Below are positions 1 through 64,000 of a DNA stretch of 64,000 bases, in pieces. The DNA is taken from IMG/VR virus record IMGVR_UViG_3300027759_003166, one strand, 5' to 3'. Every line of letters starts with the position of its first letter. Within the stretch, counting starts at the first letter, position 1. The notes below the pieces were generated by a model. That model saw only the letters and a list, made by a program, of their open reading frames with translations. It did no database searches and was not told the DNA's origin. The position numbers were made by a program, and so were the translations under genes. The stretch is from a virus. Lineage: Duplodnaviria; Caudoviricetes.

Positions 1-7
1 CCTTATA

Positions 8-238
8 TTATTCTGCGGCTGCAGGCTGATCTTCAGTCTTTGGTGGTGCTATTGCATTTAGAAATGCATTTAATTTGTCATAGGTTGCGCCCACTGCTGA
101 AATTTCATTTGCAGCAAATACTCCACGGCGTACGGCAACATCTACAATTGACCGTAGATTACCTAGATCAGTAATTGTAAGTTCTGGTGTTTGTGGTGCT
201 TCTTGTGCTGCGGCTTCTTGTGTTTGATTTTCTTCCAT
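8..238 (-). CDS. hypothetical protein (76 aa)
   Basis: ORF with upstream AGGA-like RBS, in line with operon. Confidence 0.7.
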   Translation of the reverse strand: MEENQTQEAAAQEAPQTPELTITDLGNLRSIVDVAVRRGVFAANEISAVGATYDKLNAFLNAIAPPKTEDQPAAAE

Positions 239-249
239 TTTAAATATCC

Positions 250-531
250 TTATTTTTTATGTAAATGTTGGCATCCTATTGCCAGCATGGTTAGTTCCTT
301 CGGGTCTTCCATTCCTATTTCTGTGTAAGCAACGATTTTCCTATCACGATCTAAACCATATCCGTCTTTGATAGCATACCTGCCATCTAAGTTATATTCG
401 ATCCAATGCTCGATGTCCTTAACATCAAATCTATGCTCTATCGAAAGTTTGGTAAAATGATCTGGCATAAAGGATAGTTTCCTTAATCCTAATACTGACA
501 GAGCATTAACCGTTCCTCTATTAAGAGACAT
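250..531 (-). CDS. hypothetical protein (93 aa)
   Basis: ORF tightly packed in minus-strand operon. Confidence 0.7.
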   Translation of the reverse strand: MSLNRGTVNALSVLGLRKLSFMPDHFTKLSIEHRFDVKDIEHWIEYNLDGRYAIKDGYGLDRDRKIVAYTEIGMEDPKELTMLAIGCQHLHKK

Positions 532-543
532 TATATACCTACT

Positions 544-1806
544 TTATTTATAATAAGCTGTCTGGCCGAAGGGTGCAATTATGGTATCATTGCCGTGAAT
601 AACAAACAAACTTTCGCAATGGTCCTCATCTCCCCAGCTTCCGCAAGGATATCCATCTGTAAACATAATAAAACGCTTGGGATTAATATCTTCACGCTTC
701 ATAAATTCGTAGTTAGCATCAAAGTCTGTACCGCCACCGCCCTTAACTTCGTAGCTCATAATGTCATCTGCATTGTCTCCAGAGAACTGAGCATAGTTGT
801 ATACTTCTGTATCAAAGCACCATAGATTCAATTTAAAATCTTTATACTCATCCATAATACCTTTAACTTCACTGATAAAGTCTTTGGCCATTGTATCAGA
901 AATACTACCGCTCATATCAATGGCTACGGACACATCAATAGTTTCTTCATTCATCATTCCGGGCAGGATAGCACCGCAATGTTGGCTTTTACGATTTGGA
1001 CGAGAAAAGCTAAAATTGCTCTTGAAGATACTTTGGATATTCATACGCAGGATCTGACGCCAGTCCATTTTAGGCTCAGTAAAGTCACTGATCATACGAC
1101 GGATACCTGCTGGCACTCGTCCAGCACCTGCGGATTGAGCAGCAGCCATTACAGCTTCTTTGATCTCATCACGGATAGCTTTCTTTTCTTCAGCAGTTAA
1201 CTTTGGACGACCTTTGCCTTTACCGTTATCATCGCCATCTTCTCCGTCGCCGCCTTCACCATCTTCGCCATCCAAGTGTTCGTCTAGCAATTCGCCAAGT
1301 GAACCAATGTCAATCTTTTCTGCTTTCTCATAGAGCTCGTTATAAATTTCTTCATAGCTCTTTCCACGATACTTGTCATCTTGGAAGATCTTAATGAAAC
1401 TTGGCACTACACCAATACGTTCATCTTTTAGAATTTGATTAGCAGCATAGTCGGCAGCGATGTTTGACAATGTAGGATCACGACTATCACGCCGGCCCAT
1501 ATGATCAAATACATTATGCAGAACTTCGTGAGCAAAACCAAACTCTGCTTCTTTAGGATTCAATTTATTAACAAATCCATTGTTGTAATAAAAGGTACGT
1601 CCATCTGTGGCCAATGTATTACACCATTCACTGGCATCAACTAATTTCATACGTGTAGCAAGATTGCCGAAGAACGGATGCTTCAATAGTAAACCAACAC
1701 GAGCCGTAATCAGTTTTTCAAGAATCTTATTCTTTTCAGACGGGGTAAACTGTTTACTAGCCCAATCTTCTTTTTTACTTTTTTCGGCTTTCATTACTTT
1801 AGACAT
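544..1806 (-). CDS. metallopeptidase-like/VWA domain protein (DUF2201-type), partner of MoxR ATPase
   Basis: HEVLH (HExxH) motif, acidic Gly linker, C-terminal VWA MIDAS DMSGS...T...FTDG. Confidence 0.8.
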   Translation of the reverse strand: MSKVMKAEKSKKEDWASKQFTPSEKNKILEKLITARVGLLLKHPFFGNLATRMKLVDASEWCNTLATDGRTFYYNNGFVNKLNPKEAEFGFAHEVLHNVFDHMGRRDSRDPTLSNIAADYAANQILKDERIGVVPSFIKIFQDDKYRGKSYEEIYNELYEKAEKIDIGSLGELLDEHLDGEDGEGGDGEDGDDNGKGKGRPKLTAEEKKAIRDEIKEAVMAAAQSAGAGRVPAGIRRMISDFTEPKMDWRQILRMNIQSIFKSNFSFSRPNRKSQHCGAILPGMMNEETIDVSVAIDMSGSISDTMAKDFISEVKGIMDEYKDFKLNLWCFDTEVYNYAQFSGDNADDIMSYEVKGGGGTDFDANYEFMKREDINPKRFIMFTDGYPCGSWGDEDHCESLFVIHGNDTIIAPFGQTAYYK

Positions 1807-1834
1807 AGTGTATCCTTTTAGTGTTTAAGCATAT

Positions 1835-1863
1835 ATTATACATTAAATTTATCAAAAGAGCAA
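1835..1863 (-). promoter_or_regulatory. sigma70-type promoter TTGCTC-N17-TATAAT
   Basis: -10 at 1835-1840, -35 at 1858-1863, 17-bp spacer, upstream of VWA gene. Confidence 0.6.
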
Positions 1864-1865
1864 GC

Positions 1866-1890
1866 AAAAAGGCCCTTGCGGGCCCTTTTT
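1866..1890 (-). terminator. intrinsic terminator (GGCCC-GCAA-GGGCC + T run; A/T runs on both sides)
   Basis: GC stem with GNRA loop directly after the AAA ATPase stop. Confidence 0.8.
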
Positions 1891-2971
1891 AACTTTCCAT
1901 TGCAACCAAAATGTACTTACCGTACTTGTCGTGGAAACGATCGAAGTGTTTCAATTTGCTAGCATCAAACGGAAGATTGTAGCTAGTCAACGCAACCTTA
2001 GCAGCCATAACAGTTAGCTCAGTTGGGAAGTTATCCATAATGAACAAGAAGAAACGATCTGCCTGTGCATCCCAATCTTTGGCTTTCTTGTTAAAAGCGT
2101 CTTGGAGTTCATAGCAAAGGCTAATGCTCAAAGAGTACATCGCGGAGATTTCTTTAATCTCACATTTGGCAACCTTGCCAGACAAGATGTCTGTTGGGTT
2201 AGGCATTTGTTTAGCAACACGACGGTGTGCCATAAACTTAACAGCAAGTCCTTCACCGATTGCACCAGCAACTAAATCGGTCAATGTGCGCTCATCCAAG
2301 TCGTCGTCCTTGAGCAAATCGCTGACAAAGGACCAAGAACGTGGAGTTGCAAATGCACGGCTTGAAGATTTTGGATCAAAGTCATACAAATCTTGTTTGG
2401 CAAATCCAATATAACCAACAACTTGTTCGTGAAGTTTGTTGTTAACAGCCCACTCTTGCCAATCTTCAAAGTCAGATTTCAATTCGATGTGAACAAAGCG
2501 GTTAGCCAACGGTGCAGGCATACGATAAGTAACGCCTTTGTCAGTTTCACGGTTACCGGCAGCAACAATACTAACACCTTTTGGCAGTTGATAAGTACCA
2601 ACACGACGATTCAATACCAATTGAAAAGCAGCGGCCTGGGTAGCAGGAGCAGCAGAGTTCAATTCATCCAAGAATAGGATAGCAGTAGAATCTGGATCAG
2701 TGGGCAATTCTGCAGGAGGAGCCCAAGTCATAGTATTCTCATTGCTATTGTAATATGGAATACCTTTAATGTCAGTAGGTTCCCAAAGGCTCAAACGAAC
2801 GTCAATGACTTCTCGACCTTGTTCATCACCAATTTGTTTAACGATATCGGATTTGCCAATACCAGGAGGGCCCCACATGAATACAGGACGTTGGATCTTG
2901 ACACATTTACGGATACTGCGCTTGGCTTCGTTAGGAGTAACGGTACGATTAGCGCTCATTGCTTCTGCCAT
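1889..2971 (-). CDS. MoxR-like AAA+ ATPase
   Basis: Walker A GPPGIGKS, Walker B LFLDE, AAGN sensor, NRF arginine finger region. Confidence 0.85.
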   Translation of the reverse strand: MAEAMSANRTVTPNEAKRSIRKCVKIQRPVFMWGPPGIGKSDIVKQIGDEQGREVIDVRLSLWEPTDIKGIPYYNSNENTMTWAPPAELPTDPDSTAILFLDELNSAAPATQAAAFQLVLNRRVGTYQLPKGVSIVAAGNRETDKGVTYRMPAPLANRFVHIELKSDFEDWQEWAVNNKLHEQVVGYIGFAKQDLYDFDPKSSSRAFATPRSWSFVSDLLKDDDLDERTLTDLVAGAIGEGLAVKFMAHRRVAKQMPNPTDILSGKVAKCEIKEISAMYSLSISLCYELQDAFNKKAKDWDAQADRFFLFIMDNFPTELTVMAAKVALTSYNLPFDASKLKHFDRFHDKYGKYILVAMES

Positions 2972-3031
2972 AGTGTAATCTTTCTAAAAAGTTAAATTAA
3001 TATTGCGACGATTATCTGCTGCAATACGTTA

Positions 3032-3060
3032 ATTATACATACATTGTTACACTTTGTCAA
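3032..3060 (-). promoter_or_regulatory. consensus sigma70 promoter TTGACA-N17-TATAAT
   Basis: exact consensus hexamers (3055-3060, 3032-3037), 17-bp spacer. Confidence 0.85.
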
Positions 3061-3437
3061 GTGATTTCTGTATATCTCTTCTGGGCTCTTTGCAATTTTT
3101 GGATATTTCCAGCAAATAAAATGAGCTGTATAGCCATTTTTTCTCCAAAAAGATAGATTTCTTTATGGGTTAAGTAAAACGGACAGTCGACATTATTGTC
3201 AATCCATAGTAATAATGAATTGGTTAAGAACATTGGTTCTTCAAATGCTACTCTGTGATGCTTAATTTCAGCATTACAAAAACTTTCAAATCCCTTTTCG
3301 GTTAGTCCAAGACCGCCCTTTTTCTTTAATCTAGGATTACTCCAAAATACCTGACGTAGATTATCAATTGATCGATCGTCAGTGGTTAGCCCTAACTGCT
3401 CTGCTACTATTTTGGTGATTTTAAGTTTTTGGTTCAT
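3057..3437 (-). CDS. hypothetical protein
   Basis: ORF; ATG at 3437 overlaps the previous stop and is preferred over 3452. Confidence 0.65.
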   Translation of the reverse strand: MNQKLKITKIVAEQLGLTTDDRSIDNLRQVFWSNPRLKKKGGLGLTEKGFESFCNAEIKHHRVAFEEPMFLTNSLLLWIDNNVDCPFYLTHKEIYLFGEKMAIQLILFAGNIQKLQRAQKRYTEIT

Positions 3438-3720
3438 CGGTGATTTTCTCACCAGTAGTTAGTTTATAAACGGAAAATTCTTCTGTGTTAAACATTTTAT
3501 TTAATTTTTCCGCTAAGTTGAAAGCATGACCGCTGTTAGCAAAGGATACCTTCTTATATTTTGGTCCTACTTCTTGTGCAACTACACTACTAGTCTTTAA
3601 ATTAATAGGTTTATCTTTATAAAATACCGACCATACGGCGTCAGACTCTAAAACTTGATCTGTTTTATATGATTTTTTATTTGTTATCTCTAATAAGACG
3701 TTCGGTTTAGGTCTACTCAT
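3421..3720 (-). CDS. hypothetical protein (99 aa)
   Basis: ORF with GGAG RBS and TAAATA motif at 3748-3753. Confidence 0.7.
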   Translation of the reverse strand: MSRPKPNVLLEITNKKSYKTDQVLESDAVWSVFYKDKPINLKTSSVVAQEVGPKYKKVSFANSGHAFNLAEKLNKMFNTEEFSVYKLTTGEKITDEPKT

Positions 3721-3762
3721 TATACATACGCTCCAAATGTGCGTATATATTTACCTGTTTTT

Positions 3763-3978
3763 CTAAAAACGTCCGCCGTCCATTTTAACCTGTATGTTAG
3801 AAGATGCAGAAGCAATTTGATCTAACTGACCTGCTAACCTTGTCATTACTACTGCTAGACTATTTTGCAACTCTGTAGCCTCTGAAATGCTTAAAGTTAC
3901 TACTTTTTGATTGGTTTTTATAGCAATCTTAGTCTTATCCAAGAAGTTTTCAATAGGTATTGTGTTTAGTTGCTTCAT
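3763..3978 (-). CDS. hypothetical protein (71 aa)
   Basis: ORF, ATGA-coupled to upstream gene. Confidence 0.6.
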   Translation of the reverse strand: MKQLNTIPIENFLDKTKIAIKTNQKVVTLSISEATELQNSLAVVMTRLAGQLDQIASASSNIQVKMDGGRF

Positions 3979-4448
3979 ACCTTATTTAGGCTGTTTAATA
4001 CAGCTTTCATCTCCTGTGCAGTCTTAAATGGACCTTGATATGGATTACGTTCGAGTGTAATCAATTTAGGGCAATAACTTCTGAGCCACCCTTTTTGGAA
4101 TTGAATAACATAGTAGCCTGCACAATATCTACTCTTGCTTTTAAGATTTTTGGTGTATAAGGGTAGTCTTGATTTAACATTATACACAGGATTGTAGGGT
4201 TTGGTGCGGCAAGGATAGTTATAAATGGTATGATTAAGAGGTTCTATTTCAAATGTATTAGATTTCTTCCTATCCACGGTGGCTAATTGATCAACAATTT
4301 CTTTAAAACTTTTGATTTCCACTGCTTTGCCTTTACGTAAGAACACATATCCTTTTTTGTTCTTAGCAATAGATCCAATCTTCTTACCATTGCCTTCAAT
4401 GATCCATTCTTTATTGGGTATTAATACTTTAGAAATTACTGCGTTCAT
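3975..4448 (-). CDS. hypothetical protein (157 aa)
   Basis: ORF, ATGA-coupled to RNase H gene. Confidence 0.7.
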   Translation of the reverse strand: MNAVISKVLIPNKEWIIEGNGKKIGSIAKNKKGYVFLRKGKAVEIKSFKEIVDQLATVDRKKSNTFEIEPLNHTIYNYPCRTKPYNPVYNVKSRLPLYTKNLKSKSRYCAGYYVIQFQKGWLRSYCPKLITLERNPYQGPFKTAQEMKAVLNSLNKV

Positions 4449-5437
4449 GCTATATATCTCGCGTTAAGTGGTTCTGCATAACTTTGTATCTGTTCACTAA
4501 TCTTAATTAGATCGTATTCGGAACAAAGTTTAAGCAAACGTACTCCAACTTGTGGAATATTCTTTTCTGCCGTTGTGGCGGTGTTGATTGTTTCTTTAAT
4601 CAACTCTTTAATGTTATCCGGTTGTGCTGTTAGATCACATAGTAGTACATTGCGGGTGTAATCATCTAATACACGATGCTCAACACCTTCGTGGTCAGTC
4701 CAACGTTGCAACATGAGATTGTTCCAAGAATAGCCTTTGGATTCTCTGTCAGCAAACGCATCACGGAGACCAACTTTATTCTTTGTCCCTTTCTCACGTA
4801 CTCCTGGATAAGCACTAAAGATGTTGTCGGAGGTGTCGCCACGCATACACTTCTCAAATAGTAACCATTCTGGTTCAGGTGCACCTTTTGGTAAATTTGT
4901 TTTCTTATCCTTAATGTGCTTACCTCTTTCATCAAAATATCCTTCGTGTGTGGTTGTAATCTGCATCACACCATTATATTGTCGAACATTTGGTGCGATA
5001 AGTTGTGCAAAGTCTCCATCTGTTGAAATAATAATATGATTATCAGTAGGATGACTTTGAATCCAACCTGCAATTAAATCATCTGCTTCTAATTGCTGAT
5101 GCTGTAATACTGTACAGTTAGTCTTGTTTGTAATATAATCTTTAAACTGATCAAACGTTTCCCAAAATACACGATCTTCTTCTGCTTCTCTTGGACTTTG
5201 AGCAGCACGAGCTTCTGTGCGTTGCCGCTTGTAAGGAGCATATACATCCTTGCGCCAGCTACGCCCCTCTAAAAAGAAGATAACATGATCACCTTTAAAA
5301 TCTCGCCATGCTTTACGTACACTACCTAATACAGTAGCAAGACTCATACCAATCTTATCATTAAGATCACCACGAGTTGCATGACGAGCACGGAAAAATG
5401 TATTTGCTGTATCTACAAGAATATATGTTTTGTTCAT
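4445..5437 (-). CDS. rnh: T4 RNase H-like 5'-3' exonuclease/flap endonuclease
   Basis: ILVD N-terminal strand, EADD, ISTDGDFAQL, GDTSDNI PIN/FEN-family motifs. Confidence 0.85.
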   Translation of the reverse strand: MNKTYILVDTANTFFRARHATRGDLNDKIGMSLATVLGSVRKAWRDFKGDHVIFFLEGRSWRKDVYAPYKRQRTEARAAQSPREAEEDRVFWETFDQFKDYITNKTNCTVLQHQQLEADDLIAGWIQSHPTDNHIIISTDGDFAQLIAPNVRQYNGVMQITTTHEGYFDERGKHIKDKKTNLPKGAPEPEWLLFEKCMRGDTSDNIFSAYPGVREKGTKNKVGLRDAFADRESKGYSWNNLMLQRWTDHEGVEHRVLDDYTRNVLLCDLTAQPDNIKELIKETINTATTAEKNIPQVGVRLLKLCSEYDLIKISEQIQSYAEPLNARYIA

Positions 5438-5916
5438 TAAGAAATTTCCGATCTACCATCACCTAAATTATTAACATTAATATAACCACTACCACGTCGG
5501 TCCATATTTACACCAGCCTCGGATCCGATATTTCTGCATAAGTCCTGGAACCAAAGATCAACTACGGATTCATCTGTCTCACCTTGATATCCTTCTGTTC
5601 TTAATTGTAGCACAAAGTACTCGTTCCAGTCAAGTTCAAAGAAGCCATTGCGGATATTATCTTTATTAACGTGAGTGTCCATAACTGCTACCCAGGGTTC
5701 TTTCTTTTCTGTAGCAATCTCTTTGGCTGTTTTTTGTTTCTTTATCTTTGGAACCTTAGGTACTGCCACTGGTACATCTTTAACTTCTGGTACAGTTGGC
5801 TCTTCAACTTTTACCGGCTTGTCTTCGATGCCAAATAAATTTTTAATAAATTTTTTCATTGTATTTTCTTTAGTTGGTATAATTGCTTGATCAAGAATGC
5901 CCATTAAGTTCCCCAC
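5437..5916 (-). CDS. hypothetical protein (start uncertain)
   Basis: ORF between queE and rnh, TAATG overlap with rnh. Confidence 0.65.
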   Translation of the reverse strand: MGNLMGILDQAIIPTKENTMKKFIKNLFGIEDKPVKVEEPTVPEVKDVPVAVPKVPKIKKQKTAKEIATEKKEPWVAVMDTHVNKDNIRNGFFELDWNEYFVLQLRTEGYQGETDESVVDLWFQDLCRNIGSEAGVNMDRRGSGYINVNNLGDGRSEIS

Positions 5917-6767
5917 TCATTTTTAAAGAGCGGAACTTGTAAACGATCACTATAACGTAAACCGTGCTTCATTGCTAACAATGCTACATTACGATTGTTC
6001 ATTGCATACACACTTTCAACACCACCTACTGGCATTAGATAGATATGACCAATAAATCCTGCCTTGCGATAAGCAGCAATCGCACATTCGGCATCAGCAA
6101 AGTCTTGTTCTGTGGCAATAACAAACTTCAAATATGCTGTACCGTATTCTTCGTACTCGCAAACACGTTCTGGTTTAATAGCTTCATCCCACGGTTCACC
6201 ACTACACGGTAGTTTAGCACTAACACTAAATGTAACTTCTCTATGGAAATCGTAATCGTGATGATATTTCCAAGTATGTAGGTATTGTTTAAATGGTGCT
6301 GTTAACTGCATAGTACCATTTGTTTCAAACGTAATCTCTTTAAGACCTTGCATCTTAGGATGTTTCAACAAGTCTGGATATTGTTTTTGCCAACCTAACA
6401 ATGGCTCGCCACCGGTAATAACTAGATGTTCATCACGCCATTCACTAAATGGAAGGATCTCCATAATACGTTCTACAATTGCATCTGTAGTCAACATTGG
6501 ACTTAGATCTTTAAAACGTGGATCCCAACTTGCGTAACTATCACACCCTGTACTTACTAATGGCAATTTTTTATAGTCGTCGTAGTAATGAATACGTGCT
6601 GCAATATCTTCTACCTCACGACTTAGTTCGCCACGTGGCATACCAAATCCTTGACATTTAAAATTACAACCAAACGTTCTAAGGAACACGCTGGGCACTC
6701 CCATATAACGTCCTTCACCCTGCACACTATAAAACAATTCTGCTATTTTAATCTTCGACATGTTCAA
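5904..6767 (-). CDS. queE: 7-carboxy-7-deazaguanine synthase-like radical SAM enzyme
   Basis: IAELFYSVQGEG, FLRTFGCNFKC...CDS (Cys motif with long insert), ITGGEP, ETNGT, RLQV tail. Confidence 0.85.
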   Translation of the reverse strand: MNMSKIKIAELFYSVQGEGRYMGVPSVFLRTFGCNFKCQGFGMPRGELSREVEDIAARIHYYDDYKKLPLVSTGCDSYASWDPRFKDLSPMLTTDAIVERIMEILPFSEWRDEHLVITGGEPLLGWQKQYPDLLKHPKMQGLKEITFETNGTMQLTAPFKQYLHTWKYHHDYDFHREVTFSVSAKLPCSGEPWDEAIKPERVCEYEEYGTAYLKFVIATEQDFADAECAIAAYRKAGFIGHIYLMPVGGVESVYAMNNRNVALLAMKHGLRYSDRLQVPLFKNEWGT

Positions 6768-7758
6768 CCTTTATAATTTTAATAGTTTCCATCCAACTAA
6801 GAGTAGTTAATACAATGGTTTTTAATTGACTATATTTAGGTTGCCATTGAGTATCCGACATAAATTTAGTTGGATCTGCAATCAACTCATCTGGGTCACC
6901 TAATCTTCTCGGCCCTAATTCATAATCAACATCTAGACCGGTGGCAGATTCTACTGCTTTTACTATTTCTAGATTGCTAATACCTTGACCTGTTCCTAGA
7001 TTATACGCTTCAAATGTACCCTGGTCAAGTGTTTTAGCAAGATCAACAGCTTGTACGTGAGCACTAGCAATATCTGAAACGTGTAGATAATCTCGAATAC
7101 ACGTACCATCTTTGGTTAAAAAATCATTGCCGTTTAAAATTAATGTATTTTTTTCTAGCACACTTTGTATTACCTTTGGAATCAAATGTGTATCATTCCA
7201 ATTATTACCAAGTTCTACTTCTGGATCACATCCACAGGCATTAAAGTATCTTAGTGCAATACCTTTATATCCATGTGCTTGTACATGACTTTCAATGACG
7301 TATTCACACATCTTTTTACTATGACCGTATGGACTTACAGGTGTACCTTGTGCATATTCAGCAATAGGAACAGAACAATCATTGCCATAAGTTGCTGCAC
7401 TACTGCTAAAGATGATTGTACCTTTCCATCCTAACTTAGATAAGTCGTCTAACATACGATTAGTCTTGGCAACATTATTATCATAATATTCACCAGGATC
7501 AGCAATACTAGGACCAACTAAGCTAGTTCCAGCAATATGTATAATTGTGTCTACATTGTTTATGTTAGCAGCCGTTGCTGTAATGTTTACGAAGTCGTCA
7601 ATGATTAATTCGTTGACAAACATAGAAGCATTTGGAATAGTCCAAGTGCGGTCAATGCCAATTACATAATAGCCAGCCTGCTGAAAGGCCTTAGCGGTAT
7701 GACTACCGATAAAGCCCATCGCGCCTGTTATGATGACTCGTTTAGTATTTTGACTCAC
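6748..7758 (-). CDS. galE: UDP-glucose 4-epimerase-like extended SDR
   Basis: TGAMGFIG Rossmann motif, FSSSAATYG, YGHSK (YxxxK), LRYFN, CIRDYLHV; GTG start at 7758 inferred. Confidence 0.85.
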   Translation of the reverse strand: MSQNTKRVIITGAMGFIGSHTAKAFQQAGYYVIGIDRTWTIPNASMFVNELIIDDFVNITATAANINNVDTIIHIAGTSLVGPSIADPGEYYDNNVAKTNRMLDDLSKLGWKGTIIFSSSAATYGNDCSVPIAEYAQGTPVSPYGHSKKMCEYVIESHVQAHGYKGIALRYFNACGCDPEVELGNNWNDTHLIPKVIQSVLEKNTLILNGNDFLTKDGTCIRDYLHVSDIASAHVQAVDLAKTLDQGTFEAYNLGTGQGISNLEIVKAVESATGLDVDYELGPRRLGDPDELIADPTKFMSDTQWQPKYSQLKTIVLTTLSWMETIKIIKVEHVED

Positions 7759-8917
7759 GAGTATGTTTCCTATAGTCAGTGCCCATACGTAACATACTGT
7801 CACCTGTACCTTCTAATATATTACAAATACGGTCAATAGTACCGTCATTGTAATCACTAATCATACCTAACTTAGGATCTGGCCAAGTTAACAATACTTC
7901 TAATTTATTTAGAGCATCGTCAATAGACCAGGGAACATATAAGCGAGTGTGATCGTTGGCAAAAGTTTCAGGGAAGCTACGATAAGCAGGATACAATACA
8001 TTACAACCTAACGCATCGGCTTCACTGACTGTGTTTGATACCCAGTCTTGCAAAGCACAATTAAACACCACACGACTATCATTAACAATGTTGTAGTAGT
8101 CATTTTTTTCTAGATCCTGATAAATTTTTAGTATGCCCTTGGCCTCTAGATTGCGTGTACGTTCCATATAGCTTTCGCTATTTGATTTAAGTTTGCCACC
8201 ACTACATACACAGAATTCTGTGCTGTTACCTGGATGTCGTTTGTAGAACTCTTCAATGAGATCCATATAGAAGTCTGGTTGCTTCTCTTGATCCCACCGT
8301 GCTGAGAATACCACACGATTCTTGCGTTCAGCAAATGGTTTAATATTTCCTACACGACCTTGTACTTCACTCTTGCCAAATGCTAATCCACTGATATTGT
8401 AGATTGGACTTTTCCAACCTGCAATCTTCATATGCATTACCATTTCTTCATTAGTTGCAAGTACTCCGTCCACAAATGAGTCAACCATTTTTTCGTAGTG
8501 ACCCATGAAATCCTGCATACCCCATACATGAACAAAATCGTCAGGATCAATGGACTGAGCAAGACAGCGAACATAAATCCTAGGCCTGTGAATAGGATCA
8601 ATTTGCTTAAGAATATACGGAAGACTTTCGATTCCGGGCTGAAACATGTCTTCAAAGTAGACAACATCTTCATTATTCAATTCTCCTTGTTTCATCATCT
8701 TAATTAGATTCATTAGCTGTGACATACCAAAGTATGTACGACCATGTGCATCCAATACTTGACCTGTTACGATTGCTTGGTCATTGCTGAGTGTTTCGCC
8801 AGGCACAACAATATAGTCGATACCGCGACGATCGAATACAGCAGTATTCCAGTCTTGCAATTGATATGTATATCGGGCGACATATTTTTCTAACCCCATA
8901 TAATATAGTTTACGCAT
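7742..8917 (-). CDS. GT-B fold glycosyltransferase (GT4-like)
   Basis: FSARWDQEKQP, EADALGC..LYP..SFPE C-terminal nucleotide-sugar-binding pattern. Confidence 0.65.
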   Translation of the reverse strand: MRKLYYMGLEKYVARYTYQLQDWNTAVFDRRGIDYIVVPGETLSNDQAIVTGQVLDAHGRTYFGMSQLMNLIKMMKQGELNNEDVVYFEDMFQPGIESLPYILKQIDPIHRPRIYVRCLAQSIDPDDFVHVWGMQDFMGHYEKMVDSFVDGVLATNEEMVMHMKIAGWKSPIYNISGLAFGKSEVQGRVGNIKPFAERKNRVVFSARWDQEKQPDFYMDLIEEFYKRHPGNSTEFCVCSGGKLKSNSESYMERTRNLEAKGILKIYQDLEKNDYYNIVNDSRVVFNCALQDWVSNTVSEADALGCNVLYPAYRSFPETFANDHTRLYVPWSIDDALNKLEVLLTWPDPKLGMISDYNDGTIDRICNILEGTGDSMLRMGTDYRKHTRESKY

Positions 8918-9153
8918 TATTGATCCTGATATTCACGTTGGGGCTTTCCAGAAGCCTCGCGACGTGCCTTACGCTGCAAATACTCTTGTTCTTGTTGGAA
9001 CCTACGATAGTCATTGGAACGATAAAGATCCTTCTCATTGTAGGGGAGAAGATTAAATCTGCAATGATCTAACCAAGCATCGAGATCATCAAAGATCCGA
9101 TTAACTTCGGGTTTCATTTTAAGAGTTTTTTGAATGTAATTTGGCTGTGCCAT
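8917..9153 (-). CDS. hypothetical protein (78 aa)
   Basis: ORF coupled (TAATG) to the glycosyltransferase. Confidence 0.65.
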   Translation of the reverse strand: MAQPNYIQKTLKMKPEVNRIFDDLDAWLDHCRFNLLPYNEKDLYRSNDYRRFQQEQEYLQRKARREASGKPQREYQDQ

Positions 9154-9170
9154 TTAAGTTTTTCCTATTA

Positions 9171-9554
9171 TTAGGGTTGATTAACAAATGTAAGTGTGGC
9201 ACCATTCTCGCCATCTTCACTTACGTCAATGATGGTCTTACGACCAGGGTACCTTGCGGTAATTGTCGTGTTAAGTTCACGAGCAATCATTTCACAAGAT
9301 TTGTGGTTGAGTTCAAGAATGCCATCATTGTAGCACTTCTCAAGCCAACGCTTAAACTGGATAAATTCAATATCGCGGTCATCTTGGAAGACCTCAATAG
9401 AAACTTTAAAATGGAAAATGTGTCGATGTGGAGTTCCAAGGAAACTTACATCATATTCGTCGCCTGTGGCCAACTTAGGATCAGTTGCGGCTGCGGGATA
9501 GCAGTGAATACCTTCTTTTTGAAATTTCACCCAGATAACTGATAAATCGTTCAT
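9171..9554 (-). CDS. divergent QueD-like T-fold protein (possible DpdL-type CDG decarboxylase)
   Basis: LGTPHRHIF, DIEFIQFKRWL, SCEMIA motifs; lacks canonical CxxxHGH. Confidence 0.6.
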   Translation of the reverse strand: MNDLSVIWVKFQKEGIHCYPAAATDPKLATGDEYDVSFLGTPHRHIFHFKVSIEVFQDDRDIEFIQFKRWLEKCYNDGILELNHKSCEMIARELNTTITARYPGRKTIIDVSEDGENGATLTFVNQP

Positions 9555-10069
9555 TTAATTACTTCGTCTTTGGTATATTGAGACCAGTCTGTAAAGGTCT
9601 CACGGGTTAATAAATTGTGTAGGCTATGACACCACACACCGGGGTTTGTCGACTTGAAGTTGTTGTCGTCAAGTTTAATTATAGCATTATAACCTAGTTG
9701 TTGTAAATAGGGCAGTTTCACCGAAATCATTGGAATGAAATTATGATACTCAGCAAATCCAGTTTCTAACAATCCTTCTACACACTTAACATCTACGTCC
9801 AATGTACATTGATAATCTCTGTTAAGGAAATACTTGATCATATTTTCCCAGTCTACCCAACCACGAGCATTGGTGTCATAATTAGGAAAACTTTGATTAG
9901 CACCAAAGTAGATATGCTCGCAGCCGTTGAGTTTGGCAGCAATAGCATCTACATCTTGTACACCAACAACAAACAATGTTCTCTTACCGTATGCAGGAGT
10001 ATGTTCTACTTCCGTACCGTAGAAGAAGTCTGCGTTTTCGTGTCCTTCTCTTTCCATTTTATTCTCCAA
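9551..10069 (-). CDS. hypothetical protein in deazaguanine operon
   Basis: ORF overlapping both neighbours. Confidence 0.7.
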   Translation of the reverse strand: MENKMEREGHENADFFYGTEVEHTPAYGKRTLFVVGVQDVDAIAAKLNGCEHIYFGANQSFPNYDTNARGWVDWENMIKYFLNRDYQCTLDVDVKCVEGLLETGFAEYHNFIPMISVKLPYLQQLGYNAIIKLDDNNFKSTNPGVWCHSLHNLLTRETFTDWSQYTKDEVIK

Positions 10070-11618
10070 GGTCGTCGCTTAATTTCTGTAATGCTGAATC
10101 ATTAGCATCTGAAAGATCAATTTCATCAGCACGAGTAACTTCTTCAACATCAAATAATCCACCAAATAGATTATCATTCTGTCCGTTAGTGGTGTTACGA
10201 GCACCTGCAATACTGATCAAGAATGCCTTAGCAGTTGGATGCTCTAACATCTCCATGGCTTCTGTTAATGTTTTGGTATTAAACAATTCTTCAACAAAAC
10301 GATCAAAGTACAATACATTACGTGGCACCCATTCACTAAACTGATCACTGGCAAGTTCTTTGGCGTTAAGTTTCTTCCATGAACGCCAGTCTGGTTTGAA
10401 TCTTGCACTTTCGATGTCAGCATAATGATTAGCACGTTGTACTGCCTCAATATGACATTGTACATTATGTGCCATATACAATGAATAAGCAAAACTATCC
10501 CAAGAAGTTTTACCTTCTTTGCCAATCTTGTTTAACATTCCTGGAGCATAATGACAAATGTCGCCCATTACAAGTCTGCGGCCGATCTCTGATTCAAAGG
10601 GGAATGGGATATCGCTTCCTGCAAGTGCTTTGTTGTCTGGGGCTTTTTCCATAACAACACTGAACTTTTTCGAAGTGTGGATTGGGTTTGTGTAAACGAG
10701 TCCGTGTGCTGTTGCGACAAACGGTGAGGCGCAGTCAAAAGATATGGTAACTTCTTCATTAATATGTTTCCTGAGTTGTCGTTGAATTGAAGTTAGATAG
10801 CAAGCCCAATCTAACTGTGCTGTACCCAAGAAGTGGATCCAGTTCTTGCCTGTGAGCATGCCTTCCTCGCGCATGATCATCAAACGCTTTAAAGTGATGT
10901 CCATCTTACTCATATTGACACCACCCATTGCCCAACCCTCTGCTGCTTTATCTCCCCATACAGCAGGGTCACTATATTCTTTAACACCTTCATACCAAGA
11001 CTGTGCGCTATGCCAATCGCTGCCTTGTAAAACATTTAACCACTTGGTCTTACCTAACCGATTCTTTAAAAAGTAATCGTTATTGAAACGAGTTTTTTGT
11101 AAACAATCAGCAGGACTTGTTAATCCGGTTCTTGCTTGATTATTCTTATCACAGGCCCAAATAGGCACATCCAACATCATTGACCAGTCAGCAGTTAATT
11201 CTAACCAAGCAATAATAGAATCACGAGTTTTGTTGGCTGCTTTACCTTCAAAGTCTTGCCAATCAAACTTTAAAATGCCTTTACCAATCTGATATCCACC
11301 TGAGTCACCTAAGATCATAGTTTTAGCATGATTACGATCGTGTATCATGACTTCTTGTACCAAACTTTTTTCTATATCTAACTGTGCATGACCGGCAGAG
11401 TATAGACCATAATTATAAGTAAAGTATCCTTGCTCTTCGTTTAAGAAGTTCATACCTTCGATACCACGATCAAATCCTTTAGGGATACGATCCTTGGGTA
11501 CAAAATCACTTAGTCGTTGTTTGGCAACGTAGGTGCTGTAGAAACTGCTGATTGCTGGCAAATAGCAGGCATAATCCCTATTCAGGGGCGATAAATCAAC
11601 TGGTGGATTACTTTTCAT
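10059..11618 (-). CDS. tRNA-guanine-transglycosylase-like (DpdA-type) DNA transglycosylase
   Basis: TGT motifs in order: GDSGGYQ, MMLD.P, VLQG, WAMGG, HFLG, SFDCASP; start at ATG 11618 inferred. Confidence 0.75.
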   Translation of the reverse strand: MKSNPPVDLSPLNRDYACYLPAISSFYSTYVAKQRLSDFVPKDRIPKGFDRGIEGMNFLNEEQGYFTYNYGLYSAGHAQLDIEKSLVQEVMIHDRNHAKTMILGDSGGYQIGKGILKFDWQDFEGKAANKTRDSIIAWLELTADWSMMLDVPIWACDKNNQARTGLTSPADCLQKTRFNNDYFLKNRLGKTKWLNVLQGSDWHSAQSWYEGVKEYSDPAVWGDKAAEGWAMGGVNMSKMDITLKRLMIMREEGMLTGKNWIHFLGTAQLDWACYLTSIQRQLRKHINEEVTISFDCASPFVATAHGLVYTNPIHTSKKFSVVMEKAPDNKALAGSDIPFPFESEIGRRLVMGDICHYAPGMLNKIGKEGKTSWDSFAYSLYMAHNVQCHIEAVQRANHYADIESARFKPDWRSWKKLNAKELASDQFSEWVPRNVLYFDRFVEELFNTKTLTEAMEMLEHPTAKAFLISIAGARNTTNGQNDNLFGGLFDVEEVTRADEIDLSDANDSALQKLSDDLGE

Positions 11619-11622
11619 TTTA

Positions 11623-12357
11623 TCATGCCTGTGCTGGAATAATATATTTGTAAGTAGCAATGCCGCTATCTAAAGTGATCTGCATAGCACCTTCATCACT
11701 GAACCCAATCTTAGCATTGTTGGCATCAGCAATTTTTAAAATGCTTAATACGCTATTCACTGGCCAAGTCCATCCTTTAGTAAGATTACCAACAACGTCT
11801 GTAGCAAAAATAAATTCACCACCGTGACTGCTAACATCACCAAATGTAAACTTCAAATTACCACCATCTGTTTTGGCCAAGAAAGTTGTATGTTCTGTGT
11901 TAGCACCTGCTTGGAATTGAAAACGTTGAATAGCACTTACAGTAGGCTCAACTTCAACATGCCATTTAACACCACGGAACTTAACAGTTTTCAATTTCTC
12001 ATTGATAATGTCTTGATTCATAAAGCGATAGTCATTCTTAAAGTCGCCGTCTTTGTTTTCAAAGTGTAGACCAACTGGAATAGTTTCGCCATTACGTTCA
12101 GCGGTAACTACCTCAATTTTAGCATCGTCTTGATATTCTTTACCATCTAATAGATAGCGTAGTTTTTCAAGTTGTGGCATACCATATGTGCCAATCATGT
12201 CTGGATGCGGATTAGCAGTTTCAGCATACATGATAACGCTACGGTCATCTGCCATGGAGTCGATTAGAGTTTTTTGTTCTGTGCCTGTTACTTTAACAAT
12301 ATTTAGAAAGCCTAATTTGTTTGTATGTGCAACGATGTCTTGAAGAATAGATTTCAT
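11623..12357 (-). CDS. DNA sliding clamp (T4 gp45-like)
   Basis: 244-aa beta-rich protein adjacent to PolB, ends ATYKYIIPA; clamp loader present in window. Confidence 0.6.
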   Translation of the reverse strand: MKSILQDIVAHTNKLGFLNIVKVTGTEQKTLIDSMADDRSVIMYAETANPHPDMIGTYGMPQLEKLRYLLDGKEYQDDAKIEVVTAERNGETIPVGLHFENKDGDFKNDYRFMNQDIINEKLKTVKFRGVKWHVEVEPTVSAIQRFQFQAGANTEHTTFLAKTDGGNLKFTFGDVSSHGGEFIFATDVVGNLTKGWTWPVNSVLSILKIADANNAKIGFSDEGAMQITLDSGIATYKYIIPAQA

Positions 12358-12375
12358 AATAATTTCCTTTTAGTT

Positions 12376-12404
12376 AGTATATTTAGATTTAGGGAGAAAG
12401 TCAA
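12376..12404 (-). promoter_or_regulatory. sigma70 promoter TTGACT-N17-TATACT overlapping a TAAATA motif
   Basis: hexamers at 12399-12404 and 12376-12381. Confidence 0.7.
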
Positions 12405-12412
12405 CAAATATT

Positions 12413-15085
12413 TTATTCAAAGCTGAATAATGAACCAAAATTATTTGTTTGTGTAGTAGATTCTAGATCCCACTCTAGAACTCCGATAAGATTATCGAGT
12501 TTATTATTAATAATAACAGTTTCCATATCAGCGTGATCAAATGGTAAGTCTTGAAACCATTTAGGTAGTCGTAGTTCGTCAACCGGATATGCCACGCTGG
12601 TATAGCCAAGTGGATTATCTTTTAACTTACAAACAATTACTTTCATACCATCGACAATATTGGTGCTGTATTTGTCACCATTCATACGTTTAAGAGTATT
12701 CCAGTTGATACTAGCACGAACATGTCCGGGCATATTTGCTTTACCTGCCTTACGTTCTTTTTCTTGATATTCAGCAATGTTGTTGGCACGTTTAGGACTA
12801 CCCTTCTCCCATCCAGGTCGTGCTTTAAATTCAGTTCTAAATTCATTAATCATATCAAGAATTTCTTCTTCCTGACTACCATTTAGAACTTTGGTTAGTA
12901 CTTCTTCAAGAAACTTCTGCATGAATTCTGGAGTATCGCTACGTTTCAAATCTAAACCCATGGCTTTAATTTTGCCAGGTTTAGTATCACTGTCATATCT
13001 CTTGCCATCCTTGTCATAGTACAATACAGCATAACGCTTTTTGGTAATAAACAAGCCTTTGATAGCAACAATTTCACGTCCTGCTTTAATAACTTCACCA
13101 CGTGATTTTGGACAGTGGAATGTATCTAACATGAATTGTGGAAATGTAGCATTAACATTATCTGCAATTGTATTGTATAGTTGTATAGCAATATCTTTAT
13201 CCCAAGGTAGTAATTTCTTTTGAATATCAATCTTTAATGTATTGTAGGCAGAGAAGTAACAACTGTCTGTATCACCATATATAATACTTTTACCAACGTG
13301 ATCAAAATCACCTGTAATAACTTCATTAACTTTACCTGCCATATGGCGAGCAATGGCACGACCGGTAAGTGTGGTACTTTGTCCAATACGCTTGTCAAAG
13401 AATCTGCAACCTGGATTCAAAATAGCACCGTACAAACTATTCAAGTTAATCTTCTTAACCAGTTGTCGTTTGTCCCAGTATTCTTCTTCAATCTTATTGC
13501 CGGCATCGATTGCTGCTTTAAGTTTCTTCTGCATGTCTTTACGCTCACTGTACCAGCGAGCCAGCAAGCCGGGAATAATACCTTCTTGCTCATGGGTAAA
13601 GATTGTGCCATTTGCACTGAGCATCCATGGGTTATTACTTTCATATATTAATCTATAAGCCTCGGCACCGCTTAGTATATCATACTCGCCATTTTCCCAA
13701 TCAATGGTAATTTCAAATGCACGATCTTGTCGCATTACTGCTTCGAATTCTAAGCTGCCAAACATACCTTCCCATGCAGCCGCAAAGGATTTTTTATCCA
13801 ATGTTGTTTGTTTATGAATAAATTCATCGGTATTAGTTTGTCGTATTTGTCCAACAATGGTTTCTGGACCCATATTCAATGCACGAATAACACTGGGATA
13901 TAGACTGTTAATGTCCATGCTTCCGATGTAATCATGTAATCCTTTTTTAGGATATGCTACATAAGCACCTGCGGCTTGATTGTTTTCAGTCTCATCACGC
14001 TTGGCACGACTTGGAACAATTAACCCTCTGTGATGTGCTTCATTAACAATTGCTTGTTCTGTTACTGCCACGGCACCCATGGTGGTCTGTAGCAATACAG
14101 TACATTCGTGTGCTAGTGTATTGGCAAGATCTATAAACTTTAGTTTCTTATCTAACTTATCAAGTAGTGCGGTATCTTGTCTATTGTATTCAATGAACTT
14201 GCGGAAGTCTTTATTATAAAGTTGATCCAGTGTACCTTCGTAGACAGTCTTGCTCTCACCTACTTCCATCTCTCCAATGGCATCGAGCCTGTAGGTATGG
14301 CGTTCTTCGTAGGTGTATTTCCTGTACAGTTCGAGACTGTCCAAATGAACGCGACCAATAAGATCATAAGTAACAGCCTGTTTCCCATATTTCTCGTATT
14401 CTCTCTTTTTTGGAAATTGATCCCACAAACAAAATCTGCGTGTATCTTCTTTGCTCAATACCTTAGTGACTCTATTAACAGTATAAGGAATATCAAAACC
14501 TTCACTATTCCAACCGCTTAATACATCAGCATCTTCAATTAATGTTAGAAATGCATCTAACATCTCTGCTTCTGTTTCAAACAACACAGTATTAGGAAAG
14601 TCCTTGACCTGTTCCTTAGCCTGCTCCATGGTTAGAGTCTTGGGTGGAACAGCAAAACATACCAGTGTGTCTAACCATTGTAAGTGAACAGCGATCGCAG
14701 TGATGGGCATAAAAGCATCTTCAGGAGTGCTATAGCCACGTTCCGGATCAAAGTCTACCTCAATGTCAAAAAATGCTACGTGTAATTTTGGTGGATCAAT
14801 GCCGAGATAATGATCTTCCAAACAGCGGAATGCTGGTTTGATATCGCTTTCGTAGAGTCTACGTTCGCCGTGGATGCGTAGTTCTTTTTGAAAGTCCTTG
14901 TTATTTCTACAAGTAACTTTATTTAGATTCTCACCGTAGATTGATTTGTACTTACCCTTTTGATCAGGATAATAAAAGATAAATTTGGCAGGATATTCTT
15001 GATAGATTCTACCCTTCTTTGCATCGCGCTCAACTACCTTAACAATATCTTTGTCGCGATCCCACCATGCGTCAACATATGACAT
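12413..15085 (-). CDS. family B DNA polymerase (T4 gp43-like)
   Basis: Exo FFDIEVD, SGWN, YNRQD; Pol DINSLYPS, KINLNSLYG, YGDTDS, KKRY. Confidence 0.95.
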   Translation of the reverse strand: MSYVDAWWDRDKDIVKVVERDAKKGRIYQEYPAKFIFYYPDQKGKYKSIYGENLNKVTCRNNKDFQKELRIHGERRLYESDIKPAFRCLEDHYLGIDPPKLHVAFFDIEVDFDPERGYSTPEDAFMPITAIAVHLQWLDTLVCFAVPPKTLTMEQAKEQVKDFPNTVLFETEAEMLDAFLTLIEDADVLSGWNSEGFDIPYTVNRVTKVLSKEDTRRFCLWDQFPKKREYEKYGKQAVTYDLIGRVHLDSLELYRKYTYEERHTYRLDAIGEMEVGESKTVYEGTLDQLYNKDFRKFIEYNRQDTALLDKLDKKLKFIDLANTLAHECTVLLQTTMGAVAVTEQAIVNEAHHRGLIVPSRAKRDETENNQAAGAYVAYPKKGLHDYIGSMDINSLYPSVIRALNMGPETIVGQIRQTNTDEFIHKQTTLDKKSFAAAWEGMFGSLEFEAVMRQDRAFEITIDWENGEYDILSGAEAYRLIYESNNPWMLSANGTIFTHEQEGIIPGLLARWYSERKDMQKKLKAAIDAGNKIEEEYWDKRQLVKKINLNSLYGAILNPGCRFFDKRIGQSTTLTGRAIARHMAGKVNEVITGDFDHVGKSIIYGDTDSCYFSAYNTLKIDIQKKLLPWDKDIAIQLYNTIADNVNATFPQFMLDTFHCPKSRGEVIKAGREIVAIKGLFITKKRYAVLYYDKDGKRYDSDTKPGKIKAMGLDLKRSDTPEFMQKFLEEVLTKVLNGSQEEEILDMINEFRTEFKARPGWEKGSPKRANNIAEYQEKERKAGKANMPGHVRASINWNTLKRMNGDKYSTNIVDGMKVIVCKLKDNPLGYTSVAYPVDELRLPKWFQDLPFDHADMETVIINNKLDNLIGVLEWDLESTTQTNNFGSLFSFE

Positions 15086-15098
15086 ATAATTTTTCCTC

Positions 15099-15155
15099 CT
15101 CGTGATTTAATGGCTCACTGACCTTCTCGTGATCAATTATGGCTGATCTGACCTT
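15099..15155 (-). promoter_or_regulatory. tandem hairpin leader (candidate translational operator) of the polymerase
   Basis: two imperfect direct repeats AAGGTCA-stem-GCCAT(A/T)A-stem-..GAG abutting the GAGG RBS. Confidence 0.5.
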
Positions 15156-15157
15156 AC

Positions 15158-15451
15158 TCATAAATTATTTAGCATCCTGAATAAGCCGATGCTATCTATA
15201 GTGACTAACAATACGTAGTTCGCAAGCAGCCCAAAAGACTTACGGCTATAGCAAGCCCAACCATATAAAATACACTGGCTAATAAAAATAGGATAAAGAA
15301 TGATAAGAGGCGGATTTGGGACTGTGAGCGCCATAGTGACACTACATCCGATTGAAGTTGCCCAAGCCGTAATCTCCACGATAAAACGTAAAGGGTAAGT
15401 TTTATAGTCATCCTTGATCCAATTAATGACATTAGCTAATTTTTCATTCAT
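15158..15451 (-). CDS. small membrane protein
   Basis: three hydrophobic segments; ATG at 15451 inferred. Confidence 0.65.
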   Translation of the reverse strand: MNEKLANVINWIKDDYKTYPLRFIVEITAWATSIGCSVTMALTVPNPPLIILYPIFISQCILYGWACYSRKSFGLLANYVLLVTIDSIGLFRMLNNL

Positions 15452-15716
15452 CAGTACGACGATGCGAATGTCCGCTGATATCCACGATAGTTTCCAAATC
15501 GTCAAACTCTTTCCAAACGCTGTCCCATTGATCTTTCTGTGCAATCTTAATTGCTTTTTTGATCACGCTGGGTTTGACTTCGAGTTCTTCTGCTACTGCT
15601 TTGATTGTATCGTTAAGGCCTTCGGTAAGGTCTTGAATTTCCTGCAGAACGGTCATGCCTTCTGCTACTATCTGTTTAATTTTGGCCTGTTCAGGCGCCC
15701 CAAATGATTTACCCAT
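15444..15716 (-). CDS. small helical protein, possibly DNA-binding (GapR/DsbA-like)
   Basis: coiled-coil pattern LTEGLNDTIKAVAEELEVKPSVIKKAIKIA; own sigma70 promoter and AAGGAG RBS. Confidence 0.5.
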   Translation of the reverse strand: MGKSFGAPEQAKIKQIVAEGMTVLQEIQDLTEGLNDTIKAVAEELEVKPSVIKKAIKIAQKDQWDSVWKEFDDLETIVDISGHSHRRTDE

Positions 15717-15736
15717 AAAAAATCTCCTTGTAAGTA

Positions 15737-15765
15737 AGTATATACTACGCAAGGAGTTCTGTCAA
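15737..15765 (-). promoter_or_regulatory. sigma70 promoter TTGACA-N17-TATACT
   Basis: hexamers at 15760-15765 and 15737-15742. Confidence 0.8.
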
Positions 15766-15773
15766 GGTTTATT

Positions 15774-16316
15774 TTATAAACGAGCGTCTATAATGTTCCA
15801 ATTGATAATTTTCCAATGATTATTTAGATAACCTTTTTTATCGGCTTGGTAATCCAATGACCAAGCATGTTCCCAAGCATCAATTAAAACAATAATATCT
15901 TTCTTTATAGAATGATTGGGAATTATTTTTATATCACCATTGCTTGATAGATAGCACCAGCCACTTCCTTGAATGGACATAAACGATTTGGTAAATTCTT
16001 CTTTGAAGTTATCAAAAGATTTAAAATGTTGATCAATAAACTCTTTGGATGCACCAATTGGTGTATTTTCTTCATCTGGAATCTGTAGTTGTGGAAAGTA
16101 TATACTATGTAAGTAAGCACCTGCTTCATTAAAGTCTAGATCACCTTCGCCGCTGTTATAGCGATTAACATAGGTTCTGTATAGTTTGCCATAATGATAA
16201 TCTATAGCATCTTCACTTAACACAGGTTCTAATGCATCTCGGGCATAGGATAATTTCACTTGTTCAAGTGTTTTGATCTCTTTGCCTTCTACTACATATT
16301 TTATAAAATTAAACAT
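15774..16316 (-). CDS. sod: Fe/Mn superoxide dismutase
   Basis: LEP..S....YHY, AYLH, GSGW, DAWEHA metal-ligand motifs. Confidence 0.85.
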   Translation of the reverse strand: MFNFIKYVVEGKEIKTLEQVKLSYARDALEPVLSEDAIDYHYGKLYRTYVNRYNSGEGDLDFNEAGAYLHSIYFPQLQIPDEENTPIGASKEFIDQHFKSFDNFKEEFTKSFMSIQGSGWCYLSSNGDIKIIPNHSIKKDIIVLIDAWEHAWSLDYQADKKGYLNNHWKIINWNIIDARL

Positions 16317-16906
16317 TATTTCTTTTTACCTGCTTTCATATTAGCGGCCCAATGTGCTAATTGTGCTGCTCGTCCTGAATGACTTTTGGCAAACTTTCTC
16401 AAACTGCTAATACTAGCATGTTTAGGAATACCGTGCCTTGCACTATCACCTTTATCCTCGGGATGACGTCCGTCAGCAAAATTCTCTGCTACATCCTGCT
16501 GACCTTCCACAGTAAGCCTGTCTAATGCTATTGGATTTAATACAACATTCGGTTTCAAGCCTTTGGTGTTAGCATAGGCCACATACACTTGATCTGTGGG
16601 TTCTATAACAAAACTCACACAATGTTTACCGGGCCAGTCTGGTTTGCCCACACTAAACCAAATGCCTATCACAGGAATAAATGGATGTTCATCTGTGCTC
16701 AACCGACCATATTCCCGTTCGCCTGTGGCGTCACGCCGAGGTTTTAGTCCTCCACTTTTCTTAATTGCTTCTAGCCTATTGGTACAATGATAAACCCTTT
16801 GCCCCACTATGTCTTGTCCAGGAAATAGATTCGTACCAGGAACATTCTTAGGTGGTCTAACTCCCTGGTAGTTGGTAAAGTTTTCAACTAGTTCGTTGAT
16901 ACGCAT
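16316..16906 (-). CDS. putative internal head protein: ADP-ribosyltransferase-like domain + basic C-terminal module
   Basis: N-terminus MRINELVE; VYHCT...GGL.P and GIWFS motifs; QQDVAE linker. Confidence 0.5.
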   Translation of the reverse strand: MRINELVENFTNYQGVRPPKNVPGTNLFPGQDIVGQRVYHCTNRLEAIKKSGGLKPRRDATGEREYGRLSTDEHPFIPVIGIWFSVGKPDWPGKHCVSFVIEPTDQVYVAYANTKGLKPNVVLNPIALDRLTVEGQQDVAENFADGRHPEDKGDSARHGIPKHASISSLRKFAKSHSGRAAQLAHWAANMKAGKKK

Positions 16907-17689
16907 TTAGCAATTCCATTTACGTAATGCCAATGCCTTGCGTGTAGGTTCACCATTGGGCTTTTTCATAGGACCATCAACTCCACCCATTCTAGCACAG
17001 AATGATTTACGGCGTTTGGCGGATTTACTGCCAGCTTTTAATTTACTGGGTTTAGTGGTAACTGCCGTTTGTAGTTTGCTACCAGGGTGCTCTCTACGAT
17101 AACTAGCAACACCTTTGGCATTTAGTCCGCCAGACTTGCTTTTGCCGGCCTTACGATGCCACGCAGCAGATTCATTTAATTCATCTTCTAAAAACGTATC
17201 AGCAAACTTTTCGCATAGTGCTCTAATGTCTGAGTTGTTTGTTTCTTGTAGAGTAAATTCTCTTTCTTCGTGTTCGTCGTCACCTTGGCTTGGATCCATA
17301 TAACCGCAATATACTTTACGTATGATAGAATTATTGATTAGATCGGTACAACTATCTCCGTGCCTTTCTTGTGCAGTTTCATCACTAAATTCACTGCAAG
17401 GACTCAGCGTAGTAATAAGAATACTGCCTTCTGGAATGTCACCATATTTTCTATCATAGGCTTCCATGGCTGCTTTCTCTGCATGAACATGTAAATCGCC
17501 TTGCATATAATTCAATCCTAAAACTAAATTATTGTCAGGATCTAATACAGCAGCAGCAACCATGCCGTAACGTTCGCTATCCCTTTTCTGGCCTTCAATA
17601 ACCAGTTTGCAGAGTTTAACCAAGATACCGTCCAACTTGGTTAGATTGCGTATCTCGTAGTCAGTTTGGTCAAACTCTGTAAATCTCAT
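16907..17689 (-). CDS. zinc-dependent nucleotide deaminase domain fused to basic C-terminal module
   Basis: HAE...TLSPC..(insert)..C deaminase signature; ELNE junction; N-terminus MRFTEF. Confidence 0.7.
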   Translation of the reverse strand: MRFTEFDQTDYEIRNLTKLDGILVKLCKLVIEGQKRDSERYGMVAAAVLDPDNNLVLGLNYMQGDLHVHAEKAAMEAYDRKYGDIPEGSILITTLSPCSEFSDETAQERHGDSCTDLINNSIIRKVYCGYMDPSQGDDEHEEREFTLQETNNSDIRALCEKFADTFLEDELNESAAWHRKAGKSKSGGLNAKGVASYRREHPGSKLQTAVTTKPSKLKAGSKSAKRRKSFCARMGGVDGPMKKPNGEPTRKALALRKWNC

Positions 17690-17738
17690 TTCTTTTTCAC
17701 CTTAGGCTGTCTTGCTTTATATAAGGCCGCTGTGGCCA

Positions 17739-18725
17739 TTACTTTTTTTTTTCTGGGGTCTTATTTTTAAATTGGTGATACTTATTTGGATCAGCATTTT
17801 GGAAGTTATCAACCCAAGCATCTAAATCCATAGTAGGTTCCAATTGTCTCTCTACCATTTGCTGTAGTGATTCAAAGTATGGATCACCTTCCGCCACACC
17901 TTGCTTGCGACTTTGGATAACTGTTCCACTTTGTTTTAAATATTTTATTACTTGTTTTCTAATTTGATTTGGATCAGTTAAACCGCCATCTAAACAATTA
18001 TCAACTATTTCAATAGCCAATTGTTGATCCATATCATCAATTAAATTAAATTCTTTTATAAAATGATTTCCCATCTTAATTGCTTCTGGACTATACATTC
18101 CTTCATGATCACCCTCCTCCATACCTTGCTCTTCTTTTCTTTTACCAAATGTAGCATGTACAAGTTGATCTAATTTTGCATGGAAATTAGTTTCAGCATC
18201 TTTGCTAAGTCCTGCATCACCTTCCGCCACACCTTGCTGCTCACCGTTGATACTTTGTAGCACACTATTCAAGTAGTCTGCGGCTTTAGTAATTTTACTT
18301 TGTTGCCAAGCATCAAGTCCTTCTTGTTCGCTATAACGTTGTACCATGTCTAATAATGATTGAGCATTTTTAGCAATGCTCATTAGTTCGCTACTGGCCA
18401 TTTGTATTTCGTGATCAGGATGATCTCTGTCTTCCATAAAAGGTTTTTTATGTTTTTCTTTGCGTGGAATAGTTTTGCTTTTATCTTTGTGAGCACCGGC
18501 ACCTGCCGTTTTGGCATTCTTAGCAACAAAGTTTCTTGGAGTACTTGCTGGAACAGTTTTCTTATCTGCTTCTTGTGCAATTAGATTATTACCACGTTTG
18601 CGTGTACCGCCTATGGGCATACTAACACTGGCTACACTACCTGAACTGGTGCCGCCTCCACTAGCATTTTCTAATACATAACGAGTTACCTCGCCTTGTG
18701 ATAATTTTTTAAATTCGTTGTTCAT
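17739..18725 (-). CDS. modular putative internal head protein with QGVAEG linkers (C-terminus possibly frameshifted)
   Basis: two QGVAEG and one QGMEEG linker; A10 tract at the stop. Confidence 0.65.
   Translation of the reverse strand: MNNEFKKLSQGEVTRYVLENASGGGTSSGSVASVSMPIGGTRKRGNNLIAQEADKKTVPASTPRNFVAKNAKTAGAGAHKDKSKTIPRKEKHKKPFMEDRDHPDHEIQMASSELMSIAKNAQSLLDMVQRYSEQEGLDAWQQSKITKAADYLNSVLQSINGEQQGVAEGDAGLSKDAETNFHAKLDQLVHATFGKRKEEQGMEEGDHEGMYSPEAIKMGNHFIKEFNLIDDMDQQLAIEIVDNCLDGGLTDPNQIRKQVIKYLKQSGTVIQSRKQGVAEGDPYFESLQQMVERQLEPTMDLDAWVDNFQNADPNKYHQFKNKTPEKKK
17883..17905 (-). repeat. QGVAEG linker DNA repeat copy
   Basis: ATCACCTTCCGCCACACCTTGCT, identical to 18216-18238. Confidence 0.85.
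18216..18238 (-). repeat. QGVAEG linker DNA repeat copy
   Basis: 23-bp exact match to 17883-17905; related copies at 18108-18130, 19895-19910, 20066-20081. Confidence 0.85.
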
Positions 18726-19063
18726 TTTGTTTTCATCCAATTTGATACAGGGCTTACTGTATGTGTTCCTTTAGGTTCAAGACTACCTCGTTGAACAATT
18801 ACTTTATTTTTAAAACCCATCTTCTTAGCAGCATTGACAATCATTTCTTCATCGACATCTGAATATGCCCATGCTGCCGGAACATCTTTAGCAGGTCCTT
18901 CTGTAGGTGCATCATGATCTGGCATACCTGCAGACATTATACCTAATCTATAAAAATCGTAGTATTGATCAGCTCCGTGAAATTGTCGCCCGTGTGGTAG
19001 TGTACGTTGTGCCTGTTTATGCAGACCTTTCTTACGTTCTATGATAAACTCAGTTGCTCTCAT
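18722..19063 (-). CDS. putative internal head protein (paralogue A)
   Basis: N-terminus MRATEFIIE; ends VSPVSNWMK. Confidence 0.65.
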   Translation of the reverse strand: MRATEFIIERKKGLHKQAQRTLPHGRQFHGADQYYDFYRLGIMSAGMPDHDAPTEGPAKDVPAAWAYSDVDEEMIVNAAKKMGFKNKVIVQRGSLEPKGTHTVSPVSNWMKTK

Positions 19064-19430
19064 TTTTCATCCAATTTGCTACAGGACTAACGATATTAGT
19101 ATCATCGGGTTCTTTGCTCTTGCTACGCTTGGTTAATTCTTTACTATCTGTAGGAATAGTTGCCATTGCTTGTAATACCATCATATGTTCAATGTCTGTG
19201 TAAGGAAATGCTACATTGTATTTTTCCACAAAACTTGAACTATCCATATCTACTGCTTTTTTATTTGATCCATCTGCCATAGCAGTTGCCATCCAAATTC
19301 TATTCAGATGATAGGTGCGATCATACCCGCCAACATCTCGCATCCTGGTAGCACCTTGGTTGGCATTGTCCATATGATGGTGCATTTTGCCGCCCGGTGT
19401 TGCCTCTGAAATGAATTCTTTTGCTCTCAT
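19050..19430 (-). CDS. putative internal head protein (paralogue B)
   Basis: N-terminus MRAKEFISE (ATG 19430); ends VSPVANWMK. Confidence 0.65.
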   Translation of the reverse strand: MRAKEFISEATPGGKMHHHMDNANQGATRMRDVGGYDRTYHLNRIWMATAMADGSNKKAVDMDSSSFVEKYNVAFPYTDIEHMMVLQAMATIPTDSKELTKRSKSKEPDDTNIVSPVANWMKNESN

Positions 19431-19434
19431 AGTA

Positions 19435-22400
19435 TTATTTATTACTTTTGGATATTGCTTCATTAACAATAATCTTATTGATGAGAGCATCCATAATGTT
19501 TTCAATATCTTCACTTACTGGAATACAAATGTCTTTACCGTTTTTAGTACCAGCATAACGTTTACCTTTCCAGCAGGCCTTACCGTCAACCCCTTTGATC
19601 TTTTCTTCAATGGGTTTGTCATTGTGTTGAACGCTATCACCGCCAACTAAATCTCCAGCCTGAGCAGGTTTGTTTTTCTTAGGTCCAGTATTCTTCCATT
19701 GTCCAGCAGGTCCAAGTTTGTTCTTTTTACTACCTGCAAAGTTACTTGCTGGCATCATCTTTTCGGCAACTTTCTCATCCTTCTTAGGTTCTGGTTTAGG
19801 GATACTACTTGGAGTACGAGCAAGACTTGCGTCGCTCTTAGCACGTTGTTTCTGTTCAGCATTCCATAAACGTTGAGCAGCACTCATACGAGCCTCCGCC
19901 ACACCTTGCTTTGGTTCTGGTAAGCGTAACTTTTTACGCATCTCAGGGCTTGTATCTTTTAAACGTTTCTGTTGTTCTTTATCTTGTTTTGCTTTTGCTT
20001 CTGGACGATTTCTACGCTGTTCTTCACGATCACCGCTTGGTGTACGATTATCCATCTCTGCCAAGCCTTCCGCCACACCTTCGGCCATTTTAACGTGATG
20101 TCTATCCAACTCTTGTTTCAATGCTGCTAATTTGTTTGGAGCACGAGCAATAGCATTACGGATCTCCCCGGCAACGTTCTTTGGAATCTTACTTAATACA
20201 TCATTAACAATCTGATCAACCTGTGCATTCTGTTGTCCTACTGCTGTACTTTTAGGTGGCTTAATAGCTGGCTCATCCTGCTCATCACCTGATGCTTCGA
20301 GATCCATTAAGTATCTTTCGTATTCTGCTTTATTCTGCATCCAACGACGAGCATTTCTTGTCAGTTGTGGAGCATTGATTTGTTCGCCTAACTTGGCCAA
20401 TATTGGAGGTAGATTATTAGAGATGTTGCCAAATGATCTCTTCATTTCTAATTCGCCGTCTGCTTCTTCTCCACGTAAGAAGTCACGTAAATCTACGGTT
20501 CTACGAGTATTGTATTTGCATAGGTCGTGTAGTTCATTGTGTAGTCTACCTATGTACATATTTTGCACCCAACGGCCACCAACCCCTGCTGCTACCATTC
20601 TAAAGCCACGACCTAGTTCGCCATGATTCTCCATATACTTCTTAGCCTGGAATTTCATTGTTTCATAGACATTGGTAATAGGTTCTCCGATGTCGTTGAT
20701 AATGGATCGTAGTGTGCTGTCAATACTGGTACCTTCTACTAGGGCATTTAATATTCTTTGTTCTGCTATAGGAGCAGGTTCTGGTTGTGGCACAGGTGCC
20801 TTTGGTTGTTGTATTCCCATACCTTCCCTTGTTAAATCCATTAGGTGTTTAATCCAATTAACACCTAATTTTTGTACATCAAATCCTTGGCTCCAAACGG
20901 CTAATTGCTGTTGTTCAGTGGCGTTAGGATCTTTTAATATATTTCGTAGTTTAGTAAAACTCATACCAGTACCACGTGGTGTTATTTCTAAACTTACTTT
21001 AACATGTTCATAGCCTGGAAATTTATTAACACCCTTCATTAATGCCTGTGGCATAGTAAGACCTGCTTGATCTTCACCAACCATAATAATAACATTATCA
21101 TAGCGCGGCGGCTTGCCTGGTAGTGGATTAATTAATTCGTGCTTGATCTTTTGTAGTAATGATCCACCTGCTTCATTCACGGTACTAATATTCTTAGCAT
21201 ATTCTGGATATAGTTTGTGCCAAGTTTGTACTTTAACTGCCGGTGGTATTGGATCATCTTTACCCTGTGCATTGCCAATAAACAAATATGGATCCCCACC
21301 TACTGCTGCGGCTTTCTTTAATGTGTAATCAAATAATTGCTCATGACCAATATGTCCAACAAAACTACCAATAGCAACTACCGCTGTCTTAGCATCTCCT
21401 CTTGGACGTTCTGTTCTTGCATTTACCTTAGCAGCATTCTTAGCAGTGATAACATCACGTTGTTCCTGACTGGTAACTTTAATAGGACCTAGGCGACTAT
21501 TGATAACAATACCTTCGTAGTCTTTGCCCAACATATCTTTGCCAATGATGTTAGGGTCATTGATAATTGCTTTCTCTAATGCTGCGGCCACAGGTTCCAA
21601 TGCTGCCTTAACCTGACGTCGGGCTTCTAACTTGTTGCTGGCTAACATGGCTTTTAGTTCATCGATGTTCTCAACAGGTGGAACTAATGCTGTAACATCT
21701 AATGCTTCATTTTGTGTTAGACTATTATCAATAAACATAACACTGCCTGATTGTCCTACGCTGGTTAGCTCTTGAACAATTTTGTTTGAGTTAGGTAAAT
21801 CATCACCTGTGGTAGCATCTGTGATACGGAATGGAACCAATGCAAGTTTAACACCTGCTGGTAATTTGTCGTAGTGTATACCTACAAACTTTAGTTTACC
21901 TTCTGGAGTTTCTGTGGCAAATGGTAGATACAATACTTCACAGGTAACTTGTTTATTGACTAAAAATCCAGGTCCTAACTTGCTATCAACTAACTTAACA
22001 GCGTTCATCATTTCCGTAAATAGTTCATCAAATAGTTGAGCACGACCTAATACTTCTGGATCAGTAGTACCTTTCTTTTGATGATATGCTACAAAGCCTG
22101 GTTCGTATCTAGGTTCTGTTCTACTGGTGCCCATGAAAGGCTTACCTTCAGAATTCTTACCAAATCTGCCACCAAATCCGTCTACTTTGACGTTTAAAGG
22201 AATGTTTTGCAGTTTAAAATTGCCGTTTCCGTCGTGAATTTCGTCTAATAAATCTAACAAGTCAGCAGGCTTAAGATCGTGTAAGTGTGGCATACCTTTT
22301 CGGAATTGTGCCTTTACTTGTGCTTCTTCTTTTAATGGTTTAACAGCCTTGTTTTGAAATGCAGCAGCATAAGTAGTAGCCATTTCAATTGCTTGTTTTC

Positions 22401-23544
22401 TTAAACTAGCAGCATTGGCTAACTTCATATTTTCCAACATCCAATCTATGGCAGCAAATTTAATATCGCGGTCTCTTGCCGGATCATTTTTGGTGATCAT
22501 TTGACTACCTGGTTCAAAACATATACTAAAGAAACGTTGTGCTATTTCTTCTTTCTTTTGTTCGTTGAGATATTTGGCAATCAGTTGTACTGTACCGACA
22601 AAACTATTTTTAAGTTCTTGATCATTGCCTTTGGGTTTTCTACCAAAGAAGATTTCAAATTGTTGACCAAGATTTTGTATGTATTGTCTTGCACTAGGTT
22701 CAAGCAATTGCATTACAGGAATGCCATCCTTTTCCATAGGTTGCCCAGTAGCAGGATCCATGTAAGGAACATATTTCTGACTTACACCACCACCGCTTGG
22801 ACCGCTAACAGCAAAACTATAATCACTATCAGTTACAGGTGCATCAGATATCTTTGTACTTTTCTTTAATACACGAGCAACATATTTGGTACTGGCCTGA
22901 GAATAGGGTAATGCACGATCTAAAAATTTGTGGAATACACCTTTAATGTTTTGAGATATGTCATCCCAAGAACTGCTATGACTATATGATTGCCACTCTG
23001 TGGGTAATCCTGTTTCGGCTTCATGTGCTCCGTATTCAAAGTCAATTTGAATCTTAACAGGTAAATCTTTTAATTTGATCTCCCATAGGCTAACCCATTG
23101 ACTATTACCTGGAGTAAATCCCAACAACATGGCGTTGCTGAACATTTTACCTGTGTTATTTTGTAAGAATTGTCTAATTGTTTCAGCATGTTTGTCAGTT
23201 GCTTGTGTATCAATATCGCCTACCTTGGGTTTGACTCGGACAAATTCTTCATCAGATATTTTCTTATCCATGAATTGTAAAGTACTGCCGCTTAGAAACT
23301 TTTGAGTCTCTACAGAATTCTCATGCCAAAGCGGTTCTTTGAATTGCTGAGTAAATGCATCATTAATTGAATGTAGTGTTTGACTTACTACATCTTGTAC
23401 ATAACTACGGTCATGAACATGTAGATCTAATTCTTGTGCTTGATGATCACCTGGTACCCCTTGCCACCCTGGACTTTGGCTAGATACATTGCCACCTTCG
23501 GATAATGCTAGTTTAGGATTTCTAAATAGTTCAGATAAGTTCAC
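19435..23544 (-). CDS. 1369-aa multidomain protein: Pol-beta-like NTase + KxDG ligase-like + HIGH cytidylyltransferase-like domains + small modules
   Basis: SGS...GDID (23209-23220), VKVDG (22177-22188)...EGIV, GHIGH (21343-21354); GVAE linkers. Confidence 0.6.
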   Translation of the reverse strand: MNLSELFRNPKLALSEGGNVSSQSPGWQGVPGDHQAQELDLHVHDRSYVQDVVSQTLHSINDAFTQQFKEPLWHENSVETQKFLSGSTLQFMDKKISDEEFVRVKPKVGDIDTQATDKHAETIRQFLQNNTGKMFSNAMLLGFTPGNSQWVSLWEIKLKDLPVKIQIDFEYGAHEAETGLPTEWQSYSHSSSWDDISQNIKGVFHKFLDRALPYSQASTKYVARVLKKSTKISDAPVTDSDYSFAVSGPSGGGVSQKYVPYMDPATGQPMEKDGIPVMQLLEPSARQYIQNLGQQFEIFFGRKPKGNDQELKNSFVGTVQLIAKYLNEQKKEEIAQRFFSICFEPGSQMITKNDPARDRDIKFAAIDWMLENMKLANAASLRKQAIEMATTYAAAFQNKAVKPLKEEAQVKAQFRKGMPHLHDLKPADLLDLLDEIHDGNGNFKLQNIPLNVKVDGFGGRFGKNSEGKPFMGTSRTEPRYEPGFVAYHQKKGTTDPEVLGRAQLFDELFTEMMNAVKLVDSKLGPGFLVNKQVTCEVLYLPFATETPEGKLKFVGIHYDKLPAGVKLALVPFRITDATTGDDLPNSNKIVQELTSVGQSGSVMFIDNSLTQNEALDVTALVPPVENIDELKAMLASNKLEARRQVKAALEPVAAALEKAIINDPNIIGKDMLGKDYEGIVINSRLGPIKVTSQEQRDVITAKNAAKVNARTERPRGDAKTAVVAIGSFVGHIGHEQLFDYTLKKAAAVGGDPYLFIGNAQGKDDPIPPAVKVQTWHKLYPEYAKNISTVNEAGGSLLQKIKHELINPLPGKPPRYDNVIIMVGEDQAGLTMPQALMKGVNKFPGYEHVKVSLEITPRGTGMSFTKLRNILKDPNATEQQQLAVWSQGFDVQKLGVNWIKHLMDLTREGMGIQQPKAPVPQPEPAPIAEQRILNALVEGTSIDSTLRSIINDIGEPITNVYETMKFQAKKYMENHGELGRGFRMVAAGVGGRWVQNMYIGRLHNELHDLCKYNTRRTVDLRDFLRGEEADGELEMKRSFGNISNNLPPILAKLGEQINAPQLTRNARRWMQNKAEYERYLMDLEASGDEQDEPAIKPPKSTAVGQQNAQVDQIVNDVLSKIPKNVAGEIRNAIARAPNKLAALKQELDRHHVKMAEGVAEGLAEMDNRTPSGDREEQRRNRPEAKAKQDKEQQKRLKDTSPEMRKKLRLPEPKQGVAEARMSAAQRLWNAEQKQRAKSDASLARTPSSIPKPEPKKDEKVAEKMMPASNFAGSKKNKLGPAGQWKNTGPKKNKPAQAGDLVGGDSVQHNDKPIEEKIKGVDGKACWKGKRYAGTKNGKDICIPVSEDIENIMDALINKIIVNEAISKSNK

Positions 23545-23548
23545 AATA

Positions 23549-23908
23549 TTATCCTAACTTATATTTGTCTTTTTTAATATCTTCACGATAGTGATCATGA
23601 AGTCTATGGCACATATCATCTCTCATTTCTTTTGAAAACTCAGTGCCTAACTTGCCTTTTAATTCGTTATCGTGATAGTATTCTTTACAACCTTTAATTA
23701 CCATAGGCATATACATTTCTAATACTTGCTCAGGTGTACATTCATCTAAACTCTTTAGTTTACGAGCAATAGGATAGAAGTAATCTTTGTGTAGTTTATC
23801 GTGATCAATGATGTACCAAAATAATTCGTCGGCACGTTTATCATCGTCGGTGTCTTTGCCACGTTGGCTTATTTGTATAGGCTGATTAAAGAATTCTGTG
23901 AGTTTCAT
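23549..23908 (-). CDS. putative internal head protein
   Basis: N-terminus MKLTEFF; ATAAATA motif 7 nt upstream of ATG. Confidence 0.6.
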   Translation of the reverse strand: MKLTEFFNQPIQISQRGKDTDDDKRADELFWYIIDHDKLHKDYFYPIARKLKSLDECTPEQVLEMYMPMVIKGCKEYYHDNELKGKLGTEFSKEMRDDMCHRLHDHYREDIKKDKYKLG

Positions 23909-23922
23909 AATATGGTATTTAT

Positions 23923-24204
23923 TTAAGTTTGTTCTTCCAGATAATAACTACACCCTGGTATACCGTGTTGGCTATATCTCAAATTCCTCTCCATTGGATA
24001 AGTTCTGCACCCATCAGGCCTTGTTTCGTATATTTTGCATCGGCGAAATTCTTCATCAAAATGCTCGCACCATCGTGTAGTATACTCAACATTACCTGGT
24101 TTATAAACGCGAACTTTACAACATCCTGTATTACATCCGCCAAATGGATCACAAAAACCTTTGACCACAGGATTAATCCAAATAATCTCATTCATTATAC
24201 CCAC
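23923..24204 (-). CDS. YkgJ/CxxCxxCC-family Cys-cluster protein
   Basis: C....C..GCC...C......CKIYETRPDGCRTYP. Confidence 0.75.
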   Translation of the reverse strand: MGIMNEIIWINPVVKGFCDPFGGCNTGCCKVRVYKPGNVEYTTRWCEHFDEEFRRCKIYETRPDGCRTYPMERNLRYSQHGIPGCSYYLEEQT

Positions 24205-27200
24205 GCAAAGTATGTTAAATTAATTGCCGCAGCGTCAACAGCACCACCCCAGTTATGGAATGTTACACTTAATGTATTGGTACTACTTACCCATGCTGCT
24301 GCAACAAATACCCCTGCTGGTAATGTAGTACCAGGTGTAACTACTACTTTATGATTTGTGGTTAATCCTGTTACTGTAACAGTTTGTGTTCCGATAGACT
24401 GTTTTCCAAGGCTTGCAGGATCAATACTAACTTGTCCTGCTTTAATATTAGTTATACCTAAAAGTGAAACTGCTTGTGCCATCAATGTAGCAGTGTTAAG
24501 GCTAACTGTTACAGCACCTGTGGATGTTGTAACAAATATGCCAGTACCTGTGCTTATGCTGGTAACACCATTTATACCATAACTTCCTTGAATACCCTGA
24601 ACACCCTGACTACCGGTTATACCTTGAATACCCTGCGTACCTTGGTTACCAGTATTGCCTGTATTACCAGTGTTGCCTACATTACCTTGAATACCTTGAA
24701 TACCCTGCGTACCTTGGTTACCAGTATTGCCTGTATTACCAGTGTTGCCTGTATTACCTTGTATACCTTGAGTGCCCTGCGATCCGGTAATACCTTGTGC
24801 TCCGGTAATACCTTGTGCTCCGGTAATACCTTGTGCTCCGGTAATACCTTGTGCTCCGGTAATACCCTGCGTACCTTGACTGCCAGTATTGCCCTGATTT
24901 CCTTGGTTACCTTGGTTGCCTTGAATACCTTGACTACCAGCAGTACCTTGTGTACCCTGTATACCTTGTGGTCCTTGCGGTACAGCAGCACTGATTACAA
25001 TTGCACCTGTAGATGTTGATATGTAAATTCCGGATCCAGTAGTAATACTAGTAACACCGGTATTGCTAATTGTTGTACTTCCGCCTAAACTTGGACTTGC
25101 TACACTAACACCAATGCCTGCTCCAGCAGTAAATGTTATTTGACTAAATGCTAGTTTATTATTGGCAATACTGCCAGCCAACATATTGTTAGAGACTGTG
25201 CCAGTATCTGTGGTATAAACACCATTGGTCACTGTTGTTGCTAATGCTACTGCACCTGAAATCTTACTACCTGCCAACGAACCAATCCATGTAGGATTTG
25301 TATAAGTTTGATTAGCATAAACACCGTTGGTTACACTACCAGCATTACCAGATACAGTGCCAGTAACATTGCCAACCACATCACCAGTCAATGGTCCAAA
25401 GAAACCAGCACTAGTTACCGTATTAGCAACATTTAATCCATTAGCAGTAATAGTTGCTTCAATGTTTCCTGCCAGTGTTCCATTGGTGAAAAACACTATT
25501 CTATCTTCAGTAGTACCTATGGCTAGATTACCATCTTGTACAAATAGATATCCATCGTTGGCACCATTTACCTTCCAAGTGGATGTATTATAGTTACTAC
25601 CATTAATACCCATATCGATATAATAACTACCATCGTCGCCTATGTCATTGACTGCTACAAAATCAGATGATGATTGTGTTCCAGCGTTATGGTTAATGTT
25701 TACTACTTGCCCATAACTATTTAAATCATTATCAACTTGTAAAAGTGCGCCAGGGTAGAGATTATCTTCATTTAAAATACCAAACTTACCACCAGCAATA
25801 ACTCTTAAATTAGTTAATGTACTATAGGTAGCAATTAATTGTTGTGTGTTAATACCACTGCCATCAAAATCCCAATATTGTTTGGATCTATTCCATAGTA
25901 TAGAAGCAGCAAGATTAGTGCCTGTTCCTAATTGTATACCACCGCCATCAAGTTGTGATATATTAGATGCAGTTGTTCCTAATATGAGTATTGACCCTTC
26001 GACTGTATTTGGAATTAAATTAGTAAGATCACCAGTATAATTTAACGTACCATTGATATTAACATCGTTGAATGTAACATTACTTGAGGGAGCAAGGTCT
26101 TGTGGCAAACTTAATGTGATACTACCATTAGTTGATGCAGTTGCTCCGTTAACATTGATTTGATTTGCCGTACCTGCTAAGGATAAAACACCAGTACTAT
26201 CTAAACTGATAGAGTTGGCTAATCCACCACCGCTTAGACCGACACCGGCTATGACCTCAACTACGGCTACAGTGTCTAAATTATTAATCAAACTAACATC
26301 TACTGTACCAGTAAATGCTGTAGTTTGTCTTGAACGATCATAGAATGTAATACCACCATTAACATTACCATCAAAGTCTATACCTCGATCGTTGAATATA
26401 GTACTGGTTGTGATAACATTAGAACCATTGGGGGTAGTTTGTATTACTACCTGTGTGCCAGCAGTAGTATTGGTAAAGTCTTGTGTAGCCTCAACAGTAA
26501 TACGACCAATGCTTTGCACATATTGATTATCACCGTATCCTTGTGTAGAGAATCTAAGTAGGATGTCTTTGTTTTTAACGGCAGTAGGTGCTTGGACCGT
26601 TCCTCTTGCTGCACGACCTGCGATAACAGGGTAAGCACCAGTACCAAATGCATCAACACTAATCCGAGTTGCAATTCCATTCTGTCCTGTAATCTGCAAC
26701 ATTGTACCAGTAAAGTTGCGAGGTTGTTGGATACCCGCGGCATTACCAATAATGCTAAGTGCTGACTCTGATATAGAAATATTTTGTTTTGGAAATACGG
26801 TAACTAATCCCTCACGTGTAATTTCAAATACTTTATAACCATTAACATCATTCATCTTCACAGGGCGATTAAAATTAACATATCCTGTAGCAGTTGTACT
26901 ACCAACAATAATATCTCTGGCGTTATCAGCAATTATAATTTGGTTATCCTGAAATGTAAATTCACCGACCTTTAGCCCAGCAGATCCTATAATAGTAAGT
27001 ATATCATTTCTTGCGGTAATACCTACATCGTTGTCTTTAATTTCATCTTTAATAAAGATTGATCCACCGCCTAACCATAGATGTCTCCAACGATTAAGCA
27101 CCGATCCTAAACTTTGAACATTATTTTCTAAGGGTATAAGATCCTTGCCTAGAATAATATTACCATCTTGTCCAGGATTTAAGAACAGACTAGTATCATT

Positions 27201-27989
27201 GGGTGTATGTATATTAAATGACAATGTCTCTTTAGGACGAGCAATGGTCACTGTTTGTCCCGCTATTGGAAAAGTGGTACCACTGATATCACTAAAATCA
27301 CTCGATGTTATAACTATCGAGGTCCAAGTTCCTGTACCTGAGAATATAATAGGTGATGGTACAGGATATCCTGCTCCGGATATTATATCTCCTGCTAGTA
27401 ATTCAGCAGGTGGTGTAATTTCAAATTCTGTAACAGCATATGGGGCATTTATGATAGATTCATTTCCATATGTACCAATTGCTAGTTGATCAGTTGAAGT
27501 GGTGCTATAATTTATAACACCGTTTATTAATGCATCTGCTAAATTAACTACTACACTAGCGGTGGTATCGTTGAATATTGTACCTACTGGTAATGTAATT
27601 GTACCGTCTTCGGTAATTACCAATGTAGCAGTACCTGATGAGATACGATCTGTTTGTACATCAGTTACTACAGGATATGGTGGTAATGTTGCTGTAGTTA
27701 AATATCCAACATTGTTTTCAAAGTCACCAACATTGGTAGGTACTGTGGGATATGTGGGTAATGTACCAACTGTTAAATATCCAACATTGTTTTCAAATTC
27801 ACCTACATTGGTAGGAATAACTGGATAAGGAGGTAATGTATTAGTAGTTAAGTATCCTGCATTAATAATGCTATCAAAATTTGTGTAAACTTCATCAAAA
27901 TTATCATTGGTCTTTACCAATGCTGAACGTAGGCTTTCTCCATCACCTGTATATTCCCCTGATCCTACATTTATTGTTTGTTTTGCCAT
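24195..27989 (-). CDS. tail fibre/baseplate-associated protein with collagen-like segment
   Basis: MAKQTINVG...GDGESLRSAL.K.N.NF.E fibre N-terminus, beta-rich body, G-x-x repeats near C-terminus. Confidence 0.8.
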   Translation of the reverse strand: MAKQTINVGSGEYTGDGESLRSALVKTNDNFDEVYTNFDSIINAGYLTTNTLPPYPVIPTNVGEFENNVGYLTVGTLPTYPTVPTNVGDFENNVGYLTTATLPPYPVVTDVQTDRISSGTATLVITEDGTITLPVGTIFNDTTASVVVNLADALINGVINYSTTSTDQLAIGTYGNESIINAPYAVTEFEITPPAELLAGDIISGAGYPVPSPIIFSGTGTWTSIVITSSDFSDISGTTFPIAGQTVTIARPKETLSFNIHTPNDTSLFLNPGQDGNIILGKDLIPLENNVQSLGSVLNRWRHLWLGGGSIFIKDEIKDNDVGITARNDILTIIGSAGLKVGEFTFQDNQIIIADNARDIIVGSTTATGYVNFNRPVKMNDVNGYKVFEITREGLVTVFPKQNISISESALSIIGNAAGIQQPRNFTGTMLQITGQNGIATRISVDAFGTGAYPVIAGRAARGTVQAPTAVKNKDILLRFSTQGYGDNQYVQSIGRITVEATQDFTNTTAGTQVVIQTTPNGSNVITTSTIFNDRGIDFDGNVNGGITFYDRSRQTTAFTGTVDVSLINNLDTVAVVEVIAGVGLSGGGLANSISLDSTGVLSLAGTANQINVNGATASTNGSITLSLPQDLAPSSNVTFNDVNINGTLNYTGDLTNLIPNTVEGSILILGTTASNISQLDGGGIQLGTGTNLAASILWNRSKQYWDFDGSGINTQQLIATYSTLTNLRVIAGGKFGILNEDNLYPGALLQVDNDLNSYGQVVNINHNAGTQSSSDFVAVNDIGDDGSYYIDMGINGSNYNTSTWKVNGANDGYLFVQDGNLAIGTTEDRIVFFTNGTLAGNIEATITANGLNVANTVTSAGFFGPLTGDVVGNVTGTVSGNAGSVTNGVYANQTYTNPTWIGSLAGSKISGAVALATTVTNGVYTTDTGTVSNNMLAGSIANNKLAFSQITFTAGAGIGVSVASPSLGGSTTISNTGVTSITTGSGIYISTSTGAIVISAAVPQGPQGIQGTQGTAGSQGIQGNQGNQGNQGNTGSQGTQGITGAQGITGAQGITGAQGITGAQGITGSQGTQGIQGNTGNTGNTGNTGNQGTQGIQGIQGNVGNTGNTGNTGNQGTQGIQGITGSQGVQGIQGSYGINGVTSISTGTGIFVTTSTGAVTVSLNTATLMAQAVSLLGITNIKAGQVSIDPASLGKQSIGTQTVTVTGLTTNHKVVVTPGTTLPAGVFVAAAWVSSTNTLSVTFHNWGGAVDAAAINLTYFAWV
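24783..24866. repeat. perfect 18-bp tandem repeat (GITGAQ), 4 full copies plus a partial
   Basis: TCCGGTAATACCTTGTGC repeated from 24783. Confidence 0.9.
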
Positions 27990-27999
27990 AGTGATTCCA

Positions 28000-28452
28000 T
28001 TACCTGTTTATGCTTATACCATTCATTACACCCTGTGTAAATTCACTGATACGCCCCCTAATCCAAACAAAATTTCCAGTGAAATTATAAGATTTGTTGG
28101 CAGTAGTTTCTGTGGTATATCGAGTAGTGTCAACTCCTGCCACAGACACTGCGCCAGTACTATCTACAACATATCTGTTTCCGGGTGAGGTAAGTGTGAT
28201 TGTAGCCCAATCATCGTCGACAGGCGCAGATGCTAGTGTACCTTGTATCTCAATGGTACCTATGAAATCTGCTACGCTCCAAAATACAGTGTGTAACCCA
28301 TCGCTGCTGCCAAAGTAACCATCACCTTTGATGCGTTCACTTTGATAAATCAGCGCGGTAGTAGCAGTATTTGGGTAATCTACCTGTACAGAATTTGTAG
28401 TAGTATTACCGTTGGTGATTTTGAAAACAAGGTTTTGGCTTAATGCTGGCAT
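28000..28452 (-). CDS. probable virion structural protein
   Basis: beta-rich, Thr/Val-rich; late-type ATAAATA motif upstream; precedes fibre gene. Confidence 0.55.
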   Translation of the reverse strand: MPALSQNLVFKITNGNTTTNSVQVDYPNTATTALIYQSERIKGDGYFGSSDGLHTVFWSVADFIGTIEIQGTLASAPVDDDWATITLTSPGNRYVVDSTGAVSVAGVDTTRYTTETTANKSYNFTGNFVWIRGRISEFTQGVMNGISINR

Positions 28453-28462
28453 AATAAAGTAT

Positions 28463-29161
28463 TTATGCCGTCATTAAGTTCTCCCGTAGTATGAATTCTT
28501 CTACTCGTTTGACATTTCCGCTGGCAAACAGCCCAATCATAGTCAAAGTTTTCTCATCTTTGACATACATAAACGGATTGTATAACCATCTATGTTTAGA
28601 TTCTAACCACTTTTTAGAATTTTTACTAATGTTTATAGTATCAGGAAACTTAGCAGCCCATTCGGCAAATGCCAATCTACCCTCCATGGACCATGATTCT
28701 TTAAGATATACTTTATACTTGTATCCATCCTTGGGCAATATATCACGCAGAATCTTCTTATGCCCATTATCTAGCATATAATTAAGTTCTTCTTCTGTAG
28801 TAGGGCCAGATATTCTTTCTACCCAAGGTGCAACTGCTTTGTAGATATTCTCCAACAATACAGGATCTTTACAAAAGATATTATAATGCTTACCTTCTAC
28901 ACGAGTTTGTAGCTGATCTTTCAATGCTAGAAACGGCTCTAACCCTGTGGTAAATGCTAATAACTGGGCTTTGTTTTCTTTGCTCAATTTATCATTACTT
29001 TGCCAACGCCATAGAGCAGGAGCCGGTTCACCAAGACAGAAATCTTTAGTTTGATCAACACCGGCCCAGCGTAATCTACTGGCCCCACTGATATAGCATT
29101 CTATCTTGTAGGGCCATTTGTTATAGAATAACTTACTGGATGGTAGCTTCTGTATCTGCAT
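28463..29161 (-). CDS. hypothetical protein (232 aa)
   Basis: ORF overlapping clpA end. Confidence 0.7.
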   Translation of the reverse strand: MQIQKLPSSKLFYNKWPYKIECYISGASRLRWAGVDQTKDFCLGEPAPALWRWQSNDKLSKENKAQLLAFTTGLEPFLALKDQLQTRVEGKHYNIFCKDPVLLENIYKAVAPWVERISGPTTEEELNYMLDNGHKKILRDILPKDGYKYKVYLKESWSMEGRLAFAEWAAKFPDTINISKNSKKWLESKHRWLYNPFMYVKDEKTLTMIGLFASGNVKRVEEFILRENLMTA

Positions 29162-31409
29162 TTTTTTCTACCTTAACTACAGGCAATACTTCAACGATGT
29201 TGAGTTTAAGTTTGTCATCTTCTACTGATACTTCAACAACACCACCATTAACCAGCTTACCAAACAAGATTTCCTTGCTTAATGGCTTCTTAATGTATTC
29301 ATCAATAGTACGTTGTAGAGGACGAGCACCCATTTTGCTATCAAAGCCTTTCTTAATCAAATACTCAATAGATTCTGCGTTAGGTTTAACGTGTACATTC
29401 TTGTCTTTGATTAATGCGTTAAGTTCGTCAACAAACTTCTTAACAACTTTGGTCATACTTGTGTGATCCAACTTGCCAAACTTAATAATTCCATCTAAGC
29501 GATTACGGAACTCAGGTGCAAAGAATTTGTTAACAGCATCCTTAGGATCACCATCACGCTCTAAACTACCAAATCCAACACCATTCTTTTCAGCATCAGC
29601 AGCACCTAAGTTACTGGTCATAATGATAATAGCATTTCGACCATCTGCTTTCTTACCATTGCTGCCAGTAATAAAGCCATTATCCATTAATTGTAGCATA
29701 ACAGTAAGCACATCTGGATGAGCTTTTTCAACTTCGTCCAACAATAGAACACAGTTAGGGTGTTCTTGTAGATTAGTAATTAGCTGACCAGCATTATCTT
29801 CGAATCCTACGTATCCAGGAGGAGCACCGATGAACTTAGCCACACTGTGTTTCTCTTGATATTCGCTCATATCAAATCTAACCAGTTTAATACCCATATT
29901 GCCAGCAAGTTGTTTAGCAACTTCTGTCTTACCTACACCAGTTGGACCAACAAACAAGAAGCTACCTACTGGTTTATTGAATGCTTTTAGTCCTGCTTGG
30001 GCAATAAAGATCTTATCCAGTAGTGTTTCAATTGCTTTCTCTTGCCCAAACACTTTACCACGCATACTTTTTTCAAGTCCTGCAAGGTTAGAACCTTCTT
30101 TAGCACTAATTTGATCTAGTGGAAGATTGGCAATCTTTGCTACTTCGAATATAATCTCGTCGTGATCCACTACGCCGTTTTCTTCATCTTTGAGTTTAAA
30201 GCGAGCACTGGCACAATCAATAAGATCAATGGCCTTATCTGGCAATTTCTTATCACTCATATACTTGACAGAATATGTTACTGCGTCTGTAAGTGCTTGG
30301 TTAGTGATTTTAACATTATGATGTTTTTCGTAATACTTACGTAGACCTTTAAGAATCTTAATAGTAGTTGCTTCACTAGGCTCATCTATAGTAACACGTT
30401 GGAATCGACGCATCAATGCACGATCTTTCTCAAAATGTTTGCGATATTCTTCCCAGGTTGTGCTGGCTACAACTTTAATAGTACCTTTGCTCAATGCAGG
30501 TTTAAGCATATTTGCCATATCATTGCTGCTACCACTGTTAGCACCAGCACCACTCATCATGTGTGCCTCATCAATGAACAAGATACAGTTCTTTTTCTTT
30601 TCTAGAGCACCTAATACCATCTTTAAACGTTCTTCAAAGTCTCCACGATACTTACTACCTGCTAGCATAGCACTAATGTCTAGACTATAAACAGTATTAT
30701 CTTGAATAAATTTAGGAACACTACCTTCAACGATCTTACGTGCTAGTCCTTCTGCAATAGCAGTCTTACCTACACCTGGATCACCAATGAGCATTACGTT
30801 GGCTTTATTCCTACGTGCCAATACTAATTGAACTTCTTCAATCTCTGTTTCGCGTCCAATAACAGGATCAATCTTTTTAGATTTAGCACGAGCAGATAGA
30901 TTAACGCAGTACTGGTTAAGCATACGTTCAATTTGTGGATTTACAGGTTTCTCAACTTCTTCTTCCTGTTCTTCTTTATCAAACTCTTTCTGTACGTAGC
31001 TTAGAAACTTATCTTTGTCAATATTTGCCTTGCGTACAAAGTAAAATGCGTGACTTTTCTTTTCAGCAAACATACTAACAAAGCAGTCTACTGGTTCAAT
31101 AAGTAGTCTACCTGAAAACAATGCTGTTTGATATGCACGATGTAGCATACGATCAACAGTGGCAGTTTTCTTAGGGCGATCAAGGTCGTTAGTGACAATT
31201 TCATTAAGATCTGTGGTTATATATTTTTCTAAATCCTTAACCATTGAATTAACATCTGTACCAAAGTTAGTTAATAGTTTAGCAAATGGTTCATTTTTAA
31301 TCATACCGTACAAGAAGTGTTCCAGAGTAACATATTCATGACGATGTTCGTTGGCAAATCCAACGGCTGAATTGAAAATGTCTTCTAGGTCTTTGTTTGG
31401 TTGTAGCAT
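29133..31409 (-). CDS. clpA: ATP-dependent Clp protease ATP-binding subunit ClpA
   Basis: Clp-N (HEYVTLEH), DPVIGR, GDPGVGKT, GPTGVGKT, DMSEYQEKHSVAKFIGAPPGYVG, MGARPL. Confidence 0.92.
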   Translation of the reverse strand: MLQPNKDLEDIFNSAVGFANEHRHEYVTLEHFLYGMIKNEPFAKLLTNFGTDVNSMVKDLEKYITTDLNEIVTNDLDRPKKTATVDRMLHRAYQTALFSGRLLIEPVDCFVSMFAEKKSHAFYFVRKANIDKDKFLSYVQKEFDKEEQEEEVEKPVNPQIERMLNQYCVNLSARAKSKKIDPVIGRETEIEEVQLVLARRNKANVMLIGDPGVGKTAIAEGLARKIVEGSVPKFIQDNTVYSLDISAMLAGSKYRGDFEERLKMVLGALEKKKNCILFIDEAHMMSGAGANSGSSNDMANMLKPALSKGTIKVVASTTWEEYRKHFEKDRALMRRFQRVTIDEPSEATTIKILKGLRKYYEKHHNVKITNQALTDAVTYSVKYMSDKKLPDKAIDLIDCASARFKLKDEENGVVDHDEIIFEVAKIANLPLDQISAKEGSNLAGLEKSMRGKVFGQEKAIETLLDKIFIAQAGLKAFNKPVGSFLFVGPTGVGKTEVAKQLAGNMGIKLVRFDMSEYQEKHSVAKFIGAPPGYVGFEDNAGQLITNLQEHPNCVLLLDEVEKAHPDVLTVMLQLMDNGFITGSNGKKADGRNAIIIMTSNLGAADAEKNGVGFGSLERDGDPKDAVNKFFAPEFRNRLDGIIKFGKLDHTSMTKVVKKFVDELNALIKDKNVHVKPNAESIEYLIKKGFDSKMGARPLQRTIDEYIKKPLSKEILFGKLVNGGVVEVSVEDDKLKLNIVEVLPVVKVEKNADTEATIQ

Positions 31410-31912
31410 TATTTGTACTTTCTCTTTACTTTAGTTTTCTTAACTGCCATAGCCCATTTAAGGCTGCTGACTCGATCTTGGAATGTAATTCCCTCAAGAT
31501 GATCATATTCATGTAAGAAGCACTTACAGTTATAACCATCAAACTCTCCTTCTTCAAATTCTCCTCGGCTATTCTGCCAACGAGCCTTAATTGCTTTAGG
31601 TCGTTTAATATTAACATATATTCTTGGAAAACTCAAGCAACCTTCTTCCATATCAGCAATTTCTTCTGTATTACCAATTATAACAGGATTAAAGAATGCC
31701 TGAGCAGCTTCTGGATTTACTCTATGCCCCATAACAAACACACGGGCAGCAATGTTTACCTGATTAGCAGCAAGTCCAATGCCGTCAGCGGCAAACATAA
31801 TTTCTAACATTGCCTTTTCAAGTTCTACAGGATCCATTATAGGATTAGCAAAGTCAAAATCAGGCATACGTTGCCTAAGTATCGGGTCGGGGAATTTTAT
31901 AAGTGTCAACAT
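31409..31912 (-). CDS. def: peptide deformylase
   Basis: GIGLAANQV, EGCLS, HEYDHLEG. Confidence 0.92.
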   Translation of the reverse strand: MLTLIKFPDPILRQRMPDFDFANPIMDPVELEKAMLEIMFAADGIGLAANQVNIAARVFVMGHRVNPEAAQAFFNPVIIGNTEEIADMEEGCLSFPRIYVNIKRPKAIKARWQNSRGEFEEGEFDGYNCKCFLHEYDHLEGITFQDRVSSLKWAMAVKKTKVKRKYK

Positions 31913-31920
31913 AATAATAT

Positions 31921-32739
31921 TTACAAATTGATTTGTCTAAGCATTTGTTTTTGATATTCATTAAGATTAGTCGGTATAGTAATATTAATGTTCAATAATA
32001 GTCTGCCTTTCATGTATGCGTTAGATATATTTGGCATACCGTGTCCTTGCACAGCTAATGTTTGCCCATGTTGTGTACCAGGTGCAATGTTCACTTCTAA
32101 TGTACGACCATCTATAATAGTAAATGGTATATTTTTTCCTAGAATTGCATCTATACAATTAACCTGCAAGGTTTTAACTAAATCATCTCCCTGACGTTGA
32201 AATTCATGATGTGGCATAACGTGTACTGAAAGATGTATGTCACCCCTGGGTGCATTACTAACAGAATCGTCGCCCATTCCTGATAATCTCAGTGTAGTTC
32301 CGTCGACTACACCTGCTGGAATTTTAATTTCTAATACTTGATCTCTGCCCGACGGTAGAGTAATATTAGCAATAAGATCTTTTCCGTAATATGCTTCTTC
32401 TAAGGTAATTTGAGTTTGGAGATTTAGATTTCTATTTCTCATAGGTGGCCCACGCCTACCAAACATATCTCCAAAAGGATGTCCACCACCAAATGCATGA
32501 TGAAACATTTCTTCAAATCCCTGGGGTCCACCAAAGTGGAATCCCTGTGGTTGAGGATTATCGTATTGTTGTCTTCGTTGAGGGTCGCTTAATGTTTCGT
32601 AAGCTGCCTGTACTTCTTGAAACTTAGCTTTATCACCGCCGCGATCTGGATGATGTTGATTAGCCATTCGGCGATAAGCAAGTTTAATGTCGTCTGGTCT
32701 GGCGTTTCTATCCACGCCCAAAGTTGAGTAATGATCCAT
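31921..32739 (-). CDS. dnaJ: DnaJ/CbpA-type co-chaperone
   Basis: J domain with HPD, G/F-rich linker, C-terminal DnaJ_C, no Zn finger. Confidence 0.9.
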   Translation of the reverse strand: MDHYSTLGVDRNARPDDIKLAYRRMANQHHPDRGGDKAKFQEVQAAYETLSDPQRRQQYDNPQPQGFHFGGPQGFEEMFHHAFGGGHPFGDMFGRRGPPMRNRNLNLQTQITLEEAYYGKDLIANITLPSGRDQVLEIKIPAGVVDGTTLRLSGMGDDSVSNAPRGDIHLSVHVMPHHEFQRQGDDLVKTLQVNCIDAILGKNIPFTIIDGRTLEVNIAPGTQHGQTLAVQGHGMPNISNAYMKGRLLLNINITIPTNLNEYQKQMLRQINL

Positions 32740-32758
32740 AATTATATCCCTAATAGAA

Positions 32759-32801
32759 AAAAGGTATAGTAGATTATACTATACCTTTTAGGTGATGTCA
32801 A
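32759..32801 (-). terminator. 13-bp hairpin terminator overlapping consensus promoter TTGACA-N17-TATAAT
   Basis: arms 32759-32771 and 32777-32789; -35 at 32796-32801, -10 at 32773-32778. Confidence 0.75.
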
Positions 32802-32807
32802 GAGATT

Positions 32808-33011
32808 TTATTTCTTCTTAACTGGAACCTCAGTGCCTTCTAATTTTTTATGCACTTTGATTTTTTTACACACTTGAACCGGTTTTCCGGCCTTCATTAC
32901 AGGCTTGCCAGCCTTGTCTAATTTATCTTTACAAACTTCTTTTGTTTCCCCGCCAGCATATGCTGTGCTGGACATAATGCCTACAAGTAATACCGCTAAT
33001 AATTTATTCAT
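32808..33011 (-). CDS. small secreted basic protein
   Basis: signal peptide MNKLLAVLLVGIMSSTAYA, Cys pair. Confidence 0.65.
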   Translation of the reverse strand: MNKLLAVLLVGIMSSTAYAGGETKEVCKDKLDKAGKPVMKAGKPVQVCKKIKVHKKLEGTEVPVKKK

Positions 33012-33023
33012 TTTAATGTTCCT

Positions 33024-33596
33024 TTATAACATTGGTTGTTGTGGTTGTACAGGTGCGGGTTTGCCACCAAATCCTGTAACAACTGTTGAGGAGCCACCCG
33101 CTGGCGCTCCAAATCCTGAATTACCACCAAAGCCTGTTGGTGCTGGTGAACCAAAATTGCCGGAGTTACCAAAACTACCGGAGTTACCAAAGCCGCCTGC
33201 TGGTGAATTAAATCCGCCATTATTTGATCCTCCTACAGTAACTGTATTTTGTGCGCCTGGTGGAACATAAGTTGTTCCTAATCCTGGTTGACCTAACCCG
33301 CCGTTATTTGCACCATTTAATTTTTCTTGTGTGCGACCGTGTGCAGCAATACCAAGTACAGCGCCCATGGCAATGTGGAACAATCCTGCACCTTGTAGTG
33401 TTAATGGTTGCCATTGTGAATTAACTGCCCCATGGCTGAGACTTTGTAATAAACTCCAAAGTACTGGAAATACTACCATGTCCATGGTACAGATTAGCAT
33501 ATACATCCAACCCATCATTGGACGCCATTTACTGTTCATCCAATCTTCTTTTTTCTTCTCGCTTGCGCTGATTTTTTCTTCTTGCTCGTCTGCCAT
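33024..33596 (-). CDS. 3TM holin-like membrane protein with Gly/Phe-rich tail
   Basis: WMNSKWRPMMGW motif, hydrophobic helices, near endolysin/spanins. Confidence 0.6.
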   Translation of the reverse strand: MADEQEEKISASEKKKEDWMNSKWRPMMGWMYMLICTMDMVVFPVLWSLLQSLSHGAVNSQWQPLTLQGAGLFHIAMGAVLGIAAHGRTQEKLNGANNGGLGQPGLGTTYVPPGAQNTVTVGGSNNGGFNSPAGGFGNSGSFGNSGNFGSPAPTGFGGNSGFGAPAGGSSTVVTGFGGKPAPVQPQQPML

Positions 33597-33644
33597 GGGT
33601 TGCTCCGTTAAGTGTACTGATATTTATCAATTTTTCACGTAAAA

Positions 33645-34127
33645 CTATCTAACAAATATGAACTGCCAAAATAATGCACCAATTGGAACAATACATGCAA
33701 TAGCTGCAATAAACAACAGTGTGTTCATTATTAATTCACCCATTGTTTCACGCTGTCTTTGAATACGTTCTTCTTCTAATCTTTCCGCGTCTGCCCGTTC
33801 TTTGGCCATCCTAGTACGTTCGGCAATCATCTCATAATATACATCATCGTTGCCACTCCAGATTAACATATCTTTTAGATAACGTTCATCTTCACGTAAC
33901 TTCTTAGATGCCCAGGCAATTTGTAATGCTTCAGCAGCAATTTGGCTATCACTTTTCTTTATGCTTTCAATTTTCTTTTTGGTACTAGCAACGTGTACCT
34001 GATCTGCCATGCTGTAGAATTTACTAACTTCACCTATTAAATTATTAATATCTTTGCCCATAGCAATGGCACCTTTTATACCTGCTATAGTAGCTTGTGC
34101 TCCAGCGTAGATAGTTAGCGGATCCAT
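33645..34127 (-). CDS. coiled-coil protein with C-terminal TM helix
   Basis: ORF, hydrophobic C-terminus. Confidence 0.7.
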   Translation of the reverse strand: MDPLTIYAGAQATIAGIKGAIAMGKDINNLIGEVSKFYSMADQVHVASTKKKIESIKKSDSQIAAEALQIAWASKKLREDERYLKDMLIWSGNDDVYYEMIAERTRMAKERADAERLEEERIQRQRETMGELIMNTLLFIAAIACIVPIGALFWQFIFVR

Positions 34128-34366
34128 TATTTTTCTATACCTTTATCCTTGGGCCAATAAGGAATCATAGTCCAGCGGCATACTCTACCATTCTCTACGA
34201 ATTCATTTGCACCATACGTTTTTCTACCTTCTTCGCAAACTTTTTCAAGTTTACGCCAATGGTGGCTATCTTGTGGAGCAATTATAGGAGCATAAGGATC
34301 CGATGAAGCCGTAAGAATCAACAGCGAAAATGCGGATATCAGAATACCGGGTTTGAAAATCCACAT
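34127..34366 (-). CDS. small secreted/membrane protein
   Basis: N-terminal hydrophobic segment; GGAG RBS. Confidence 0.6.
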   Translation of the reverse strand: MWIFKPGILISAFSLLILTASSDPYAPIIAPQDSHHWRKLEKVCEEGRKTYGANEFVENGRVCRWTMIPYWPKDKGIEK

Positions 34367-34433
34367 TAGTACGCTCCATAATAGTGTACTATTATTTAAA
34401 GGAGCAGACTATTAAGTTAAGTATGTAGTTAAG

Positions 34434-34970
34434 TTAGAAGAAAAGCCAGAAGCCTTGTGCCATTAGTATTAATCCTACAGCACCAACACCTAGACTAGCT
34501 TTATACATCTTATTGTTAACTGCTAAGATACTTGCTGATAACAATACAATTGCAAGTTGGAATAACATACCTGAAAATGTTAGCCAAGGACCGTGTAACC
34601 TTGCTTCGTCACGGGCAGCTTCTAGTCCCTGTGCCTTTGCAAGTAATTCTTTCTTGCCTTCGCCTTTTTCAGGATCAGTTTCATAGCGAGCAATCTTTGC
34701 TTCTAGTTTAGCAATACGTTCTTTATCTTTACTTTGTTTAGCATCTTCTAATTGCCCTTCAGCAATAGTTTGCTTGATACTTTTAGATTGATAAAATCCA
34801 TAGGTGTTGCTGGCTTTTAGCAAATTAGTCTGTGCTATGCCGCTAAAGTTATTAGCAAGGTAAGTGTTGCCCGCTAAAAATAATGCCATAAAGACAATAA
34901 CTAATCCTGCCTTGTCTTTAATCTGTGCTTCACGTTCGCTACGTGATAAAGGTTTTGCTTCGTCTGCCAT
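34434..34970 (-). CDS. DUF4337-like membrane protein
   Basis: TM-coil-TM-TM layout, YGFYQSKSIK motif. Confidence 0.6.
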   Translation of the reverse strand: MADEAKPLSRSEREAQIKDKAGLVIVFMALFLAGNTYLANNFSGIAQTNLLKASNTYGFYQSKSIKQTIAEGQLEDAKQSKDKERIAKLEAKIARYETDPEKGEGKKELLAKAQGLEAARDEARLHGPWLTFSGMLFQLAIVLLSASILAVNNKMYKASLGVGAVGLILMAQGFWLFF

Positions 34971-34993
34971 CTTACGCTCCTCAGTGTGTTAAT

Positions 34994-35110
34994 TTATTCA
35001 GTTTTTTCTTTCTTTTGTAAAACAAATACTCCGGGTTTTTCTGGATCTTCAACCCATTCAGTGTCGTCGCCTTCTACCAACCCATTTAGAACTTTTACAA
35101 TTGGTTTCAT
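34994..35110 (-). CDS. small ORF MKPIVKVLNG... (38 aa), not in ORF track
   Basis: read manually; fills gap in operon. Confidence 0.45.
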   Translation of the reverse strand: MKPIVKVLNGLVEGDDTEWVEDPEKPGVFVLQKKEKTE

Positions 35111-35111
35111 A

Positions 35112-35249
35112 TTATGATCCTTCTGAGTTTTTGTTTTGTGCGGCAGCGGCAGCGGCCACAGCCTCGGCAGCGGCCAATACTTGTTTGACTAGTTTGTCAG
35201 CCGCATCGGCTAACTCTTTGTTGATCTTTTGTTGTTCTTCTGGTGTCAT
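35112..35249 (-). CDS. small Ala-rich ORF MTPEEQQKIN... (45 aa), not in ORF track
   Basis: read manually; starts immediately after endolysin stop. Confidence 0.5.
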   Translation of the reverse strand: MTPEEQQKINKELADAADKLVKQVLAAAEAVAAAAAAQNKNSEGS

Positions 35250-35250
35250 A

Positions 35251-35874
35251 TTATGCACCCATTACGTGTAATGCGTGTTGGTAGTGTTTAATACGATCAT
35301 CTAAGCCAATATAGCCGCCATTGATCTTACGTGTCATTGTTTTAATATCACCAGCATCTGCTTCGTTGTTTAGATTATTACTTTCCCAGAACCAGCAAGC
35401 ACTTTGTACAGCGCCTTCAAACGTAGCCAAATATTCTGGAATATCTTCTACAGGTGTTTCAATACTTTCGGCAAAACGTGTATAGTTATCTTTGCCTGTA
35501 AGTTGAATTAAACCACGTCCGCAATACTTGTAGCCATCGCCACTGTGTTCATCACCATTGCCCATACGACTAGCATATACACGATTAGCAATCATTTCTT
35601 GTTTGCCTGCATATGCACCAGCAATATCGTCATTGGGGAAATACTTAGGAAATACCTTACGCAATGTTACTGCTCTGTAGTTTAAGTTTTCTTTTAAGAA
35701 TACAAAACTACCGCTTTCGTGAGCGCATTGAGCTAGGAACGCTGCTACTCTGTTAGGAGTATTAATATCGTAATCAGGCAATGCTTGTTCTAATGCGTGA
35801 TACCAGTGATCAATATATGGATTACCTGGAAGTAATTGTGCCAATTGTTCTTGTGATAAAATAAAGTCTGACAT
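35251..35874 (-). CDS. glycoside hydrolase family 19 endolysin
   Basis: AAFLAQCAHES..F..LKENLNY, YCGRGLIQLTGKDNY, TRKINGG..GL.DR. Confidence 0.9.
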   Translation of the reverse strand: MSDFILSQEQLAQLLPGNPYIDHWYHALEQALPDYDINTPNRVAAFLAQCAHESGSFVFLKENLNYRAVTLRKVFPKYFPNDDIAGAYAGKQEMIANRVYASRMGNGDEHSGDGYKYCGRGLIQLTGKDNYTRFAESIETPVEDIPEYLATFEGAVQSACWFWESNNLNNEADAGDIKTMTRKINGGYIGLDDRIKHYQHALHVMGA

Positions 35875-35993
35875 TATTCCCCCTTGCGAAATACAGCAAC
35901 AACCTTCGTTTGAATGTTTTTAGCAAATTCAGGTTGTGGAAAATTCCATCCTACAAATGCTCCTAATGCTAACCAAAATAATGTTTCTAACAT
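35874..35993 (-). CDS. small membrane peptide MLETLFWLALGAFVGWNFP... (39 aa)
   Basis: read manually; AAGGAG RBS; TAATG overlap with endolysin start. Confidence 0.6.
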   Translation of the reverse strand: MLETLFWLALGAFVGWNFPQPEFAKNIQTKVVAVFRKGE

Positions 35994-36003
35994 AATATTC
36001 TCC

Positions 36004-36273
36004 TTATTTTATATTCTCAAATATCTCTTTTTGTTTATTATACCACAGTGTCCACGCCTCATTTTTTATCACACATTCGTGATATAATGTATAGTTGGTA
36101 GTGACTGCTTTTGTAAAATCAATGATACTTATGTGCTCACCTTCAATGGTTTTCAGTGGAGGACATTTTTCCATTAACACATCAGGTGCAATAGGAAACT
36201 TGGCTACTACAGGCACCGTTGTAGAACACGCTGTAAGAAATAATGCCAAACAAATTATTAATATTTTTTTCAT
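36004..36273 (-). CDS. o-spanin-like lipoprotein
   Basis: lipobox LTAC, Pro/Cys-rich, downstream of i-spanin. Confidence 0.75.
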   Translation of the reverse strand: MKKILIICLALFLTACSTTVPVVAKFPIAPDVLMEKCPPLKTIEGEHISIIDFTKAVTTNYTLYHECVIKNEAWTLWYNKQKEIFENIK

Positions 36274-37014
36274 TTATGCCTTTTTTATCACTGTAAGAAA
36301 TTCTACACCTACCCACCCTTGTTTATTACCTTTAACAAAAGCATATCCATTTTCCAACTTTAAAACATCCAAACGTGTGCCTGGTGCTAATTTTTCTATT
36401 TTTTCATCTTTAATATTTTTAGTTGATCTAATGTTAGCCCAGGTAATCACTGTAGCAGTTGCTACAATAACTGGTTGTTGTACCTCTGCTTGAACCTGTG
36501 GTGTTGTTTTTACTTCAGGTTCAGCTGGTGCCGCTTCAGGTTCTTTAGGAATTTCAATAGGTTGATTCAGTGCAGCAGCATTATGTGTTTTAATAATGAT
36601 ACCGGGTATAGGACAATTTTCTATAAACTTAACTACTTCTTTGTCTTTAACAACTTCTCGATCTATATAGTTAATAATGTTCTTGCCACGCTCGTGAACT
36701 ATCTTAGTTTTTTCAGCAATTATGGTGACAATTTTTACATTTTCTTCTTGACTTTTTGCCTCTGCTATGGCTACTTTTTCTTCCATCTCTTTAACTTTTG
36801 CCTGCCATTTTGCTTCGTTGGCAATACTGCCTTCCATCCATATACCAAGTAATAATGCTAGAACTCCGCCGTATTGTAATGGAATCCTATATGTACTAAT
36901 GAAAGGAATGCGTTTTAAAACTAGTGCAGATAATACCGCAATTAGACCACATATAGTTAAAAAATGCCAGAATATATTGGGTAAAAACGACAGCAACCAC
37001 ATAATTTGCCACAT
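36274..37014 (-). CDS. i-spanin-like protein with C-terminal SH3b-like domain
   Basis: N-terminal TM helices, coiled coil, Pro linker, ANIRS...L..G..L.V....GY..V....GWV. Confidence 0.6.
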   Translation of the reverse strand: MWQIMWLLSFLPNIFWHFLTICGLIAVLSALVLKRIPFISTYRIPLQYGGVLALLLGIWMEGSIANEAKWQAKVKEMEEKVAIAEAKSQEENVKIVTIIAEKTKIVHERGKNIINYIDREVVKDKEVVKFIENCPIPGIIIKTHNAAALNQPIEIPKEPEAAPAEPEVKTTPQVQAEVQQPVIVATATVITWANIRSTKNIKDEKIEKLAPGTRLDVLKLENGYAFVKGNKQGWVGVEFLTVIKKA

Positions 37015-37017
37015 ATT

Positions 37018-37758
37018 TTACCACCTGTCTTTTTCTATAACAACAGCACGGGTGCCGTTCCTAATTAAAAATTGTTTACCAATTTTATTAATTTCGTAAT
37101 TGCCCATATACTTGGTTAAGAAGAACATTTGGCTCTGACTGCTTTCGTCTAATGAAAGTGGACCAGGTACTGTTTTCTTAACATCTTCGTAGTCGCCAAT
37201 GGCAATAAATTTAGCAGAAATATCACCAGCATATGGTTTGCTAAATATCAAATTATTATCAGATTCGAGAGCAACATCCACTATACCTTGGTCAAAAAAT
37301 TCTCTAACATCAGTATTTTTAATTTCCATCACTTTACGTTCGTAGTCTTCTTTAGTCATTGGTATTGCCTCTGTAATATTGTCTTCATTAAATTCGAGGC
37401 TAGTTACTGCCTTTTGATAGCGGAATTTCCATTCACGGCAATCACATAGTTGTCCAACGCCGCCTAACAATTCTTTCAATTGTGTTTTTAATTCTGGAGT
37501 TCTTTGTATTTCTACAAATACTTGATATTGACCATCATTTTCTTCTCCAGCACTCATATCAGCATCAAGAATAAAGTCATAGCCTTTTTCGATAAATTCC
37601 ATCATATCTATGGCTGGATTCTTTTCACGTACACGGAAACCTAATACAATTACGTCCCCGTCCTCGCCCATTTTGCTTTTATATTGATCAACGGTGAACA
37701 GCTCTGATACATAGCTTCTTAGATCTCCGGATCTTAGTCCTTCATTAAGTTGTGGCAT
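37018..37758 (-). CDS. hypothetical protein (begins MPQLNEG)
   Basis: ORF; ATG 37758 preferred. Confidence 0.7.
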   Translation of the reverse strand: MPQLNEGLRSGDLRSYVSELFTVDQYKSKMGEDGDVIVLGFRVREKNPAIDMMEFIEKGYDFILDADMSAGEENDGQYQVFVEIQRTPELKTQLKELLGGVGQLCDCREWKFRYQKAVTSLEFNEDNITEAIPMTKEDYERKVMEIKNTDVREFFDQGIVDVALESDNNLIFSKPYAGDISAKFIAIGDYEDVKKTVPGPLSLDESSQSQMFFLTKYMGNYEINKIGKQFLIRNGTRAVVIEKDRW

Positions 37759-38272
37759 CTGCTGGAGCCTCCATTGGTTCTTCTTGTGCAACATTTTCTG
37801 TTTCAGCTGTATTATTGCTGTATTTCATTAGTTCAGCCATTCTGTTATTTTCTTGATTTTCTTTACCCACATACACATCCTGCATTAGTTTCTTAGGCAT
37901 AATAATGGTCACAGTCCAAATAGGATGTGCATCGATCTTACCTTTTTTAGTGCCAGGTCTGAAGTCGCCAGGGTCCTTGATCTTACGTGGTAGCATAACT
38001 ACTTCTTTGGCAAAAACTACTTGGCAACCGTAATCTACAAGTCGTTTGCCGCCTTTGGGATCTGGCATATTTTCACGCGACCACATAAATTTACATTCTA
38101 CATCATAGCGATTTACTTTAGGTCCAGAAATTAATTCGCCTTCTTCCCAATTTTTAAACACATATACATCTAATTCGTCAATAACACGTTCAAAGTCTTT
38201 TAATACTTTAAACGCACTATTGTTTTCACTAAGTGTTTGTAGATTCTTTATAACGTCTATAATGTCGTGCAT
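37745..38272 (-). CDS. hypothetical protein
   Basis: ORF; ATAAATA motif at 38292-38298. Confidence 0.7.
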   Translation of the reverse strand: MHDIIDVIKNLQTLSENNSAFKVLKDFERVIDELDVYVFKNWEEGELISGPKVNRYDVECKFMWSRENMPDPKGGKRLVDYGCQVVFAKEVVMLPRKIKDPGDFRPGTKKGKIDAHPIWTVTIIMPKKLMQDVYVGKENQENNRMAELMKYSNNTAETENVAQEEPMEAPADATT

Positions 38273-38417
38273 AGGCTTTCTCTTTATCAAATATTTATCC
38301 ATAACTGGCCGATATACTATGTTAAATTACAGTGGTCCAAAAATGGGTACTTTGAGCTGGTATTTTGAAATAAATTTTAAATATTATTGCAGGTCAATCT
38401 TCACCAAGGAGGTAAAA

Positions 38418-39179
38418 TTGCCTAGAGCCAATAGAAAGAACAGGGATATGAGTGAAAAACGAGATCCTAGATTCCACAAAGAATCAAATAGCAACTTAAT
38501 TCAAATTAAGCCATATTTGAAAAGAAGCCAGCAAGTCAATATAGTTCCACGAAACCTAAGCCAAGAGAACTATCTCGAATTGCTAAAAAACCCCAAGAAA
38601 TACATTGTTTTAGCCATCGGTCCAGCCGGTACGGGTAAAACAATGTTAGCCGTACAGATGGCAATTAAATTGTATAAGGAAGGGTCAATTAGTAAAATAA
38701 TAGTAACCCGCCCTGCTGTATCGGTAGATGAAGAACATGGGTTTTTGCCCGGGGATTTAAATGCCAAAATGGCACCCTGGACTAGACCTATATTTGACGT
38801 CTTTGAAGAATACTATCACCCTAAGGAGATAGCAGGTATGTTAGAAGATGGATCCATTGAGATCAGTCCACTAGCATATATGAGGGGGAGAACATTTAAG
38901 AATGCTTTTGTCATTGCTGACGAAATGCAAAATGCCACTCCGAGTCAGATGAAGATGTTATTAACTAGAATTGGCAATAATTCTAGAATGGTAGTTACTG
39001 GAGATTTAAACCAAGCCGACCGTCCTAGTGAAAACGGTCTCCTAGAGTTTTGCAGTTTGTTCGGACAAGGAGGTGATTCGCGAATGATTGCAATGGCGAG
39101 ATTTGAAACTCAAGATATTGAACGACACCCAGTCGTTAAGGAAGTGTTAAAAATCTATAAGGAACAAACTGACGATTAA
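38418..39179 (+). CDS. phoH: PhoH-family ATPase
   Basis: GPAGTGKT, TRPAV, GFLPG, PLAYMRGRTF, DEMQN, VTGDLNQ; TTG start after AAGGAGGT RBS. Confidence 0.92.
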   Translation: MPRANRKNRDMSEKRDPRFHKESNSNLIQIKPYLKRSQQVNIVPRNLSQENYLELLKNPKKYIVLAIGPAGTGKTMLAVQMAIKLYKEGSISKIIVTRPAVSVDEEHGFLPGDLNAKMAPWTRPIFDVFEEYYHPKEIAGMLEDGSIEISPLAYMRGRTFKNAFVIADEMQNATPSQMKMLLTRIGNNSRMVVTGDLNQADRPSENGLLEFCSLFGQGGDSRMIAMARFETQDIERHPVVKEVLKIYKEQTDD

Positions 39180-39202
39180 TTAACTTAACTAACTCAAACG
39201 AC

Positions 39203-39241
39203 AAACCGCATAGTACTGACCTGCAATCGACTATGCGGTTT
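39203..39241. terminator. bidirectional terminator between convergent genes
   Basis: 12-bp perfect inverted repeat AAACCGCATAGT/ACTATGCGGTTT. Confidence 0.8.
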
Positions 39242-39243
39242 TT

Positions 39244-39939
39244 CTATTCCCAAATATTATCCCATGATTCGGGATACGCTTCGTAGTCTAATGTTTCAAC
39301 TAATTTTATATTATTCAAACTAAGATGATAGGCCAGCAATCCTTCGGCATGAGGAGAAAAACCATTTTCCATATAACTGTTCATATGGTGTATCAAATTA
39401 GTATAGATCGTCATATTATCCGATGACGATATTGCAAGATGATCACTCATGCCATATCCATGTATGTAATGTTTATTTTTTGAAGGAGTATATATTACGT
39501 TTGTCTCTTGCTCTAAATGAAGTTTTATATCAGTTAAATTAACGTGAGAAATACAGTCATCTGGTCTTGCTCTTATAACCAAGTCATACTTGCCATGTAA
39601 TTTTTCACATTCTTGCCTCATACGGTCTGCTCTGTATAAACTACCAAATTGGGATAGCAATGGATCTTTATAGACTGGTTCACTAACATCTAACCCTGCA
39701 AGAATATTTGGAGGCCATACTAGTTTATTTCTGATAGTTTCTACAGCCCACTCTCTACTAGCTATATTCATCCACGGTGGAGGAACCAAGGGAATTGGTT
39801 CATAGTGTAATCTATGATAGCTATTATTCCAAAGATAAAAATACCAGTCTAGCTGGTCGTATCCGATTATATTCTTTACTAGATCGTCTAATGACTTTCT
39901 GAATCTAGGTTGTCCTGAAAATAATATTGCTACTCTCAT
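39244..39939 (-). CDS. putative GT-A-like glycosyltransferase
   Basis: RVAILFSGQPR, YDLVIRARPDD, SDHLAI motifs. Confidence 0.5.
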   Translation of the reverse strand: MRVAILFSGQPRFRKSLDDLVKNIIGYDQLDWYFYLWNNSYHRLHYEPIPLVPPPWMNIASREWAVETIRNKLVWPPNILAGLDVSEPVYKDPLLSQFGSLYRADRMRQECEKLHGKYDLVIRARPDDCISHVNLTDIKLHLEQETNVIYTPSKNKHYIHGYGMSDHLAISSSDNMTIYTNLIHHMNSYMENGFSPHAEGLLAYHLSLNNIKLVETLDYEAYPESWDNIWE

Positions 39940-39940
39940 T

Positions 39941-40861
39941 CTATTGTAAACGTGCTAATTTTACCAAAGTTGCCGCAAGGTTGATTTCTGGATCAGCAAT
40001 CAATGTGTGATCAACTAATCCTTGTTTAATGATCAACAATGCTTGATCTTTTTGTTCTTCAGTCTTGCCAAACAAATCTAAGTTGGTATACATCCATGTG
40101 TAAAGTTCTTCCATTTCCTCAGGGCGGGCACGACCACATAACAATGTACGTGCTTCTTTGATCTTGCCTTTCTTAAACAGCTCAACCATATCAACTTTAT
40201 AATCAGCAACACCTTCGTCTCCGGCACTAGGAGTTAATAATTTACCACCATTGACATTTTGTTGTACCATATTGATACACTTACGCAAATCGGGATAAGT
40301 TAGTTTAACATAGGTATCCAATACATCAAGATCAAAGTCTACATTTTCTTCTACAAGAATAGTTGCTACTCTGGCAGTAAATTCTGTTTGGTCGGTCTTG
40401 TCCACATGAAAGCCCTGACAACGACTATGAAGAGCAGGAATAATTCTATTTGGGTAATTGCAAGTAAGAATAAACCTACTATGGTTACTATAGGTCTCCA
40501 TAACTCCGCGAAGGATTGCCTGTGCGTTAGGCGTGAGATAATCTGCTTCATCTAATAGTACCACCTTAAAAGGACCAAATGGAATCATCTGTACAAAGTT
40601 GATGATCTTATCACGTACAGTATCTACATTGTTATCACGACTTGCGTTGATTTCAAGTACATCGTATTCTTCAATGTTTAGTTCATTACACAATACTTTG
40701 GCTAATGTAGTTTTACCAATACCGGCAGCACCACTTAGCAACAGATGTGGAATGCTGCCTTCTTTGATCCACGATTGTACCTGACGACGTTGTGCGTCAT
40801 CTTTGAACACATAATCGCCAACCTTTCTTGGACGATACTTTTCTACCCAGAGTTCAATCAT
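39941..40861 (-). CDS. clamp loader ATPase (RFC small subunit/T4 gp44-like)
   Basis: LWVEKYRP, GAAGIGKT, EINAS, LDEAD, SRC motif. Confidence 0.92.
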   Translation of the reverse strand: MIELWVEKYRPRKVGDYVFKDDAQRRQVQSWIKEGSIPHLLLSGAAGIGKTTLAKVLCNELNIEEYDVLEINASRDNNVDTVRDKIINFVQMIPFGPFKVVLLDEADYLTPNAQAILRGVMETYSNHSRFILTCNYPNRIIPALHSRCQGFHVDKTDQTEFTARVATILVEENVDFDLDVLDTYVKLTYPDLRKCINMVQQNVNGGKLLTPSAGDEGVADYKVDMVELFKKGKIKEARTLLCGRARPEEMEELYTWMYTNLDLFGKTEEQKDQALLIIKQGLVDHTLIADPEINLAATLVKLARLQ

Positions 40862-41034
40862 ACTAGTTCCTCAACAATACCAAGCATTTCTGCTATGATT
40901 AGACAATATCCTGCCATTAAAAAGTTTCCTCCAATTAAGCAAGCACCTGCTACGATGCGGATAGCACTCTTTACAAGGCTAACATAAAAATGTCCGCGAC
41001 TTGTATCTTTAGGTTGTACTTCAATATTATCCAC
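40858..41034 (-). CDS. small membrane protein (58 aa), not in ORF track
   Basis: read manually: MDNIEVQPKDTSRGHFYVSLVKS...EELV; ATGA overlap with clamp loader. Confidence 0.6.
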   Translation of the reverse strand: MDNIEVQPKDTSRGHFYVSLVKSAIRIVAGACLIGGNFLMAGYCLIIAEMLGIVEELV

Positions 41035-41323
41035 GCAATGACTCCATAGTAATAATCTTTGCTATGCTATGTCCAAGATCTTGATCATGTCCTACAATGT
41101 GTAGTTGATTTTGACTACGATCCTTCTGACGATCATACACACGAGTCTCAACAATAGTTCCACCGTTGGCACGATAGACGCTTAGACGCAAGGGTTCTGT
41201 ACTAAGAGTTTCTCCGGGTTCTGTGGATGTTATAGCAAGTCCTCTCGACACCTTATTTGCTCGTTGTGCCTCATCAGGCGGGAATATAAAATTGTGCATC
41301 TTATTTCGTAACCAGTTTTTCAT
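41027..41323 (-). CDS. hypothetical protein (98 aa)
   Basis: ORF in operon. Confidence 0.65.
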   Translation of the reverse strand: MKNWLRNKMHNFIFPPDEAQRANKVSRGLAITSTEPGETLSTEPLRLSVYRANGGTIVETRVYDRQKDRSQNQLHIVGHDQDLGHSIAKIITMESLRG

Positions 41324-41784
41324 TTTTTATTTCCTTCTGCTTCTGCTACACGTTTGCGTAGACTGCTGCTACTAAAGGAATGATCTCGTCCATTATAGAC
41401 AATTTCAATTCCACGTTTGAGACAAATATCTCTACCTGTAAAGTCCTTGTCTGCATACTCTATACCTAATATTCTAACATCAATAGGCAAAATAAGCAAG
41501 AGGTCTTCAAGATCTTTTTCTGTCTGATATACAACCACTTCATCTACATTACGATTTGTGCTAACTTGTATCTGACGCTCTACAATACTTTGTATCGGAG
41601 GATTCTTACTATCCGGGCGATCAATAGTTGGATCTGTTTGTAATGCTGCGATCAAATAATCACAATGATTTTTAGCCTCTGCTAACATAGCAATATGGCC
41701 AGCATGAAAAAGGTCCCATGCACTAAAAACAATACCAATTTTTTTATTTTGAGATTTAAGATCTTTGAGTTTGTTAAATATCAT
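41320..41784 (-). CDS. cytidylyltransferase (TagD-like)
   Basis: WDLFHAGH (HxGH), SSSSLRKR. Confidence 0.85.
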   Translation of the reverse strand: MIFNKLKDLKSQNKKIGIVFSAWDLFHAGHIAMLAEAKNHCDYLIAALQTDPTIDRPDSKNPPIQSIVERQIQVSTNRNVDEVVVYQTEKDLEDLLLILPIDVRILGIEYADKDFTGRDICLKRGIEIVYNGRDHSFSSSSLRKRVAEAEGNKK

Positions 41785-41911
41785 CTGTATATAATTCCTT
41801 TGAAAAGCATTCGTGTTTTCCTCCTATTTTTAAACTGGAAGGTATGTATGATACATGTTTATATTTTTTAAGTACATATTATACTCAGACATGTAATATC
41901 TCAAAAGTTAA

Positions 41912-42115
41912 TCACTTCCAGTCGTCCTCATCTCTAAATCCCATATGTGGCCAAATATTGTTATCAAATATTTGTGCCATTTGATTCCATAATGCCTTAC
42001 GTTCGGATCCTGTCATACCTGAGACAAACGGAGCATCGTCGGGATGTTTATCTAAACCATAATCGTGCCTAACAGTAAGACACATACTAGTAATAATTTG
42101 TTCACGTGTTTTCAT
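41912..42115 (-). CDS. hypothetical protein (67 aa)
   Basis: ORF behind consensus promoter. Confidence 0.65.
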   Translation of the reverse strand: MKTREQIITSMCLTVRHDYGLDKHPDDAPFVSGMTGSERKALWNQMAQIFDNNIWPHMGFRDEDDWK

Positions 42116-42120
42116 AGTAT

Positions 42121-42157
42121 ATTATAGTCGTAAAAAAAGGGCCTGTCAAGCCCTTTT
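42121..42157 (-). terminator. groES terminator whose loop contains the -35 of a TTGACA-N17-TATAAT promoter
   Basis: stem 42135-42142/42150-42157, T7 tail, -35 at 42144-42149, -10 at 42121-42126. Confidence 0.8.
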
Positions 42158-42491
42158 ATGCTCTTCTCATCCAACCTTCGGGTTTTTCATCAGCAGTAGC
42201 AAGTATTGCCTTTGTATCCACTCGCCGCAGTTCAATTATATCGTTGTCGTTTAATTCGAGTTCAACGGTTCTTCCCCAACGTCCATGTTCTACTAAAACC
42301 CATTCTCCGACCTGAACATCAGTTTGTTCTGGACCAATAGCCCATACACGACCCCAGCGTGGATAGATTCCTTCTGCCTTACCGTTATCACTAGTAAGTA
42401 CTATGCCAGCTTTGGTAGTTTGCATACCAAACTCCATATTAGAAACAATAACGGTATCCTTAATAGGAACAATTTTACCTTTAACTTTCAT
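42156..42491 (-). CDS. groES: GroES-like co-chaperonin
   Basis: PIKDTVIV...TKAGIVL...G.V.AIGP...V.VGE.VL. Confidence 0.8.
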   Translation of the reverse strand: MKVKGKIVPIKDTVIVSNMEFGMQTTKAGIVLTSDNGKAEGIYPRWGRVWAIGPEQTDVQVGEWVLVEHGRWGRTVELELNDNDIIELRRVDTKAILATADEKPEGWMRRA

Positions 42492-42774
42492 CTGCAACCT
42501 TGGTCTTTCTTGCTGGTGTGGTAGTGTCGACTACGTTTCGTGGACCCGCAGCCAATTTTGGTTCTACAGGTTGTGGTGTATCTGGAATAATTTTATTATT
42601 ACTCTGATAATATTCTGCCATTGCATCTTCACGTTTTTTAATAATTTTGCCGCCAGGTCCGAGTTCGTCTCCGCGAGCATTTACTCTAACATTACCTATA
42701 GCAGGCATGAGTTCATTTTGTCTCATTAATTTATCCATGTCAACTACTTTACCTTGCATTGATCTATGTACCAT
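42481..42774 (-). CDS. hypothetical protein (97 aa)
   Basis: ORF with AGGAG RBS. Confidence 0.7.
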   Translation of the reverse strand: MVHRSMQGKVVDMDKLMRQNELMPAIGNVRVNARGDELGPGGKIIKKREDAMAEYYQSNNKIIPDTPQPVEPKLAAGPRNVVDTTTPARKTKVADES

Positions 42775-42783
42775 ATTTTTCTC

Positions 42784-43308
42784 CTATTTTAAGAATTCTC
42801 TTATATCAAGCTCAAACTTTATTGAGTCTATTTTGTGAACACCTAGCAAGTATAGGCAATAACTGGCTACACTACTACCACGTCCTACACCCCATACTAG
42901 GCTATTTTCTCTCATTGTGTCTACTAAGTATTTAAGATAACCTAGTAGCTCAATCATGTCATATTGGACAAATAATTCCAGTTCTTCTAATACTCTATTA
43001 GTTTCCACATCCGTTTTACACAATGATAGCAAATGTTCTACTATATTTAATGATGTAGATTTATACTCTTCTGGCATAAACCAGTCATTTTGTAAATCTA
43101 AATCAAATTGCTTCAATGACGTATTTGGATCTTTGTAAGTGTTCAGATATTCAAAATTATCTCTATTTAGATCTTTGGCAGTATTAAATTGATCCACTGT
43201 AGTTTGATCCACGTGGATATTTTTAAATGTTTTTATTTTACCCGTATAAAGGGCATCAAACATTTCTGTAGAAGATACTAGAATAGCACCGTACTCATTT
43301 ATTGTCAT
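42784..43308 (-). CDS. stand-alone DnaE (Pol III alpha)-like fragment
   Basis: RVLEEL...Y..LVD......VWGVGRGSSVASYCLYLLGVHKIDSIKFELDIREFL. Confidence 0.75.
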   Translation of the reverse strand: MTINEYGAILVSSTEMFDALYTGKIKTFKNIHVDQTTVDQFNTAKDLNRDNFEYLNTYKDPNTSLKQFDLDLQNDWFMPEEYKSTSLNIVEHLLSLCKTDVETNRVLEELELFVQYDMIELLGYLKYLVDTMRENSLVWGVGRGSSVASYCLYLLGVHKIDSIKFELDIREFLK

Positions 43309-43314
43309 TTTGTT

Positions 43315-43343
43315 AGTTTACACTACTAACTGATTATTGTCAA
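43315..43343 (-). promoter_or_regulatory. sigma70 promoter TTGACA-N17-TAAACT
   Basis: hexamers at 43338-43343 and 43315-43320. Confidence 0.7.
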
Positions 43344-43585
43344 CGATCTATTTTAATAAATTCGTCTAAATCTTGATTTCTATTTTGGATAAGTTTCTTA
43401 TTAGCTTCTTGCTGTCTGCGAGATTGTTCATCTTTGTAAACTTGCAATATTACTGAAATTTGTTGCATAACTCCGCTTTGGCCAAATCTGGATGCTATAA
43501 AATATTTCTGCATTAATTCAGTTATTTTATTATCGACATCATCATTTTTTAATGTTGACAAATCTGGCAACAATGGATTAAACAT
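43340..43585 (-). CDS. hypothetical protein (81 aa)
   Basis: ORF in operon. Confidence 0.65.
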   Translation of the reverse strand: MFNPLLPDLSTLKNDDVDNKITELMQKYFIASRFGQSGVMQQISVILQVYKDEQSRRQQEANKKLIQNRNQDLDEFIKIDR

Positions 43586-43591
43586 ATGTTA

Positions 43592-44335
43592 TTATCCAAA
43601 CACCACGCCGTTATTTCCAATGCAGAACCATTTGCTGTTAATGTATTGTAATGTACATCCATCGCCGATAGCATCAAATGTCATAGTACCCGAACCTGAT
43701 GATTTCCAACCAGCGTTGGCAACAGTAATAACCATATCGCCATTATCGCCTACCATCATAAAAGTTTTAATTAAACCAATTCGATCGCCTGCTGCTAATG
43801 TAGCGGTACTTGCGGCCGCAGTAGTAAAATAACCCGCAGTTTTCTGTAAATTAGAAGCACCTCCATTAATCAATGCTTCATTGCTTTGAACAGCTAGCGT
43901 ACCTTGAATAATAGTATTTCCAGATACTCCTAATCCTACAGTTAGAATACTACCTGCACAACTAATATTACCTGCACAGTTAATATCACCTGTATCCGTT
44001 ACTGAACTACCATTTAAAACTACGGATGTTCCAGTAAATGTATACCATGTACTGCCAAAATAATATGCTGGTTTATTAACATCAGTTAAAAATACCATAG
44101 TTCCGTCGTTTACATCACCTAAATTATATAGTTCACTAGATGTATGATTGTTTAATGTAAGATTGCTAGGATCAGATGTGGTTAATTGTAAGTCGCTAAT
44201 TTCTGTACTGGCCACTGCTAGTGCAGATTGTACTTTGGCAAAATTTGTTCTAAATCCCTGACTATCATTATCAACTCCTGGTATTGGAAAATTGATATTA
44301 ATATCATCACTATAATTTGTAATTGTACTTGCCAC
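43592..44335 (-). CDS. probable virion structural protein
   Basis: FP..G.DNDSQGFR.NF N-terminus, beta-rich C-terminus, follows fibre gene. Confidence 0.6.
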   Translation of the reverse strand: MASTITNYSDDININFPIPGVDNDSQGFRTNFAKVQSALAVASTEISDLQLTTSDPSNLTLNNHTSSELYNLGDVNDGTMVFLTDVNKPAYYFGSTWYTFTGTSVVLNGSSVTDTGDINCAGNISCAGSILTVGLGVSGNTIIQGTLAVQSNEALINGGASNLQKTAGYFTTAAASTATLAAGDRIGLIKTFMMVGDNGDMVITVANAGWKSSGSGTMTFDAIGDGCTLQYINSKWFCIGNNGVVFG

Positions 44336-44368
44336 TGTTAACTCCGATTATTTTTATTATTTATTGGG

Positions 44369-47300
44369 TTAGATTTTAGCTAATTGTTTTTTGAGTTCTT
44401 TAACTTCTGCAGAAAGTTCTTTAATAGCCTCGACTAATAATGGAACAATTCTTTCATATTTAACAGCCATATATCCATCTTCTCTAGTAGTTACTACTTC
44501 GGGTAATACTGCTTCAACTTGTTGAGCCAGCAATCCTGCTTCTGTTAGAGTGGTATCTCTATCTCTGGCCAACTCATTCCAATTATATGTAATGCCGTCT
44601 AATTTATTAATTTTATCAACCGCATTGGTAATAGGTTTGATGTTAGTCTTTAATCTTTGGTCAGATGCAGAATATGCAATAACATCTCCGGTAACACTTA
44701 GATTATGAGTTCCACCATAACCAAAATACATCTCTCCTTTGGCCAAATAATAAGCAACAGGCCCAAAGCCAGAATCGCCATTGTAAAAAAGGTATTGATC
44801 CATGCCAGTTCCGAATCTTACTACACCACTGTTAGAATTGCTATTAAAATTTTGTAATCTTATCTCTCCGCTTGTTGCGGTGTATTTTGTTGAAGTAGTT
44901 TCTCCGGTAACTTTAAGATTTTTATTATTTCCTACAATTGTATCCATACCCGCAATAAACAATCCGGCACCTAGCCCACTAGAATTAGCGGCGTCATGGG
45001 CCATATAAGTTCCACTACCTGCGGCTCCAAAACGTAATACACCGGCAGCAGCGGTGCCTCCATAATTGTTAATGCTCACTACACTTTGTACAGCTAATCC
45101 ATTGTCTCCAGTTAAGTTCATTCTGGACAGACCTTGTACAGCAAACTCTAATTTATCCCCGTTAGAAGTTCCATCATAGATTGAACTATTTGTAGCAAAA
45201 TTAAATGATTTTGCAAACATTCCCCAACCATTAGTACCTGCTGTTCCACCAACATACAATGATCGTTTTGATCCAGCGCCACCATTCAATGCCCATAATA
45301 AGTTAGCATCGCCTGCTAGTGTTCCTGCATTATTATATATAACCTGCTGTGTAGTACCCGCCCCGGCAGTACCTGTTGCACCTTGAATACCTTGTACACC
45401 CTGAATACCTTGTAATCCTTGTACACCCTGAATACCTTGTAATCCTTGTAATCCTTGTGTGCCTTGATTACCTTGAGCACCGGTTATACCCTGACTACCT
45501 TGAGTACCTGACCCATTAGCACCTTGCGTACCAGCGCCCGCGGCACCGGTGGCACCTTGGGTAGCTGTACCAATAGCACCTTGCGTACCAGCACCAGTAG
45601 CACCTTGAGCAGCAGTAGCACCTGTTGAACCTTGAGCACCATTTGCTCCTTGAACATTACCTGCTTGTCCTTGAACACCCTGGCCGCCTTGAGCACCTTG
45701 AGCAGCAGTAGCACCTATTGAACCTTGAGCACCATTTGCTCCTTGCACATTACCTGCTTGTCCTTGAACGCCTTGATTACCTTGTATTCCAAGATTTCCT
45801 TGTGCGCCTTGTGCGCCTGATCCTTGAACACCCTGGCTACCTTGAATACCAATTACACCTTGACTACCTTGAGTACCATTAGCGCCTTGAGTACCTGTTG
45901 CATCCACTCCTGCTTGTCCTTGAATACCTCTAGTACCTTGATTACCAGTTACACCCTGACTACCTTGAGCACCATTAGCGCCTTGTGCTGTACCTGCCTG
46001 TCCTTGAACGCCTTGATTGCCTTGAATACCTAGAGAACCTATAGAACCCTGAGCACCTTGTACATTACCTGCTTGTCCTTGTACACCTTGATTACCTTGA
46101 ACACCATTAGCACCTTGAGCCGCAGTAGGACCCACTGGTCCGGTAGCACCCTGTGCTGTACCTGCTTGTCCCTGTACACCCTGACCGCCTTGAGCACCTT
46201 GTGTACCTTGACGTCCATTTGATCCTTGAATACCCTGTGCATCTACTCCTGCTTCTCCTTGTATACCCTGCCCGCCTTGAGCACCTTGTGTACCTTGACG
46301 TCCAGTTGATCCTTGTATACCTTGAGTACCAATTCCGTCTGCACCTTGAATACCTTGTCTTCCCTGAATACCTTGACTACCTTGACTACCTTGTGCAACA
46401 GCTGAGCCGTCCCTTCCTTGTACACCTTGATTACCTTGAGTACCAGTTCCTTGCGATCCTTGAGCACCAGATCCCTGTACACCCTGACCGCCTTGAGCAC
46501 CTTGTGTACCTTGACGTCCATTTGATCCTTGAATACCCTGTGAACCGCCACCACCTGTAAATAAAACACCATTTTGGTATAAATTTCCACCAAAATAAAT
46601 GTCTCTACCAACACCCAATCCACCTGCTACTACCATTGCAGCACTTGAAGTAGATGTTGCATTTGTATAATTATAAGTAGAAATTATATCGTCGGTTTTA
46701 ATTAATGTTGTAGTTACAGTTGTATATTGAATTACTAATTTTTCTGCAACAATTTGACCACCAACATATAAATCACCTTGTATACCAGCACCACCAGCTA
46801 CAGTTAATGCACCTGTTGTACTTGACACTGCCGCAGTTGACGTGGTAATAGTTACACTAGGCACTGATAATTTTTTATTAGTGGTACTATAGGACAAATC
46901 GCTAGAATTGTTTAATGGATAGTATCCACTAGTACCACTTGCCATTGTAATATACCAATTTCCCAAAACACTTGTAGCATTGGTAATATATTCGTTATCA
47001 CTATTTGATGAACTAGCTGCTTTGCCAACCATTAAAGTGGAAGTAGAGACCCATGTAGCAGTTGATCCAGAATATTGGAGAATATTTCCAGTACTACCAG
47101 TACTAATAAAAGAAGTTGAACTAGTACCATTTTGAATAGGAATACTTCCTCTTACCCCACCTGCAAGATTTGTTGATGTATTGGCCGTTAATGCCGCAGC
47201 AGCAGCAGGTCCTTGAACACCTTGTATACCTTGTGTACCTTGTATACCTTGAGATCCTCTAGCGCCCTGTACACCCTGACTACCTTGGGCACCATTGTAT

Positions 47301-47617
47301 CCTTGAGCACCTTGGCTTGCCTGTGTACCTTGAGCACCTCGAGTGCCTTGTATACCCTGAACACCAGAACCTTGAGTACCCTGGGCACCTTGAGCACCCT
47401 GAGGACCTTGTACACCTTGAATTCCCTGTATACCCTGTCTTCCTTGTGTGCCTTGTAATCCAACACTACCTGTATATCCTGCAACACCAAGCAATTGTCT
47501 TGCTACAACAGTTGGTAATAATCCTTCAATTCCGTCATTTTTTATAACAAATTGAGCAGAAGAGGGCGTGGCCCCGGGAATTACTGGTAATGTATTCAGT
47601 TCGGCTCTAATTGGCAT
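44369..47617 (-). CDS. collagen-like tail fibre with C-terminal intramolecular chaperone (peptidase S74)
   Basis: two long G-x-Q blocks; SDQRLKTNI...GLLAQQVEAVLPE...Y..IVPLLVEAIKEL. Confidence 0.88.
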   Translation of the reverse strand: MPIRAELNTLPVIPGATPSSAQFVIKNDGIEGLLPTVVARQLLGVAGYTGSVGLQGTQGRQGIQGIQGVQGPQGAQGAQGTQGSGVQGIQGTRGAQGTQASQGAQGYNGAQGSQGVQGARGSQGIQGTQGIQGVQGPAAAAALTANTSTNLAGGVRGSIPIQNGTSSTSFISTGSTGNILQYSGSTATWVSTSTLMVGKAASSSNSDNEYITNATSVLGNWYITMASGTSGYYPLNNSSDLSYSTTNKKLSVPSVTITTSTAAVSSTTGALTVAGGAGIQGDLYVGGQIVAEKLVIQYTTVTTTLIKTDDIISTYNYTNATSTSSAAMVVAGGLGVGRDIYFGGNLYQNGVLFTGGGGSQGIQGSNGRQGTQGAQGGQGVQGSGAQGSQGTGTQGNQGVQGRDGSAVAQGSQGSQGIQGRQGIQGADGIGTQGIQGSTGRQGTQGAQGGQGIQGEAGVDAQGIQGSNGRQGTQGAQGGQGVQGQAGTAQGATGPVGPTAAQGANGVQGNQGVQGQAGNVQGAQGSIGSLGIQGNQGVQGQAGTAQGANGAQGSQGVTGNQGTRGIQGQAGVDATGTQGANGTQGSQGVIGIQGSQGVQGSGAQGAQGNLGIQGNQGVQGQAGNVQGANGAQGSIGATAAQGAQGGQGVQGQAGNVQGANGAQGSTGATAAQGATGAGTQGAIGTATQGATGAAGAGTQGANGSGTQGSQGITGAQGNQGTQGLQGLQGIQGVQGLQGIQGVQGIQGATGTAGAGTTQQVIYNNAGTLAGDANLLWALNGGAGSKRSLYVGGTAGTNGWGMFAKSFNFATNSSIYDGTSNGDKLEFAVQGLSRMNLTGDNGLAVQSVVSINNYGGTAAAGVLRFGAAGSGTYMAHDAANSSGLGAGLFIAGMDTIVGNNKNLKVTGETTSTKYTATSGEIRLQNFNSNSNSGVVRFGTGMDQYLFYNGDSGFGPVAYYLAKGEMYFGYGGTHNLSVTGDVIAYSASDQRLKTNIKPITNAVDKINKLDGITYNWNELARDRDTTLTEAGLLAQQVEAVLPEVVTTREDGYMAVKYERIVPLLVEAIKELSAEVKELKKQLAKI
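46169..46542. repeat. 71-bp exact direct repeat inside the collagen block
   Basis: 46169-46239 equals 46472-46542; degenerate third copy at ~46261-46320. Confidence 0.8.
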
Positions 47618-47667
47618 AGGGTATTTCTCTCATATTATGATAATGTATTTATTACTTAGGTAACTAT

Positions 47668-47868
47668 TTAATGTAGAGTTTTTTCAGTAATCAAATTTAT
47701 ATCAGTTATGCCAAAGATTTTTAATATTTTTTTAATTGTTTTAGGAGGATCTTCCATTAAATCTTCTGGAAACATCATACTTTTTAGTTCTCCATTTGGA
47801 CTTATTATAAATCCATAATCACCTTCACAAAATTCTTCATCACTAAAATCTTCTTCTTCATTGATCAT
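47668..47868 (-). CDS. small acidic hypothetical protein
   Basis: ORF downstream of TATAAATA. Confidence 0.6.
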   Translation of the reverse strand: MINEEEDFSDEEFCEGDYGFIISPNGELKSMMFPEDLMEDPPKTIKKILKIFGITDINLITEKTLH

Positions 47869-47892
47869 TATATGTTCTTTTTATTAACTAGG

Positions 47893-47910
47893 TATTTATA
47901 GAGATAAATA
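47893..47910. promoter_or_regulatory. back-to-back T4-late-like promoters
   Basis: TATAAATA on minus (47893-47900), ATAAATA on plus (47904-47910) between divergent genes. Confidence 0.6.
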
Positions 47911-47943
47911 ATAGTATCATTTAATTCTTAAAGGAAATGAATC

Positions 47944-48408
47944 ATGTTTAAAAAAATTAAAGAATTCTTCGTAGGTAAGCCCGTAGAAGTAAGCACACCT
48001 GTTCCATATAAAGTAGAAACATATGTTCCTCCAGTAACGGTAGAACCACCTGTAGACGAACATCAACTAGCGGTTCAACTAGCACAGGATGGAGTAAATG
48101 CAGGTAAAACTAATGAACAAATGGCTGTTGAAATTAACAGTAAATATGGCAAAAGTTTTACTGCTCAAAATGTAGCTGATTTTATTGCAGCCAACAATAT
48201 TGTTGCATCTACACCTGTTGTAGATCAAGTGGCAGTAGTAAGTGCTGCCGAAGGTTCTGCTCTATCAGTTGAACCAGAAAAGAAAGCACGTAAACCACGT
48301 ACTCCTAAGGCAGAAACAGCGGTTAAAGAAAAAGCCCCAGCAAAAGCCAAGGCTCCTAAATTGACAGTTGTCAAAGCTGAAAAGAAGCCTAACTCAAAGA
48401 AAGCCTAA
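47944..48408 (+). CDS. hypothetical protein with Lys/Ala/Pro-rich basic tail
   Basis: AAGGA RBS; histone-H1-like C-terminus. Confidence 0.7.
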   Translation: MFKKIKEFFVGKPVEVSTPVPYKVETYVPPVTVEPPVDEHQLAVQLAQDGVNAGKTNEQMAVEINSKYGKSFTAQNVADFIAANNIVASTPVVDQVAVVSAAEGSALSVEPEKKARKPRTPKAETAVKEKAPAKAKAPKLTVVKAEKKPNSKKA

Positions 48409-49422
48409 TTGTTTAGCCTGCTCGTGTAATGCGAAGCTGGCTAAATTTTTACCTTTACTTTCGGCCATGATATCAAAGTGGTCTAAAAAACTCAGTGCCC
48501 ATTCGTTCACTGCTGTATTCCAGTAGAAATCAGAATGTGCTCTGAGTTTTCCTTTTTTGTGTCCGCTTTCTAAAAGGGTGCTAAGATCGGGTAATTGTGT
48601 TGTGGAATGGCCTGTGAGTATATCTTCGCGAGATATACTGTAGTGCATAGTAGGACGCACGCCACGCCAACTATCGATAATCCTCTTAACACGGTCGTCA
48701 GTTTTTTCAATGTATTCTCCTGTGTGTATATAATGGTGGTGTATATCTAACACCAAAGCGAGATCGTTGCAGAGTTCAAGACTTGAGTCAATTCCCCAGC
48801 TGATTTCGTCGTTTTCAATGGTGATGCAGTTTCTTGCCTCGGTGCTGAGTCGCTTGAGGGCAGCTTGGATACCGGCTGGACCGGCCCTACCTGAGATATG
48901 GACGTTGATTTTAAAGTCTTGAAACGATTTACCATAGCCCATGAACCTGGCCATATCTGCATGATATTCAAATTCCTCTATGCTCCTATTGACAATATCA
49001 GGATTATCAGAGGCAAGCACAGTAAACTGCCCAGGATGAAAAGAAAGACGTACATCACTGCTGCGAGCGATATCCCCAATAGATAGAAAATTGCGCTCAC
49101 AATAATCCCGAACATCAGTACGGCGCCAGAAATAAGCCCAATCAGATTGGGTATAAACAGGCAGCAAATCACTGCTAAGGCGAACCATCCTAAGATTCTG
49201 ATCAAGTTGTCCTACTCTTTCCACCAGCATTCTGGTGCTTTCAATATTACCCACCATTAAGTCCCAGAGTTTTTGCTCTGCAACATCTTTACTCTGTCTA
49301 TTTAACCAAGCAACAGTGGTAGCACCTGTATTATACTTTTTAGCATCATCTGTGGGTTTAATGCCATTTACCTGCTCTTTATGATCAATCCACTTACACG
49401 CAAATCCAATTCGTTTAGTCAC
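48394..49422 (-). CDS. uvsE: UV damage endonuclease
   Basis: RIGFAC, RLSSD, RLSFHPGQF.VL.S, IENDE, LVLDIHHH, HSD, MAESK.K; GTG start at 49422 inferred. Confidence 0.9.
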   Translation of the reverse strand: MTKRIGFACKWIDHKEQVNGIKPTDDAKKYNTGATTVAWLNRQSKDVAEQKLWDLMVGNIESTRMLVERVGQLDQNLRMVRLSSDLLPVYTQSDWAYFWRRTDVRDYCERNFLSIGDIARSSDVRLSFHPGQFTVLASDNPDIVNRSIEEFEYHADMARFMGYGKSFQDFKINVHISGRAGPAGIQAALKRLSTEARNCITIENDEISWGIDSSLELCNDLALVLDIHHHYIHTGEYIEKTDDRVKRIIDSWRGVRPTMHYSISREDILTGHSTTQLPDLSTLLESGHKKGKLRAHSDFYWNTAVNEWALSFLDHFDIMAESKGKNLASFALHEQAKQLGFL

Positions 49423-49597
49423 TTTTAGCTTTCGATAGAGTCCATGAACCGTTGTCACCTTCTTCCCAATTTAGGGTGTCGCCTTCTTTCCAGCCTTGTA
49501 AATCCAGCATTGCTTGGGGCAAGGGCATAACAAGATCTCCGCTGCCATCATCTGCTTCTTCTAATGTAACTGTCCAAGATGTTGTTGTAGTTGTCAT
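49415..49597 (-). CDS. AbrB/SpoVT-like small DNA-binding protein
   Basis: GDLVMPLPQAML..QGWKEGDTL.W. Confidence 0.65.
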   Translation of the reverse strand: MTTTTTSWTVTLEEADDGSGDLVMPLPQAMLDLQGWKEGDTLNWEEGDNGSWTLSKAKSD

Positions 49598-49719
49598 TGT
49601 ATATTCCTAATCATGTTAATAACTGTTAACGCTTCTGTAAAATCAGTAATTGGTAATTCAATAGGTTCCCAATTGTGATAAGATTGTTGCCAGCGAATAG
49701 TATATTTCATGTTATTATT

Positions 49720-50652
49720 TTACACGATATTACGGAAATAGTCAATTGTTTTTATCAGTCCTTGCTCCAAATTGATCTTTGGTTCCCAATTTAATAATTG
49801 TTTGGCTTTAGTAATATCTGGTCTACGTTGTTTTGGATCGTCTTGTGGTAACGGCATTTGTAGAATTTTGCTATCGGTTCCTGTAAGTTGGATAATTTTT
49901 TCAGCAAGTTCCCACATAGTGAATTCACCTGGGTTACCGATATTAATAGGACCTACAATATCGTCTTCTGTGGCCATAAGTGCCATCATACCATCTAACA
50001 AGTCGTCAACATAGCAGAAGCTACGTGTTTGCTGACCCGAACCGTAGATAGTAATATCTTTGCCTTGTAGAGCCTGTACAATGAAATTACTAACAACTCT
50101 ACCGTCATTTTCCGCCATTCTTGGACCGTACGTATTGAAAATACGCATGATCTTGGCATGAACACCGTGTACACGATAGTAATCCATAAACAATGTTTCC
50201 GCTGCACGTTTACCTTCGTCGTAACAACTACGTATACCAATCGGATTTACATTGCCCCAATATTCTTCCGGTTGTGGATGAACGTGTGGATCACCGTAGA
50301 CTTCGCTGGTACTGGCCTGCAATATTCGAGCACCTGTACGTTTAGCAAGACCTAGTAAGTTGTAACTTCCAATTACACTAGTTTTCATAGTTTGGATTGG
50401 ATCCCATTGATAGTAATATGGGCTTGCTGGGCAAGCAAGATTATAAATTTCATCTACTTCAACATAAAGAGGCAAGCAAATATCTTGTCTAATAACTTCA
50501 AAGTTTTTACAATCGAGTAAATGTTCAATATTCTTTTTACTTCCAGTAAAATAATTATCCACACAAAGAACATGATGTCCTTCTTTGACTAAACGATCGC
50601 ATAAGTGACTGCCAAGGAATCCAGCACCACCGGTTACTAGTATTTTTTTCAT
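49720..50652 (-). CDS. UDP-glucuronate decarboxylase (UDP-xylose synthase)
   Basis: [51 protein letters not shown]. Confidence 0.9.
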
Positions 50653-50681
50653 ATTTTTCTCTTTTTAAAATTATATATTAA

Positions 50682-51341
50682 TTACATTCGATGGTAAGTG
50701 TTTTTTCCAAGAAATTCTTCTTTGTATTCTCTTTTCATAAACATTATATCTATTTGTAATAGGAATTCTTCTGCTCTATGTATTTCTAATATATCTATAG
50801 GTAAAAAATCTTTAGATTTAAAATATTCTAAATAATCATTTATATTTGGAGAACCTAAATTATATTGAATAATTGGACATTCAGTATAGATCAATTTTGT
50901 AGTATCAATGATACTTGAAGATCCAGCCAATATATCAAGCTCTGATCCTTGCGTATCTAATTTGATAAAATCAGGTTTAGGTAAATTGTTTTCTAAAATT
51001 AATTGATCAAGTGTTGTGCAAGGATATTGTACACTGGTAATATTATCGTAATGTGCGGAATTTTCTTTATAATAACTATCTCCTGTACCATTACGTAGAT
51101 AAAAATTAACATATTCTCTTCCGGGATTTGATAATATAGATTGAAAATATTTAAATCCTGTATTTTTTAAGTAATCGGCATGGGCAGAATTAGCTTCAAA
51201 CAATATAAATTCGCTGTCAGGGAATACTGTATTCTTTATGTCTTGACTCCACGTTCCCTGGCAAGCACCAATATCATATATGGTATCAATAGTCAATCCA
51301 GCAGCTTTTAGTTTTATTAAAAATTCTGATAAAGTTTGCAT
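50682..51341 (-). CDS. FkbM-family methyltransferase
   Basis: YDIGACQG, FEAN, FIKLDTQGSELDIL. Confidence 0.8.
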   Translation of the reverse strand: MQTLSEFLIKLKAAGLTIDTIYDIGACQGTWSQDIKNTVFPDSEFILFEANSAHADYLKNTGFKYFQSILSNPGREYVNFYLRNGTGDSYYKENSAHYDNITSVQYPCTTLDQLILENNLPKPDFIKLDTQGSELDILAGSSSIIDTTKLIYTECPIIQYNLGSPNINDYLEYFKSKDFLPIDILEIHRAEEFLLQIDIMFMKREYKEEFLGKNTYHRM

Positions 51342-51342
51342 T

Positions 51343-51996
51343 TTATAATATTAATTGAAAAGTTTTATCAATAAAATTTTGATATTCTTTTATCACTGTG
51401 TCTACATTTGGTCCTAACCAGTTGTTCATGAATATTTTATATGGAATTGTATTATTCCACTCGTAGATTACTTCAGTTCTATTATATGTTGATACAGATG
51501 ATTTAACAATACTTTCTAAAAAATTTAATTTAGGAATAACAATCATTTCACCGTTTTCAGTTTTATCAAAAATATATCTATGATGTATATATCCTAACCA
51601 ATTAACATTTTCACATCTGGATAATTCTTGATATATAGATGGCATGGTAATAATACCTTGATGTGCAATCTTAGGAAGATATTCTAAAGCAGTAAATGGA
51701 TTATAAACATCTTCTAATGTATGTGTGCAAATAGCGTAATCAAATTTACCATCAATATTAACAATGTTCAACAACTTTTGCCATTCTGTTTCTCTACAGA
51801 TATCCATATTAATAAATTTTGATAAATCCTTTGATGGCACAAAATCAACTATTAGATCGCATACATTTGAACTCCAACCATCTGCTGACCCGCCGATATC
51901 TATAACTCTAAAAGAATTATTCAGTTGTTTTTGTTCAACGATATAATTTATTATATCAGCTCTGCTTTCGGCAATATTGCCATATTTAATTTTCAT
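51343..51996 (-). CDS. class I SAM-methyltransferase-like protein
   Basis: VIDIGGS, FDYAICTHTLED. Confidence 0.6.
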   Translation of the reverse strand: MKIKYGNIAESRADIINYIVEQKQLNNSFRVIDIGGSADGWSSNVCDLIVDFVPSKDLSKFINMDICRETEWQKLLNIVNIDGKFDYAICTHTLEDVYNPFTALEYLPKIAHQGIITMPSIYQELSRCENVNWLGYIHHRYIFDKTENGEMIVIPKLNFLESIVKSSVSTYNRTEVIYEWNNTIPYKIFMNNWLGPNVDTVIKEYQNFIDKTFQLIL

Positions 51997-52972
51997 TATT
52001 TAAAAATACCTTTTCAAATGTATATATCACATTTTTTGGAGAAAACTCTTGATTTAGATATTCTGTGTTAAATGGATTTGTTTTTTCTAAATTTAAAAGT
52101 ATATATTCAAGTTCGAGCTTGTTTCTATATTTGTGTACATTATCTTTTAAATGTAAAAAATGGGCCCTTCCTCCTAGAGGATGAGTTGTTTGCAATTCTT
52201 CATTATCGTATGATAGTATCTGTTTATTTTTGGAGGCAAATTCTAAAACAGCCATTCCAAATGTTTCTCCATAATCTCTGGCATGTAAAAATGCATCACA
52301 GGTATTAATAAATTTAGATTTATCTTCTAATTCAACAAGAGAGTTGAGATATATACATCTTTCATGTTTTATTGTTTTTTCTGTATTAACTAGTACAATC
52401 CACATATCTGTTCTAATATCAAGAATTTTCTCTATAGTAGAAGGTACAAAATTCACATTAAATGTTTCATATCCACCGTATCTTCCTAATACAATTGCAT
52501 CATTTGGTATTCCTAATTCATTTCTAATGTCTAAATTTGTTTCTGGAAAATTAACCATATAAGGAACATATGGTAATTGATTGCCAGATTGAATCTTCAT
52601 CCATTCAGATGTTACAGCATAAACTTCACCGTGTTTATAATTTGCATTATGTACAAATACCGAATGGATAAGATTCTTTGTATTTTGAACAATTATATTA
52701 TCTTGGTATCCAAATTTTTGTGTATAAAAATACTCAATATTATTCTTATCAACTAATTGCTGTACTTCGTTAAAATTAAAATAAGATACGGTACGGAATC
52801 TTTTTTTAAATTTCTGTAATACTTGTTTATTGGTTTGATTTTTTAAATCAAAACTAATGATTGTATTCAATCCTAATATTTCTTCACAATATAATGCATA
52901 ATCGTATATGGCTACAGTGGTGCCTCTGAGACCTAAAGAATTTTCGTGAAATATAATAGTTTTAGAAGACAC
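51986..52972 (-). CDS. GT-B glycosyltransferase-like protein
   Basis: LGRYGG, FINTCDAFLHAR..GETFGMAVLE. Confidence 0.7.
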   Translation of the reverse strand: MSSKTIIFHENSLGLRGTTVAIYDYALYCEEILGLNTIISFDLKNQTNKQVLQKFKKRFRTVSYFNFNEVQQLVDKNNIEYFYTQKFGYQDNIIVQNTKNLIHSVFVHNANYKHGEVYAVTSEWMKIQSGNQLPYVPYMVNFPETNLDIRNELGIPNDAIVLGRYGGYETFNVNFVPSTIEKILDIRTDMWIVLVNTEKTIKHERCIYLNSLVELEDKSKFINTCDAFLHARDYGETFGMAVLEFASKNKQILSYDNEELQTTHPLGGRAHFLHLKDNVHKYRNKLELEYILLNLEKTNPFNTEYLNQEFSPKNVIYTFEKVFLNNEN

Positions 52973-53840
52973 GAGTTTTACCTAACAGGAATTTTTGTAC
53001 TCGCTCTAATTCAAATACCTTAGCAGGCAATTTACTCAATGGATATTTTTTAAGTATATGATCCAGGCGTCCGAGTGGTTCAGTATCACCATCCTGCGGA
53101 ACGTATGTATCTAAAAATTTAACAATTTCTTCATTAGTGTTTTTTCCCTTAGCGGCACCGGCAATGGCGCCGTCGGAGTTATTAAAAGATAAAAATTTAG
53201 TTTTTAATCTTTCCTGATCTCCCATCCAGGTAAAATGCCATCCTGCTTCTTTAATTTCTCCATTGTCAAGTGTAAATATATCTTTATATATAATATCATT
53301 ACGTTGCAGAGTGTGTGATTCTCTAATCTTGCTCAATGTATAATTTTTTATATGATGTGGTAAACATACAAATCCTGCCGTCCATTTTCTTGGATTATTA
53401 TAATTATCGTGAATGCTAAAATCCGCTCTACCTGCTAAAAATGACATTGGTATATGTAGAATATTCTCAGGATTATTCTTTGCTACTTGGGCATAGTATT
53501 TTACAAATTTTGGATTGATAATCTCATCGCAATCAGTGCAAAAAATTATAGAATCATCGTCGATGTATTTTGCAGCTATATCTCTTTGTAAATTTTCTCT
53601 TTTTACATGACTTGGCTCTATGTTAATTCCAGGCAACTCTGTATCTATAATTTTAATTTTATCTGTGGGCAATCCTAGTTCTTGAATTATTTTACGGCAA
53701 GATAATTCTTTTGGAATACCACTGTGTGTGTGATCTGCATCGCAAATTATAAATTGATCAACCACATCGTATAACAACGATATTCTTAGTTCGAGCAATT
53801 CTTTCTCATTGAAATAAGGAAAACAATCAATAATTTTCAT
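52962..53840 (-). CDS. GT17-like (beta-1,4-GlcNAc transferase-like) glycosyltransferase
   Basis: IIDCFPYFNEKELLELR..L..VVD.F, RE..QR, DCDEI, AGWHFTW; ATG 53840. Confidence 0.75.
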   Translation of the reverse strand: MKIIDCFPYFNEKELLELRISLLYDVVDQFIICDADHTHSGIPKELSCRKIIQELGLPTDKIKIIDTELPGINIEPSHVKRENLQRDIAAKYIDDDSIIFCTDCDEIINPKFVKYYAQVAKNNPENILHIPMSFLAGRADFSIHDNYNNPRKWTAGFVCLPHHIKNYTLSKIRESHTLQRNDIIYKDIFTLDNGEIKEAGWHFTWMGDQERLKTKFLSFNNSDGAIAGAAKGKNTNEEIVKFLDTYVPQDGDTEPLGRLDHILKKYPLSKLPAKVFELERVQKFLLGKTRVF

Positions 53841-53844
53841 AATT

Positions 53845-54444
53845 TTAATCAAAGAAAAACATTTGCCACAGTCTACAATTTTCTTTACTGCTACCAAAAT
53901 AACCAGATGCAGCATGAATTAATCCAGCGTCAAAAATTACCAATCTATTGAACACATTACCTACAACATCCACAGGCTCGTAAGGAGTAGGATCTAAGAA
54001 TGTTCCATGATTAAAACATTCCATTATCTTTGATTCTCCATTATGGCGTACCCTAGTCTTTTTATGAGCATAAAAACTTGTACCACACGATACTGGCGCA
54101 TCGGGTGTAAGATATATCATTGCAGCCCATCTTTGATCGTCACAATGATATACTAATGGTTGACCAGAAACATTATATTGGAATCTGCCATTCATTCCAT
54201 ATTTTTCCCAATTATCCTCCATGGTCCAACCTGTAATTTTTATACCCATTATTTTTTCAAAGGCTTCTCGTGTACCTGGTATAAAACATTGTTTTCTTGT
54301 TCTATTTCCAATATATCCAGGATCGTCAAAAAATTCTTGCTCCAATGCATATTTTCTTACAGCATATGGATCATCAAAGAAATCATCAACAACATGAAGT
54401 CTTTTATTCATGTTTGGATTTGGAGTTAAAAACAAATTACTCAT
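53845..54444 (-). CDS. 2OG-Fe(II) oxygenase-like protein (DUF6445-type)
   Basis: VVDDFFDDP, HCD, IYLTPDAP..GT.F, FNRLVIF..IHA, R..Q.FFF. Confidence 0.7.
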   Translation of the reverse strand: MSNLFLTPNPNMNKRLHVVDDFFDDPYAVRKYALEQEFFDDPGYIGNRTRKQCFIPGTREAFEKIMGIKITGWTMEDNWEKYGMNGRFQYNVSGQPLVYHCDDQRWAAMIYLTPDAPVSCGTSFYAHKKTRVRHNGESKIMECFNHGTFLDPTPYEPVDVVGNVFNRLVIFDAGLIHAASGYFGSSKENCRLWQMFFFD

Positions 54445-54719
54445 ACTGGCATATAAATGTTAGACCATTGTTTAAGTTTTTCAATTTTGGCCTGTTTGGC
54501 AATTTCAAGATTGTCCATAGTTACTAGATTTAGTTCTAACATAATATCAATCATTGCCAGCATATCACCTAATTCTTCTTCGAGATGTTCCAGATTAGTT
54601 TTGGGTTTGCCAGGTTTCAAATTTCCAATACCAAATCGTCTAATCTTACTTACCGCTTGTATAACTTCAGCACATTCTTCTTGAAGAATGTCCAATACTT
54701 CTTTTTCTTTAGCGTTCAT
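54441..54719 (-). CDS. MazG-like nucleotide pyrophosphohydrolase
   Basis: LQEECAEV...LEEELGD. Confidence 0.75.
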   Translation of the reverse strand: MNAKEKEVLDILQEECAEVIQAVSKIRRFGIGNLKPGKPKTNLEHLEEELGDMLAMIDIMLELNLVTMDNLEIAKQAKIEKLKQWSNIYMPV

Positions 54720-54722
54720 ATT

Positions 54723-54887
54723 TTACCAATGCCTTATTACACCTGCTACGATAAACATATTTGTTATCACATAGCACAACACAATACAAGAACGGATGAA
54801 GGCAACACGATTTGCCTCTTCATCCGTGCTGCCTGCTTTTTCACCTAGGGCCTTGGCCCAAAGTCTCCAGGTTTTACTGAAACTCAT
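54723..54887 (-). CDS. small membrane protein MSFSKTWRLWAKALGEK... (54 aa), not in ORF track
   Basis: read manually; overlaps queD end. Confidence 0.6.
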   Translation of the reverse strand: MSFSKTWRLWAKALGEKAGSTDEEANRVAFIRSCIVLCYVITNMFIVAGVIRHW

Positions 54888-55353
54888 TATCTTCGCGATG
54901 TCCTTGTCTACCTGCCATATTAGAGTCAGTTTCGCGAACTTCTACTTTACAGCACCAAACTCTTGCAGCTTCTTCGCTGCCACAATTTGGTAAGAAGATT
55001 GTGTTTACATATTCATACAAGAAATCAGCAAGACCTTCGCAGCCTGTTTTTTCTACTTCTGTAATCTTAGCAAGTTTTAGTCTACCAAGCTCTAATAAGT
55101 GTTCACGCATTGGATCATCCTGTGCCACAAGCAATGTGTGATCAAACCAATCTTCTAAACAAGCCTTGAGTGGTTTTAATCCACCAAAGTCTGTACACCA
55201 ATTACGTGCGTCCAATGTATCGCATTCAAATTCAAAGTGGAAACTCATTGCGTATCCATGAATTAGATTACAATGACTTTGGGCACGCCATTGACGATAA
55301 GCTACAGGACCAATTTGTCTGTATGTTTTTGTACTAAAATATTTCTTTGCCAT
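54874..55353 (-). CDS. queD: 6-carboxy-5,6,7,8-tetrahydropterin synthase
   Basis: HCNLIHGY, DFGGLK, FDHT, GCEGLA. Confidence 0.8.
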   Translation of the reverse strand: MAKKYFSTKTYRQIGPVAYRQWRAQSHCNLIHGYAMSFHFEFECDTLDARNWCTDFGGLKPLKACLEDWFDHTLLVAQDDPMREHLLELGRLKLAKITEVEKTGCEGLADFLYEYVNTIFLPNCGSEEAARVWCCKVEVRETDSNMAGRQGHREDNEFQ

Positions 55354-55421
55354 TATTTTCTCCTATGTTATAGCATAGGCGGCAGAGTTTGTATACCGGG
55401 ATGAACGCCGAAGGCCGGTGT
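55354..55421 (-). promoter_or_regulatory. structured GC-rich 5' leader of queD (candidate riboswitch/operator)
   Basis: ACCGG/CCGGU stem, possible pseudoknot, CCUAUG/CAUAGG hairpin overlapping AGGAG SD; TAAATA at 55427-55432. Confidence 0.45.
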
Positions 55422-55434
55422 AATAATATTTAGT

Positions 55435-56019
55435 TTAACGCTTTTCAACGATCTTGTCAACCAGGCCATATGCCAATGCTTCTTCAGCACTCATAAATGT
55501 ATCACGATCCATATCTCGTTCAAAGTCAGCATAAGTTTTTCCTGCTGTATTGTGTTCGACATATAACTTGGTTAACATAGTTTTCATCTGTGTAATTTCT
55601 TTGTATTGTATCTCAATATCACTTTGCATACCACGAGCACCACCACTTGGTTGATGTATCATATGACGACTATGTGGCAACATATAACGCTTGCCAGGAT
55701 GACCCGCCTGTGCCAAGAAACTGCCCATACTACAGGCTTGACCCATAACATAAGTACAGACATCTGGTTTAACAAATTGCATAACATCATAAATGGCCAT
55801 ACCACTTGTAATTACACCACCGGGACTATTAATGTAAAAGTGAATATCTTTCTCAGAATCGGCACTCTCCAAATGTAGCATCTGTGCCACTACAAGATTG
55901 CTGCTATGATCATCAACTGGTCCATTTAGGAACACGATGCGCTCATTGAGCAAACGACTAAAGATGTCAAAAGCACGTTCGCCTTGACCAGTCTTTTCAA
56001 CCACCATTGGTACTAACAT
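55435..56019 (-). CDS. clpP: ATP-dependent Clp protease proteolytic subunit
   Basis: [41 protein letters not shown]. Confidence 0.95.
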
Positions 56020-56028
56020 AATATTTCC

Positions 56029-56484
56029 TTATTTTACTTCTTTATAGGTCTGTGGAAAGATTTCTTTCTTTACAGCACCGTAATCGCCTGTACCGTGACG
56101 TACAATATAATCATTACCTGTTGTATAGGTAAGGTCGCCCCAACTTGTGTGTAGCACGCCATCGTGATCCGCAAGTTTTACCTGTTTAGGAATAGACTTG
56201 GGACTAGCAGTGCTATCACCGTTGTCTGTTTTCAACTCATGGAAGGTTTTAGGATCATTGAGATATTCTTCACCTTCTGGACCAGTAATAACATAGTCAC
56301 CGACCCTTCCTTGTAAAGCCTTATTTTCTAGTGATTTAATAATTTCAGGCTCGGTTAAAATCCTAAATGGTTCAATCTTGTTTGCAATCTTAGCGGCAAC
56401 AAATGATCCTGTTTTAAACCATTCATCATTAACGCCGGTGCTTTCTACTAAGTTGATAATTTTTCTAATATCTTCGTTGCTCAT
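56029..56484 (-). CDS. PGDYG-like repeat protein
   Basis: two G.YV/I...G..G..Y-type repeats; N-terminus MSNEDIRKIINLVE. Confidence 0.5.
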   Translation of the reverse strand: MSNEDIRKIINLVESTGVNDEWFKTGSFVAAKIANKIEPFRILTEPEIIKSLENKALQGRVGDYVITGPEGEEYLNDPKTFHELKTDNGDSTASPKSIPKQVKLADHDGVLHTSWGDLTYTTGNDYIVRHGTGDYGAVKKEIFPQTYKEVK

Positions 56485-58446
56485 TATTGATAATCCTTAT
56501 CTAATTTTACATTGGTCAATCCTGCTACCACTTGGAATTTATCCCAAGCAATCTTTGCCGCTGGATTACGTTCTAACTCACTACTTGGCAAACAAGTCTC
56601 TAACCAAAACTCATCTCGACGTTGTGGATGTGCTCCAAATTTACGAGGTTGATGTAGTTTACCTTGATCCCAAAGATCACAACTTACACTGCGGAATTTA
56701 GCCTCATCTTCTTTACTGTTAAAACTATAATGTCCCCATTCTGGAGTACTCATTCCACCATAACAATAACCTTCCCAAATGCCTTTCCACTGCTCGTCAT
56801 CATTGGGATCAAATTTAGTACGGGCAATAATTACTAATACATCGTTGATATCTACTCGTTCTTCAACAATGTCAAGAACACATCTACTATAACTAAGTCC
56901 GATTTTCATTTTGTTCTTTCTTTTCTATGTCGTATTGTTTAACCATACGATAAAGTGGTTCCATCTTTTCTTGAAATACGTGTGGTGCTAATTCCGCCGC
57001 CGCATTCATATCCCATACACTAGGATAGTGTCGCAACATACTACGGGCGGTATCTCTTATAAGTTTTGGAATCCGAGGAGTGTGCGATGGATTACAGAGA
57101 TCAATTAAGAATCTCCGTGTCTCCACTATAGCACGATAGCGTTCATCAGGCAATGTCATTTGTGGCTTTCCAAAGTTCTGCACGAGCCTTGGAACCTTCT
57201 GGATCACGAGTATATTCGTTGATCATTTCACGCAATGCGTTATTGATATATTCGTTAAGAGTAATATCTTGACGATGTGCGTTTAATGCTGCTTCTAACA
57301 ATAACCCATCTGGCAAATCAATTGGAACACTTATATCAGTGCTGTAATCTTCACCTGCCTTAATAGACAACGCCTTTTGAATAAAGTCCTCATCAACTTC
57401 GAGATCAATAAACTCAACATCATCCCAGGCCATATTATCTACCCCGCGCTTCTCAGCTTCCTTTTCGTGTTTTTTAACATACTCGGGATTGATTATACGA
57501 TAAGCACGATCGTTAGTAAAGTCGCAAACTTCTACACTATAGACCTTATGGCTCTTGGTGCTGAATACAATATTAAAACTATATCCACCTTTGCCATGGA
57601 TGCCATTCCAACTAGACAGTTGATAACTATTTGAGCCAAAGCAACTCCAACCATAGTTATCACCTTCGGTAATTTTATAATCTACCAATTCCATCCATTC
57701 TTTCATATCAATCATGATTTGTTTCCTTAGTTAGTTCGCATAATAAAATAAAGTGATCGTAGGCTTTCTTCACTGCTGCATTAGAGTATAACACATCTGC
57801 TTCCTTTTGTAAAGCCTTTATAGCTGCTTCGGCTAAATCTCTTGCACTTCCGTGACTTAGTGGGCATAGTTCATCGCCAAACTCTTTAGCTAATTTTTCC
57901 CAAGCCTTTTTTTGCCCAGGAGTAATAGGAGTACTCACCGGTTTCAGTTCAGCCTGCTTGCGGATTTGTTCACAAACAGCATCTTCCGCCACACGTCCGG
58001 CAGCAATCAAAGCCGCATAGTTTGGGTCAATGTTAAAATAGCGAGACATGCCTCCGGGATAAACCATAACCAAATGATTACCTTTTGGAAAACTATCTAA
58101 TAGTTCGTTGTCGTATTCGGCTACTGGAACGTATTTACGTCCTACCTTTTCATAAAATATCTTCTTGGTCATTGTTCAATCCATTGCTACGTTTATCTGT
58201 TCTTGTATCTAAGTTTTGGTCAAAGCGTCGTTCAGTGATTGTCTTTTCCTTAAACACCTTCTCTCTGGAACAAAGTAGGCACTTTGGATTACCGCAATCT
58301 AATGCGTGATGTTTGGCCAATCGATGTGGTTCTTTAATATACTTTTCGTTGCCTGATTCTTTGGCAAGTTTTAATTGCTTGTTAATGGCATTCTCGTCTT
58401 TGAGCAGACGGCGGCTATGTTTGAATTTATCTTCTTCTGTGCTCAT
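56484..58446 (-). other. run of coupled hypothetical CDSs (56484-56909, 56893-57159, 57146-57715, 57708-58172, 58150-58446)
   Basis: overlapping start/stop ORFs; no recognisable family. Confidence 0.65.
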
Positions 58447-59698
58447 TCTTCTTCATCCTCTTCTTCGTAATCTTCTTTATTATCTACTAGATATCCAGGG
58501 CAATTAACATAGTCAGAATATTCACAATAAAAATATCCAAATAAAAGATGAGCACCAAAATATATAAGAGCCAATGCTCCAACTACTTGTAGAATGCTAA
58601 ATCTATTATAGAATCTGTTCATTCTTCAATGCCATATTCTTTATAAAGTTCATCCAATGCGTTACGAACCTGTTCGGCTACGGGACGATACTTCACAGGG
58701 TGGATAGGATGATAGTTCCATTCTGTGCCCTTCCATACTCGACTACCATTCAATAGTCGATCAACCTCTGATAGGATTTGAAAGCGTGGATCAGCCCACA
58801 TATTGATTTGATTATCAGGAACGATTGGGGTGTTCATTGTTCAACTCCTGTTGCTGGACAGAATGGGGTATGCCCATCCTTGTTGGGATTTCTTTGACAA
58901 TGCTTGCACCAGTTATAATCTTTAAGTTGGTTCATTAGTCATCTCCAATCACTTCAGTTGGATAATAGGATACATCACTGCTGGCTCCATCTCGCCGAAC
59001 CCATAATTTACCAGTGGGTTCGATATAATTAACTGTGCCCCTAGCACCAACATTGAATTTAGAGACAACTTTGATCCGGCTACCAACTTTGATTGATTTA
59101 TCTTCAACTCCGAAATGTTGTTTAATCAAATCATTGGCCTTGTACGGTTCTGCTTTGTCAGCAATGTCAGAACATTCTCTAATAATCAACTCGGCGAACT
59201 TTTTACAAAATTCATCAGAAATGTTCCAGGGACCAGAGGAAATGTCCTCAACAGCCTTGTCAGCAAGTTCTATAATTCGTTCGTTCATTCTTCAACTCCG
59301 AAATGTGCCATAATCTGATTACGAACCTCATACTCGCCACCCTCATACAGATGACCAATGTCAGCGCATTCCCGCACAATCAACTCGGCGAACTTTTCAA
59401 TGGCTTCTTGTTCATAAGTGCCTAACTCATCCCAGCAACCTGATGCTGTCAGTCCTGCTTGATATAATAGGTCTTCATATTTTTGGTTCATTCTTCAACT
59501 CCTATCAACATCTGTGTTATGCTCATAACAATCTAAACATACTGCGTCATAGCGTGGGCCCATACAATGATAGATAGAACCACGACAATACGTACAAAGT
59601 ATAAACGCTTGTGTGACTATACTACCTTTTGGTGGAGCATACAAGGGTAGAAACCCTGCGAAACTTTCAGTATATCCAATTAGTTCTTGGTCGTCCAT
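58443..59698 (-). other. array of small genes sharing GGAGTTGAAGAATGAAC junctions (58443-58622, 58619-58837, 58834-58935, 58935-59288, 59285-59491, 59495-59698)
   Basis: junction copies at 58617, 58832, 59283, 59486; two short ORFs read manually. Confidence 0.7.
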
Positions 59699-60054
59699 TA
59701 GTTATCCTTGATATCTTTGTCAAGATGACTATTTTTAATAGTCCTCATTAACTGACGATTGCGTTCATCTTGTTCTTTACGCTTACGCTTGTCATCCATC
59801 TTCCGATCAATGGTCATACGATCATATTCTCGTGCCCACAATACACCTTGCATAAACCTGTCGGCATGTTCTAATGAGCCAGCAAACAATTCAGCATCAC
59901 GGCTGTAGATAGGCAATGCGTCTCGATCTTTTGGAACCAACGCTACATTCTCGCCATACATATCATCATGCTTGTAAGCAGTAAATTTCATTCCAAGCAG
60001 ATCTGCACGTTCCTCTAATTTGCGAATTTGTCTAATATGATTCCAACCTGACAT
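59698..60054 (-). CDS. hypothetical protein (118 aa)
   Basis: ORF in operon. Confidence 0.65.
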   Translation of the reverse strand: MSGWNHIRQIRKLEERADLLGMKFTAYKHDDMYGENVALVPKDRDALPIYSRDAELFAGSLEHADRFMQGVLWAREYDRMTIDRKMDDKRKRKEQDERNRQLMRTIKNSHLDKDIKDN

Positions 60055-60063
60055 GATAACTCC

Positions 60064-61266
60064 TTACTTAAACACTTTTAAAATCATAATGTCTGCATTC
60101 ATTCTACCATTCAACATGGTATCAGTGGCCTTAATGGCACTCAACCAAGTCTCAACACGACGTTGCGTATTCTGCAATTTAAAGTCTTTCAACTGCTCTG
60201 CGGGCTTACGCAAAGTCTTTTGTATTGATTTGTCAGTAAAGTCAATGATACTTGTACCTTTAACATTAAGCCCTGCACTGGTTTTAGAAATATACATACC
60301 AATCTTGCGTGTCTTAGAGTTATATACAATAGCTGCCTGAGCACCAATCAAGCCTGCCGCTGGCACTGACGTCACACCCAACTTGTCATCGGTCATTTTA
60401 AACTTAATTTTCTTAACCAATTCTTCTGCGGGTTTAACTTTCTTAGCACGTGGCTTCTTCATTACTTTGGCTTCTGCGGCAATCTGCTCACAGGCCTGTG
60501 CAATGCTTTCGTAAAATTCAATCAACTTCTTAACATTCTTACGGCTTGCAAATTTGTAGCTTTCTTTCAATTGCTCATCTGCATTACCACTGGCAAGTTC
60601 TTGCAATTCTGCTAAACCACGAGCAAAGAATCCTTTGATATAGCGAGACTGTGCTGCTTTAGCACCCTTGCCACGCAAAAGGCTAACCATCTTAAACGCT
60701 TTAGGGTCAAATGCCTCTGGATCAACAATCCAAGAGTCAATAGCAGCATCAATCTCGTCACTCATACTAACTGCTTGCTCACGGATACGATCTTGAATAT
60801 TCATAACAGGTGCAGCAGACTTAGATGCCTTAATTACCTCAACTTCCTCAATATCCCACTTGCCTGCTTCCACTGTTTCGGCAATTTGCAATTTAAGCCA
60901 GTCTGCAGAACTTGCATTATTGTTCCAACCTTGTTTAGTTGCTGGCATACCTTTGAGCAAACAGGCAGCAATAGAACCCATGGTCAAATTACAACGCCAA
61001 TCTTTGGTTTTCTTAAATGCTTGGATTTGATCACGAGTGTAATCATTACGACCCATCCAATCAATAACTTTGGGTTTAAGTTCTTTGCTGGAACTTTCCA
61101 AACGGTAGTACTTCATTGCTTCGCGGAACATAGAAGTAAATTCTGTAGCAGACCAATCGTCAGCGCCGTCCCATTTTGGGCTCAGATCACGTTTAGCATT
61201 TTCGCGAATGCTTTGGCCCGTAATGCGGGTTTTCTTTACTGCTACTTTTTTTGTTGCTGTTGCCAT
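60064..61266 (-). CDS. hypothetical early protein (400 aa, basic)
   Basis: GGAG RBS, consensus sigma70 promoter upstream. Confidence 0.8.
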   Translation of the reverse strand: MATATKKVAVKKTRITGQSIRENAKRDLSPKWDGADDWSATEFTSMFREAMKYYRLESSSKELKPKVIDWMGRNDYTRDQIQAFKKTKDWRCNLTMGSIAACLLKGMPATKQGWNNNASSADWLKLQIAETVEAGKWDIEEVEVIKASKSAAPVMNIQDRIREQAVSMSDEIDAAIDSWIVDPEAFDPKAFKMVSLLRGKGAKAAQSRYIKGFFARGLAELQELASGNADEQLKESYKFASRKNVKKLIEFYESIAQACEQIAAEAKVMKKPRAKKVKPAEELVKKIKFKMTDDKLGVTSVPAAGLIGAQAAIVYNSKTRKIGMYISKTSAGLNVKGTSIIDFTDKSIQKTLRKPAEQLKDFKLQNTQRRVETWLSAIKATDTMLNGRMNADIMILKVFK

Positions 61267-61299
61267 AAATTGCTCCTGGTGTGCTGTTTATATGTATTA

Positions 61300-61328
61300 A
61301 TTATACAGGAATTATGGCTCAATGTCAA
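61300..61328 (-). promoter_or_regulatory. consensus sigma70 promoter TTGACA-N17-TATAAT
   Basis: hexamers at 61323-61328 and 61300-61305. Confidence 0.85.
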
Positions 61329-61345
61329 GTGTTGGTTTTACCAAA

Positions 61346-63137
61346 CTAAAATTTATTATGATCTCCGTCCCGAAATATCCAACCTAACTTCTTTAGGTCT
61401 TCCATAATTTCGTCAGTGATCATACCTTCTGGAACAGATGCTAGACTTTCTTTATAAGAGGTCTGTTGCTCAAGTGTCATTTGTTCCCATACTACGTCCT
61501 CGAAAGGATCCCTACTTTGAATACCACTACAGTACCAATCAATATAGTCACCTTCACCACGCATATGTGCCACAATGCCACCAGCATAACGCCAACTGGC
61601 ACCCCAGCGTTCGTCTTTGAGAATTGGAAATACTTCAAGTCGCTGGAAATCGTTATTACACATGGCAGCATAAAGATGTTGAGCATATATACGACTTTCA
61701 CGTACTTTGGCAACCATCCACTCGGAACTACGCATATCAAATTCCATATTGTTCTTTTGCCATTCTGTATCAGTTACGTTTTTTTCATCTTGTTCAATAG
61801 CATCTTCATGCATTTTAATCAATTCTTGAACATGTGGATCTTCTAGACTTTTTCCATTCTCAAGAGCAAGTTCAATATAAGCATCTTTTTGGAAACCATA
61901 TCGATTAGGGCTGCTGGATATTTTGGACATTTGGAGTTGCTGGTCTACGGGCGCAGTATTCGCAGTTAAGGTCAGAGCACATTTCTTCTAACCACTTATT
62001 ACATTTATCGCAGTAATAAGCATCGTAGCCGTTTGAATACGATTTCTTATTACCGCAATTGCATAAATCACTTAGTGTATTGATTAAGTCCATAGACTAT
62101 CACGAGCCTTAATCAAGCGAATCATCATAGCCTCATCTTCTTTATCGTAGGCCTGTTCAATCTTGGTAGTAAGTTTAAGAGCCTTCTTGCCTAGTTTTTC
62201 AGTTTCAGGATTCTTTGATTGTATGCCGATCCAACGATGTTCATCACCCGATTCCTTACGTAGAAGATCGCAGTACTCACTCCAACCACTGGCATCATGT
62301 GGATCTGGACGAGCGGGATACACAGTGGTCCACCACATGTAAAGTTCTTTGATTTCCTTGGCACGAACAGCCTGACCTGTTGGACGACCGTAGTTTTCGT
62401 CACCTTCTTCTACACCCATATCGTTACCAAGTGTAAGTGTCATTGCCCAGTCAAGATGGTCAAGTCCGGCCTGTGGGCAACGCCATGTGCGCCAACGCCA
62501 CCAACCTGTGGCCCAGAATGGAGGATTGTATTTGGCACGGGCTTCTTTATCGCCCCAGGCAATGTGATGCCATGCTTGTTCTACTTCAACAAAATCAACC
62601 AACTCATTGAATAGACAAGGCAAAAAGCGGTTCCCCACATCGCACCATTCACCCGGTTTAATATTCCGGGGATGAGCGGTAAGACCATGAGTGCGACTAA
62701 CCCAACGGTTGTTAATGTAGTACTTGATATCATAAATTTTCCTTACAGGCCAGGTTACAAAATCTTGGAGAAGGCCGAGTCCTTCTTCAGCAATCCACCA
62801 ACGGATGGGATAGTCGCGTTTGGCACGAGTTTCCCACTCATGCCATTCTTCGCTGGTACCAGATTTTAGTTTGGTAGTACCGCGAAGCCAGTCTGCAAAA
62901 GGAGTGCATGACCAATAATGTGTATGTTGTGCCATATCATTTCTTTCTTTGTTTAACGCTTAGTATAGCAGCATTTACTTCGTGTGTCAATGCTTTGTCG
63001 TCCCATTTTAGTTCAGTTCGACCATCTTCAAAATAGGTAACCGTTAAGTGACTACCTTGTACAACTCTTGGCCAAACTTCAGCCATTTCTGCTATATCGG
63101 CAGATTCAATTACTTTAGATTTCTTTTTAGTTGCCAT
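61346..63137 (-). other. run of hypothetical CDSs (61346-61930, 61905-62093 Cys-rich, 62084-62935 Trp-rich, 62937-63137)
   Basis: coupled ORFs; no recognisable family. Confidence 0.65.
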
Positions 63138-63496
63138 TATTCTTTCCTCTTCAAAAATGGAGACAAGTTTGGAGGAGTCCATCCAATGGGTTTAAGAACT
63201 TTTCCATCTTCACGTTTACGGACCTTACCTGTCTCTCGATCTATTTTGGCAAAGTTAGTTGCCATAACTTCTTTCCAAGCACCTTCACCATCTGCACCCA
63301 TGCTATGGATAGCACCAATGGTGACCACAAGAATATCAATAAGTGCATCTAATGTTTCTACATCGTCTTCTGCTTCTTGTAGTTCGTTAAATTCTTCTTC
63401 GATAAGACTAATGTACATATCGTATTGTTTTTGATCACCTGTAACACTTTGATCACAGGCCCGCATAAACGTTTCTTGATCTCTAAAAGGATTCAT
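63137..63496 (-). CDS. all-alpha NTP pyrophosphohydrolase (MazG/PRA-PH-like)
   Basis: LIEEEFNEL, DALIDILVV, EVMATNFAK, REDGKVLKP. Confidence 0.8.
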   Translation of the reverse strand: MNPFRDQETFMRACDQSVTGDQKQYDMYISLIEEEFNELQEAEDDVETLDALIDILVVTIGAIHSMGADGEGAWKEVMATNFAKIDRETGKVRKREDGKVLKPIGWTPPNLSPFLKRKE

Positions 63497-63684
63497 TATA
63501 CTGCTACCTTTAATTGGTTCTCATTATAAATGTGTAAAGCCCCTGCTACTTCTGGAGTAGTACATTCTACAACAACTCTACGTTCGCCGGCTAGTGTATC
63601 AAATACTGATACAACAATGCCAGGCCATTTATAGCCACTAACTTTTTCTACTTTATCACCTACTGCTAGTAATGCCATTTTCAT
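63496..63684 (-). CDS. small SH3-like hypothetical protein
   Basis: VGDKVEKVSGYKWPG.VV...RVVVE. Confidence 0.55.
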   Translation of the reverse strand: MKMALLAVGDKVEKVSGYKWPGIVVSVFDTLAGERRVVVECTTPEVAGALHIYNENQLKVAV

Positions 63685-63979
63685 TTCCCCATCTTAAATA
63701 ATATTCACTTAACTTTTTCATTTCTAACTCTGCTTCTATAGCATATAGATATCCGTATGTTGATTGATCTAATTGTCTATGCCATATGGGTTTATCTATA
63801 GCGTGTTCCATAACAAACTTACCCGGATCACTTTCTTGCCACTTATATAATGGTTCAGCAGCGTATAGATCAGGGTCTTCAACATCTCCCAATCGAAAAC
63901 GATGAACAATCACCTTGTGAATCTCTTTGACCACAAGTTGGTCACCTTCATAGGATTGTTCCCACCTCACCTTGCCCAT
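63656..63979 (-). CDS. hypothetical protein (107 aa)
   Basis: ORF at window end. Confidence 0.6.
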   Translation of the reverse strand: MGKVRWEQSYEGDQLVVKEIHKVIVHRFRLGDVEDPDLYAAEPLYKWQESDPGKFVMEHAIDKPIWHRQLDQSTYGYLYAIEAELEMKKLSEYYLRWGNENGITSSR

Positions 63980-64000
63980 TTTAATATAAACAATGTTTTA

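Follow-up and report, generated by a model that had tools for sequence, protein, structure and literature searches.

The enzymes FolE, QueD and QueE make 7-carboxy-7-deazaguanine (CDG) from GTP. In phage T4, alpha- and beta-glucosyltransferases glucosylate 5-hydroxymethylcytosine with a UDP-sugar as donor. A DpdA3/DpdL system has been described in the Cellulophaga phage phiST, whose DNA is fully dDG (Cui, Hutinet et al., NAR 2023, PMC10516641); the DNA of phages phi13:1 and phi19:2 also holds dDG, and the signature LxxxHRHxF was published for DpdL in the same work. The DNA of the Pseudomonas jumbo phage PA5oct resists enzymes with G-containing sites and is targeted by modified-G sensors (PMC12191111).

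Here we analyse a 64,000-nucleotide stretch of DNA (the window) from IMG/VR record IMGVR_UViG_3300027759_003166. Its source is an uncultured giant (freshwater jumbo) phage with a QueC-less, DpdL-type 7-deazaguanine DNA-modification system, in whose operon a glycosyltransferase (GT) and an epimerase are embedded. In the likeliest reading, to which we assign a probability of roughly 0.55, the deazaguanine-derived base receives a hexose. The initial annotation had taken such a modification to be uncharacterised, and we likewise found no publication on a sugar-bearing deazapurine of this kind in DNA.

Layout of the operon

The genes run along the minus strand in the order polB, clamp-like gene, TGT/DpdA-like gene, a 172-aa protein (p172), the T-fold protein, a 78-aa protein (p78), GT-B glycosyltransferase, GalE and QueE, all at the positions initially annotated (Table 1). 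They form a tight operon in which stops and starts overlap. The TGT-like gene (ORF p533, with its true start at ORF residue M15) is separated from p172 by a gap of 2 nt, p172 and the T-fold gene share an ATGA overlap, and a 17-nt spacer precedes p78, whose stop overlaps the GT start in TAATG. The probable start of GalE is a GTG at 7758, 17 nt within the end of the GT, the ATG of QueE lies 14 nt within the end of GalE, and QueE meets the next gene in a further TAATG overlap.

Table 1. Coordinates of the operon genes and of the distant QueD gene, with the basis of each assignment.
Feature	Position	Strand	Basis
polB (family B DNA polymerase)	12413..15085	-	PF00136, PF03104; PHROG 262, E 1.6e-199
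Clamp-like protein, 244 aa	11623..12357	-	identity by synteny only
TGT/DpdA-like base-exchange enzyme (predicted), 519 aa	10059..11618	-	fold search and motifs
p172, 172-aa protein	9551..10057	-	conserved, no family match
DpdL (T-fold, QueD paralogue; assigned from sequence)	9171..9554	-	signature motif; PHROG 17812
p78, 78-aa basic protein	8917..9153	-	no family match
GT-B glycosyltransferase (predicted fold)	7742..8917	-	weak PF00534 match
GalE, UDP-hexose 4-epimerase	6748..7758	-	TIGR01179 300.5 bits (cut-off 262.3); PF01370
QueE, radical-SAM 7-carboxy-7-deazaguanine synthase	5904..6761	-	PHROG 2076 'QueE-like', E 5e-50
QueD, 6-carboxytetrahydropterin synthase family	54874..55353	-	PF01242 54.5 bits

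The run begins with a replication module, marked by polB, whose closest cultured relative is that of Sinorhizobium phage Phosso (51%). The adjacent clamp-like gene had no match in Pfam and fell into PHROG 12062, of function unknown; it is syntenic with a Phosso gene annotated as a sliding clamp. In every related IMG/VR locus and in PA5oct it is flanked by polB on one side and the TGT-like gene on the other, its product being 43-100% identical in the former and 35% in the latter.

The p172 family is conserved (168-172 aa) and found no match in Pfam, PHROG, NCBIfam or Atlas. It occupies the same position in 35 IMG/VR loci, and its only homologues among 50,697 phage records were in PA5oct-like phages (47%) and ACP17 (35%, beside DpdA3); p172 tracks the deazaguanine module. 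The p78 protein (pI 8.8), for which searches of Pfam, PHROG and NCBIfam returned no family, was detected by tblastn in 54 loci and is directly upstream of the GT in the loci listed.

Pathway genes and the base-exchange enzyme

The T-fold gene, present as initially annotated, can be specified from its sequence as DpdL, the proposed CDG decarboxylase. It contains LGTPHRHIF, and tblastn gave identities of 58% to the DpdL of ACP17, 56% to that of PA5oct and 34% to those of phiST, phi13:1 and phi19:2. This assignment places the pathway with that of phiST, which lacks QueC and yields dDG, so the base expected before any sugar is added is DG (7-deazaguanine), as in phiST, rather than CDG.

The remaining genes support the proposed identity of the operon as a 7-deazaguanine DNA-modification system of the CDG branch (QueD and QueE, without QueC). 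Several QueE models of NCBIfam match the QueE gene below their cut-offs. QueD had been called canonical; its family membership stands, but it carries CNLIHGY in place of the canonical CxxxHGH and scores 33.8 bits with TIGR03367, under the cut-off. It sits 43 kb from the operon; the orthologues of other lineages are within theirs, adjoining QueE. A Pfam scan of the approximately 50 ORFs of the window detected no FolE, QueC or QueF, as the initial annotation had reported. FolE is encoded elsewhere in the long records of five of five relatives, and no QueC was found in one relative's record that is 100% complete by CheckV. Furthermore, thymidylate-synthase homologues of the relatives score approximately 350 bits as canonical ThyA, so a hydroxymethyl-pyrimidine acceptor is not in sight.

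The TGT-like protein was without match in Pfam, PHROGs and NCBIfam, and a fold search was required. When its AF2 model (pLDDT 92) was compared with the PDB using Foldseek, the best 50 matches were all tRNA-guanine transglycosylases (E ~1e-7), and the motifs GDSGGYQ and SFDC are invariant across a 64-member family alignment. The protein is divergent and related to DpdA3: hhalign gave 96% with the DpdA3 gene of ACP17, 95.7% with the BUDD TGT, 94% with a 416-aa cyanophage protein and 67.5% with phiST DpdA3, and its Atlas neighbours carry TGT or DpdA. We predict a DNA guanine transglycosylase, whose fold and motifs are evident and whose activity on DNA we infer.

Since every listed fold match acts on tRNA, the enzyme might instead modify host or phage tRNA, the operon then being a queuosine-type pathway with glycosylation resembling that by the eukaryotic QTMAN. 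Bacterial QTMAN_N clusters indeed appear among the Atlas feature-search neighbours of the GT, at ranks 50 and 62. We judge this very improbable. The window holds no tRNA genes, a search at E up to 0.01 gave no match between the GT and PF12038 (QTMAN_N), and the best 30 Swiss-Prot fold matches of the GT do not include GTDC1. Moreover, the TGT-like gene lies near polB and the clamp-like gene, and its product is akin to DpdA3 of ACP17 and of phiST, the latter with fully dDG DNA (PMC10516641); in PA5oct it is the DNA itself that is restriction-resistant (PMC12191111).

The glycosyltransferase and its linkage to DpdL

The AF2 model of the GT (pLDDT 84) shows a GT-B fold of the retaining, GT4-like type. 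Its best PDB matches are SPS, MshA, BshA, PimA and PglA (VIA Z 23-25), in the viral fold search it best matched an unnamed protein and ACP17 gp124 (TM 0.7-0.8), and its EX7E motif takes the form D-x7-E. The closest structural neighbours all act on small molecules or lipids and not on DNA, which counts against a sugar on the base.

Such neighbours, which include UDP-glucose:tetrahydrobiopterin glucosyltransferases (Z ~22) beside MshA and BshA, would suit a GT that glycosylates a soluble intermediate (a pterin such as CPH4 or H2NTP, or free CDG or DG), giving a short-lived handle or a distinct metabolite whose sugar never reaches DNA. The recurrence of phosphoribosyltransferase, kinase-like and nucleotidyltransferase genes in related clusters also points to small-molecule chemistry. 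The acidity of the GT family (pI ~5-6) would fit too, but the TGT-like protein is likewise acidic, so this property does not discriminate. Nor is the pterin-GT match specific, since Z scores are tied over many GT4 enzymes. A soluble glycoside would bring the phage no evident benefit, and the module always lies within replication genes and with a DNA base-exchange enzyme; we consider this explanation distinctly unlikely.

A survey of gene neighbourhoods strongly bore out the initially suspected association of the GT with dpdA. The order polB, clamp, TGT-like, DpdL, GT, QueE is kept in approximately 65 of 80 IMG/VR loci, the remainder being mostly truncated contigs, and persists to 55% polB identity, an arrangement far beyond chance. 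Among the 50,697 phage records, DpdL occurs in 29, the GT family in 23 and both in 18 (Fisher p ~1e-57, calculated per record, the records representing about six independent lineages), with the two genes at most ~4 kb apart in all 18. Every one of the 18 confident GT-family records has DpdL; the converse does not hold. The cultured phages that have the family beside TGT-like and DpdL genes fall into at least six groups, namely PA5oct (hhalign 99.7%), ACP17 (hhalign 99.8%), Phosso, BUDD/X1, BCSR5 and cyanophage BUCT-ZZ01. The family also adjoins the TGT-like gene in metagenomic lineages L085 and L086, the latter with a candidate 122-aa gene at the DpdL position. Gene order varies among these groups, and distant GT subfamilies (~22% identity) have many invariant residues in common. 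These data support the GT as an integral, dedicated member of the deazaguanine module and not a chance neighbour. Since phiST makes dDG without a GT and the confident GT members always occur with DpdL, the GT would act on top of the DpdL pathway.

GalE probably supplies the sugar donor. The initial pairing of GT and epimerase holds in this phage but is not constant: in 33 of 76 loci a GalE-like gene immediately follows the GT downstream, other lineages carry an NTase-PMI fusion or a 2OG oxygenase in that position, and the sugar-nucleotide genes beside the GT vary from lineage to lineage. A 2OG-Fe(II) oxygenase precedes the GT in just 2 of 80 loci. The window also has a second, separate sugar island.

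Alternatively, the phage might make plain dDG as phiST does, with the GT and GalE directed at something outside the deazaguanine pathway, such as a virion protein, a host envelope glycan or another DNA base, and sharing the operon only because they are expressed together as early or anti-defence genes. The GT has a generic GT4 fold with best matches that use small-molecule or lipid acceptors, DG has no acceptor hydroxyl, and the second sugar island implies that this phage has further glycosylation targets; five weak GT-family matches (PhiXhv/Ep032 group) occur without DpdL in a GlmS/BshB-like context. However, the GT stays beside DpdL and the TGT-like gene even across its distant subfamilies, the linkage holds over very different phage sizes and hosts despite rearranged gene order, and DpdL is close by in 18 of 18 confident records. 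Additionally, no hydroxymethylase-type ThyA paralogue was seen in relatives. We regard this alternative as unlikely.

Proposed modification and comparison with known systems

Under the preferred reading, a hexose on the deazaguanine-derived base, GTP would be converted to CDG by QueD, QueE and a FolE whose gene lies elsewhere in the genome; DpdL would convert CDG in turn, most likely to 7-deazaguanine as the literature proposes. The TGT/DpdA3-like enzyme would exchange guanine in phage DNA for the modified base. The GT would then place a sugar from UDP-hexose or UDP-HexNAc, kept in supply by GalE, on the deazaguanine-derived base, either free before insertion or in DNA afterwards; it is strict gene linkage only that points to this step. 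A sugar-bearing purine is predicted because the GT travels with the deazaguanine gene set in at least six cultured groups. The behaviour of DNA from PA5oct, reported to carry a modified G, towards enzymes with G-containing sites and modified-G sensors speaks for this reading (PMC12191111). As 7-deazaguanine offers no hydroxyl, an O-glycoside would need an extra step, or the linkage would be an unusual N- or C-type. The non-universality of GalE counts against this reading, as does the published co-expression of DpdL and DpdA, from which no dDG was obtained (PMC10516641). If correct, a glycosylated deazapurine would hide the DNA from restriction enzymes and perhaps also from enzymes that recognise plain deazaguanine. 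The initial interpretation is thus retained for the CDG-branch operon and the integral GT, and refined as to DpdL with its DG base and the inconstant GalE.

The T-even GTs are likewise phage GT-B enzymes that use UDP-sugars and follow a modified base with a sugar to escape restriction. Their acceptor, however, is a pyrimidine hydroxymethyl group, and neither such a group nor a hydroxymethylase is evident for the window phage. 'DNA alpha-GT' entries rank 10 and 34 in the viral fold search (TM ~0.45) and are not among the best 50 PDB matches of the GT. MshA, BshA and the cyanobacterial tetrahydrobiopterin glucosyltransferase are the best structural matches (Z 22-25 over ~310-340 residues), and share a D/E-x7-E motif with the window GT and use UDP-hexose or UDP-HexNAc. 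They are merely 8-14% identical to it, act on inositol phosphate, malate or a pterin side chain, and are not associated with TGT/Que genes.

With phiST, the window phage has in common FolE (inferred from its relatives), QueD and QueE without QueC, a DpdL paralogue with LxxxHRHxF, and a divergent TGT-like DpdA beside DNA polymerase genes. In place of a glycosyltransferase and an epimerase, both of which it lacks, phiST carries MazG and a small ATPase. The DpdA3 of phiST is 259 aa long as opposed to 519 aa in the window, and its DNA base is plain dDG. The Acidovorax phage ACP17 and PA5oct differ from the window in their order DpdA, GT, DpdL, in shorter GTs (342-353 aa, ~20-23% identical, left as hypothetical proteins in the literature) and in having no full GalE, PA5oct carrying a truncated epimerase-like gene and a phosphoribosyltransferase. 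In ACP17 the p172 homologue adjoins the cluster; in PA5oct the distance between them is ~26 kb. Both phages nevertheless share the DpdA-like enzyme, the family GT, DpdL and QueE with the window, and PA5oct also its order of polB, clamp-like and DpdA-like genes.

Layout of the operon and its genomic setting

Directly after polB and a clamp-like gene, the initial annotation had placed a run of TGT/DpdA-like, 172-aa, T-fold, 78-aa, GT-B glycosyltransferase (GT), GalE and QueE genes, with QueD elsewhere in the window; all of these genes are present. Read from the sequence in order, their junctions comprise a gap of 2 nt, an ATGA overlap, a spacer of 17 nt, a TAATG overlap, overlaps of 17 and 14 nt and a second TAATG overlap, and the run is an operon-like, translationally coupled block. 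Promoter and terminator scans revealed no excess over shuffled background. A Pfam scan of approximately 50 ORFs in the window returned no FolE, QueC or QueF, as had been stated.

The window has a G+C content of about 39% and is coded almost wholly on the minus strand. Its polB is nearest to those of giant phages, led by Sinorhizobium phage Phosso (51%) and followed by Atu_ph07 and the Rak2/CBB-like group. By megablast the operon matches none of 50,697 phage genomes, and the phage has no close cultured relative, so we regard the source as an uncultured jumbo phage. One 10-kb IMG/VR contig is identical and many others are related; these originate from environmental samples.

Auxiliary genes of the jumbo-phage type are scattered through the window and encode a DUF2201 metallopeptidase/VWA protein with a MoxR-like AAA ATPase, an Fe/Mn superoxide dismutase, a peptide deformylase, a dCMP deaminase-DUF6321 fusion, DnaJ, the UV endonuclease UvdE and ClpP. 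Separately, a 174-aa ORF that matches part of the NTPase domain of DNA polymerase III alpha adjoins a 1082-aa ORF, and the two may represent a split or second replicative polymerase beside polB.

Coordinates of the features discussed, in the window and in the compared loci
Feature	Location	Coordinates	Remark
polB	window	12413-15085	minus strand
Clamp-like gene	window	11623-12357	minus strand
TGT-like gene	window	10059-11618	minus strand; 519 aa
172-aa gene, 127-aa gene (DpdL), 78-aa gene	window		minus strand; in this order after the TGT-like gene
GT	window	7742-8917	minus strand; 391 aa; followed by GalE, then QueE
GT segments divergent from near relative L013	window	7720-8470, 8770-8919	
QueD	window	54874-55353	
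Low-G+C island	window	49720-54444	directly downstream of QueD
DUF6445 gene	window	53845-54444	within the island
174-aa and 1082-aa ORFs	window	42784-43308, 44369-47617	
Jumbo-phage-type auxiliary genes	window	544-2971, 15774-17689, 31409-32739, 48394-49458, 55435-56019	
2OG-Fe(II) oxygenase	L017	9319-10008	directly upstream of GT
2OG-Fe(II) oxygenase	L009	9420-10004	directly upstream of GT
Intervening DpdL-GT gene	L024	8356-9150	
Intervening DpdL-GT gene	L055	7479-8243	
Intervening DpdL-GT gene	L079	4414-5193	
Phosphoribosyltransferase (PF00156)	L002 (PA5oct)	11416-12380	inside module
Phosphoribosyltransferase (PF00156)	L001 (BUCT-ZZ01)	4093-4554	inside module
~450-aa protein	L001 (BUCT-ZZ01)	6010-7353	no Pfam family
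~450-aa protein	L008	16518-17888	no Pfam family

A divergent transglycosylase and the DpdL branch

By sequence, the 519-aa TGT-like protein has no match in Pfam, PHROGs, NCBIfam or the PDB; an exhaustive HMMER search gathered a family of 843 representatives at 50% clustering. The protein carries GDSGGYQ and SFDC-type motifs, whose D, S, G and D positions are invariant in a 64-member family alignment. We take these to be the two catalytic-aspartate motifs of TGT, the aspartates presumably being equivalent to D102 and D280 of the Z. mobilis enzyme; the DSGG region aligns to TGT residues 99-235 in a PDB profile. An AlphaFold (AF2) model built on the 64-member alignment (pLDDT 92.3, pTM 0.92) is predicted to adopt the TGT-type TIM-barrel fold, and all of its best 50 Foldseek matches in the PDB are tRNA-guanine transglycosylases (E ~1e-7, target-normalised TM ~0.5).

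The Pfam models for TGT (PF01702) and DpdA (PF23859) do not match the window protein, and PF01702 is touched by just two of the 64 family members (E 0.0045). The family therefore constitutes a divergent subfamily. Profile-profile comparison links it to the ACP17 gene at the DpdA3 position (hhalign, 96%), to the annotated TGT of Xanthomonas phage BUDD (95.7%), to a 416-aa protein of cyanophage BUCT-ZZ01 (94%) and, more weakly, to the DpdA3 of Cellulophaga phage phiST (67.5%). Together, the fold matches and profile links identify the protein as a long, divergent, DpdA3-related member of the TGT superfamily, which bears out the earlier TGT/DpdA-like assignment. Such an enzyme would be expected to exchange guanine in DNA for a 7-deazaguanine.

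The gene initially annotated as T-fold does encode a protein of that type, and its identity could be refined. In place of the QueD motif CxxxHGH it reads LGTPHRHIF, conforming to the DpdL signature LxxxHRHxF (PMC10516641). It shares 58% identity with the DpdL of ACP17, 56% with a protein of PA5oct and 34% with the DpdL of phiST, phi13:1 and phi19:2, phages whose DNA contains 7-deazaguanine deoxynucleoside (dDG; PMC10516641). On motif and homology the protein is DpdL, the QueD paralogue and proposed decarboxylase of 7-carboxy-7-deazaguanine (CDG).

QueE and QueD are probable assignments. QueE matches PHROG 2076 'QueE-like' (E 5e-50), with five QueE NCBIfam models at 39-56 bits, each below its cut-off, and Radical_SAM at 26.9 bits against a cut-off of 29.5. 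QueD exceeds the cut-off of PF01242 (54.5 bits) and falls below that of TIGR03367. We also observed that QueD reads CNLIHGY where the family has CxxxHGH, one zinc-ligand histidine being replaced by tyrosine, and that its amino acid identity is 84-98% even in distant lineages.

The proposed search for folE and queC in the rest of the genome was run on the long IMG/VR records of five relatives. FolE is encoded in all five; a convincing QueC was found in none, including one record rated 100% complete by CheckV. Synthesis of CDG from GTP by FolE, QueD and QueE is an established pathway, and the presence of FolE together with the lack of a convincing QueC in these relatives indicates that the pathway goes no further than CDG before entering the DpdL branch.

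The glycosyltransferase and its linkage to the deazaguanine genes

Both sugar enzymes of the initial annotation, a GT-B glycosyltransferase and a UDP-sugar epimerase, held up. The GT scores 22.3 bits against PF00534 (Glycos_transf_1), below the gathering score of 26.4; most of its BUDD-like relatives carry this domain. Its model (pLDDT 84) is predicted to form the two-Rossmann-domain GT-B fold, and the best fold matches are retaining GT4-type enzymes, namely sucrose-phosphate synthase, MshA, BshA, PimA and PglA (VIA Z 21-25 over 300-345 residues). EX7E, located in the C-terminal domain, is a GT4 hallmark motif; the window subfamily has D291-x7-E299, in which E299 is invariant, and the BUDD-like subfamily E-x7-E. 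GalE is an equivalog-level match to TIGR01179 (300.5 bits, cut-off 262.3), which makes a UDP-hexose or UDP-HexNAc donor likely.

Kinship with QTMAN/GTDC1 was considered and rejected as a specific relationship: PF12038 (QTMAN_N) gives no match at E <=0.01, the family is absent from the best 30 Swiss-Prot fold matches, and its sole trace is among Atlas feature neighbours at ranks 50 and 62. A closest kinship with the T4 enzymes AGT and BGT is likewise not supported, both being absent among the best 50 PDB matches; entries named 'DNA alpha-GT' appear at ranks 10 and 34 of the viral fold matches (TM ~0.45). Net charge proved uninformative as an indicator of DNA binding, the GT family and the TGT-like protein both being acidic.

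Surveying the neighbourhoods of this GT family for dpdA was the key check, and the outcome was strongly positive across metagenomic loci, cultured phages and record counts. We compared 80 IMG/VR loci with a close GT homologue. The order polB, clamp, TGT-like, (172-aa), DpdL, (78-aa), GT is kept in about 65 of them; on contigs that extend far enough, QueE lies downstream, often together with QueD and FolE. The non-conforming remainder are mostly truncated contigs. This order survives down to 55% identity in polB and 33-46% in the TGT-like protein. A distant GT subfamily, at ~22% identity, shares some 27 invariant residues. In BUDD, a member immediately precedes the TGT-like gene, after which come DpdL and QueE; FolE lies further upstream. 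The same GT position recurs in two more metagenomic lineages; in one of these, a 122-aa ORF comes next after the TGT-like gene, and then a radical-SAM gene, FolE and a PTPS-family gene.

In five cultured phages (PA5oct, ACP17, Phosso, BCSR5 and BUCT-ZZ01) the GT gene had previously been left unannotated. Members of the family are EST35_0317 of PA5oct, between the DpdA-like gene and DpdL (hhalign 99.7%), and gp124 of ACP17, between DpdA3 and DpdL (hhalign 99.8%). The latter is also the second-best viral fold match of the GT (TM 0.68-0.77). DpdL adjoins the GT in Phosso, right after polB and the clamp gene, and both are present in BCSR5 and BUCT-ZZ01. DpdL was found in 29 of the 50,697 phage records and the GT family in 23; 18 contain both, the pair always within ~4 kb (Fisher p ~1e-57, calculated per record, the records representing about six independent lineages). 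The five GT-only records are weak matches in a GlmS/BshB-like context. The 11 DpdL-only records include phiST, which has no GT and makes plain dDG (PMC10516641). Thus, with confident GTs found only alongside DpdL, DpdL sometimes found alone and phiST lacking the GT, we conclude that the GT acts atop the DpdL pathway.

The 172-aa protein has homologues among cultured phages only in PA5oct-like phages and ACP17; a PDB profile search for its fold gave spurious matches to designed 'Cake' repeat proteins, and an Atlas search was empty.

Comparison with the near relative L013 revealed an uneven pattern of divergence. The 78-aa gene, GalE, QueE and FEN are 93-99% identical at the DNA level, against 76-85% for the first 150 nt of the GT and its C-terminal two-thirds, the donor-binding half; from these alignments, the GT looks like a recombined or swapped allele. 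Glucosylation patterns of T-even phages vary under arms-race pressure, and the exchange of a donor-binding half between near-identical phages suggests that the sugar may vary likewise. GT protein identity is ~79-87% whether polB is 97% or 55% identical (loci L003-L082), and DNA identity just 74-80%. Such values point to strong purifying selection on about 80-85% of residues combined with allele shuffling, rather than to recent transfer. QueD shows a comparable pattern.

Accessory genes vary by lineage, and in some lineages additional genes stand between DpdL and the GT. In 33 of 76 loci the gene directly after the GT is GalE, and a 2OG-Fe(II) oxygenase lies directly upstream of the GT in L017 and L009. 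A fusion of a cytidylyltransferase-like domain with a mannose-6-phosphate-isomerase (PMI) cupin lies close upstream of the GT in eight loci, separated from it by an extra ORF in L024. DegT-like, kinase-like and B12-radical-SAM genes accompany the module in other lineages. The window DUF6445 protein was considered as a counterpart of the oxygenases and rejected, having no similarity to them; its best PDB match is a weak 'putative hydroxylase' (E 0.15). Small phosphoribosyltransferases reside inside the modules of PA5oct and BUCT-ZZ01, and their absence from five jumbo relatives disqualifies them as a universal partner or core component. The PA5oct module also contains a half-length epimerase-like gene.

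Two further observations concern genes outside this core. A ~450-aa protein recurs with the module: its gene adjoins the DpdA-like gene in BUCT-ZZ01, and 27 jumbo-phage loci encode it at 43% identity. The window lacks it. The island downstream of QueD has a G+C content of 30-31%, against ~39% for the window, and encodes an NDP-sugar epimerase/dehydratase, an FkbM methyltransferase, two unknowns, a GT17-like glycosyltransferase and the DUF6445 protein. It is a second glycosylation cassette, probably acquired.

A predicted sugar-bearing deazaguanine

The initial annotation had proposed an operon for a glycosylated deazapurine, a reading that is supported in part: the genes, folds, motifs and linkage are confirmed, and the addition of a sugar to the base is what we infer from them. 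In the proposed pathway, FolE, QueD and QueE would convert GTP to CDG, DpdL would convert CDG to 7-deazaguanine (DG), as proposed in the literature (PMC10516641), the TGT-like enzyme would place the deazaguanine base into DNA and the GT would attach a sugar to a base of the inserted type. Guanine in these phages would then be replaced by a sugar-bearing 7-deazaguanine, the first glycosylated purine known in natural DNA, a reading to which we assign a probability of about 0.45, slightly short of even odds.

A different acceptor, hydroxymethylcytosine or hydroxymethyluracil, would require a hydroxymethylase. The window encodes a dCMP deaminase; the suggested search for a dCMP hydroxymethylase found none in the window, and the only ThyA of the relatives scores as canonical. 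In the sampled parts of the genome, this route is thus not supported.

DG has no hydroxyl group, and the bond would therefore have to be one of three kinds. The sugar could be carried on the electron-rich pyrrole ring of the pyrrolopyrimidine as an N- or C-glycoside, joined as an ester to the carboxylate of CDG, or attached as an O-glycoside following an unrecognised oxidation, a 2OG-Fe(II) oxygenase preceding the GT in only two of the 80 loci. The structural neighbours of the GT all use small acceptors, pterin glucosyltransferases among them, so that glycosylation of the free base before insertion stays a viable route.

PA5oct DNA is refractory to several enzymes with G-containing sites and susceptible to modified-G sensors (PMC12191111), which lends indirect outside support to guanine exchange in DNA. 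A sugar-bearing base may account for the unassigned 'modified G' of this phage. It may also explain why heterologous DpdL and DpdA of ACP17 gave no dDG in E. coli (PMC10516641). Since cultured phages carry the module, among them PA5oct of P. aeruginosa, direct and cheap tests of the prediction are feasible.

Metagenomes contain over 7,000 clusters (90% identity) of each of the two key proteins, mostly from large phage contigs, many of them freshwater. If the prediction is true, DNA bases would gain a new chemical class, the glycosyl-deazapurines, and GT-B enzymes a new type of acceptor; each of the three linkages would represent enzymology new to GT4-like enzymes, and the sugar would add a layer to the contest of phages with type IV restriction enzymes, END nucleases and Dag glycosylases.

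Full-text literature searches found no description of a sugar-bearing deazapurine, and the 2023 paper that defined DpdL nowhere mentions a glycosyltransferase (PMC10516641). The module predicts an undescribed DNA base. To our knowledge, eight 7-deazaguanine derivatives occur in phage DNA, none of them bearing a sugar, and DNA glycosylation is confined to hydroxymethyl pyrimidines and base J. Set beside these, the module belongs to a known type, DpdA/DpdL deazaguanine DNA modification, to which it adds a conserved glycosyltransferase as a new component.

Follow-up and report, generated by a model that had tools for sequence, protein, structure and literature searches.

The internal proteins of phage T4 provide the closest described counterpart of the locus analyzed here. 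In the T4 record, ipII and ipIII start with MKTYQEFIAE followed by A, ipI starts with MKTFKEF...ITE followed by A, and gp24 starts with MAKINELLRE followed by S. Positions 4, 7, 8, and 10 of the T4 tag matter for targeting and processing, and the gp21 protease cleaves after L/I-x-E (PMC9026906). In phiKZ-like giant phages, a distant gp21 homologue cleaves many proteins of the head interior after Glu, at several sites in each (PMC9026906). Polyvalent proteins of phages and conjugative elements are multi-enzyme polypeptides that are presumed to be packaged, delivered with the DNA, and proteolysed (Iyer et al. 2017, PMC5512222).

The stretch of DNA that we analyzed (64 kb, hereafter the window) comes from an uncultured jumbo phage that belongs to the T4 superfamily and is related to Atu_ph07 and Phosso. 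The open reading frame (ORF) listing places eight consecutive minus-strand genes at 15774-23908, matching the coordinates of a preliminary description, between a tail-fibre gene and a DNA polymerase gene. The first gene of this array encodes a 119-aa protein (23549-23908; leader MKLTEFF) and is followed by genes for a 1369-aa polyprotein (19435-23544; GTG start; MNLSELF...ALSE), a 126-aa protein (19050-19430, with its ATG at 19430; leader MRAKEFISE, then A), and a 113-aa protein (18722-19063; leader MRATEFIIE, then R). Next come a 328-aa mosaic protein (17739-18725; MNNEFKKL...RYVLE, then N), which is called as an ORF at 17739-18740 but probably starts at the ATG at 18725, a 260-aa deaminase with a DUF6321 module (16907-17689; MRFTEF), a 196-aa protein (16316-16906; MRINELVE), and a 180-aa superoxide dismutase (SOD; 15774-16316; MFNFIKYVVE). 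The gene starts are conserved in related IMG/VR contigs. The 119-aa gene is kept as the first array gene in relatives L003-L010 and the SOD gene as the last in L007 and L010. Close relatives differ strongly in their cargo set, and clustered genes that vary between relatives are a feature shared with the T4 internal proteins, as are small basic products, represented in relatives by a leader joined to a basic module.

As the preliminary description had stated, six of the eight block genes begin M-[RKN]-x-x-E-[FL]. Judged against a crude gene call of 92 genes in the window, this start is enriched over other gene starts (6/8 block genes versus 1/84 outside; Fisher one-sided p = 2.7e-7). A six-frame scan of the 64 kb for M[RKN]xxE[FL] returned seven ATG-encoded matches, five of which are block gene starts, and the GTG-started polyprotein gene is the sixth block gene with the motif. 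The MNNEF start of the 328-aa protein is a variant shorter by one residue. The clustering recurs in a 221-kb relative.

Several of these leaders closely resemble T4 sequences. MRATEFIIE-R, MRAKEFISE-A, and MRINELVE-N are similar to the tag of IPII/IPIII and the propeptide of gp24. In the SOD leader, MFNFIKYVVE, residues 4 and 7 are aromatic, residue 8 is aliphatic, and residue 10 is Glu. Leaders of homologues include MKTFKQFIIE and ..KTYQQFIAE. Most block leaders terminate in (L/I/V)-x-E, which is the motif cleaved by T4 gp21; the leaders of the deaminase (MRFTEFDQTDYE) and of the 119-aa protein lack a good site beyond the first Glu. The array thus has in common with T4 IPI/IPII/IPIII, and with gp24 and Alt, head proteins processed by gp21, a short N-terminal propeptide, an EF-I-x-E core, and an L/I-x-E end, and Alt is a precedent for enzyme cargo. 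The two systems also differ: the T4 tag is M-K-T-Y-Q-E-F, whereas the array consensus, M-R-x-x-E-F, is shorter by one residue, and T4 has three small proteins, whereas the predicted cargo of the array is made up of enzymes and of polyproteins built from several modules, with junction sites inside them. Because the leaders are very like the T4 head-loading tag, the array enzymes and small basic proteins probably are capsid cargo that is delivered along with the DNA.

The 1369-aa polyprotein provides the most informative boundary. Its leader, MNLSELFRNPKLALSE (23497..23544, minus strand, as for all protein features below), ends in L-S-E immediately before a conserved GGN. Domain 1 (aa 17-406; 22327..23496) is a Pol-beta superfamily nucleotidyltransferase (PHROG 19290, E = 4.6e-30). 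Its AlphaFold model (pLDDT 96) matches the folds of TUT7 (Z 8.1) and of Pol beta, lambda, and mu (Z 7.1-7.5 over ~180 residues), and the GS, DxD, and D.E columns of the family alignment are invariant. Leaders are present in 98 of the 106 homologues with an intact start; these range from 5 to 24 residues and are otherwise variable, but P3 is L or I in 98/98 and P1 is Glu in 97/98, with P2 free. The other eight begin exactly at the boundary, M-GGN. A domain-1 homologue in Xanthomonas phage BUDD is also leaderless, starting M-GGN, in a phage that encodes an S77 protease, so the presence of this protease family does not imply packaging.

The rest of the polyprotein is modular. Domain 2 (aa 407-690; 21475..22326; PHROG 12709, E = 6.3e-5) is a separate gene in BUDD and gave no match in Pfam or PDB sequence searches; its conserved K-V-D-G...R-F-G-K residues, read by eye only, recall covalent nucleotidyltransferases of the ligase or capping type. 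Its junction P-L-K-E, then E, is kept as (L/V)-x-E in six relatives. Domain 3 (aa 691-928; 20761..21474) is cytidylyl-/adenylyltransferase-like, with HxGH (PHROG 3041 'cytidyltransferase', E = 5.4e-11; a weak FAD_syn match at E = 0.011 falls under the Pfam cut-off), and its BUDD counterpart is a stand-alone gene annotated as an adenylyl/cytidylyltransferase. The C-terminal part (aa 929-1369; 19435..20760) comprises a conserved helical region, a variable basic region with modules bounded by GVAE-G and QGVAE-A, and a conserved tail (..PVSEDIENIMDALINKIIVNEA..). An alignment with five relatives places QGVAE at the flanks of module insertions and deletions.

A distant homologue in Campylobacter phage IBB_35 provides virion evidence. 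This protein, the product of gene 1-56, starts MKLSELMFILE, then GGN, and shows homology to residues 1-375 of the polyprotein (E = 6e-19). Mass spectrometry detected the gene 1-56 product in purified IBB_35 virions at 17% coverage (PMC3322345 Table S2). At the syntenic site of Atu_ph07, a relative whose virion proteome has been determined, the array is absent. No head genes lie within the 64-kb window; the 221-kb relative (G001) encodes a full T4 head module that includes a gp21-type S77 protease (E = 2.5e-26, 33% identity to T4 gp21) along with a portal, a gp67/68-like small protein with an MLLNEF start, an acidic core protein, a scaffold, and the major capsid protein. In this capsid protein, L-x-E sites lie shortly before the part that aligns to mature gp23. 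T4-superfamily membership and, in this relative, the protease and T4 head-gene order are further likenesses to T4.

Pfam and PHROG matches, and for domain 1 the fold match as well, confirm the SOD, deaminase, and nucleotidyltransferase domains of the preliminary description. The SOD is Fe/Mn-type (PF02777, E = 9.7e-23; PF00081, E = 2.5e-11) and carries an N-terminal extension of ~15 residues (MFNFIKYVVE, then G), with profile position 6 aligning to residue 21. Chlorovirus PBCV-1 and megavirus, giant viruses of eukaryotes, package a SOD in the virion, presumably for action at the start of infection; these enzymes are of the Cu/Zn type and their packaging is unrelated, whereas the array enzyme is Fe/Mn-type with a T4-like leader. 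The zinc deaminase domain is of the cytidine/dCMP type (aa 1-173; 17171..17689; acidic, pI 4.4; PF00383, E = 4.7e-9, 36.5 bits with the cut-off at 25).

The conserved N-domain of the 196-aa protein (16484..16882; family alignment A1), which follows the leader MRINELVE-N, was linked weakly to ART-PolyVal by a language model (score 0.80) and had an AlphaFold pLDDT of 56; neither Pfam nor a profile search of the PDB nor structure prediction supported the ART-like domain proposed for it earlier. The 328-aa protein, whose versions in relatives span 434-625 aa, combines a Gly/Ser-rich stretch, a basic DUF7230-like motif (E = 5.7e-4, under the cut-off), and two modules bounded by QGVAE-GD. The 126-aa and 113-aa proteins are paralogues with a common leader and a C-terminal ..VSPV(A/S)NWMK, and a 49-nt DNA repeat (family D2) lies at the ends of both genes. 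The 119-aa protein had no match in Pfam or PHROG.

Internal junctions appear to follow the same pattern as the leaders. The overall density of [LIV]-x-E in the block proteins is close to compositional expectation and the motif is short, so only positional evidence counts. On that evidence, the proposal that h-x-E sites bound the domains holds for ELNE-SAAW, QGVAE-G/A, and PLKE-E, which match module boundaries in comparison with relatives, whereas ALVE is conserved in just four of six relatives. The junctions QGVAE-G, E-NFADG, and ELNE-SAAW part acidic enzyme domains from very basic tails. In the 196-aa protein, the basic module NFADG...LRKFAK...HWAANMK (aa 142-196; 16319..16483; pI 10.8) follows a DVAE-N junction. 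This module occurs on >500 proteins, where its partners are of the deaminase, GNAT, HAD-like, or DUF6321 kind, and in some proteins the leader is joined straight to it. Although the upstream domains are unrelated, the residue before NFADG is E in 113/113 and P3 is V, L, or I in 93/113. In the deaminase protein, the DUF6321 module (aa 174-260; 16910..17170; pI 11.4; PF19846, E = 1.4e-21) follows ELNE-SAAW, and one relative (L010) fuses a leader straight to it (MRANEFIIE-SAAWHRKAG, 96 aa). DUF6321 is present in 508 phage records, including small T7-like podophages, which presumably have no gp21-type protease; basic modules are thus not specific to the leader system. The QGVAEGD junction is encoded by a 26-nt repeat (family D1) with its reference copy at 17880..17905 (plus strand) and other copies at 18105-18130, 18213-18238, 19885-19910, and 20059-20084 (69-96% identity).

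These modular proteins invite comparison with two other systems. Polyvalent proteins likewise carry several enzyme-like domains per phage polypeptide, and the wider family includes deaminase and GNAT partners. They differ in having an embedded metallopeptidase, where we propose that a prohead protease acts on the array proteins at standard Glu junctions, and the array has an N-terminal T4-type leader; Pfam detected no hallmark polyvalent-protein domain in the array proteins. The inner-body/ejection proteins of phiKZ, 201phi2-1, and SPN3US resemble the array in having multiple Glu cuts per protein, which for the array are predicted sites. Their motif is S/A-X-E without a T4-like tag, whereas the array, like T4, has L, I, or V at P3, and phiKZ-like phages are a separate lineage with a virion RNA polymerase.

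Upstream sequences hint at late expression. The motif ATAAATA, which resembles the T4 late promoter TATAAATA, lies 7 nt upstream of the 119-aa gene ATG (23916..23922, minus strand) and, in a motif scan, 5 nt upstream of the ATG at 19430 (19436..19442, minus strand). It occurs in nine copies on the gene strand versus one on the opposite strand; besides the two that abut leader genes, copies precede virion structural, tail-fibre, and holin-like genes. A ATAAATAATACT-ATG string is kept in relatives, where longer ORF calls translate it as '..INNT-M'.

Other explanations of these patterns deserve consideration. The shared N-termini and junctions could be by-products of cassette duplication and recombination, with conserved 5' gene ends and linkers permitting module shuffling, or of translation-initiation constraints, with no role in targeting or cleavage. 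The 26-nt repeat, which keeps the junction at the DNA level in five copies, the 49-nt repeat common to gene ends of the paralogous 113-aa and 126-aa genes, and the conserved ATAAATAATACT string that abuts some starts all fit such an origin. However, domain-1 leaders vary in length and sequence around a fixed P3 and P1 and a free P2, which argues for constraint at the peptide level, the Glu boundary before NFADG is kept behind unrelated domains, ATAAATA-preceded genes elsewhere have no leader, and a leader-bearing homologue is present in IBB_35 virions; we therefore regard this explanation as highly improbable. We give still less credence to the idea that the leader is a tag for another partner, such as a radical-SAM maturase or the phage's Clp-type AAA+ ATPase or DnaJ. 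CP220 gp100 does lie directly after a radical-SAM gene, the window has a ClpA/B-like ATPase at 29133-31409, and a neighbouring 272-aa ORF begins like a DnaJ protein. Yet the array adjoins no radical-SAM gene, here or in the IMG/VR relatives, the CP220 enzyme has only generic radical-SAM and 4Fe-4S domains and no SPASM, and such a tag leaves the match to the gp21 motif and T4 tags unexplained.

A more plausible, though still unlikely, alternative accepts packaging and processing but has the proteins act mainly inside the particle rather than as host effectors. Basic tails would condense or neutralise DNA, SOD and the relatives' ferritin/Dps-like protein would guard the genome against oxidative damage, and the nucleotidyltransferase modules would work on the phage's own DNA ends or on DNA modification. 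In line with this, the tails are very basic, a ferritin-like gene adjoins SOD within the array of relatives, members of the domain-1 family have 7-deazaguanine genes nearby in CP220, BUDD, and this window, and the main effect of losing IPIII in T4 is on head assembly (PMC9026906). Set against it, T4 IPI* and Alt are examples of packaged proteins with activity in the host, and the strong variation of the cargo among close relatives is more in keeping with an arms race than with a structural requirement.

Leader likeness, the nearly invariant (L/I)-x-E boundary, the IBB_35 virion homologue, and the relative's gp21-type protease together support, well if indirectly, the earlier claim of a payload locus with T4-like capsid-targeting propeptides removed after Glu. 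For the source phage, we infer targeting, cleavage, packaging, and ejection, and any later role, on the model of T4; a function as a host-takeover or anti-defence kit is pure inference. The array genes would probably be transcribed late, and the propeptide M-[RKN]-x-x-E-[FL]..., which in most cases ends with (L/I/V)-x-E, would draw the products into the prohead scaffolding core. A gp21-type (Peptidase S77) prohead protease would then remove the leader by cutting after Glu and would also cut the internal junctions QGVAE-G, DVAE-NFADG, ELNE-SAAW, and PLKE-E of multi-module proteins, freeing acidic enzyme domains from very basic tails of ~55-90 residues that probably sit on the packaged DNA, like the basic T4 internal proteins. 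We consider it likely that this is the internal-protein (ejection-protein) locus of a T4-superfamily jumbo phage, whose enzyme cargo (Fe/Mn SOD, zinc deaminase, Pol-beta-fold nucleotidyltransferase, a domain with ligase-like motifs, and a cytidylyltransferase-like domain) would exit the head with the DNA at infection.

The block at 15774-23908 is filled by eight consecutive genes. In order of transcription, these encode a 119-aa protein (leader MKLTEFF), a 1369-aa protein that we call the large protein (19435-23544, minus strand; GTG start, leader MNLSELFRNPKLALSE-GGN), a 126-aa protein (ATG at 19430; MRAKEFISE), a 113-aa protein (MRATEFIIE), a 328-aa mosaic protein (best start MNNEFKKL...RYVLE at 18725), a deaminase joined to DUF6321 (MRFTEF), a 196-aa protein (MRINELVE), and an Fe/Mn superoxide dismutase (SOD; MFNFIKYVVE). 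The preliminary description had claimed that the motif M-[RKN]-x-x-E-[FL] is concentrated here and had set a motif scan of gene starts across the whole genome and relatives as a check beforehand. Such a scan, run in six frames over the whole window, bears the claim out: 5 of the 7 ATG hits are gene starts in the block and, with the GTG start included, the motif opens 6 of 8 genes inside the block versus 1 of 84 outside, which is beyond chance (p = 2.7e-7). The strict motif's sole other gene start in the window is MRQNEL, which opens an 81-aa protein of unassigned function (42481-42726, minus strand; PHROG 14844).

The tripeptide (L/I/V)-x-E falls within residues 8-19 in six of the eight block proteins; near its start the deaminase protein has no such site, and the 119-aa protein has its sole site there after residue 5 (MKLTE). 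Since the overall density of [LIV]-x-E in block proteins is not above chance, we do not use it as evidence. The leaders themselves are genuine: they cluster in the block and are conserved.

Domain 1 of the large protein provides a family-wide view of the leader boundary, and of the computational tests this is the strongest. A search with the first about 400 residues (PHROG 19290) identified 112 homologues, all of which conserve the GGN at the domain start. Among 106 homologues whose start is intact, 98 have a leader of 5-24 residues ahead of GGN, and 97 of the 98 leaders are unique. The residue just before the predicted cut (P1) is Glu in 97 of the 98 leaders, the residue two positions further back (P3) is Leu (71) or Ile (27) in all 98, and P2 is free. 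Eight homologues, along with the Xanthomonas phage BUDD protein, are leaderless and start M-GGN. An AlphaFold model of domain 1 from GGN onward is highly confident (pLDDT 96), and the leader thus lies outside the fold. Judged from sequence, a leader that is variable and dispensable, with an L/I-x-E end as its sole fixed feature, looks as a gp21-type propeptide would be expected to look (gp21 being the T4 prohead protease, Peptidase S77). In seven homologues (P0171, P0179, P0193, P0195, P0207, P0211 and P0213) the boundary tripeptide is doubled, as M-GGN-(leader)-E-GGN; the pattern suggests insertion of a leader cassette into a gene that lacked one, which would be a footprint of leader acquisition.

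Comparison with T4 (NC_000866) provides a template for these starts. T4 ipII and ipIII start MKTYQEFIAE/A, ipI starts MKTFKEFTSTTTPVSTITE/A and gp24 starts MAKINELLRE/S (a slash marks the predicted cut here and below), and the block leaders resemble this capsid targeting sequence. The gp21 protease cuts after Glu in L/I-X-E, the T4 internal-protein propeptides of 10-19 residues are capsid targeting sequences in which targeting depends on positions 4 and 7 and processing on positions 8 and 10, and T4-related phages encode other basic proteins with similar leaders (PMC9026906). The window leaders share an E-F-I-x-E core with the T4 tag, placed one residue nearer to the Met, and MRINELVE of the 196-aa protein resembles the gp24 propeptide. 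The SOD leader presents F4, Y7, V8 and E10 at the key positions of the T4 tag, and some domain-1 homologues have leaders near-identical to the T4 tag (MKTFKQFIIE, ..KTYQQFIAE).

Virion evidence comes from the CP220-group Campylobacter phages, which are related to T4 and carry an S77 protease. These phages encode a stand-alone domain-1 homologue that starts MKLSELMFILE/GGN. In phage vB_CcoM-IBB_35 the homologue is gene 1-56 (39251-40417; 44.4 kDa). When purified virions were analysed by ESI-MS/MS, its product was one of the 38 proteins found, at 17% coverage (PMC3322345). This detection is the sole direct evidence and concerns a distant homologue.

The corresponding head machinery was read in G001, a 221-kb relative whose large protein is 89% identical to that of the window and whose contig carries a head module; the window itself contains no head genes. 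The G001 head genes are arranged as in T4: portal, an 81-aa protein (start MLLNEF), a 338-aa acidic protein, S77 protease, coiled-coil scaffold and major capsid protein. The protease (L016:9509-10138; PF03420, E = 2.5e-26) shares 33% identity with T4 gp21 and has retained the ..HP.. and GVSSRG stretches; the capsid protein aligns to gp23 from just past the gp23 cleavage region, with CLE/ and LSE/ sites immediately upstream. An S77 protease is present in CP220, BUDD and Agrobacterium phage Atu_ph07 alike, so the leaderless BUDD gene is no test of leader-protease pairing. A complex prediction pairing the G001 protease with a 121-aa cargo protein scored 0.00 and weighs neither way.

Because sequence, boundary behaviour, lineage and one virion proteome agree, we consider it probable that the leaders act as capsid-targeting propeptides of the T4 kind and are removed by a gp21-type protease. 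The preliminary description's proposal of capsid-targeting signals like those of the T4 internal proteins is thereby upheld in part, namely for the likeness itself, the L/I-x-E boundary and the presence of one distant homologue in virions.

Four leader-like gene starts, each preceded by the sequence ATAAATA, were also observed in G001 outside the array (at 8883, 25757, 146079 and 185644). MRIHELIVE opens a 247-aa protein with a weak M78-peptidase match and MQIKELLAE an 83-aa protein; MLLNEFIYF opens the 81-aa protein between the portal and protease genes, at the position that gp67/68 has in T4, and MKTFTQYLSE a 196-aa protein whose start closely resembles that of T4 IPI.

Candidate cut sites also lie at boundaries within the cargo proteins. 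In the 196-aa protein, the C-terminal 55 residues make up a basic module, here called NFADG, that occurs on more than 500 proteins, with upstream partners that include deaminases, GNAT acetyltransferases, HAD-like proteins and DUF6321; several proteins consist of a leader and this module alone. Glu stands just before NFADG in all 113 of 113 occurrences and P3 is V, L or I in 93 of the 113, with unrelated domains upstream. Alignment of the large protein with five relatives reveals a conserved core, C-terminal modules gained or lost between QGVAE/G or QGVAE/A sites, and (L/V)-x-E at the domain 1/2 boundary in all six proteins; the QGVAE junction is also a 26-nt DNA repeat with five copies. Pieces that follow junctions are very basic (pI 10.8 and 11.4), while enzyme pieces are acidic. 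DUF6321, the basic module that follows ELNE/ in the deaminase protein, is found as well in T7-like podophages and, in T4-like cyanophages, in a mosaic basic protein whose gene neighbours gp16 and which one record labels structural; the basic modules thus have a wider currency than this system.

In the cyanophages, DUF6321 forms the end of a large, very basic mosaic protein within a structural gene block (L035:1259-2746 in Synechococcus phage S-SM1; L034:833-2743 in Sf-FS3), and the S-SM1 protein also has a CW..GY module like one near the end of the 1369-aa protein. The extreme C-terminus of the large protein (aa about 1340-1369; window 19438-19530), which reads ..PVSEDIENIMDALINKIIVNEA.. and contains VSE/ and VNE/ sites, persists in the five closer relatives, including those in which the modules ahead of it have been exchanged, and is not conserved in the most distant relative, L012. 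This end may serve as a C-terminal propeptide or as a second targeting helix; in T4, both Alt and gp21 undergo C-terminal processing.

The SOD, deaminase and nucleotidyltransferase domains named in the preliminary description were recovered by the database and structure searches. The SOD, which has an N-terminal extension of about 15 residues, matches PF02777 (80.6 bits) and PF00081 (44.3 bits), both above cut-offs, and by eye the His in DYHYGK and LHSIYF and the Asp and His in DAWEHAW look like putative metal ligands. The deaminase domain matches PF00383 (36.5 bits; cut-off 25), with HAE and PC...C motifs visible. Structural matches to the domain-1 model include TUT7 (Z 8.1) and Pol beta, lambda and mu (Z 7.1-7.5 over about 180 residues), the top Foldseek matches are all to the Pol-beta superfamily, if weak (E about 0.02), and G70-S71, D94 and D96 (DxD), and D152 and E154 (D.E) are invariant. 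On the strength of this model, domain 1 has a Pol-beta superfamily nucleotidyltransferase fold, with no closer family assignable within the superfamily; its viral structural relatives include an Atu_ph07 protein. Domain 3 matches a PHROG annotated as cytidyltransferase. Domain 2 (PHROG 12709) has no Pfam or PDB sequence match and, in the atlas, falls with unnamed viral clusters and DUF6267 only, with no named relatives; a K-V-D-G motif, read by eye, suggests a ligase-like enzyme. BUDD encodes the three enzyme regions without leaders, within a run of four consecutive genes beside DpdA and QueE, and the cargo enzymes are therefore not restricted to capsids.

The PHROG 19290 genes of three unrelated phages lie near 7-deazaguanine or radical-SAM genes (neighbourhoods at window 5904-11618 and 22327-23496, L001:4999-7167 and L002:1-9218). 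The CP220 gene directly follows a radical-SAM gene, the BUDD gene is less than 5 kb from DpdA and QueE, and the window has a deazaguanine cluster near the domain. A link to DNA modification is possible.

The preliminary description had further proposed an ADP-ribosyltransferase (ART)-like domain, a call that we do not retain for the 196-aa protein. Its N-terminal domain belongs to a conserved family of unassigned fold; none of 17 family members had any Pfam match even at E = 5, no PDB profile matched the protein, and its AlphaFold model (pLDDT 56) is too poor for a fold search. The hint came from a language-model lead of 0.80 alone, a score attained by shuffled proteins in a third of cases. 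Polyvalent proteins (Iyer et al., 2017) offer another comparison, as they share with the block the combination of two or more effector-type domains within a single phage polypeptide: a Pol-beta-fold nucleotidyltransferase, PHROG 12709 and a cytidylyltransferase-like domain in the 1369-aa protein, and a deaminase with DUF6321. However, polyvalent hallmark domains, such as ART-PolyVal and the embedded metallopeptidase, had no Pfam match in the eight proteins or their segments. The 113-, 126- and 119-aa proteins have no function assigned.

Three relatives (L007, L009 and L011) have an extra ferritin/Dps-like gene inside the cargo array (L007:15213-15653; PF00210, E = 4.7e-17), with ATAAATA upstream and without a leader. 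Together with the SOD, this gene constitutes an oxidative-stress theme of the locus.

The window DNA polymerase (12413-15085, minus strand) is 51% identical to that of the Sinorhizobium jumbo phage Phosso and 45% identical to that of Atu_ph07, with remoter matches spread over T4-like phages, and nearly all window genes lie on the minus strand. The source is thus an uncultured jumbo phage of the T4 superfamily. Searches yielded no near-identical DNA match to the window among GenBank phages and no match to the 196-aa protein among isolated phages. Relatives of the large protein are encoded at 12 IMG/VR loci (37-99% identity), and in those that span the region the position of the block is constant, with a tail-fibre-like gene on one side and the DNA polymerase gene on the other. 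Block content differs from phage to phage while the leaders persist. For example, a 96-aa gene in L010 consists of a leader and DUF6321 alone (MRANEFIIE/SAAWHRKAG), with DUF6321 starting at the same residue as after ELNE/ in the window deaminase protein, and a 388-aa protein in L011 has the leader MRAHEFEP followed by a DIDDT start, which is found in proteins named HAD phosphatases in source records. Atu_ph07 keeps the flanking genes and has no such array at the syntenic site, so its virion proteome gives no test of the array.

The gene just upstream of the array is likewise highly plastic: the window tail-fibre gene (24195-27989, minus strand), which contains long collagen-like G-x-x repeats, encodes 1264 aa, whereas its counterparts in relatives encode about 90-514 aa. 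Further upstream of the tail-fibre and cargo region lie a ClpA/B-like AAA+ ATPase (29133-31409, minus strand; PHROG 4871, E = 1.5e-251) and, beside it, a 272-aa ORF with a DnaJ J-domain-like start (31921-32739, minus strand). The relatives retain both, and the corresponding position in Atu_ph07 is taken by DnaJ and an ATP-dependent protease; participation in assembly or protein loading is conceivable.

Two block genes and several structural genes are preceded by ATAAATA, which occurs nine times on the gene strand of the window versus once on the other (minus-strand copies include 19436-19442, 23916-23922, 28460-28466, 33621-33627, 38292-38298, 44358-44364 and 47646-47652). One copy ends 5 nt before the ATG of the 126-aa gene and another 7 nt before that of the 119-aa gene; four others precede the tail-fibre gene, two virion-structural genes and a holin-like gene, and in G001 the sequence precedes many structural genes. 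ATAAATA resembles the T4 late promoter, TATAAATA, and we infer that it may act as a late promoter in the window phage. The sequence sits 4-7 nt before many start codons (more than 15 cases in G001), which leaves no room for a Shine-Dalgarno site, and several relatives conserve a ATAAATAATACT-ATG string. In this lineage the mRNAs of late genes may be leaderless or nearly so, or ATAAATA may act in translation rather than transcription.

A broader reading, which we put forward as tentative and on balance doubtful, is that aquatic T4-superfamily phages possess a standardised plug-and-play capsid-loading system and that, in the window phage, its largest cargo is a nucleic-acid end-processing machine. 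Such a system would have three parts: a T4-type leader, prohead-protease junctions (h-x-E/NFADG, QGVAE/G and E/SAAW) and a few very basic DNA-binding tails. Nearly any enzyme domain could then be inserted, packaged, freed by cleavage and injected; those seen with leader or junction modules are deaminase, GNAT, HAD-like, SOD and nucleotidyltransferase domains. The largest cargo in the window phage would combine a Pol-X-like nucleotidyltransferase, a ligase-like domain and a nucleotidylyltransferase into a pre-loaded machine that, at time zero, would target either the incoming genome or host RNA.

The T4 capsid targeting sequence is a classic virus address label that engineers have also exploited to fill phage heads with foreign proteins, and the targeting principle itself is long established for T4. 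To our knowledge, the natural range and cargo of T4-type tags outside T-even phages are poorly charted, and our search of the literature on DUF6321 and on the T4 leader string turned up no paper in which this system is described. New here are the cargo of enzymes and polyproteins and its setting in a jumbo phage, together with the standard junctions and the statistics on the boundary across a whole family. These observations also draw attention to a family of Pol-beta-fold enzymes, as far as we know uncharacterised, for which there is virion evidence in Campylobacter phages. Proteins injected at time zero are a class rich in anti-defence functions. If the capsid-targeting reading is true, a lineage of jumbo phages and hundreds of uncultured phages from aquatic habitats would share the logic of the T4 tag, with real enzymes and polyproteins with standard protease junctions as its cargo. 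New natural leaders and linkers would become available for phage-based protein delivery, and a leader followed by L/I/V-x-E would constitute a simple sequence rule for predicting which phage genes of unknown function encode proteins injected at time zero.

Follow-up and report, generated by a model that had tools for sequence, protein, structure and literature searches.

An in-frame DNA linker as a candidate protease site and cassette exchange point in predicted head-cargo genes of a lake phage

Why do several genes of one phage join unrelated protein modules by the same short peptide, and why is this peptide encoded by the same codons? The question is raised by a 64-kb window (the whole stretch of DNA that was analysed, 64,000 nucleotides), whose source is probably an uncultured freshwater (lake) jumbo phage distantly related to T4. 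The closest matches of the DNA polymerase of the window phage are those of Sinorhizobium phage Phosso, Agrobacterium phage Atu_ph07 and Salicola phage SCTP-2. Seven consecutive genes (16316-23908, minus strand) begin with M-R/K/N-x-x-E-F/L. They are interpreted here as a putative cargo array (T4 internal-protein/Alt type), in which several genes would be strings of small, independently folding modules.

All six linker copies listed in an earlier note on this DNA were found at their positions; they are on the minus strand, in frame, and spread over three ORFs. Three are in the 328-aa gene (17739..18725, minus strand): linker 1 (18216-18238, QQGVAEGD) and linker 3 (17883-17905, KQGVAEGD) are canonical, exact copies of a 23-mer that gave no match in shuffled sequence, whereas linker 2 (18108-18130, EQGMEEGD) is decayed and has 3 mismatches. 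Two canonical copies are in the 1369-aa gene (19435..23544, minus strand): EGVAEG (20066..20081), at the end of the module of residues 932-1159, and KQGVAEA (19895..19910), at the start of the C-terminal basic module. The 14-mer core of the linker matches exactly at 19895-19908 and with one mismatch at 20069-20082. The 16-base cores reported at 19895-19910 and 20066-20081 are present, but they are different sub-windows of the 23-mer, with 13 bases in common. The last copy is degenerate (16481-16501, QQDVAEN) and precedes the NFADG C-terminal module of the 196-aa gene (16316..16906, minus strand). The consensus peptide, (K/E/Q)-Q-G-V-A-E followed by G/A/E/D, joins modules. A further GTGGCGGAA, at 57984-57992, is in an unrelated ORF, lacks the Q-G context and is probably a chance occurrence.

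The flanks of the window copies are mutually unrelated, so that a single recent local duplication cannot account for them. In IMG/VR, the linker 15-mer was found in at least 120 contigs, at no fewer than 187 sites; among the matches listed, the GVAE frame is open at 181 of 187 sites. No record of the cultured-phage collection contains the linker DNA, and no paper describing this linker was found in the literature.

The four canonical window copies all encode GVAE by GGT GTG GCG GAR. In the window, GGT represents 0.50 of Gly codons, GTG 0.119 of Val codons and GCG 0.046 of Ala codons; from this usage, the chance of the same GVAE codons in 4/4 copies is ~6e-11. Ordinary codons are found in the decayed copy QQDVAE (GAT GTA GCA GAG) and in other VAE tripeptides of the window (KVAEK, IVAEG, DVAEN and others). 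Conservation of synonymous sites among relatives, a check proposed by the earlier note, was found: identical 12 bases encode 58 of the 77 GVAE peptides at loci of relatives that were identified by protein similarity. The bias reaches the codons flanking GVAE, even at positions where the residue varies. Position -2 of the relatives' linkers is encoded by GAG (22) versus GAA (2) and by AAG (10) versus AAA (5); position +1 is encoded by GGC (29), GGT (15) or GGA (1). The exact linker DNA is retained in 24/36 linkers with a non-Gly +1 residue. Linkers are identical between phages whose orthologous modules share only 37-59% of their protein sequence. Only 4 non-identical junction pairs have both flanks homologous, so that direct selection on the DNA and rapid turnover of junctions are indistinguishable here. 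The identity of the linkers probably persists because junctions made by exchange inherit the sequence, and junctions that do not exchange would decay; QGMEEG and QQDVAE would be the decayed junctions of the window.

Internal HSP ends lie at most 4 aa from a linker in 80 of 286 cases (15.7 expected). Among the 288 junctions compared, 8 pairs have both flanks in common and 120 pairs have one flank in common, either upstream only (60) or downstream only (60). Versus L123, at 18216-18238, DNA identity is about 90% through the +1 Gly codon and random beyond. Versus L122, at 19895-19910, the upstream DNA is unrelated; from the linker onward it is 100% identical over at least 90 nt. Versus L121, four differences are concentrated within the linker, the 150-nt flank being otherwise identical; this cluster is unexpected under a simple crossover and hints at short conversion tracts or another process acting on the site. 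The nearest relatives, L121 and L122, have a different cassette between linkers 2 and 3, with flanks 87-91% identical to the window. Their DNA match stops at the decayed linker 2 (18108-18130); in L121, the same M3 module is followed at this position by a QGVAEG linker. Contigs from four lake metagenomes part from the window at linker edges: their loose ends are at 18218-18239 (linker 1), at 17887 and 17903 (linker 3) and at 20078 and 20081, in two runs (1369-aa gene). Some orthologues are devoid of any GVAE linker, and cassette content differs there too.

In its pattern, the linker is a point of cassette insertion, deletion and exchange within and between related phages. The order of the modules does vary, and the breakpoints fall at the linker, as seen in the HSP ends, the identity switches, the flank sharing of junctions and the replaced cassettes. 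The proposed lack of an obvious dedicated recombinase also stands for the window: none of its 59 ORFs scanned against Pfam matched a recombinase or integrase family.

The 328-aa protein (ATG at 18725) includes five or six modules: N-terminal signal, basic disordered head, helical hairpin, M3, M4 and a conserved C-terminal tail. Linker 1 joins the hairpin to M3, linker 2 joins M3 to M4 and linker 3 joins M4 to the tail. Its identity with L121/L122 is mosaic: 82% for the head, 98% for the hairpin, 100% for M3 and 92-93% for the tail, M4 being absent. The orthologues with the same head and tail have 328-1562 aa, and fifteen HSPs from relatives begin at residue 281, directly after linker 3. In structure predictions, linkers sit in disordered stretches separating helical modules; the AF2 pLDDT is below 50 at residues 162-183 (linker 1 region).

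The 1369-aa protein contains at least five separable modules: PHROG hits indicate a cytidylyltransferase-like stretch in the large, enzyme-like N-terminal part, and the C-terminal part is a string of small basic modules. Residues 925-1253 are missing from the L006 orthologue, and HSPs from L038, L056 and L103 stop at residues 1158-1161, i.e. at the linker 20066..20081. Further break points are found at L-V-E (20734-20742), KVAEK and PIEEK. In the 196-aa protein, the N-terminal signal is followed by a domain of unknown function and, behind the decayed linker, by the NFADG module; 22 of its 25 internal HSP ends lie at most 4 aa from the decayed linker. Its N-domain stands by itself in many homologues, and the NFADG module is widespread. 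The 260-aa gene (16907..17689, minus strand) encodes the signal, then a cytidine/dCMP-deaminase-type domain and, past an L-N-E junction (17171-17179), a DUF6321 module (Pfam). In L122 and L141, this module is the sole one behind an MRAxEFIxE signal, and one lake contig omits 17178-17684. The remaining genes of the array are two small paralogues with MRA-x-EFI-x-E starts (18722-19063 and 19050-19430, minus strand) and the first gene of the run (23549..23908, minus strand), with the N-terminus MKLTEF.

By its motif, the N-terminal signal of the seven genes resembles the T4 capsid-targeting sequence, MKTYQEFIAE (PMC8442874). In relatives, the consensus of this N-terminus is MRAxEFIxE; N-termini of this type are found in 6.6% of the relatives' ORFs versus 1.1% in control loci. 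The same modules follow either the Glu of the signal or the Glu of the linker (40 pairs). The NFADG module is preceded by Glu (P1) in 101/101 proteins and has V/L/I/M at P3 in 85 of them; the invariant Glu could be merely the first residue of the module itself. The prohead proteases of the gp21 type (Peptidase S77) follow a hydrophobic-x-Glu rule. The V-A-E of the linker fits this rule, which makes it, from its residues, a candidate cut site of such a protease. A T4 gp21-type protease (Peptidase_S77, above the Pfam cut-off) is encoded by two related linker-carrying contigs, those of L123 and L005 (L160, L161). The gene is close to a gp23-type capsid gene, with a scaffold-like ORF in between in L163; it is absent from the 64-kb window. 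The N-terminus of the capsid protein has the candidate sites L-L-E|G and L-S-E|S. A Pfam scan of five cargo proteins gave no hit to a peptidase family. The head proteases of T4, phiKZ and SPN3US all cleave after Glu (PMC5694885).

Like T4 IPI-III and Alt, the window proteins have a short N-terminal signal ending in E-F-I-x-E (here MRAxEFIxE) and are small, mostly basic, variable and non-essential in type; a T4-type S77 protease, cutting after Glu, is encoded by relatives. As with Alt in T4, the cargo would include enzymes, here a deaminase domain and a cytidylyltransferase-like part. Unlike the T4 proteins, which are single units cut once, several units with predicted internal sites are found per frame, and the internal site is fixed in the DNA and doubles as an exchange point. 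No similarity was seen between the window cargo and the T4 cargo protein sequences.

The explanation held to be probable, with some reserve, is that of modular head-cargo proteins in which the linker is both a candidate protease site and a cassette exchange point. At the protein level, one gene would supply the head with several small proteins, which cutting after Glu would release there. At the DNA level, the sequence of ~21 bases (RAG CAA GGT GTG GCG GAA GGY) would be the point of cassette exchange; in the simplest route, two linker copies would recombine during replication or co-infection. Chance, or one recent duplication in this genome, might be suggested by the two identical 23-base copies lying 333 bases apart within one gene, but there were 0 matches in shuffled sequence, the copies have unrelated flanks, at least 120 other contigs carry the same bases (at least 187 sites), and so do 58/77 GVAE peptides of relatives ascertained by protein. 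This origin is practically impossible, being ruled out by the IMG/VR matches, the codons of relatives and the flank sharing of junctions; the claim that the copies do not derive from one local duplication is thereby upheld. It is fairly unlikely that the ~21 bases have a nucleic-acid function of their own, as a target of a phage nuclease or site-specific enzyme that initiates the exchange or as an mRNA pause or processing signal at the borders of modules, the peptide being secondary. Such a function would agree with the retention of silent positions and of NAG at the residue-variable position -2, with the clustering of differences within the linker between otherwise identical sequences (L121) and with the ordinary codons of non-linker VAE sites; the capsid-targeting-like signal, presumed to be a protease site too, is without comparable letter-for-letter fixation. 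However, the motif is almost never out of frame, antisense or intergenic (181/187 matches listed are in frame), none of the 59 window ORFs scanned belongs to a nuclease or recombinase family by its hits, no start codon is at a fixed distance after the linker, and the run of four GG pairs is dispensable (exact DNA in 24 of the 36 linkers with non-Gly +1).

An uncut spacer is also to be considered: the linker would be a flexible part of polyvalent proteins, its DNA identity would come from a recent horizontal spread of cassettes, and it would have no role as a protease site. Polyvalent phage proteins that remain uncut, such as the N4 virion RNA polymerase, are known (PMC5512222), and the linkers are predicted to be disordered. 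The spacer leaves unexplained why modules in widely differing contexts are preceded by an invariant Glu and a hydrophobic P3, and why the linker Glu and the N-terminal signal Glu hold equivalent positions; moreover, linkers are identical between phages in which protein identity of orthologous modules is as low as 37-59%. The spacer is unlikely. Quite improbable is a bolder proposal, in which a phage enzyme dedicated to cutting or recombining DNA would recognise the 21 bases; an in-frame cassette system, a 'coding integron', would rebuild injected multi-effector proteins at high frequency in these lake phages, and the translated site would show the head protease where to separate the products.

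If modular cargo with a cut-and-exchange linker is the true reading, one short sequence would mean both 'cut protein here' and 'exchange DNA here', and phages would have a new route to diversity: small proteins, packaged in the head and probably injected, could be devised and exchanged with the reading frame intact. T4 members of this class include IPI, an anti-restriction factor, and Alt, which modifies the host. The linker could be used as a search handle: a segment between two linkers, or from signal to linker, would be a candidate independent cargo protein, and such searches could give large metagenome catalogues of candidate anti-defence or takeover effectors. It would also be a clean test case for a long-standing question, namely what sets the end points of modular exchange in phages. 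As a possible tool, signal and linker together could allow a single gene to fill T4-like capsids with several proteins.

The earlier note had likened the system to integrons and shufflons. Integron attC cassettes and shufflons rely on a dedicated tyrosine recombinase and on structured non-coding sites; whole genes are moved or segments inverted. The likeness stands as a functional analogy (a repeated short site bounds exchangeable cassettes, and one locus samples many cargo combinations), but the defining parts are missing: no IntI/Rci-type recombinase was found among the 59 scanned window ORFs, and the linker has ~21 bases, is in frame at 181/187 matches listed and has no evident palindrome. 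In T4-type genomes, PeSL cassettes consist of non-essential ORFs bounded by short conserved DNA elements; recombination between copies leads to insertion, deletion or replacement of modules, and a dedicated recombinase is unnecessary (Arbiol et al. 2010, PMC2839356; PMC4122927). The linker is likewise a short conserved element between the copies of which modules are gained, lost or replaced. PeSLs are intergenic, combine an early promoter with a stem-loop terminator and mobilise whole genes, whereas the linker has ~21 bases, lies inside reading frames, is frame-bound, encodes a peptide and moves protein modules. A promoter and terminator scan of 15000-24600 gave sites no more numerous than in shuffled sequence. 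The glycine-rich motifs of the gp38 adhesins of T-even phages are also conserved in-frame motifs between hypervariable segments, with exchanges between phages in or near the motifs, but they are structural core elements of a single folded domain, within a single gene family (PMC3157838); the linker is predicted to be disordered, unites unrelated domains across a wide range of genes and is a candidate protease site.

Polyvalent proteins (Iyer et al. 2017, PMC5512222) also carry many unrelated small effector-like domains per polypeptide, with predicted passage from virion to host and proposed peptidase processing. The word 'linker' has 0 occurrences in that paper, and no DNA-level junction is described in the passages considered; processing is attributed there to embedded metallopeptidase domains. 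At least two unrelated effector-type domains, as in polyvalent proteins, are found here (deaminase plus DUF6321), and the 1369-aa and 328-aa proteins are multi-module. A zincin-like metallopeptidase or a MuF/portal-linked architecture is reported in that paper for some of the polyvalent proteins; in the scanned cargo genes, no Pfam/PHROG hit to either was found. A T4-like cyanophage cluster, GC0119 (e.g. Synechococcus phage S-P4 AYR01841), has a C-terminal DUF6321, as has the 260-aa gene of the window, and a series of small modules that are basic or contain Cys, several borders of which end in Glu; unlike here, the borders are acidic stretches such as E-E-V-x-x-E and not QGVAE. The GC0119 proteins are annotated 'structural protein'.

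The linker, peptide (K/E/Q)-Q-G-V-A-E followed by G, A, E or D, was described in the earlier note as a 23-mer with shorter and degenerate copies, all of which were found. Exact copies of the 23-mer lie at 17883-17905 and 18216-18238, and the copy at 18108-18130 differs from them at 3 positions. The cores at 19895-19910 and 20066-20081 are two different 16-base sub-windows of the 23-mer that have 13 bases in common. The degenerate copy (QQDVAEN) is at 16481-16501. The copies are spread over three genes, as had been claimed, and every copy is on the minus strand and in frame: QQGVAEGD, EQGMEEGD and KQGVAEGD in ORF 17739-18725 (328 aa), EGVAEG and KQGVAEA in ORF 19435-23544 (1369 aa), QQDVAEN in ORF 16316-16906 (196 aa). 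All four canonical copies share the synonymous codons GGT GTG GCG GAR; GTG represents 11.9% of the Val codons and GCG 4.6% of the Ala codons of 70 window ORFs. The VAE tripeptides found elsewhere in the window (KVAEK, IVAEG, DVAEN and others) use GTT or GTA and GCA or GCC. The 23-mer was not matched in any of 100 dinucleotide-preserving shuffles, and the linker observation is confirmed to be far above chance expectation. An isolated GTGGCGGAA at 57984-57992, encoding RVAED without the Q-G context in the unrelated ORF 57708-58172, is probably a chance occurrence.

The 15-base linker core was found in at least 120 IMG/VR contigs, with up to 7 copies per contig among the matches listed. Among these listed matches, the GVAE frame is open for at least 80 codons at 181 of 187 sites (the remaining 6 comprise 3 sites at contig ends and 3 chance-like ones), and the peptide context is almost always (K/E/Q)-(Q/E/K)-G-V-A-E-(G/A/E/D). 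Because this set had been selected by its DNA, a second set of 39 loci was chosen on the basis of protein matches to the 328-aa gene. Synonymous sites are conserved in it as well: identical 12 bases encode 58 of 77 distinct GVAE peptides, for which codon usage gives an expectation well below 1%. Codon -2 encodes K, E or Q and has the bases NAG (GAG 22 versus GAA 2; AAG 10 versus AAA 5), and the +1 Gly codons are GGC (29), GGT (15) or GGA (1). This makes the conserved element about 21 bases long, RAG CAA GGT GTG GCG GAA GGY. The DNA fixation is specific to the linker, as is seen from two controls. Where a residue other than Q, E or K precedes GVAE, the exact DNA is used in 3 of 11 cases and other codons in the majority. 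The N-terminal signal of the cargo genes has no letter-for-letter fixation, its codon bias being limited to the first two codons after ATG; codon bias close to start codons is common. The common-codon control CAAGGTGTWGCWGAAGG was found in at least 120 IMG/VR loci, a total that is not comparable with that of the linker; among the matches listed, all 120 loci carry one copy each, chiefly in unrelated proteins, and 13 of them also carry the canonical motif. The comparison of silent-site rates at orthologous junctions comprises 2-4 usable pairs only. An exact 60-mer from the window had no match in IMG/VR.

The linker is a DNA-fixed in-frame junction at which cassette gains, losses and replacements end, and some of its copies decay. 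Module exchange with breakpoints at the linker, as proposed in the earlier note, was found in homology ends, junction pairs, base-level switches and the nearest relatives. When four window proteins were compared with all fetched loci, 80 of 286 internal homology ends fell at most 4 residues from a linker (15.7 expected), including 22 of 25 in the 196-aa gene; homology ends are enriched at the linker, the matches being non-independent and the binomial P of 3e-34 thus overstated. Among 288 distinct GVAE junctions, pairs from different contigs have only the upstream module in common in 60 cases, only the downstream one in 60 and both flanks in only 8. At the base level, the DNA upstream of the 19895-19910 linker is unrelated to that of fetched locus L122, and from the linker on at least 90 bases are 100% identical. 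The 18216-18238 linker gives the opposite arrangement with locus L123: identity is about 90% through the +1 Gly codon and random beyond it.

The DNA of L122 and of a further locus, L121, is 87-91% identical to the window. Their counterparts of the 328-aa gene keep the head, helical hairpin, M3 module and tail, with a larger, different cassette between linkers 2 and 3. The modules form a mosaic of identities (head 82%, hairpin 98%, M3 100%, M4 absent, tail 92-93%), and the degenerate QGMEEG of the window matches a QGVAEG peptide at the equal position in L121. Among orthologues sharing this head and tail, length varies between 328 aa, in the window (the shortest seen), and 1562 aa; some orthologues lacking any GVAE linker also vary in cassette content. 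Four base differences from L121, one of which changes Q to H, are concentrated inside the 18216-18238 linker, about 150 bases around being identical. This cluster points to either short conversion tracts or a raised local mutation rate at the linker.

Contigs from 4 lake metagenomes also leave the window at linker edges (17887, 17903, 18218-18220, 18237-18239 and 20078-20081). Their joints from 17906 to 18212/18220 and from 18239 to 20061 were rejected as recombinants: one side consists of only 20-22 letters, which are the repeat itself. Other break points also follow Glu: F-M-E (18432-18440), L-V-E (20734-20742), L-N-E (17171-17179), KVAEK and PIEEK. Hydrophobic-x-Glu borders thus form a broader class, of which the canonical linker is the DNA-fixed member. 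Lake contigs carry 657 additional bases between the 196-aa gene and the 260-aa gene (window 16886-16906); other contigs are without the deaminase portion of the latter (17178-17684), the signal then directly preceding the DUF6321 module. The two small paralogues of the array have the same C-terminal end, S-P-V-(S/A)-N-W-M-K (19050-19063 and 18722-18740), and their DNA match runs on into the next gene's start codon. Short identical DNA is thus shared by gene borders in the cargo array as well.

The 59 window ORFs scanned have no match to an integrase or recombinase family, in agreement with the earlier note. Linker copies most likely recombine in replicating or co-infecting genomes, leading to cassette exchange; this would be the scheme of the PeSLs in T4-type phages (PMC2839356), transferred into the reading frame. 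Each new junction would inherit the linker sequence, which would keep its identity, and junctions that no longer exchange would drift. The translated linker would be cleaved by the head protease. It is also possible that the linker functions in its own right as a nucleic acid, or that an enzyme targets the site. A G-quadruplex driver, suggested by four GG runs, was rejected: of 36 linkers with a non-Gly +1 residue, 24 keep the exact DNA, versus 38 of 45 with Gly, so the fourth GG run is unnecessary. The window ORFs include Radical_SAM and PTPS matches; a 7-deazaguanine pathway appears to be present in the phage genome, and such modification would argue against G-quadruplex structures. An internal translation start was considered on account of AAGG and GGAAGG, which are Shine-Dalgarno-like, but a start codon at a fixed distance is absent from the sites read. 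A rare-codon pause would involve GTG and GCG only, CAA, GGT and GAA being common, and leaves the letter-for-letter identity unexplained. In 15-24.6 kb, the T4 late promoter TATAAATA was not found, and sigma-70 promoters and terminators are at background level. The best sigma-70-like match of the region (11/12) is at 15737-15765 (-); the small ORF behind it contains KQIVAEG in ordinary codons. The reading of the linker as both a cleavage site after Glu and a micro-homology crossover point is supported; we infer the cleavage and the mechanism.

Several gene-level features suggest that the linker is a putative head-protease cleavage site. A Peptidase_S77 gene (T4 gp21-type) lies near a gp23-type capsid gene in two large related contigs bearing the linker system; in L163, the genes of these two types are separated by a scaffold-like ORF. 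The N-terminus of a related capsid protein contains L-L-E|G and L-S-E|S. The T4 rule, commonly quoted from Black, Showe and Steven 1994, is said to be Leu/Ile-x-Glu. T4-type and phiKZ-type head proteases cleave after Glu (PMC5694885). In the cargo array (16316-23908, minus strand), seven genes in a row begin with M-R/K/N-x-x-E-F/L. The consensus in relatives, MRAxEFIxE (6.6% of ORFs versus 1.1% in unrelated control loci), is much like MKTYQEFIAE, the capsid-targeting sequence of T4, which gp21 cuts off (PMC8442874). The same modules occur directly after the linker Glu in polyproteins and directly after the signal Glu where the gene stands alone; of 40 distinct pairs, 31 have the boundary at most 2 residues from Glu. 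Modules found behind both include DUF6321, NFADG, a Cys-rich module and the deaminase. The NFADG module was found in 101 proteins, behind a deaminase, an acetyltransferase, a phosphatase-like domain or other partners; it is preceded by Glu in all 101, with V, L, I or M at P3 in 85. In an AF2 model of the 328-aa protein, of low overall confidence (mean pLDDT 55), the three linkers are in stretches with pLDDT below 50 and M4 forms a three-helix unit predicted with confidence.

The family B DNA polymerase (12413-15085) shares 42-51% identity with jumbo myovirus enzymes (Sinorhizobium phage Phosso, Agrobacterium phage Atu_ph07, Salicola phage SCTP-2, Rak2-like group). The region is present in lake and freshwater metagenome runs that belong to many studies. 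Cultured phages have no DNA-level match to the linker region, no match to the region or the 328-aa gene in near-DNA and protein searches, and only chance-level matches to a 33-base linker query; a Dolichospermum phage match is unrelated. Other window genes encode collagen-like tail fibres, UvdE, sugar-nucleotide enzymes and a clamp-loader-like ATPase. Proteostasis genes (29133-32739 and 55435-56019) encode a ClpA/B-like ATPase, a peptide deformylase, a DnaJ-like protein and ClpP.

The junction would combine known kinds, T4-type head cargo and T4-type modular shuffling, in a dual-coded form that is highly interesting for phage biology. Its closest counterparts are T4 internal proteins and Alt, PeSLs, the gp38 motifs, polyvalent proteins and GC0119. 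T4 internal proteins and Alt have the signal and the putative protease logic in common with the cargo array. In PeSLs, short conserved DNA also drives shuffling, but between genes. The glycine-rich motifs of gp38 are likewise conserved in-frame motifs separating variable segments (PMC3157838). Polyvalent proteins likewise carry numerous effector domains per polypeptide; the word 'linker' does not occur in the paper describing them, nor is a DNA-level junction described in the portions consulted (PMC5512222). Integrons and shufflons are analogous in function only: neither their defining recombinase nor their site structure was found here. GC0119, a T4-like cyanophage structural protein, is a string of small modules ending in DUF6321, as in the window, but its borders are acidic and not QGVAE. 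In Synechococcus phage S-P4 (L165 1163-2752), GC0119 has 530 aa and consists of small basic and Cys-containing modules, several borders of which end with Glu. Full-text literature searches with the peptide and DUF6321 gave no account of the linker system.

Neither the PDB sequence search nor NCBIfam helped to name the cargo. The NFADG module (about 55 aa), which forms the C-terminal part of the 196-aa protein (16316-16480), is C-terminal in more than 100 proteins, with partners including deaminase, GNAT, HAD-like and DUF6321 domains, and may be a common tag, e.g. for DNA binding or packaging. For the N-domain of the 196-aa protein (16502-16906), whose AF2 model (mean pLDDT 56) is too poor for a fold search, a protein-atlas feature search pointed near PARP / Arr ADP-ribosyltransferase clusters (scores 0.88-0.90); this candidate ADP-ribosyltransferase relative is a lead only. 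The gene immediately after the cargo array (15774-16316) encodes an Fe/Mn superoxide dismutase whose N-terminus contains V-V-E|G.
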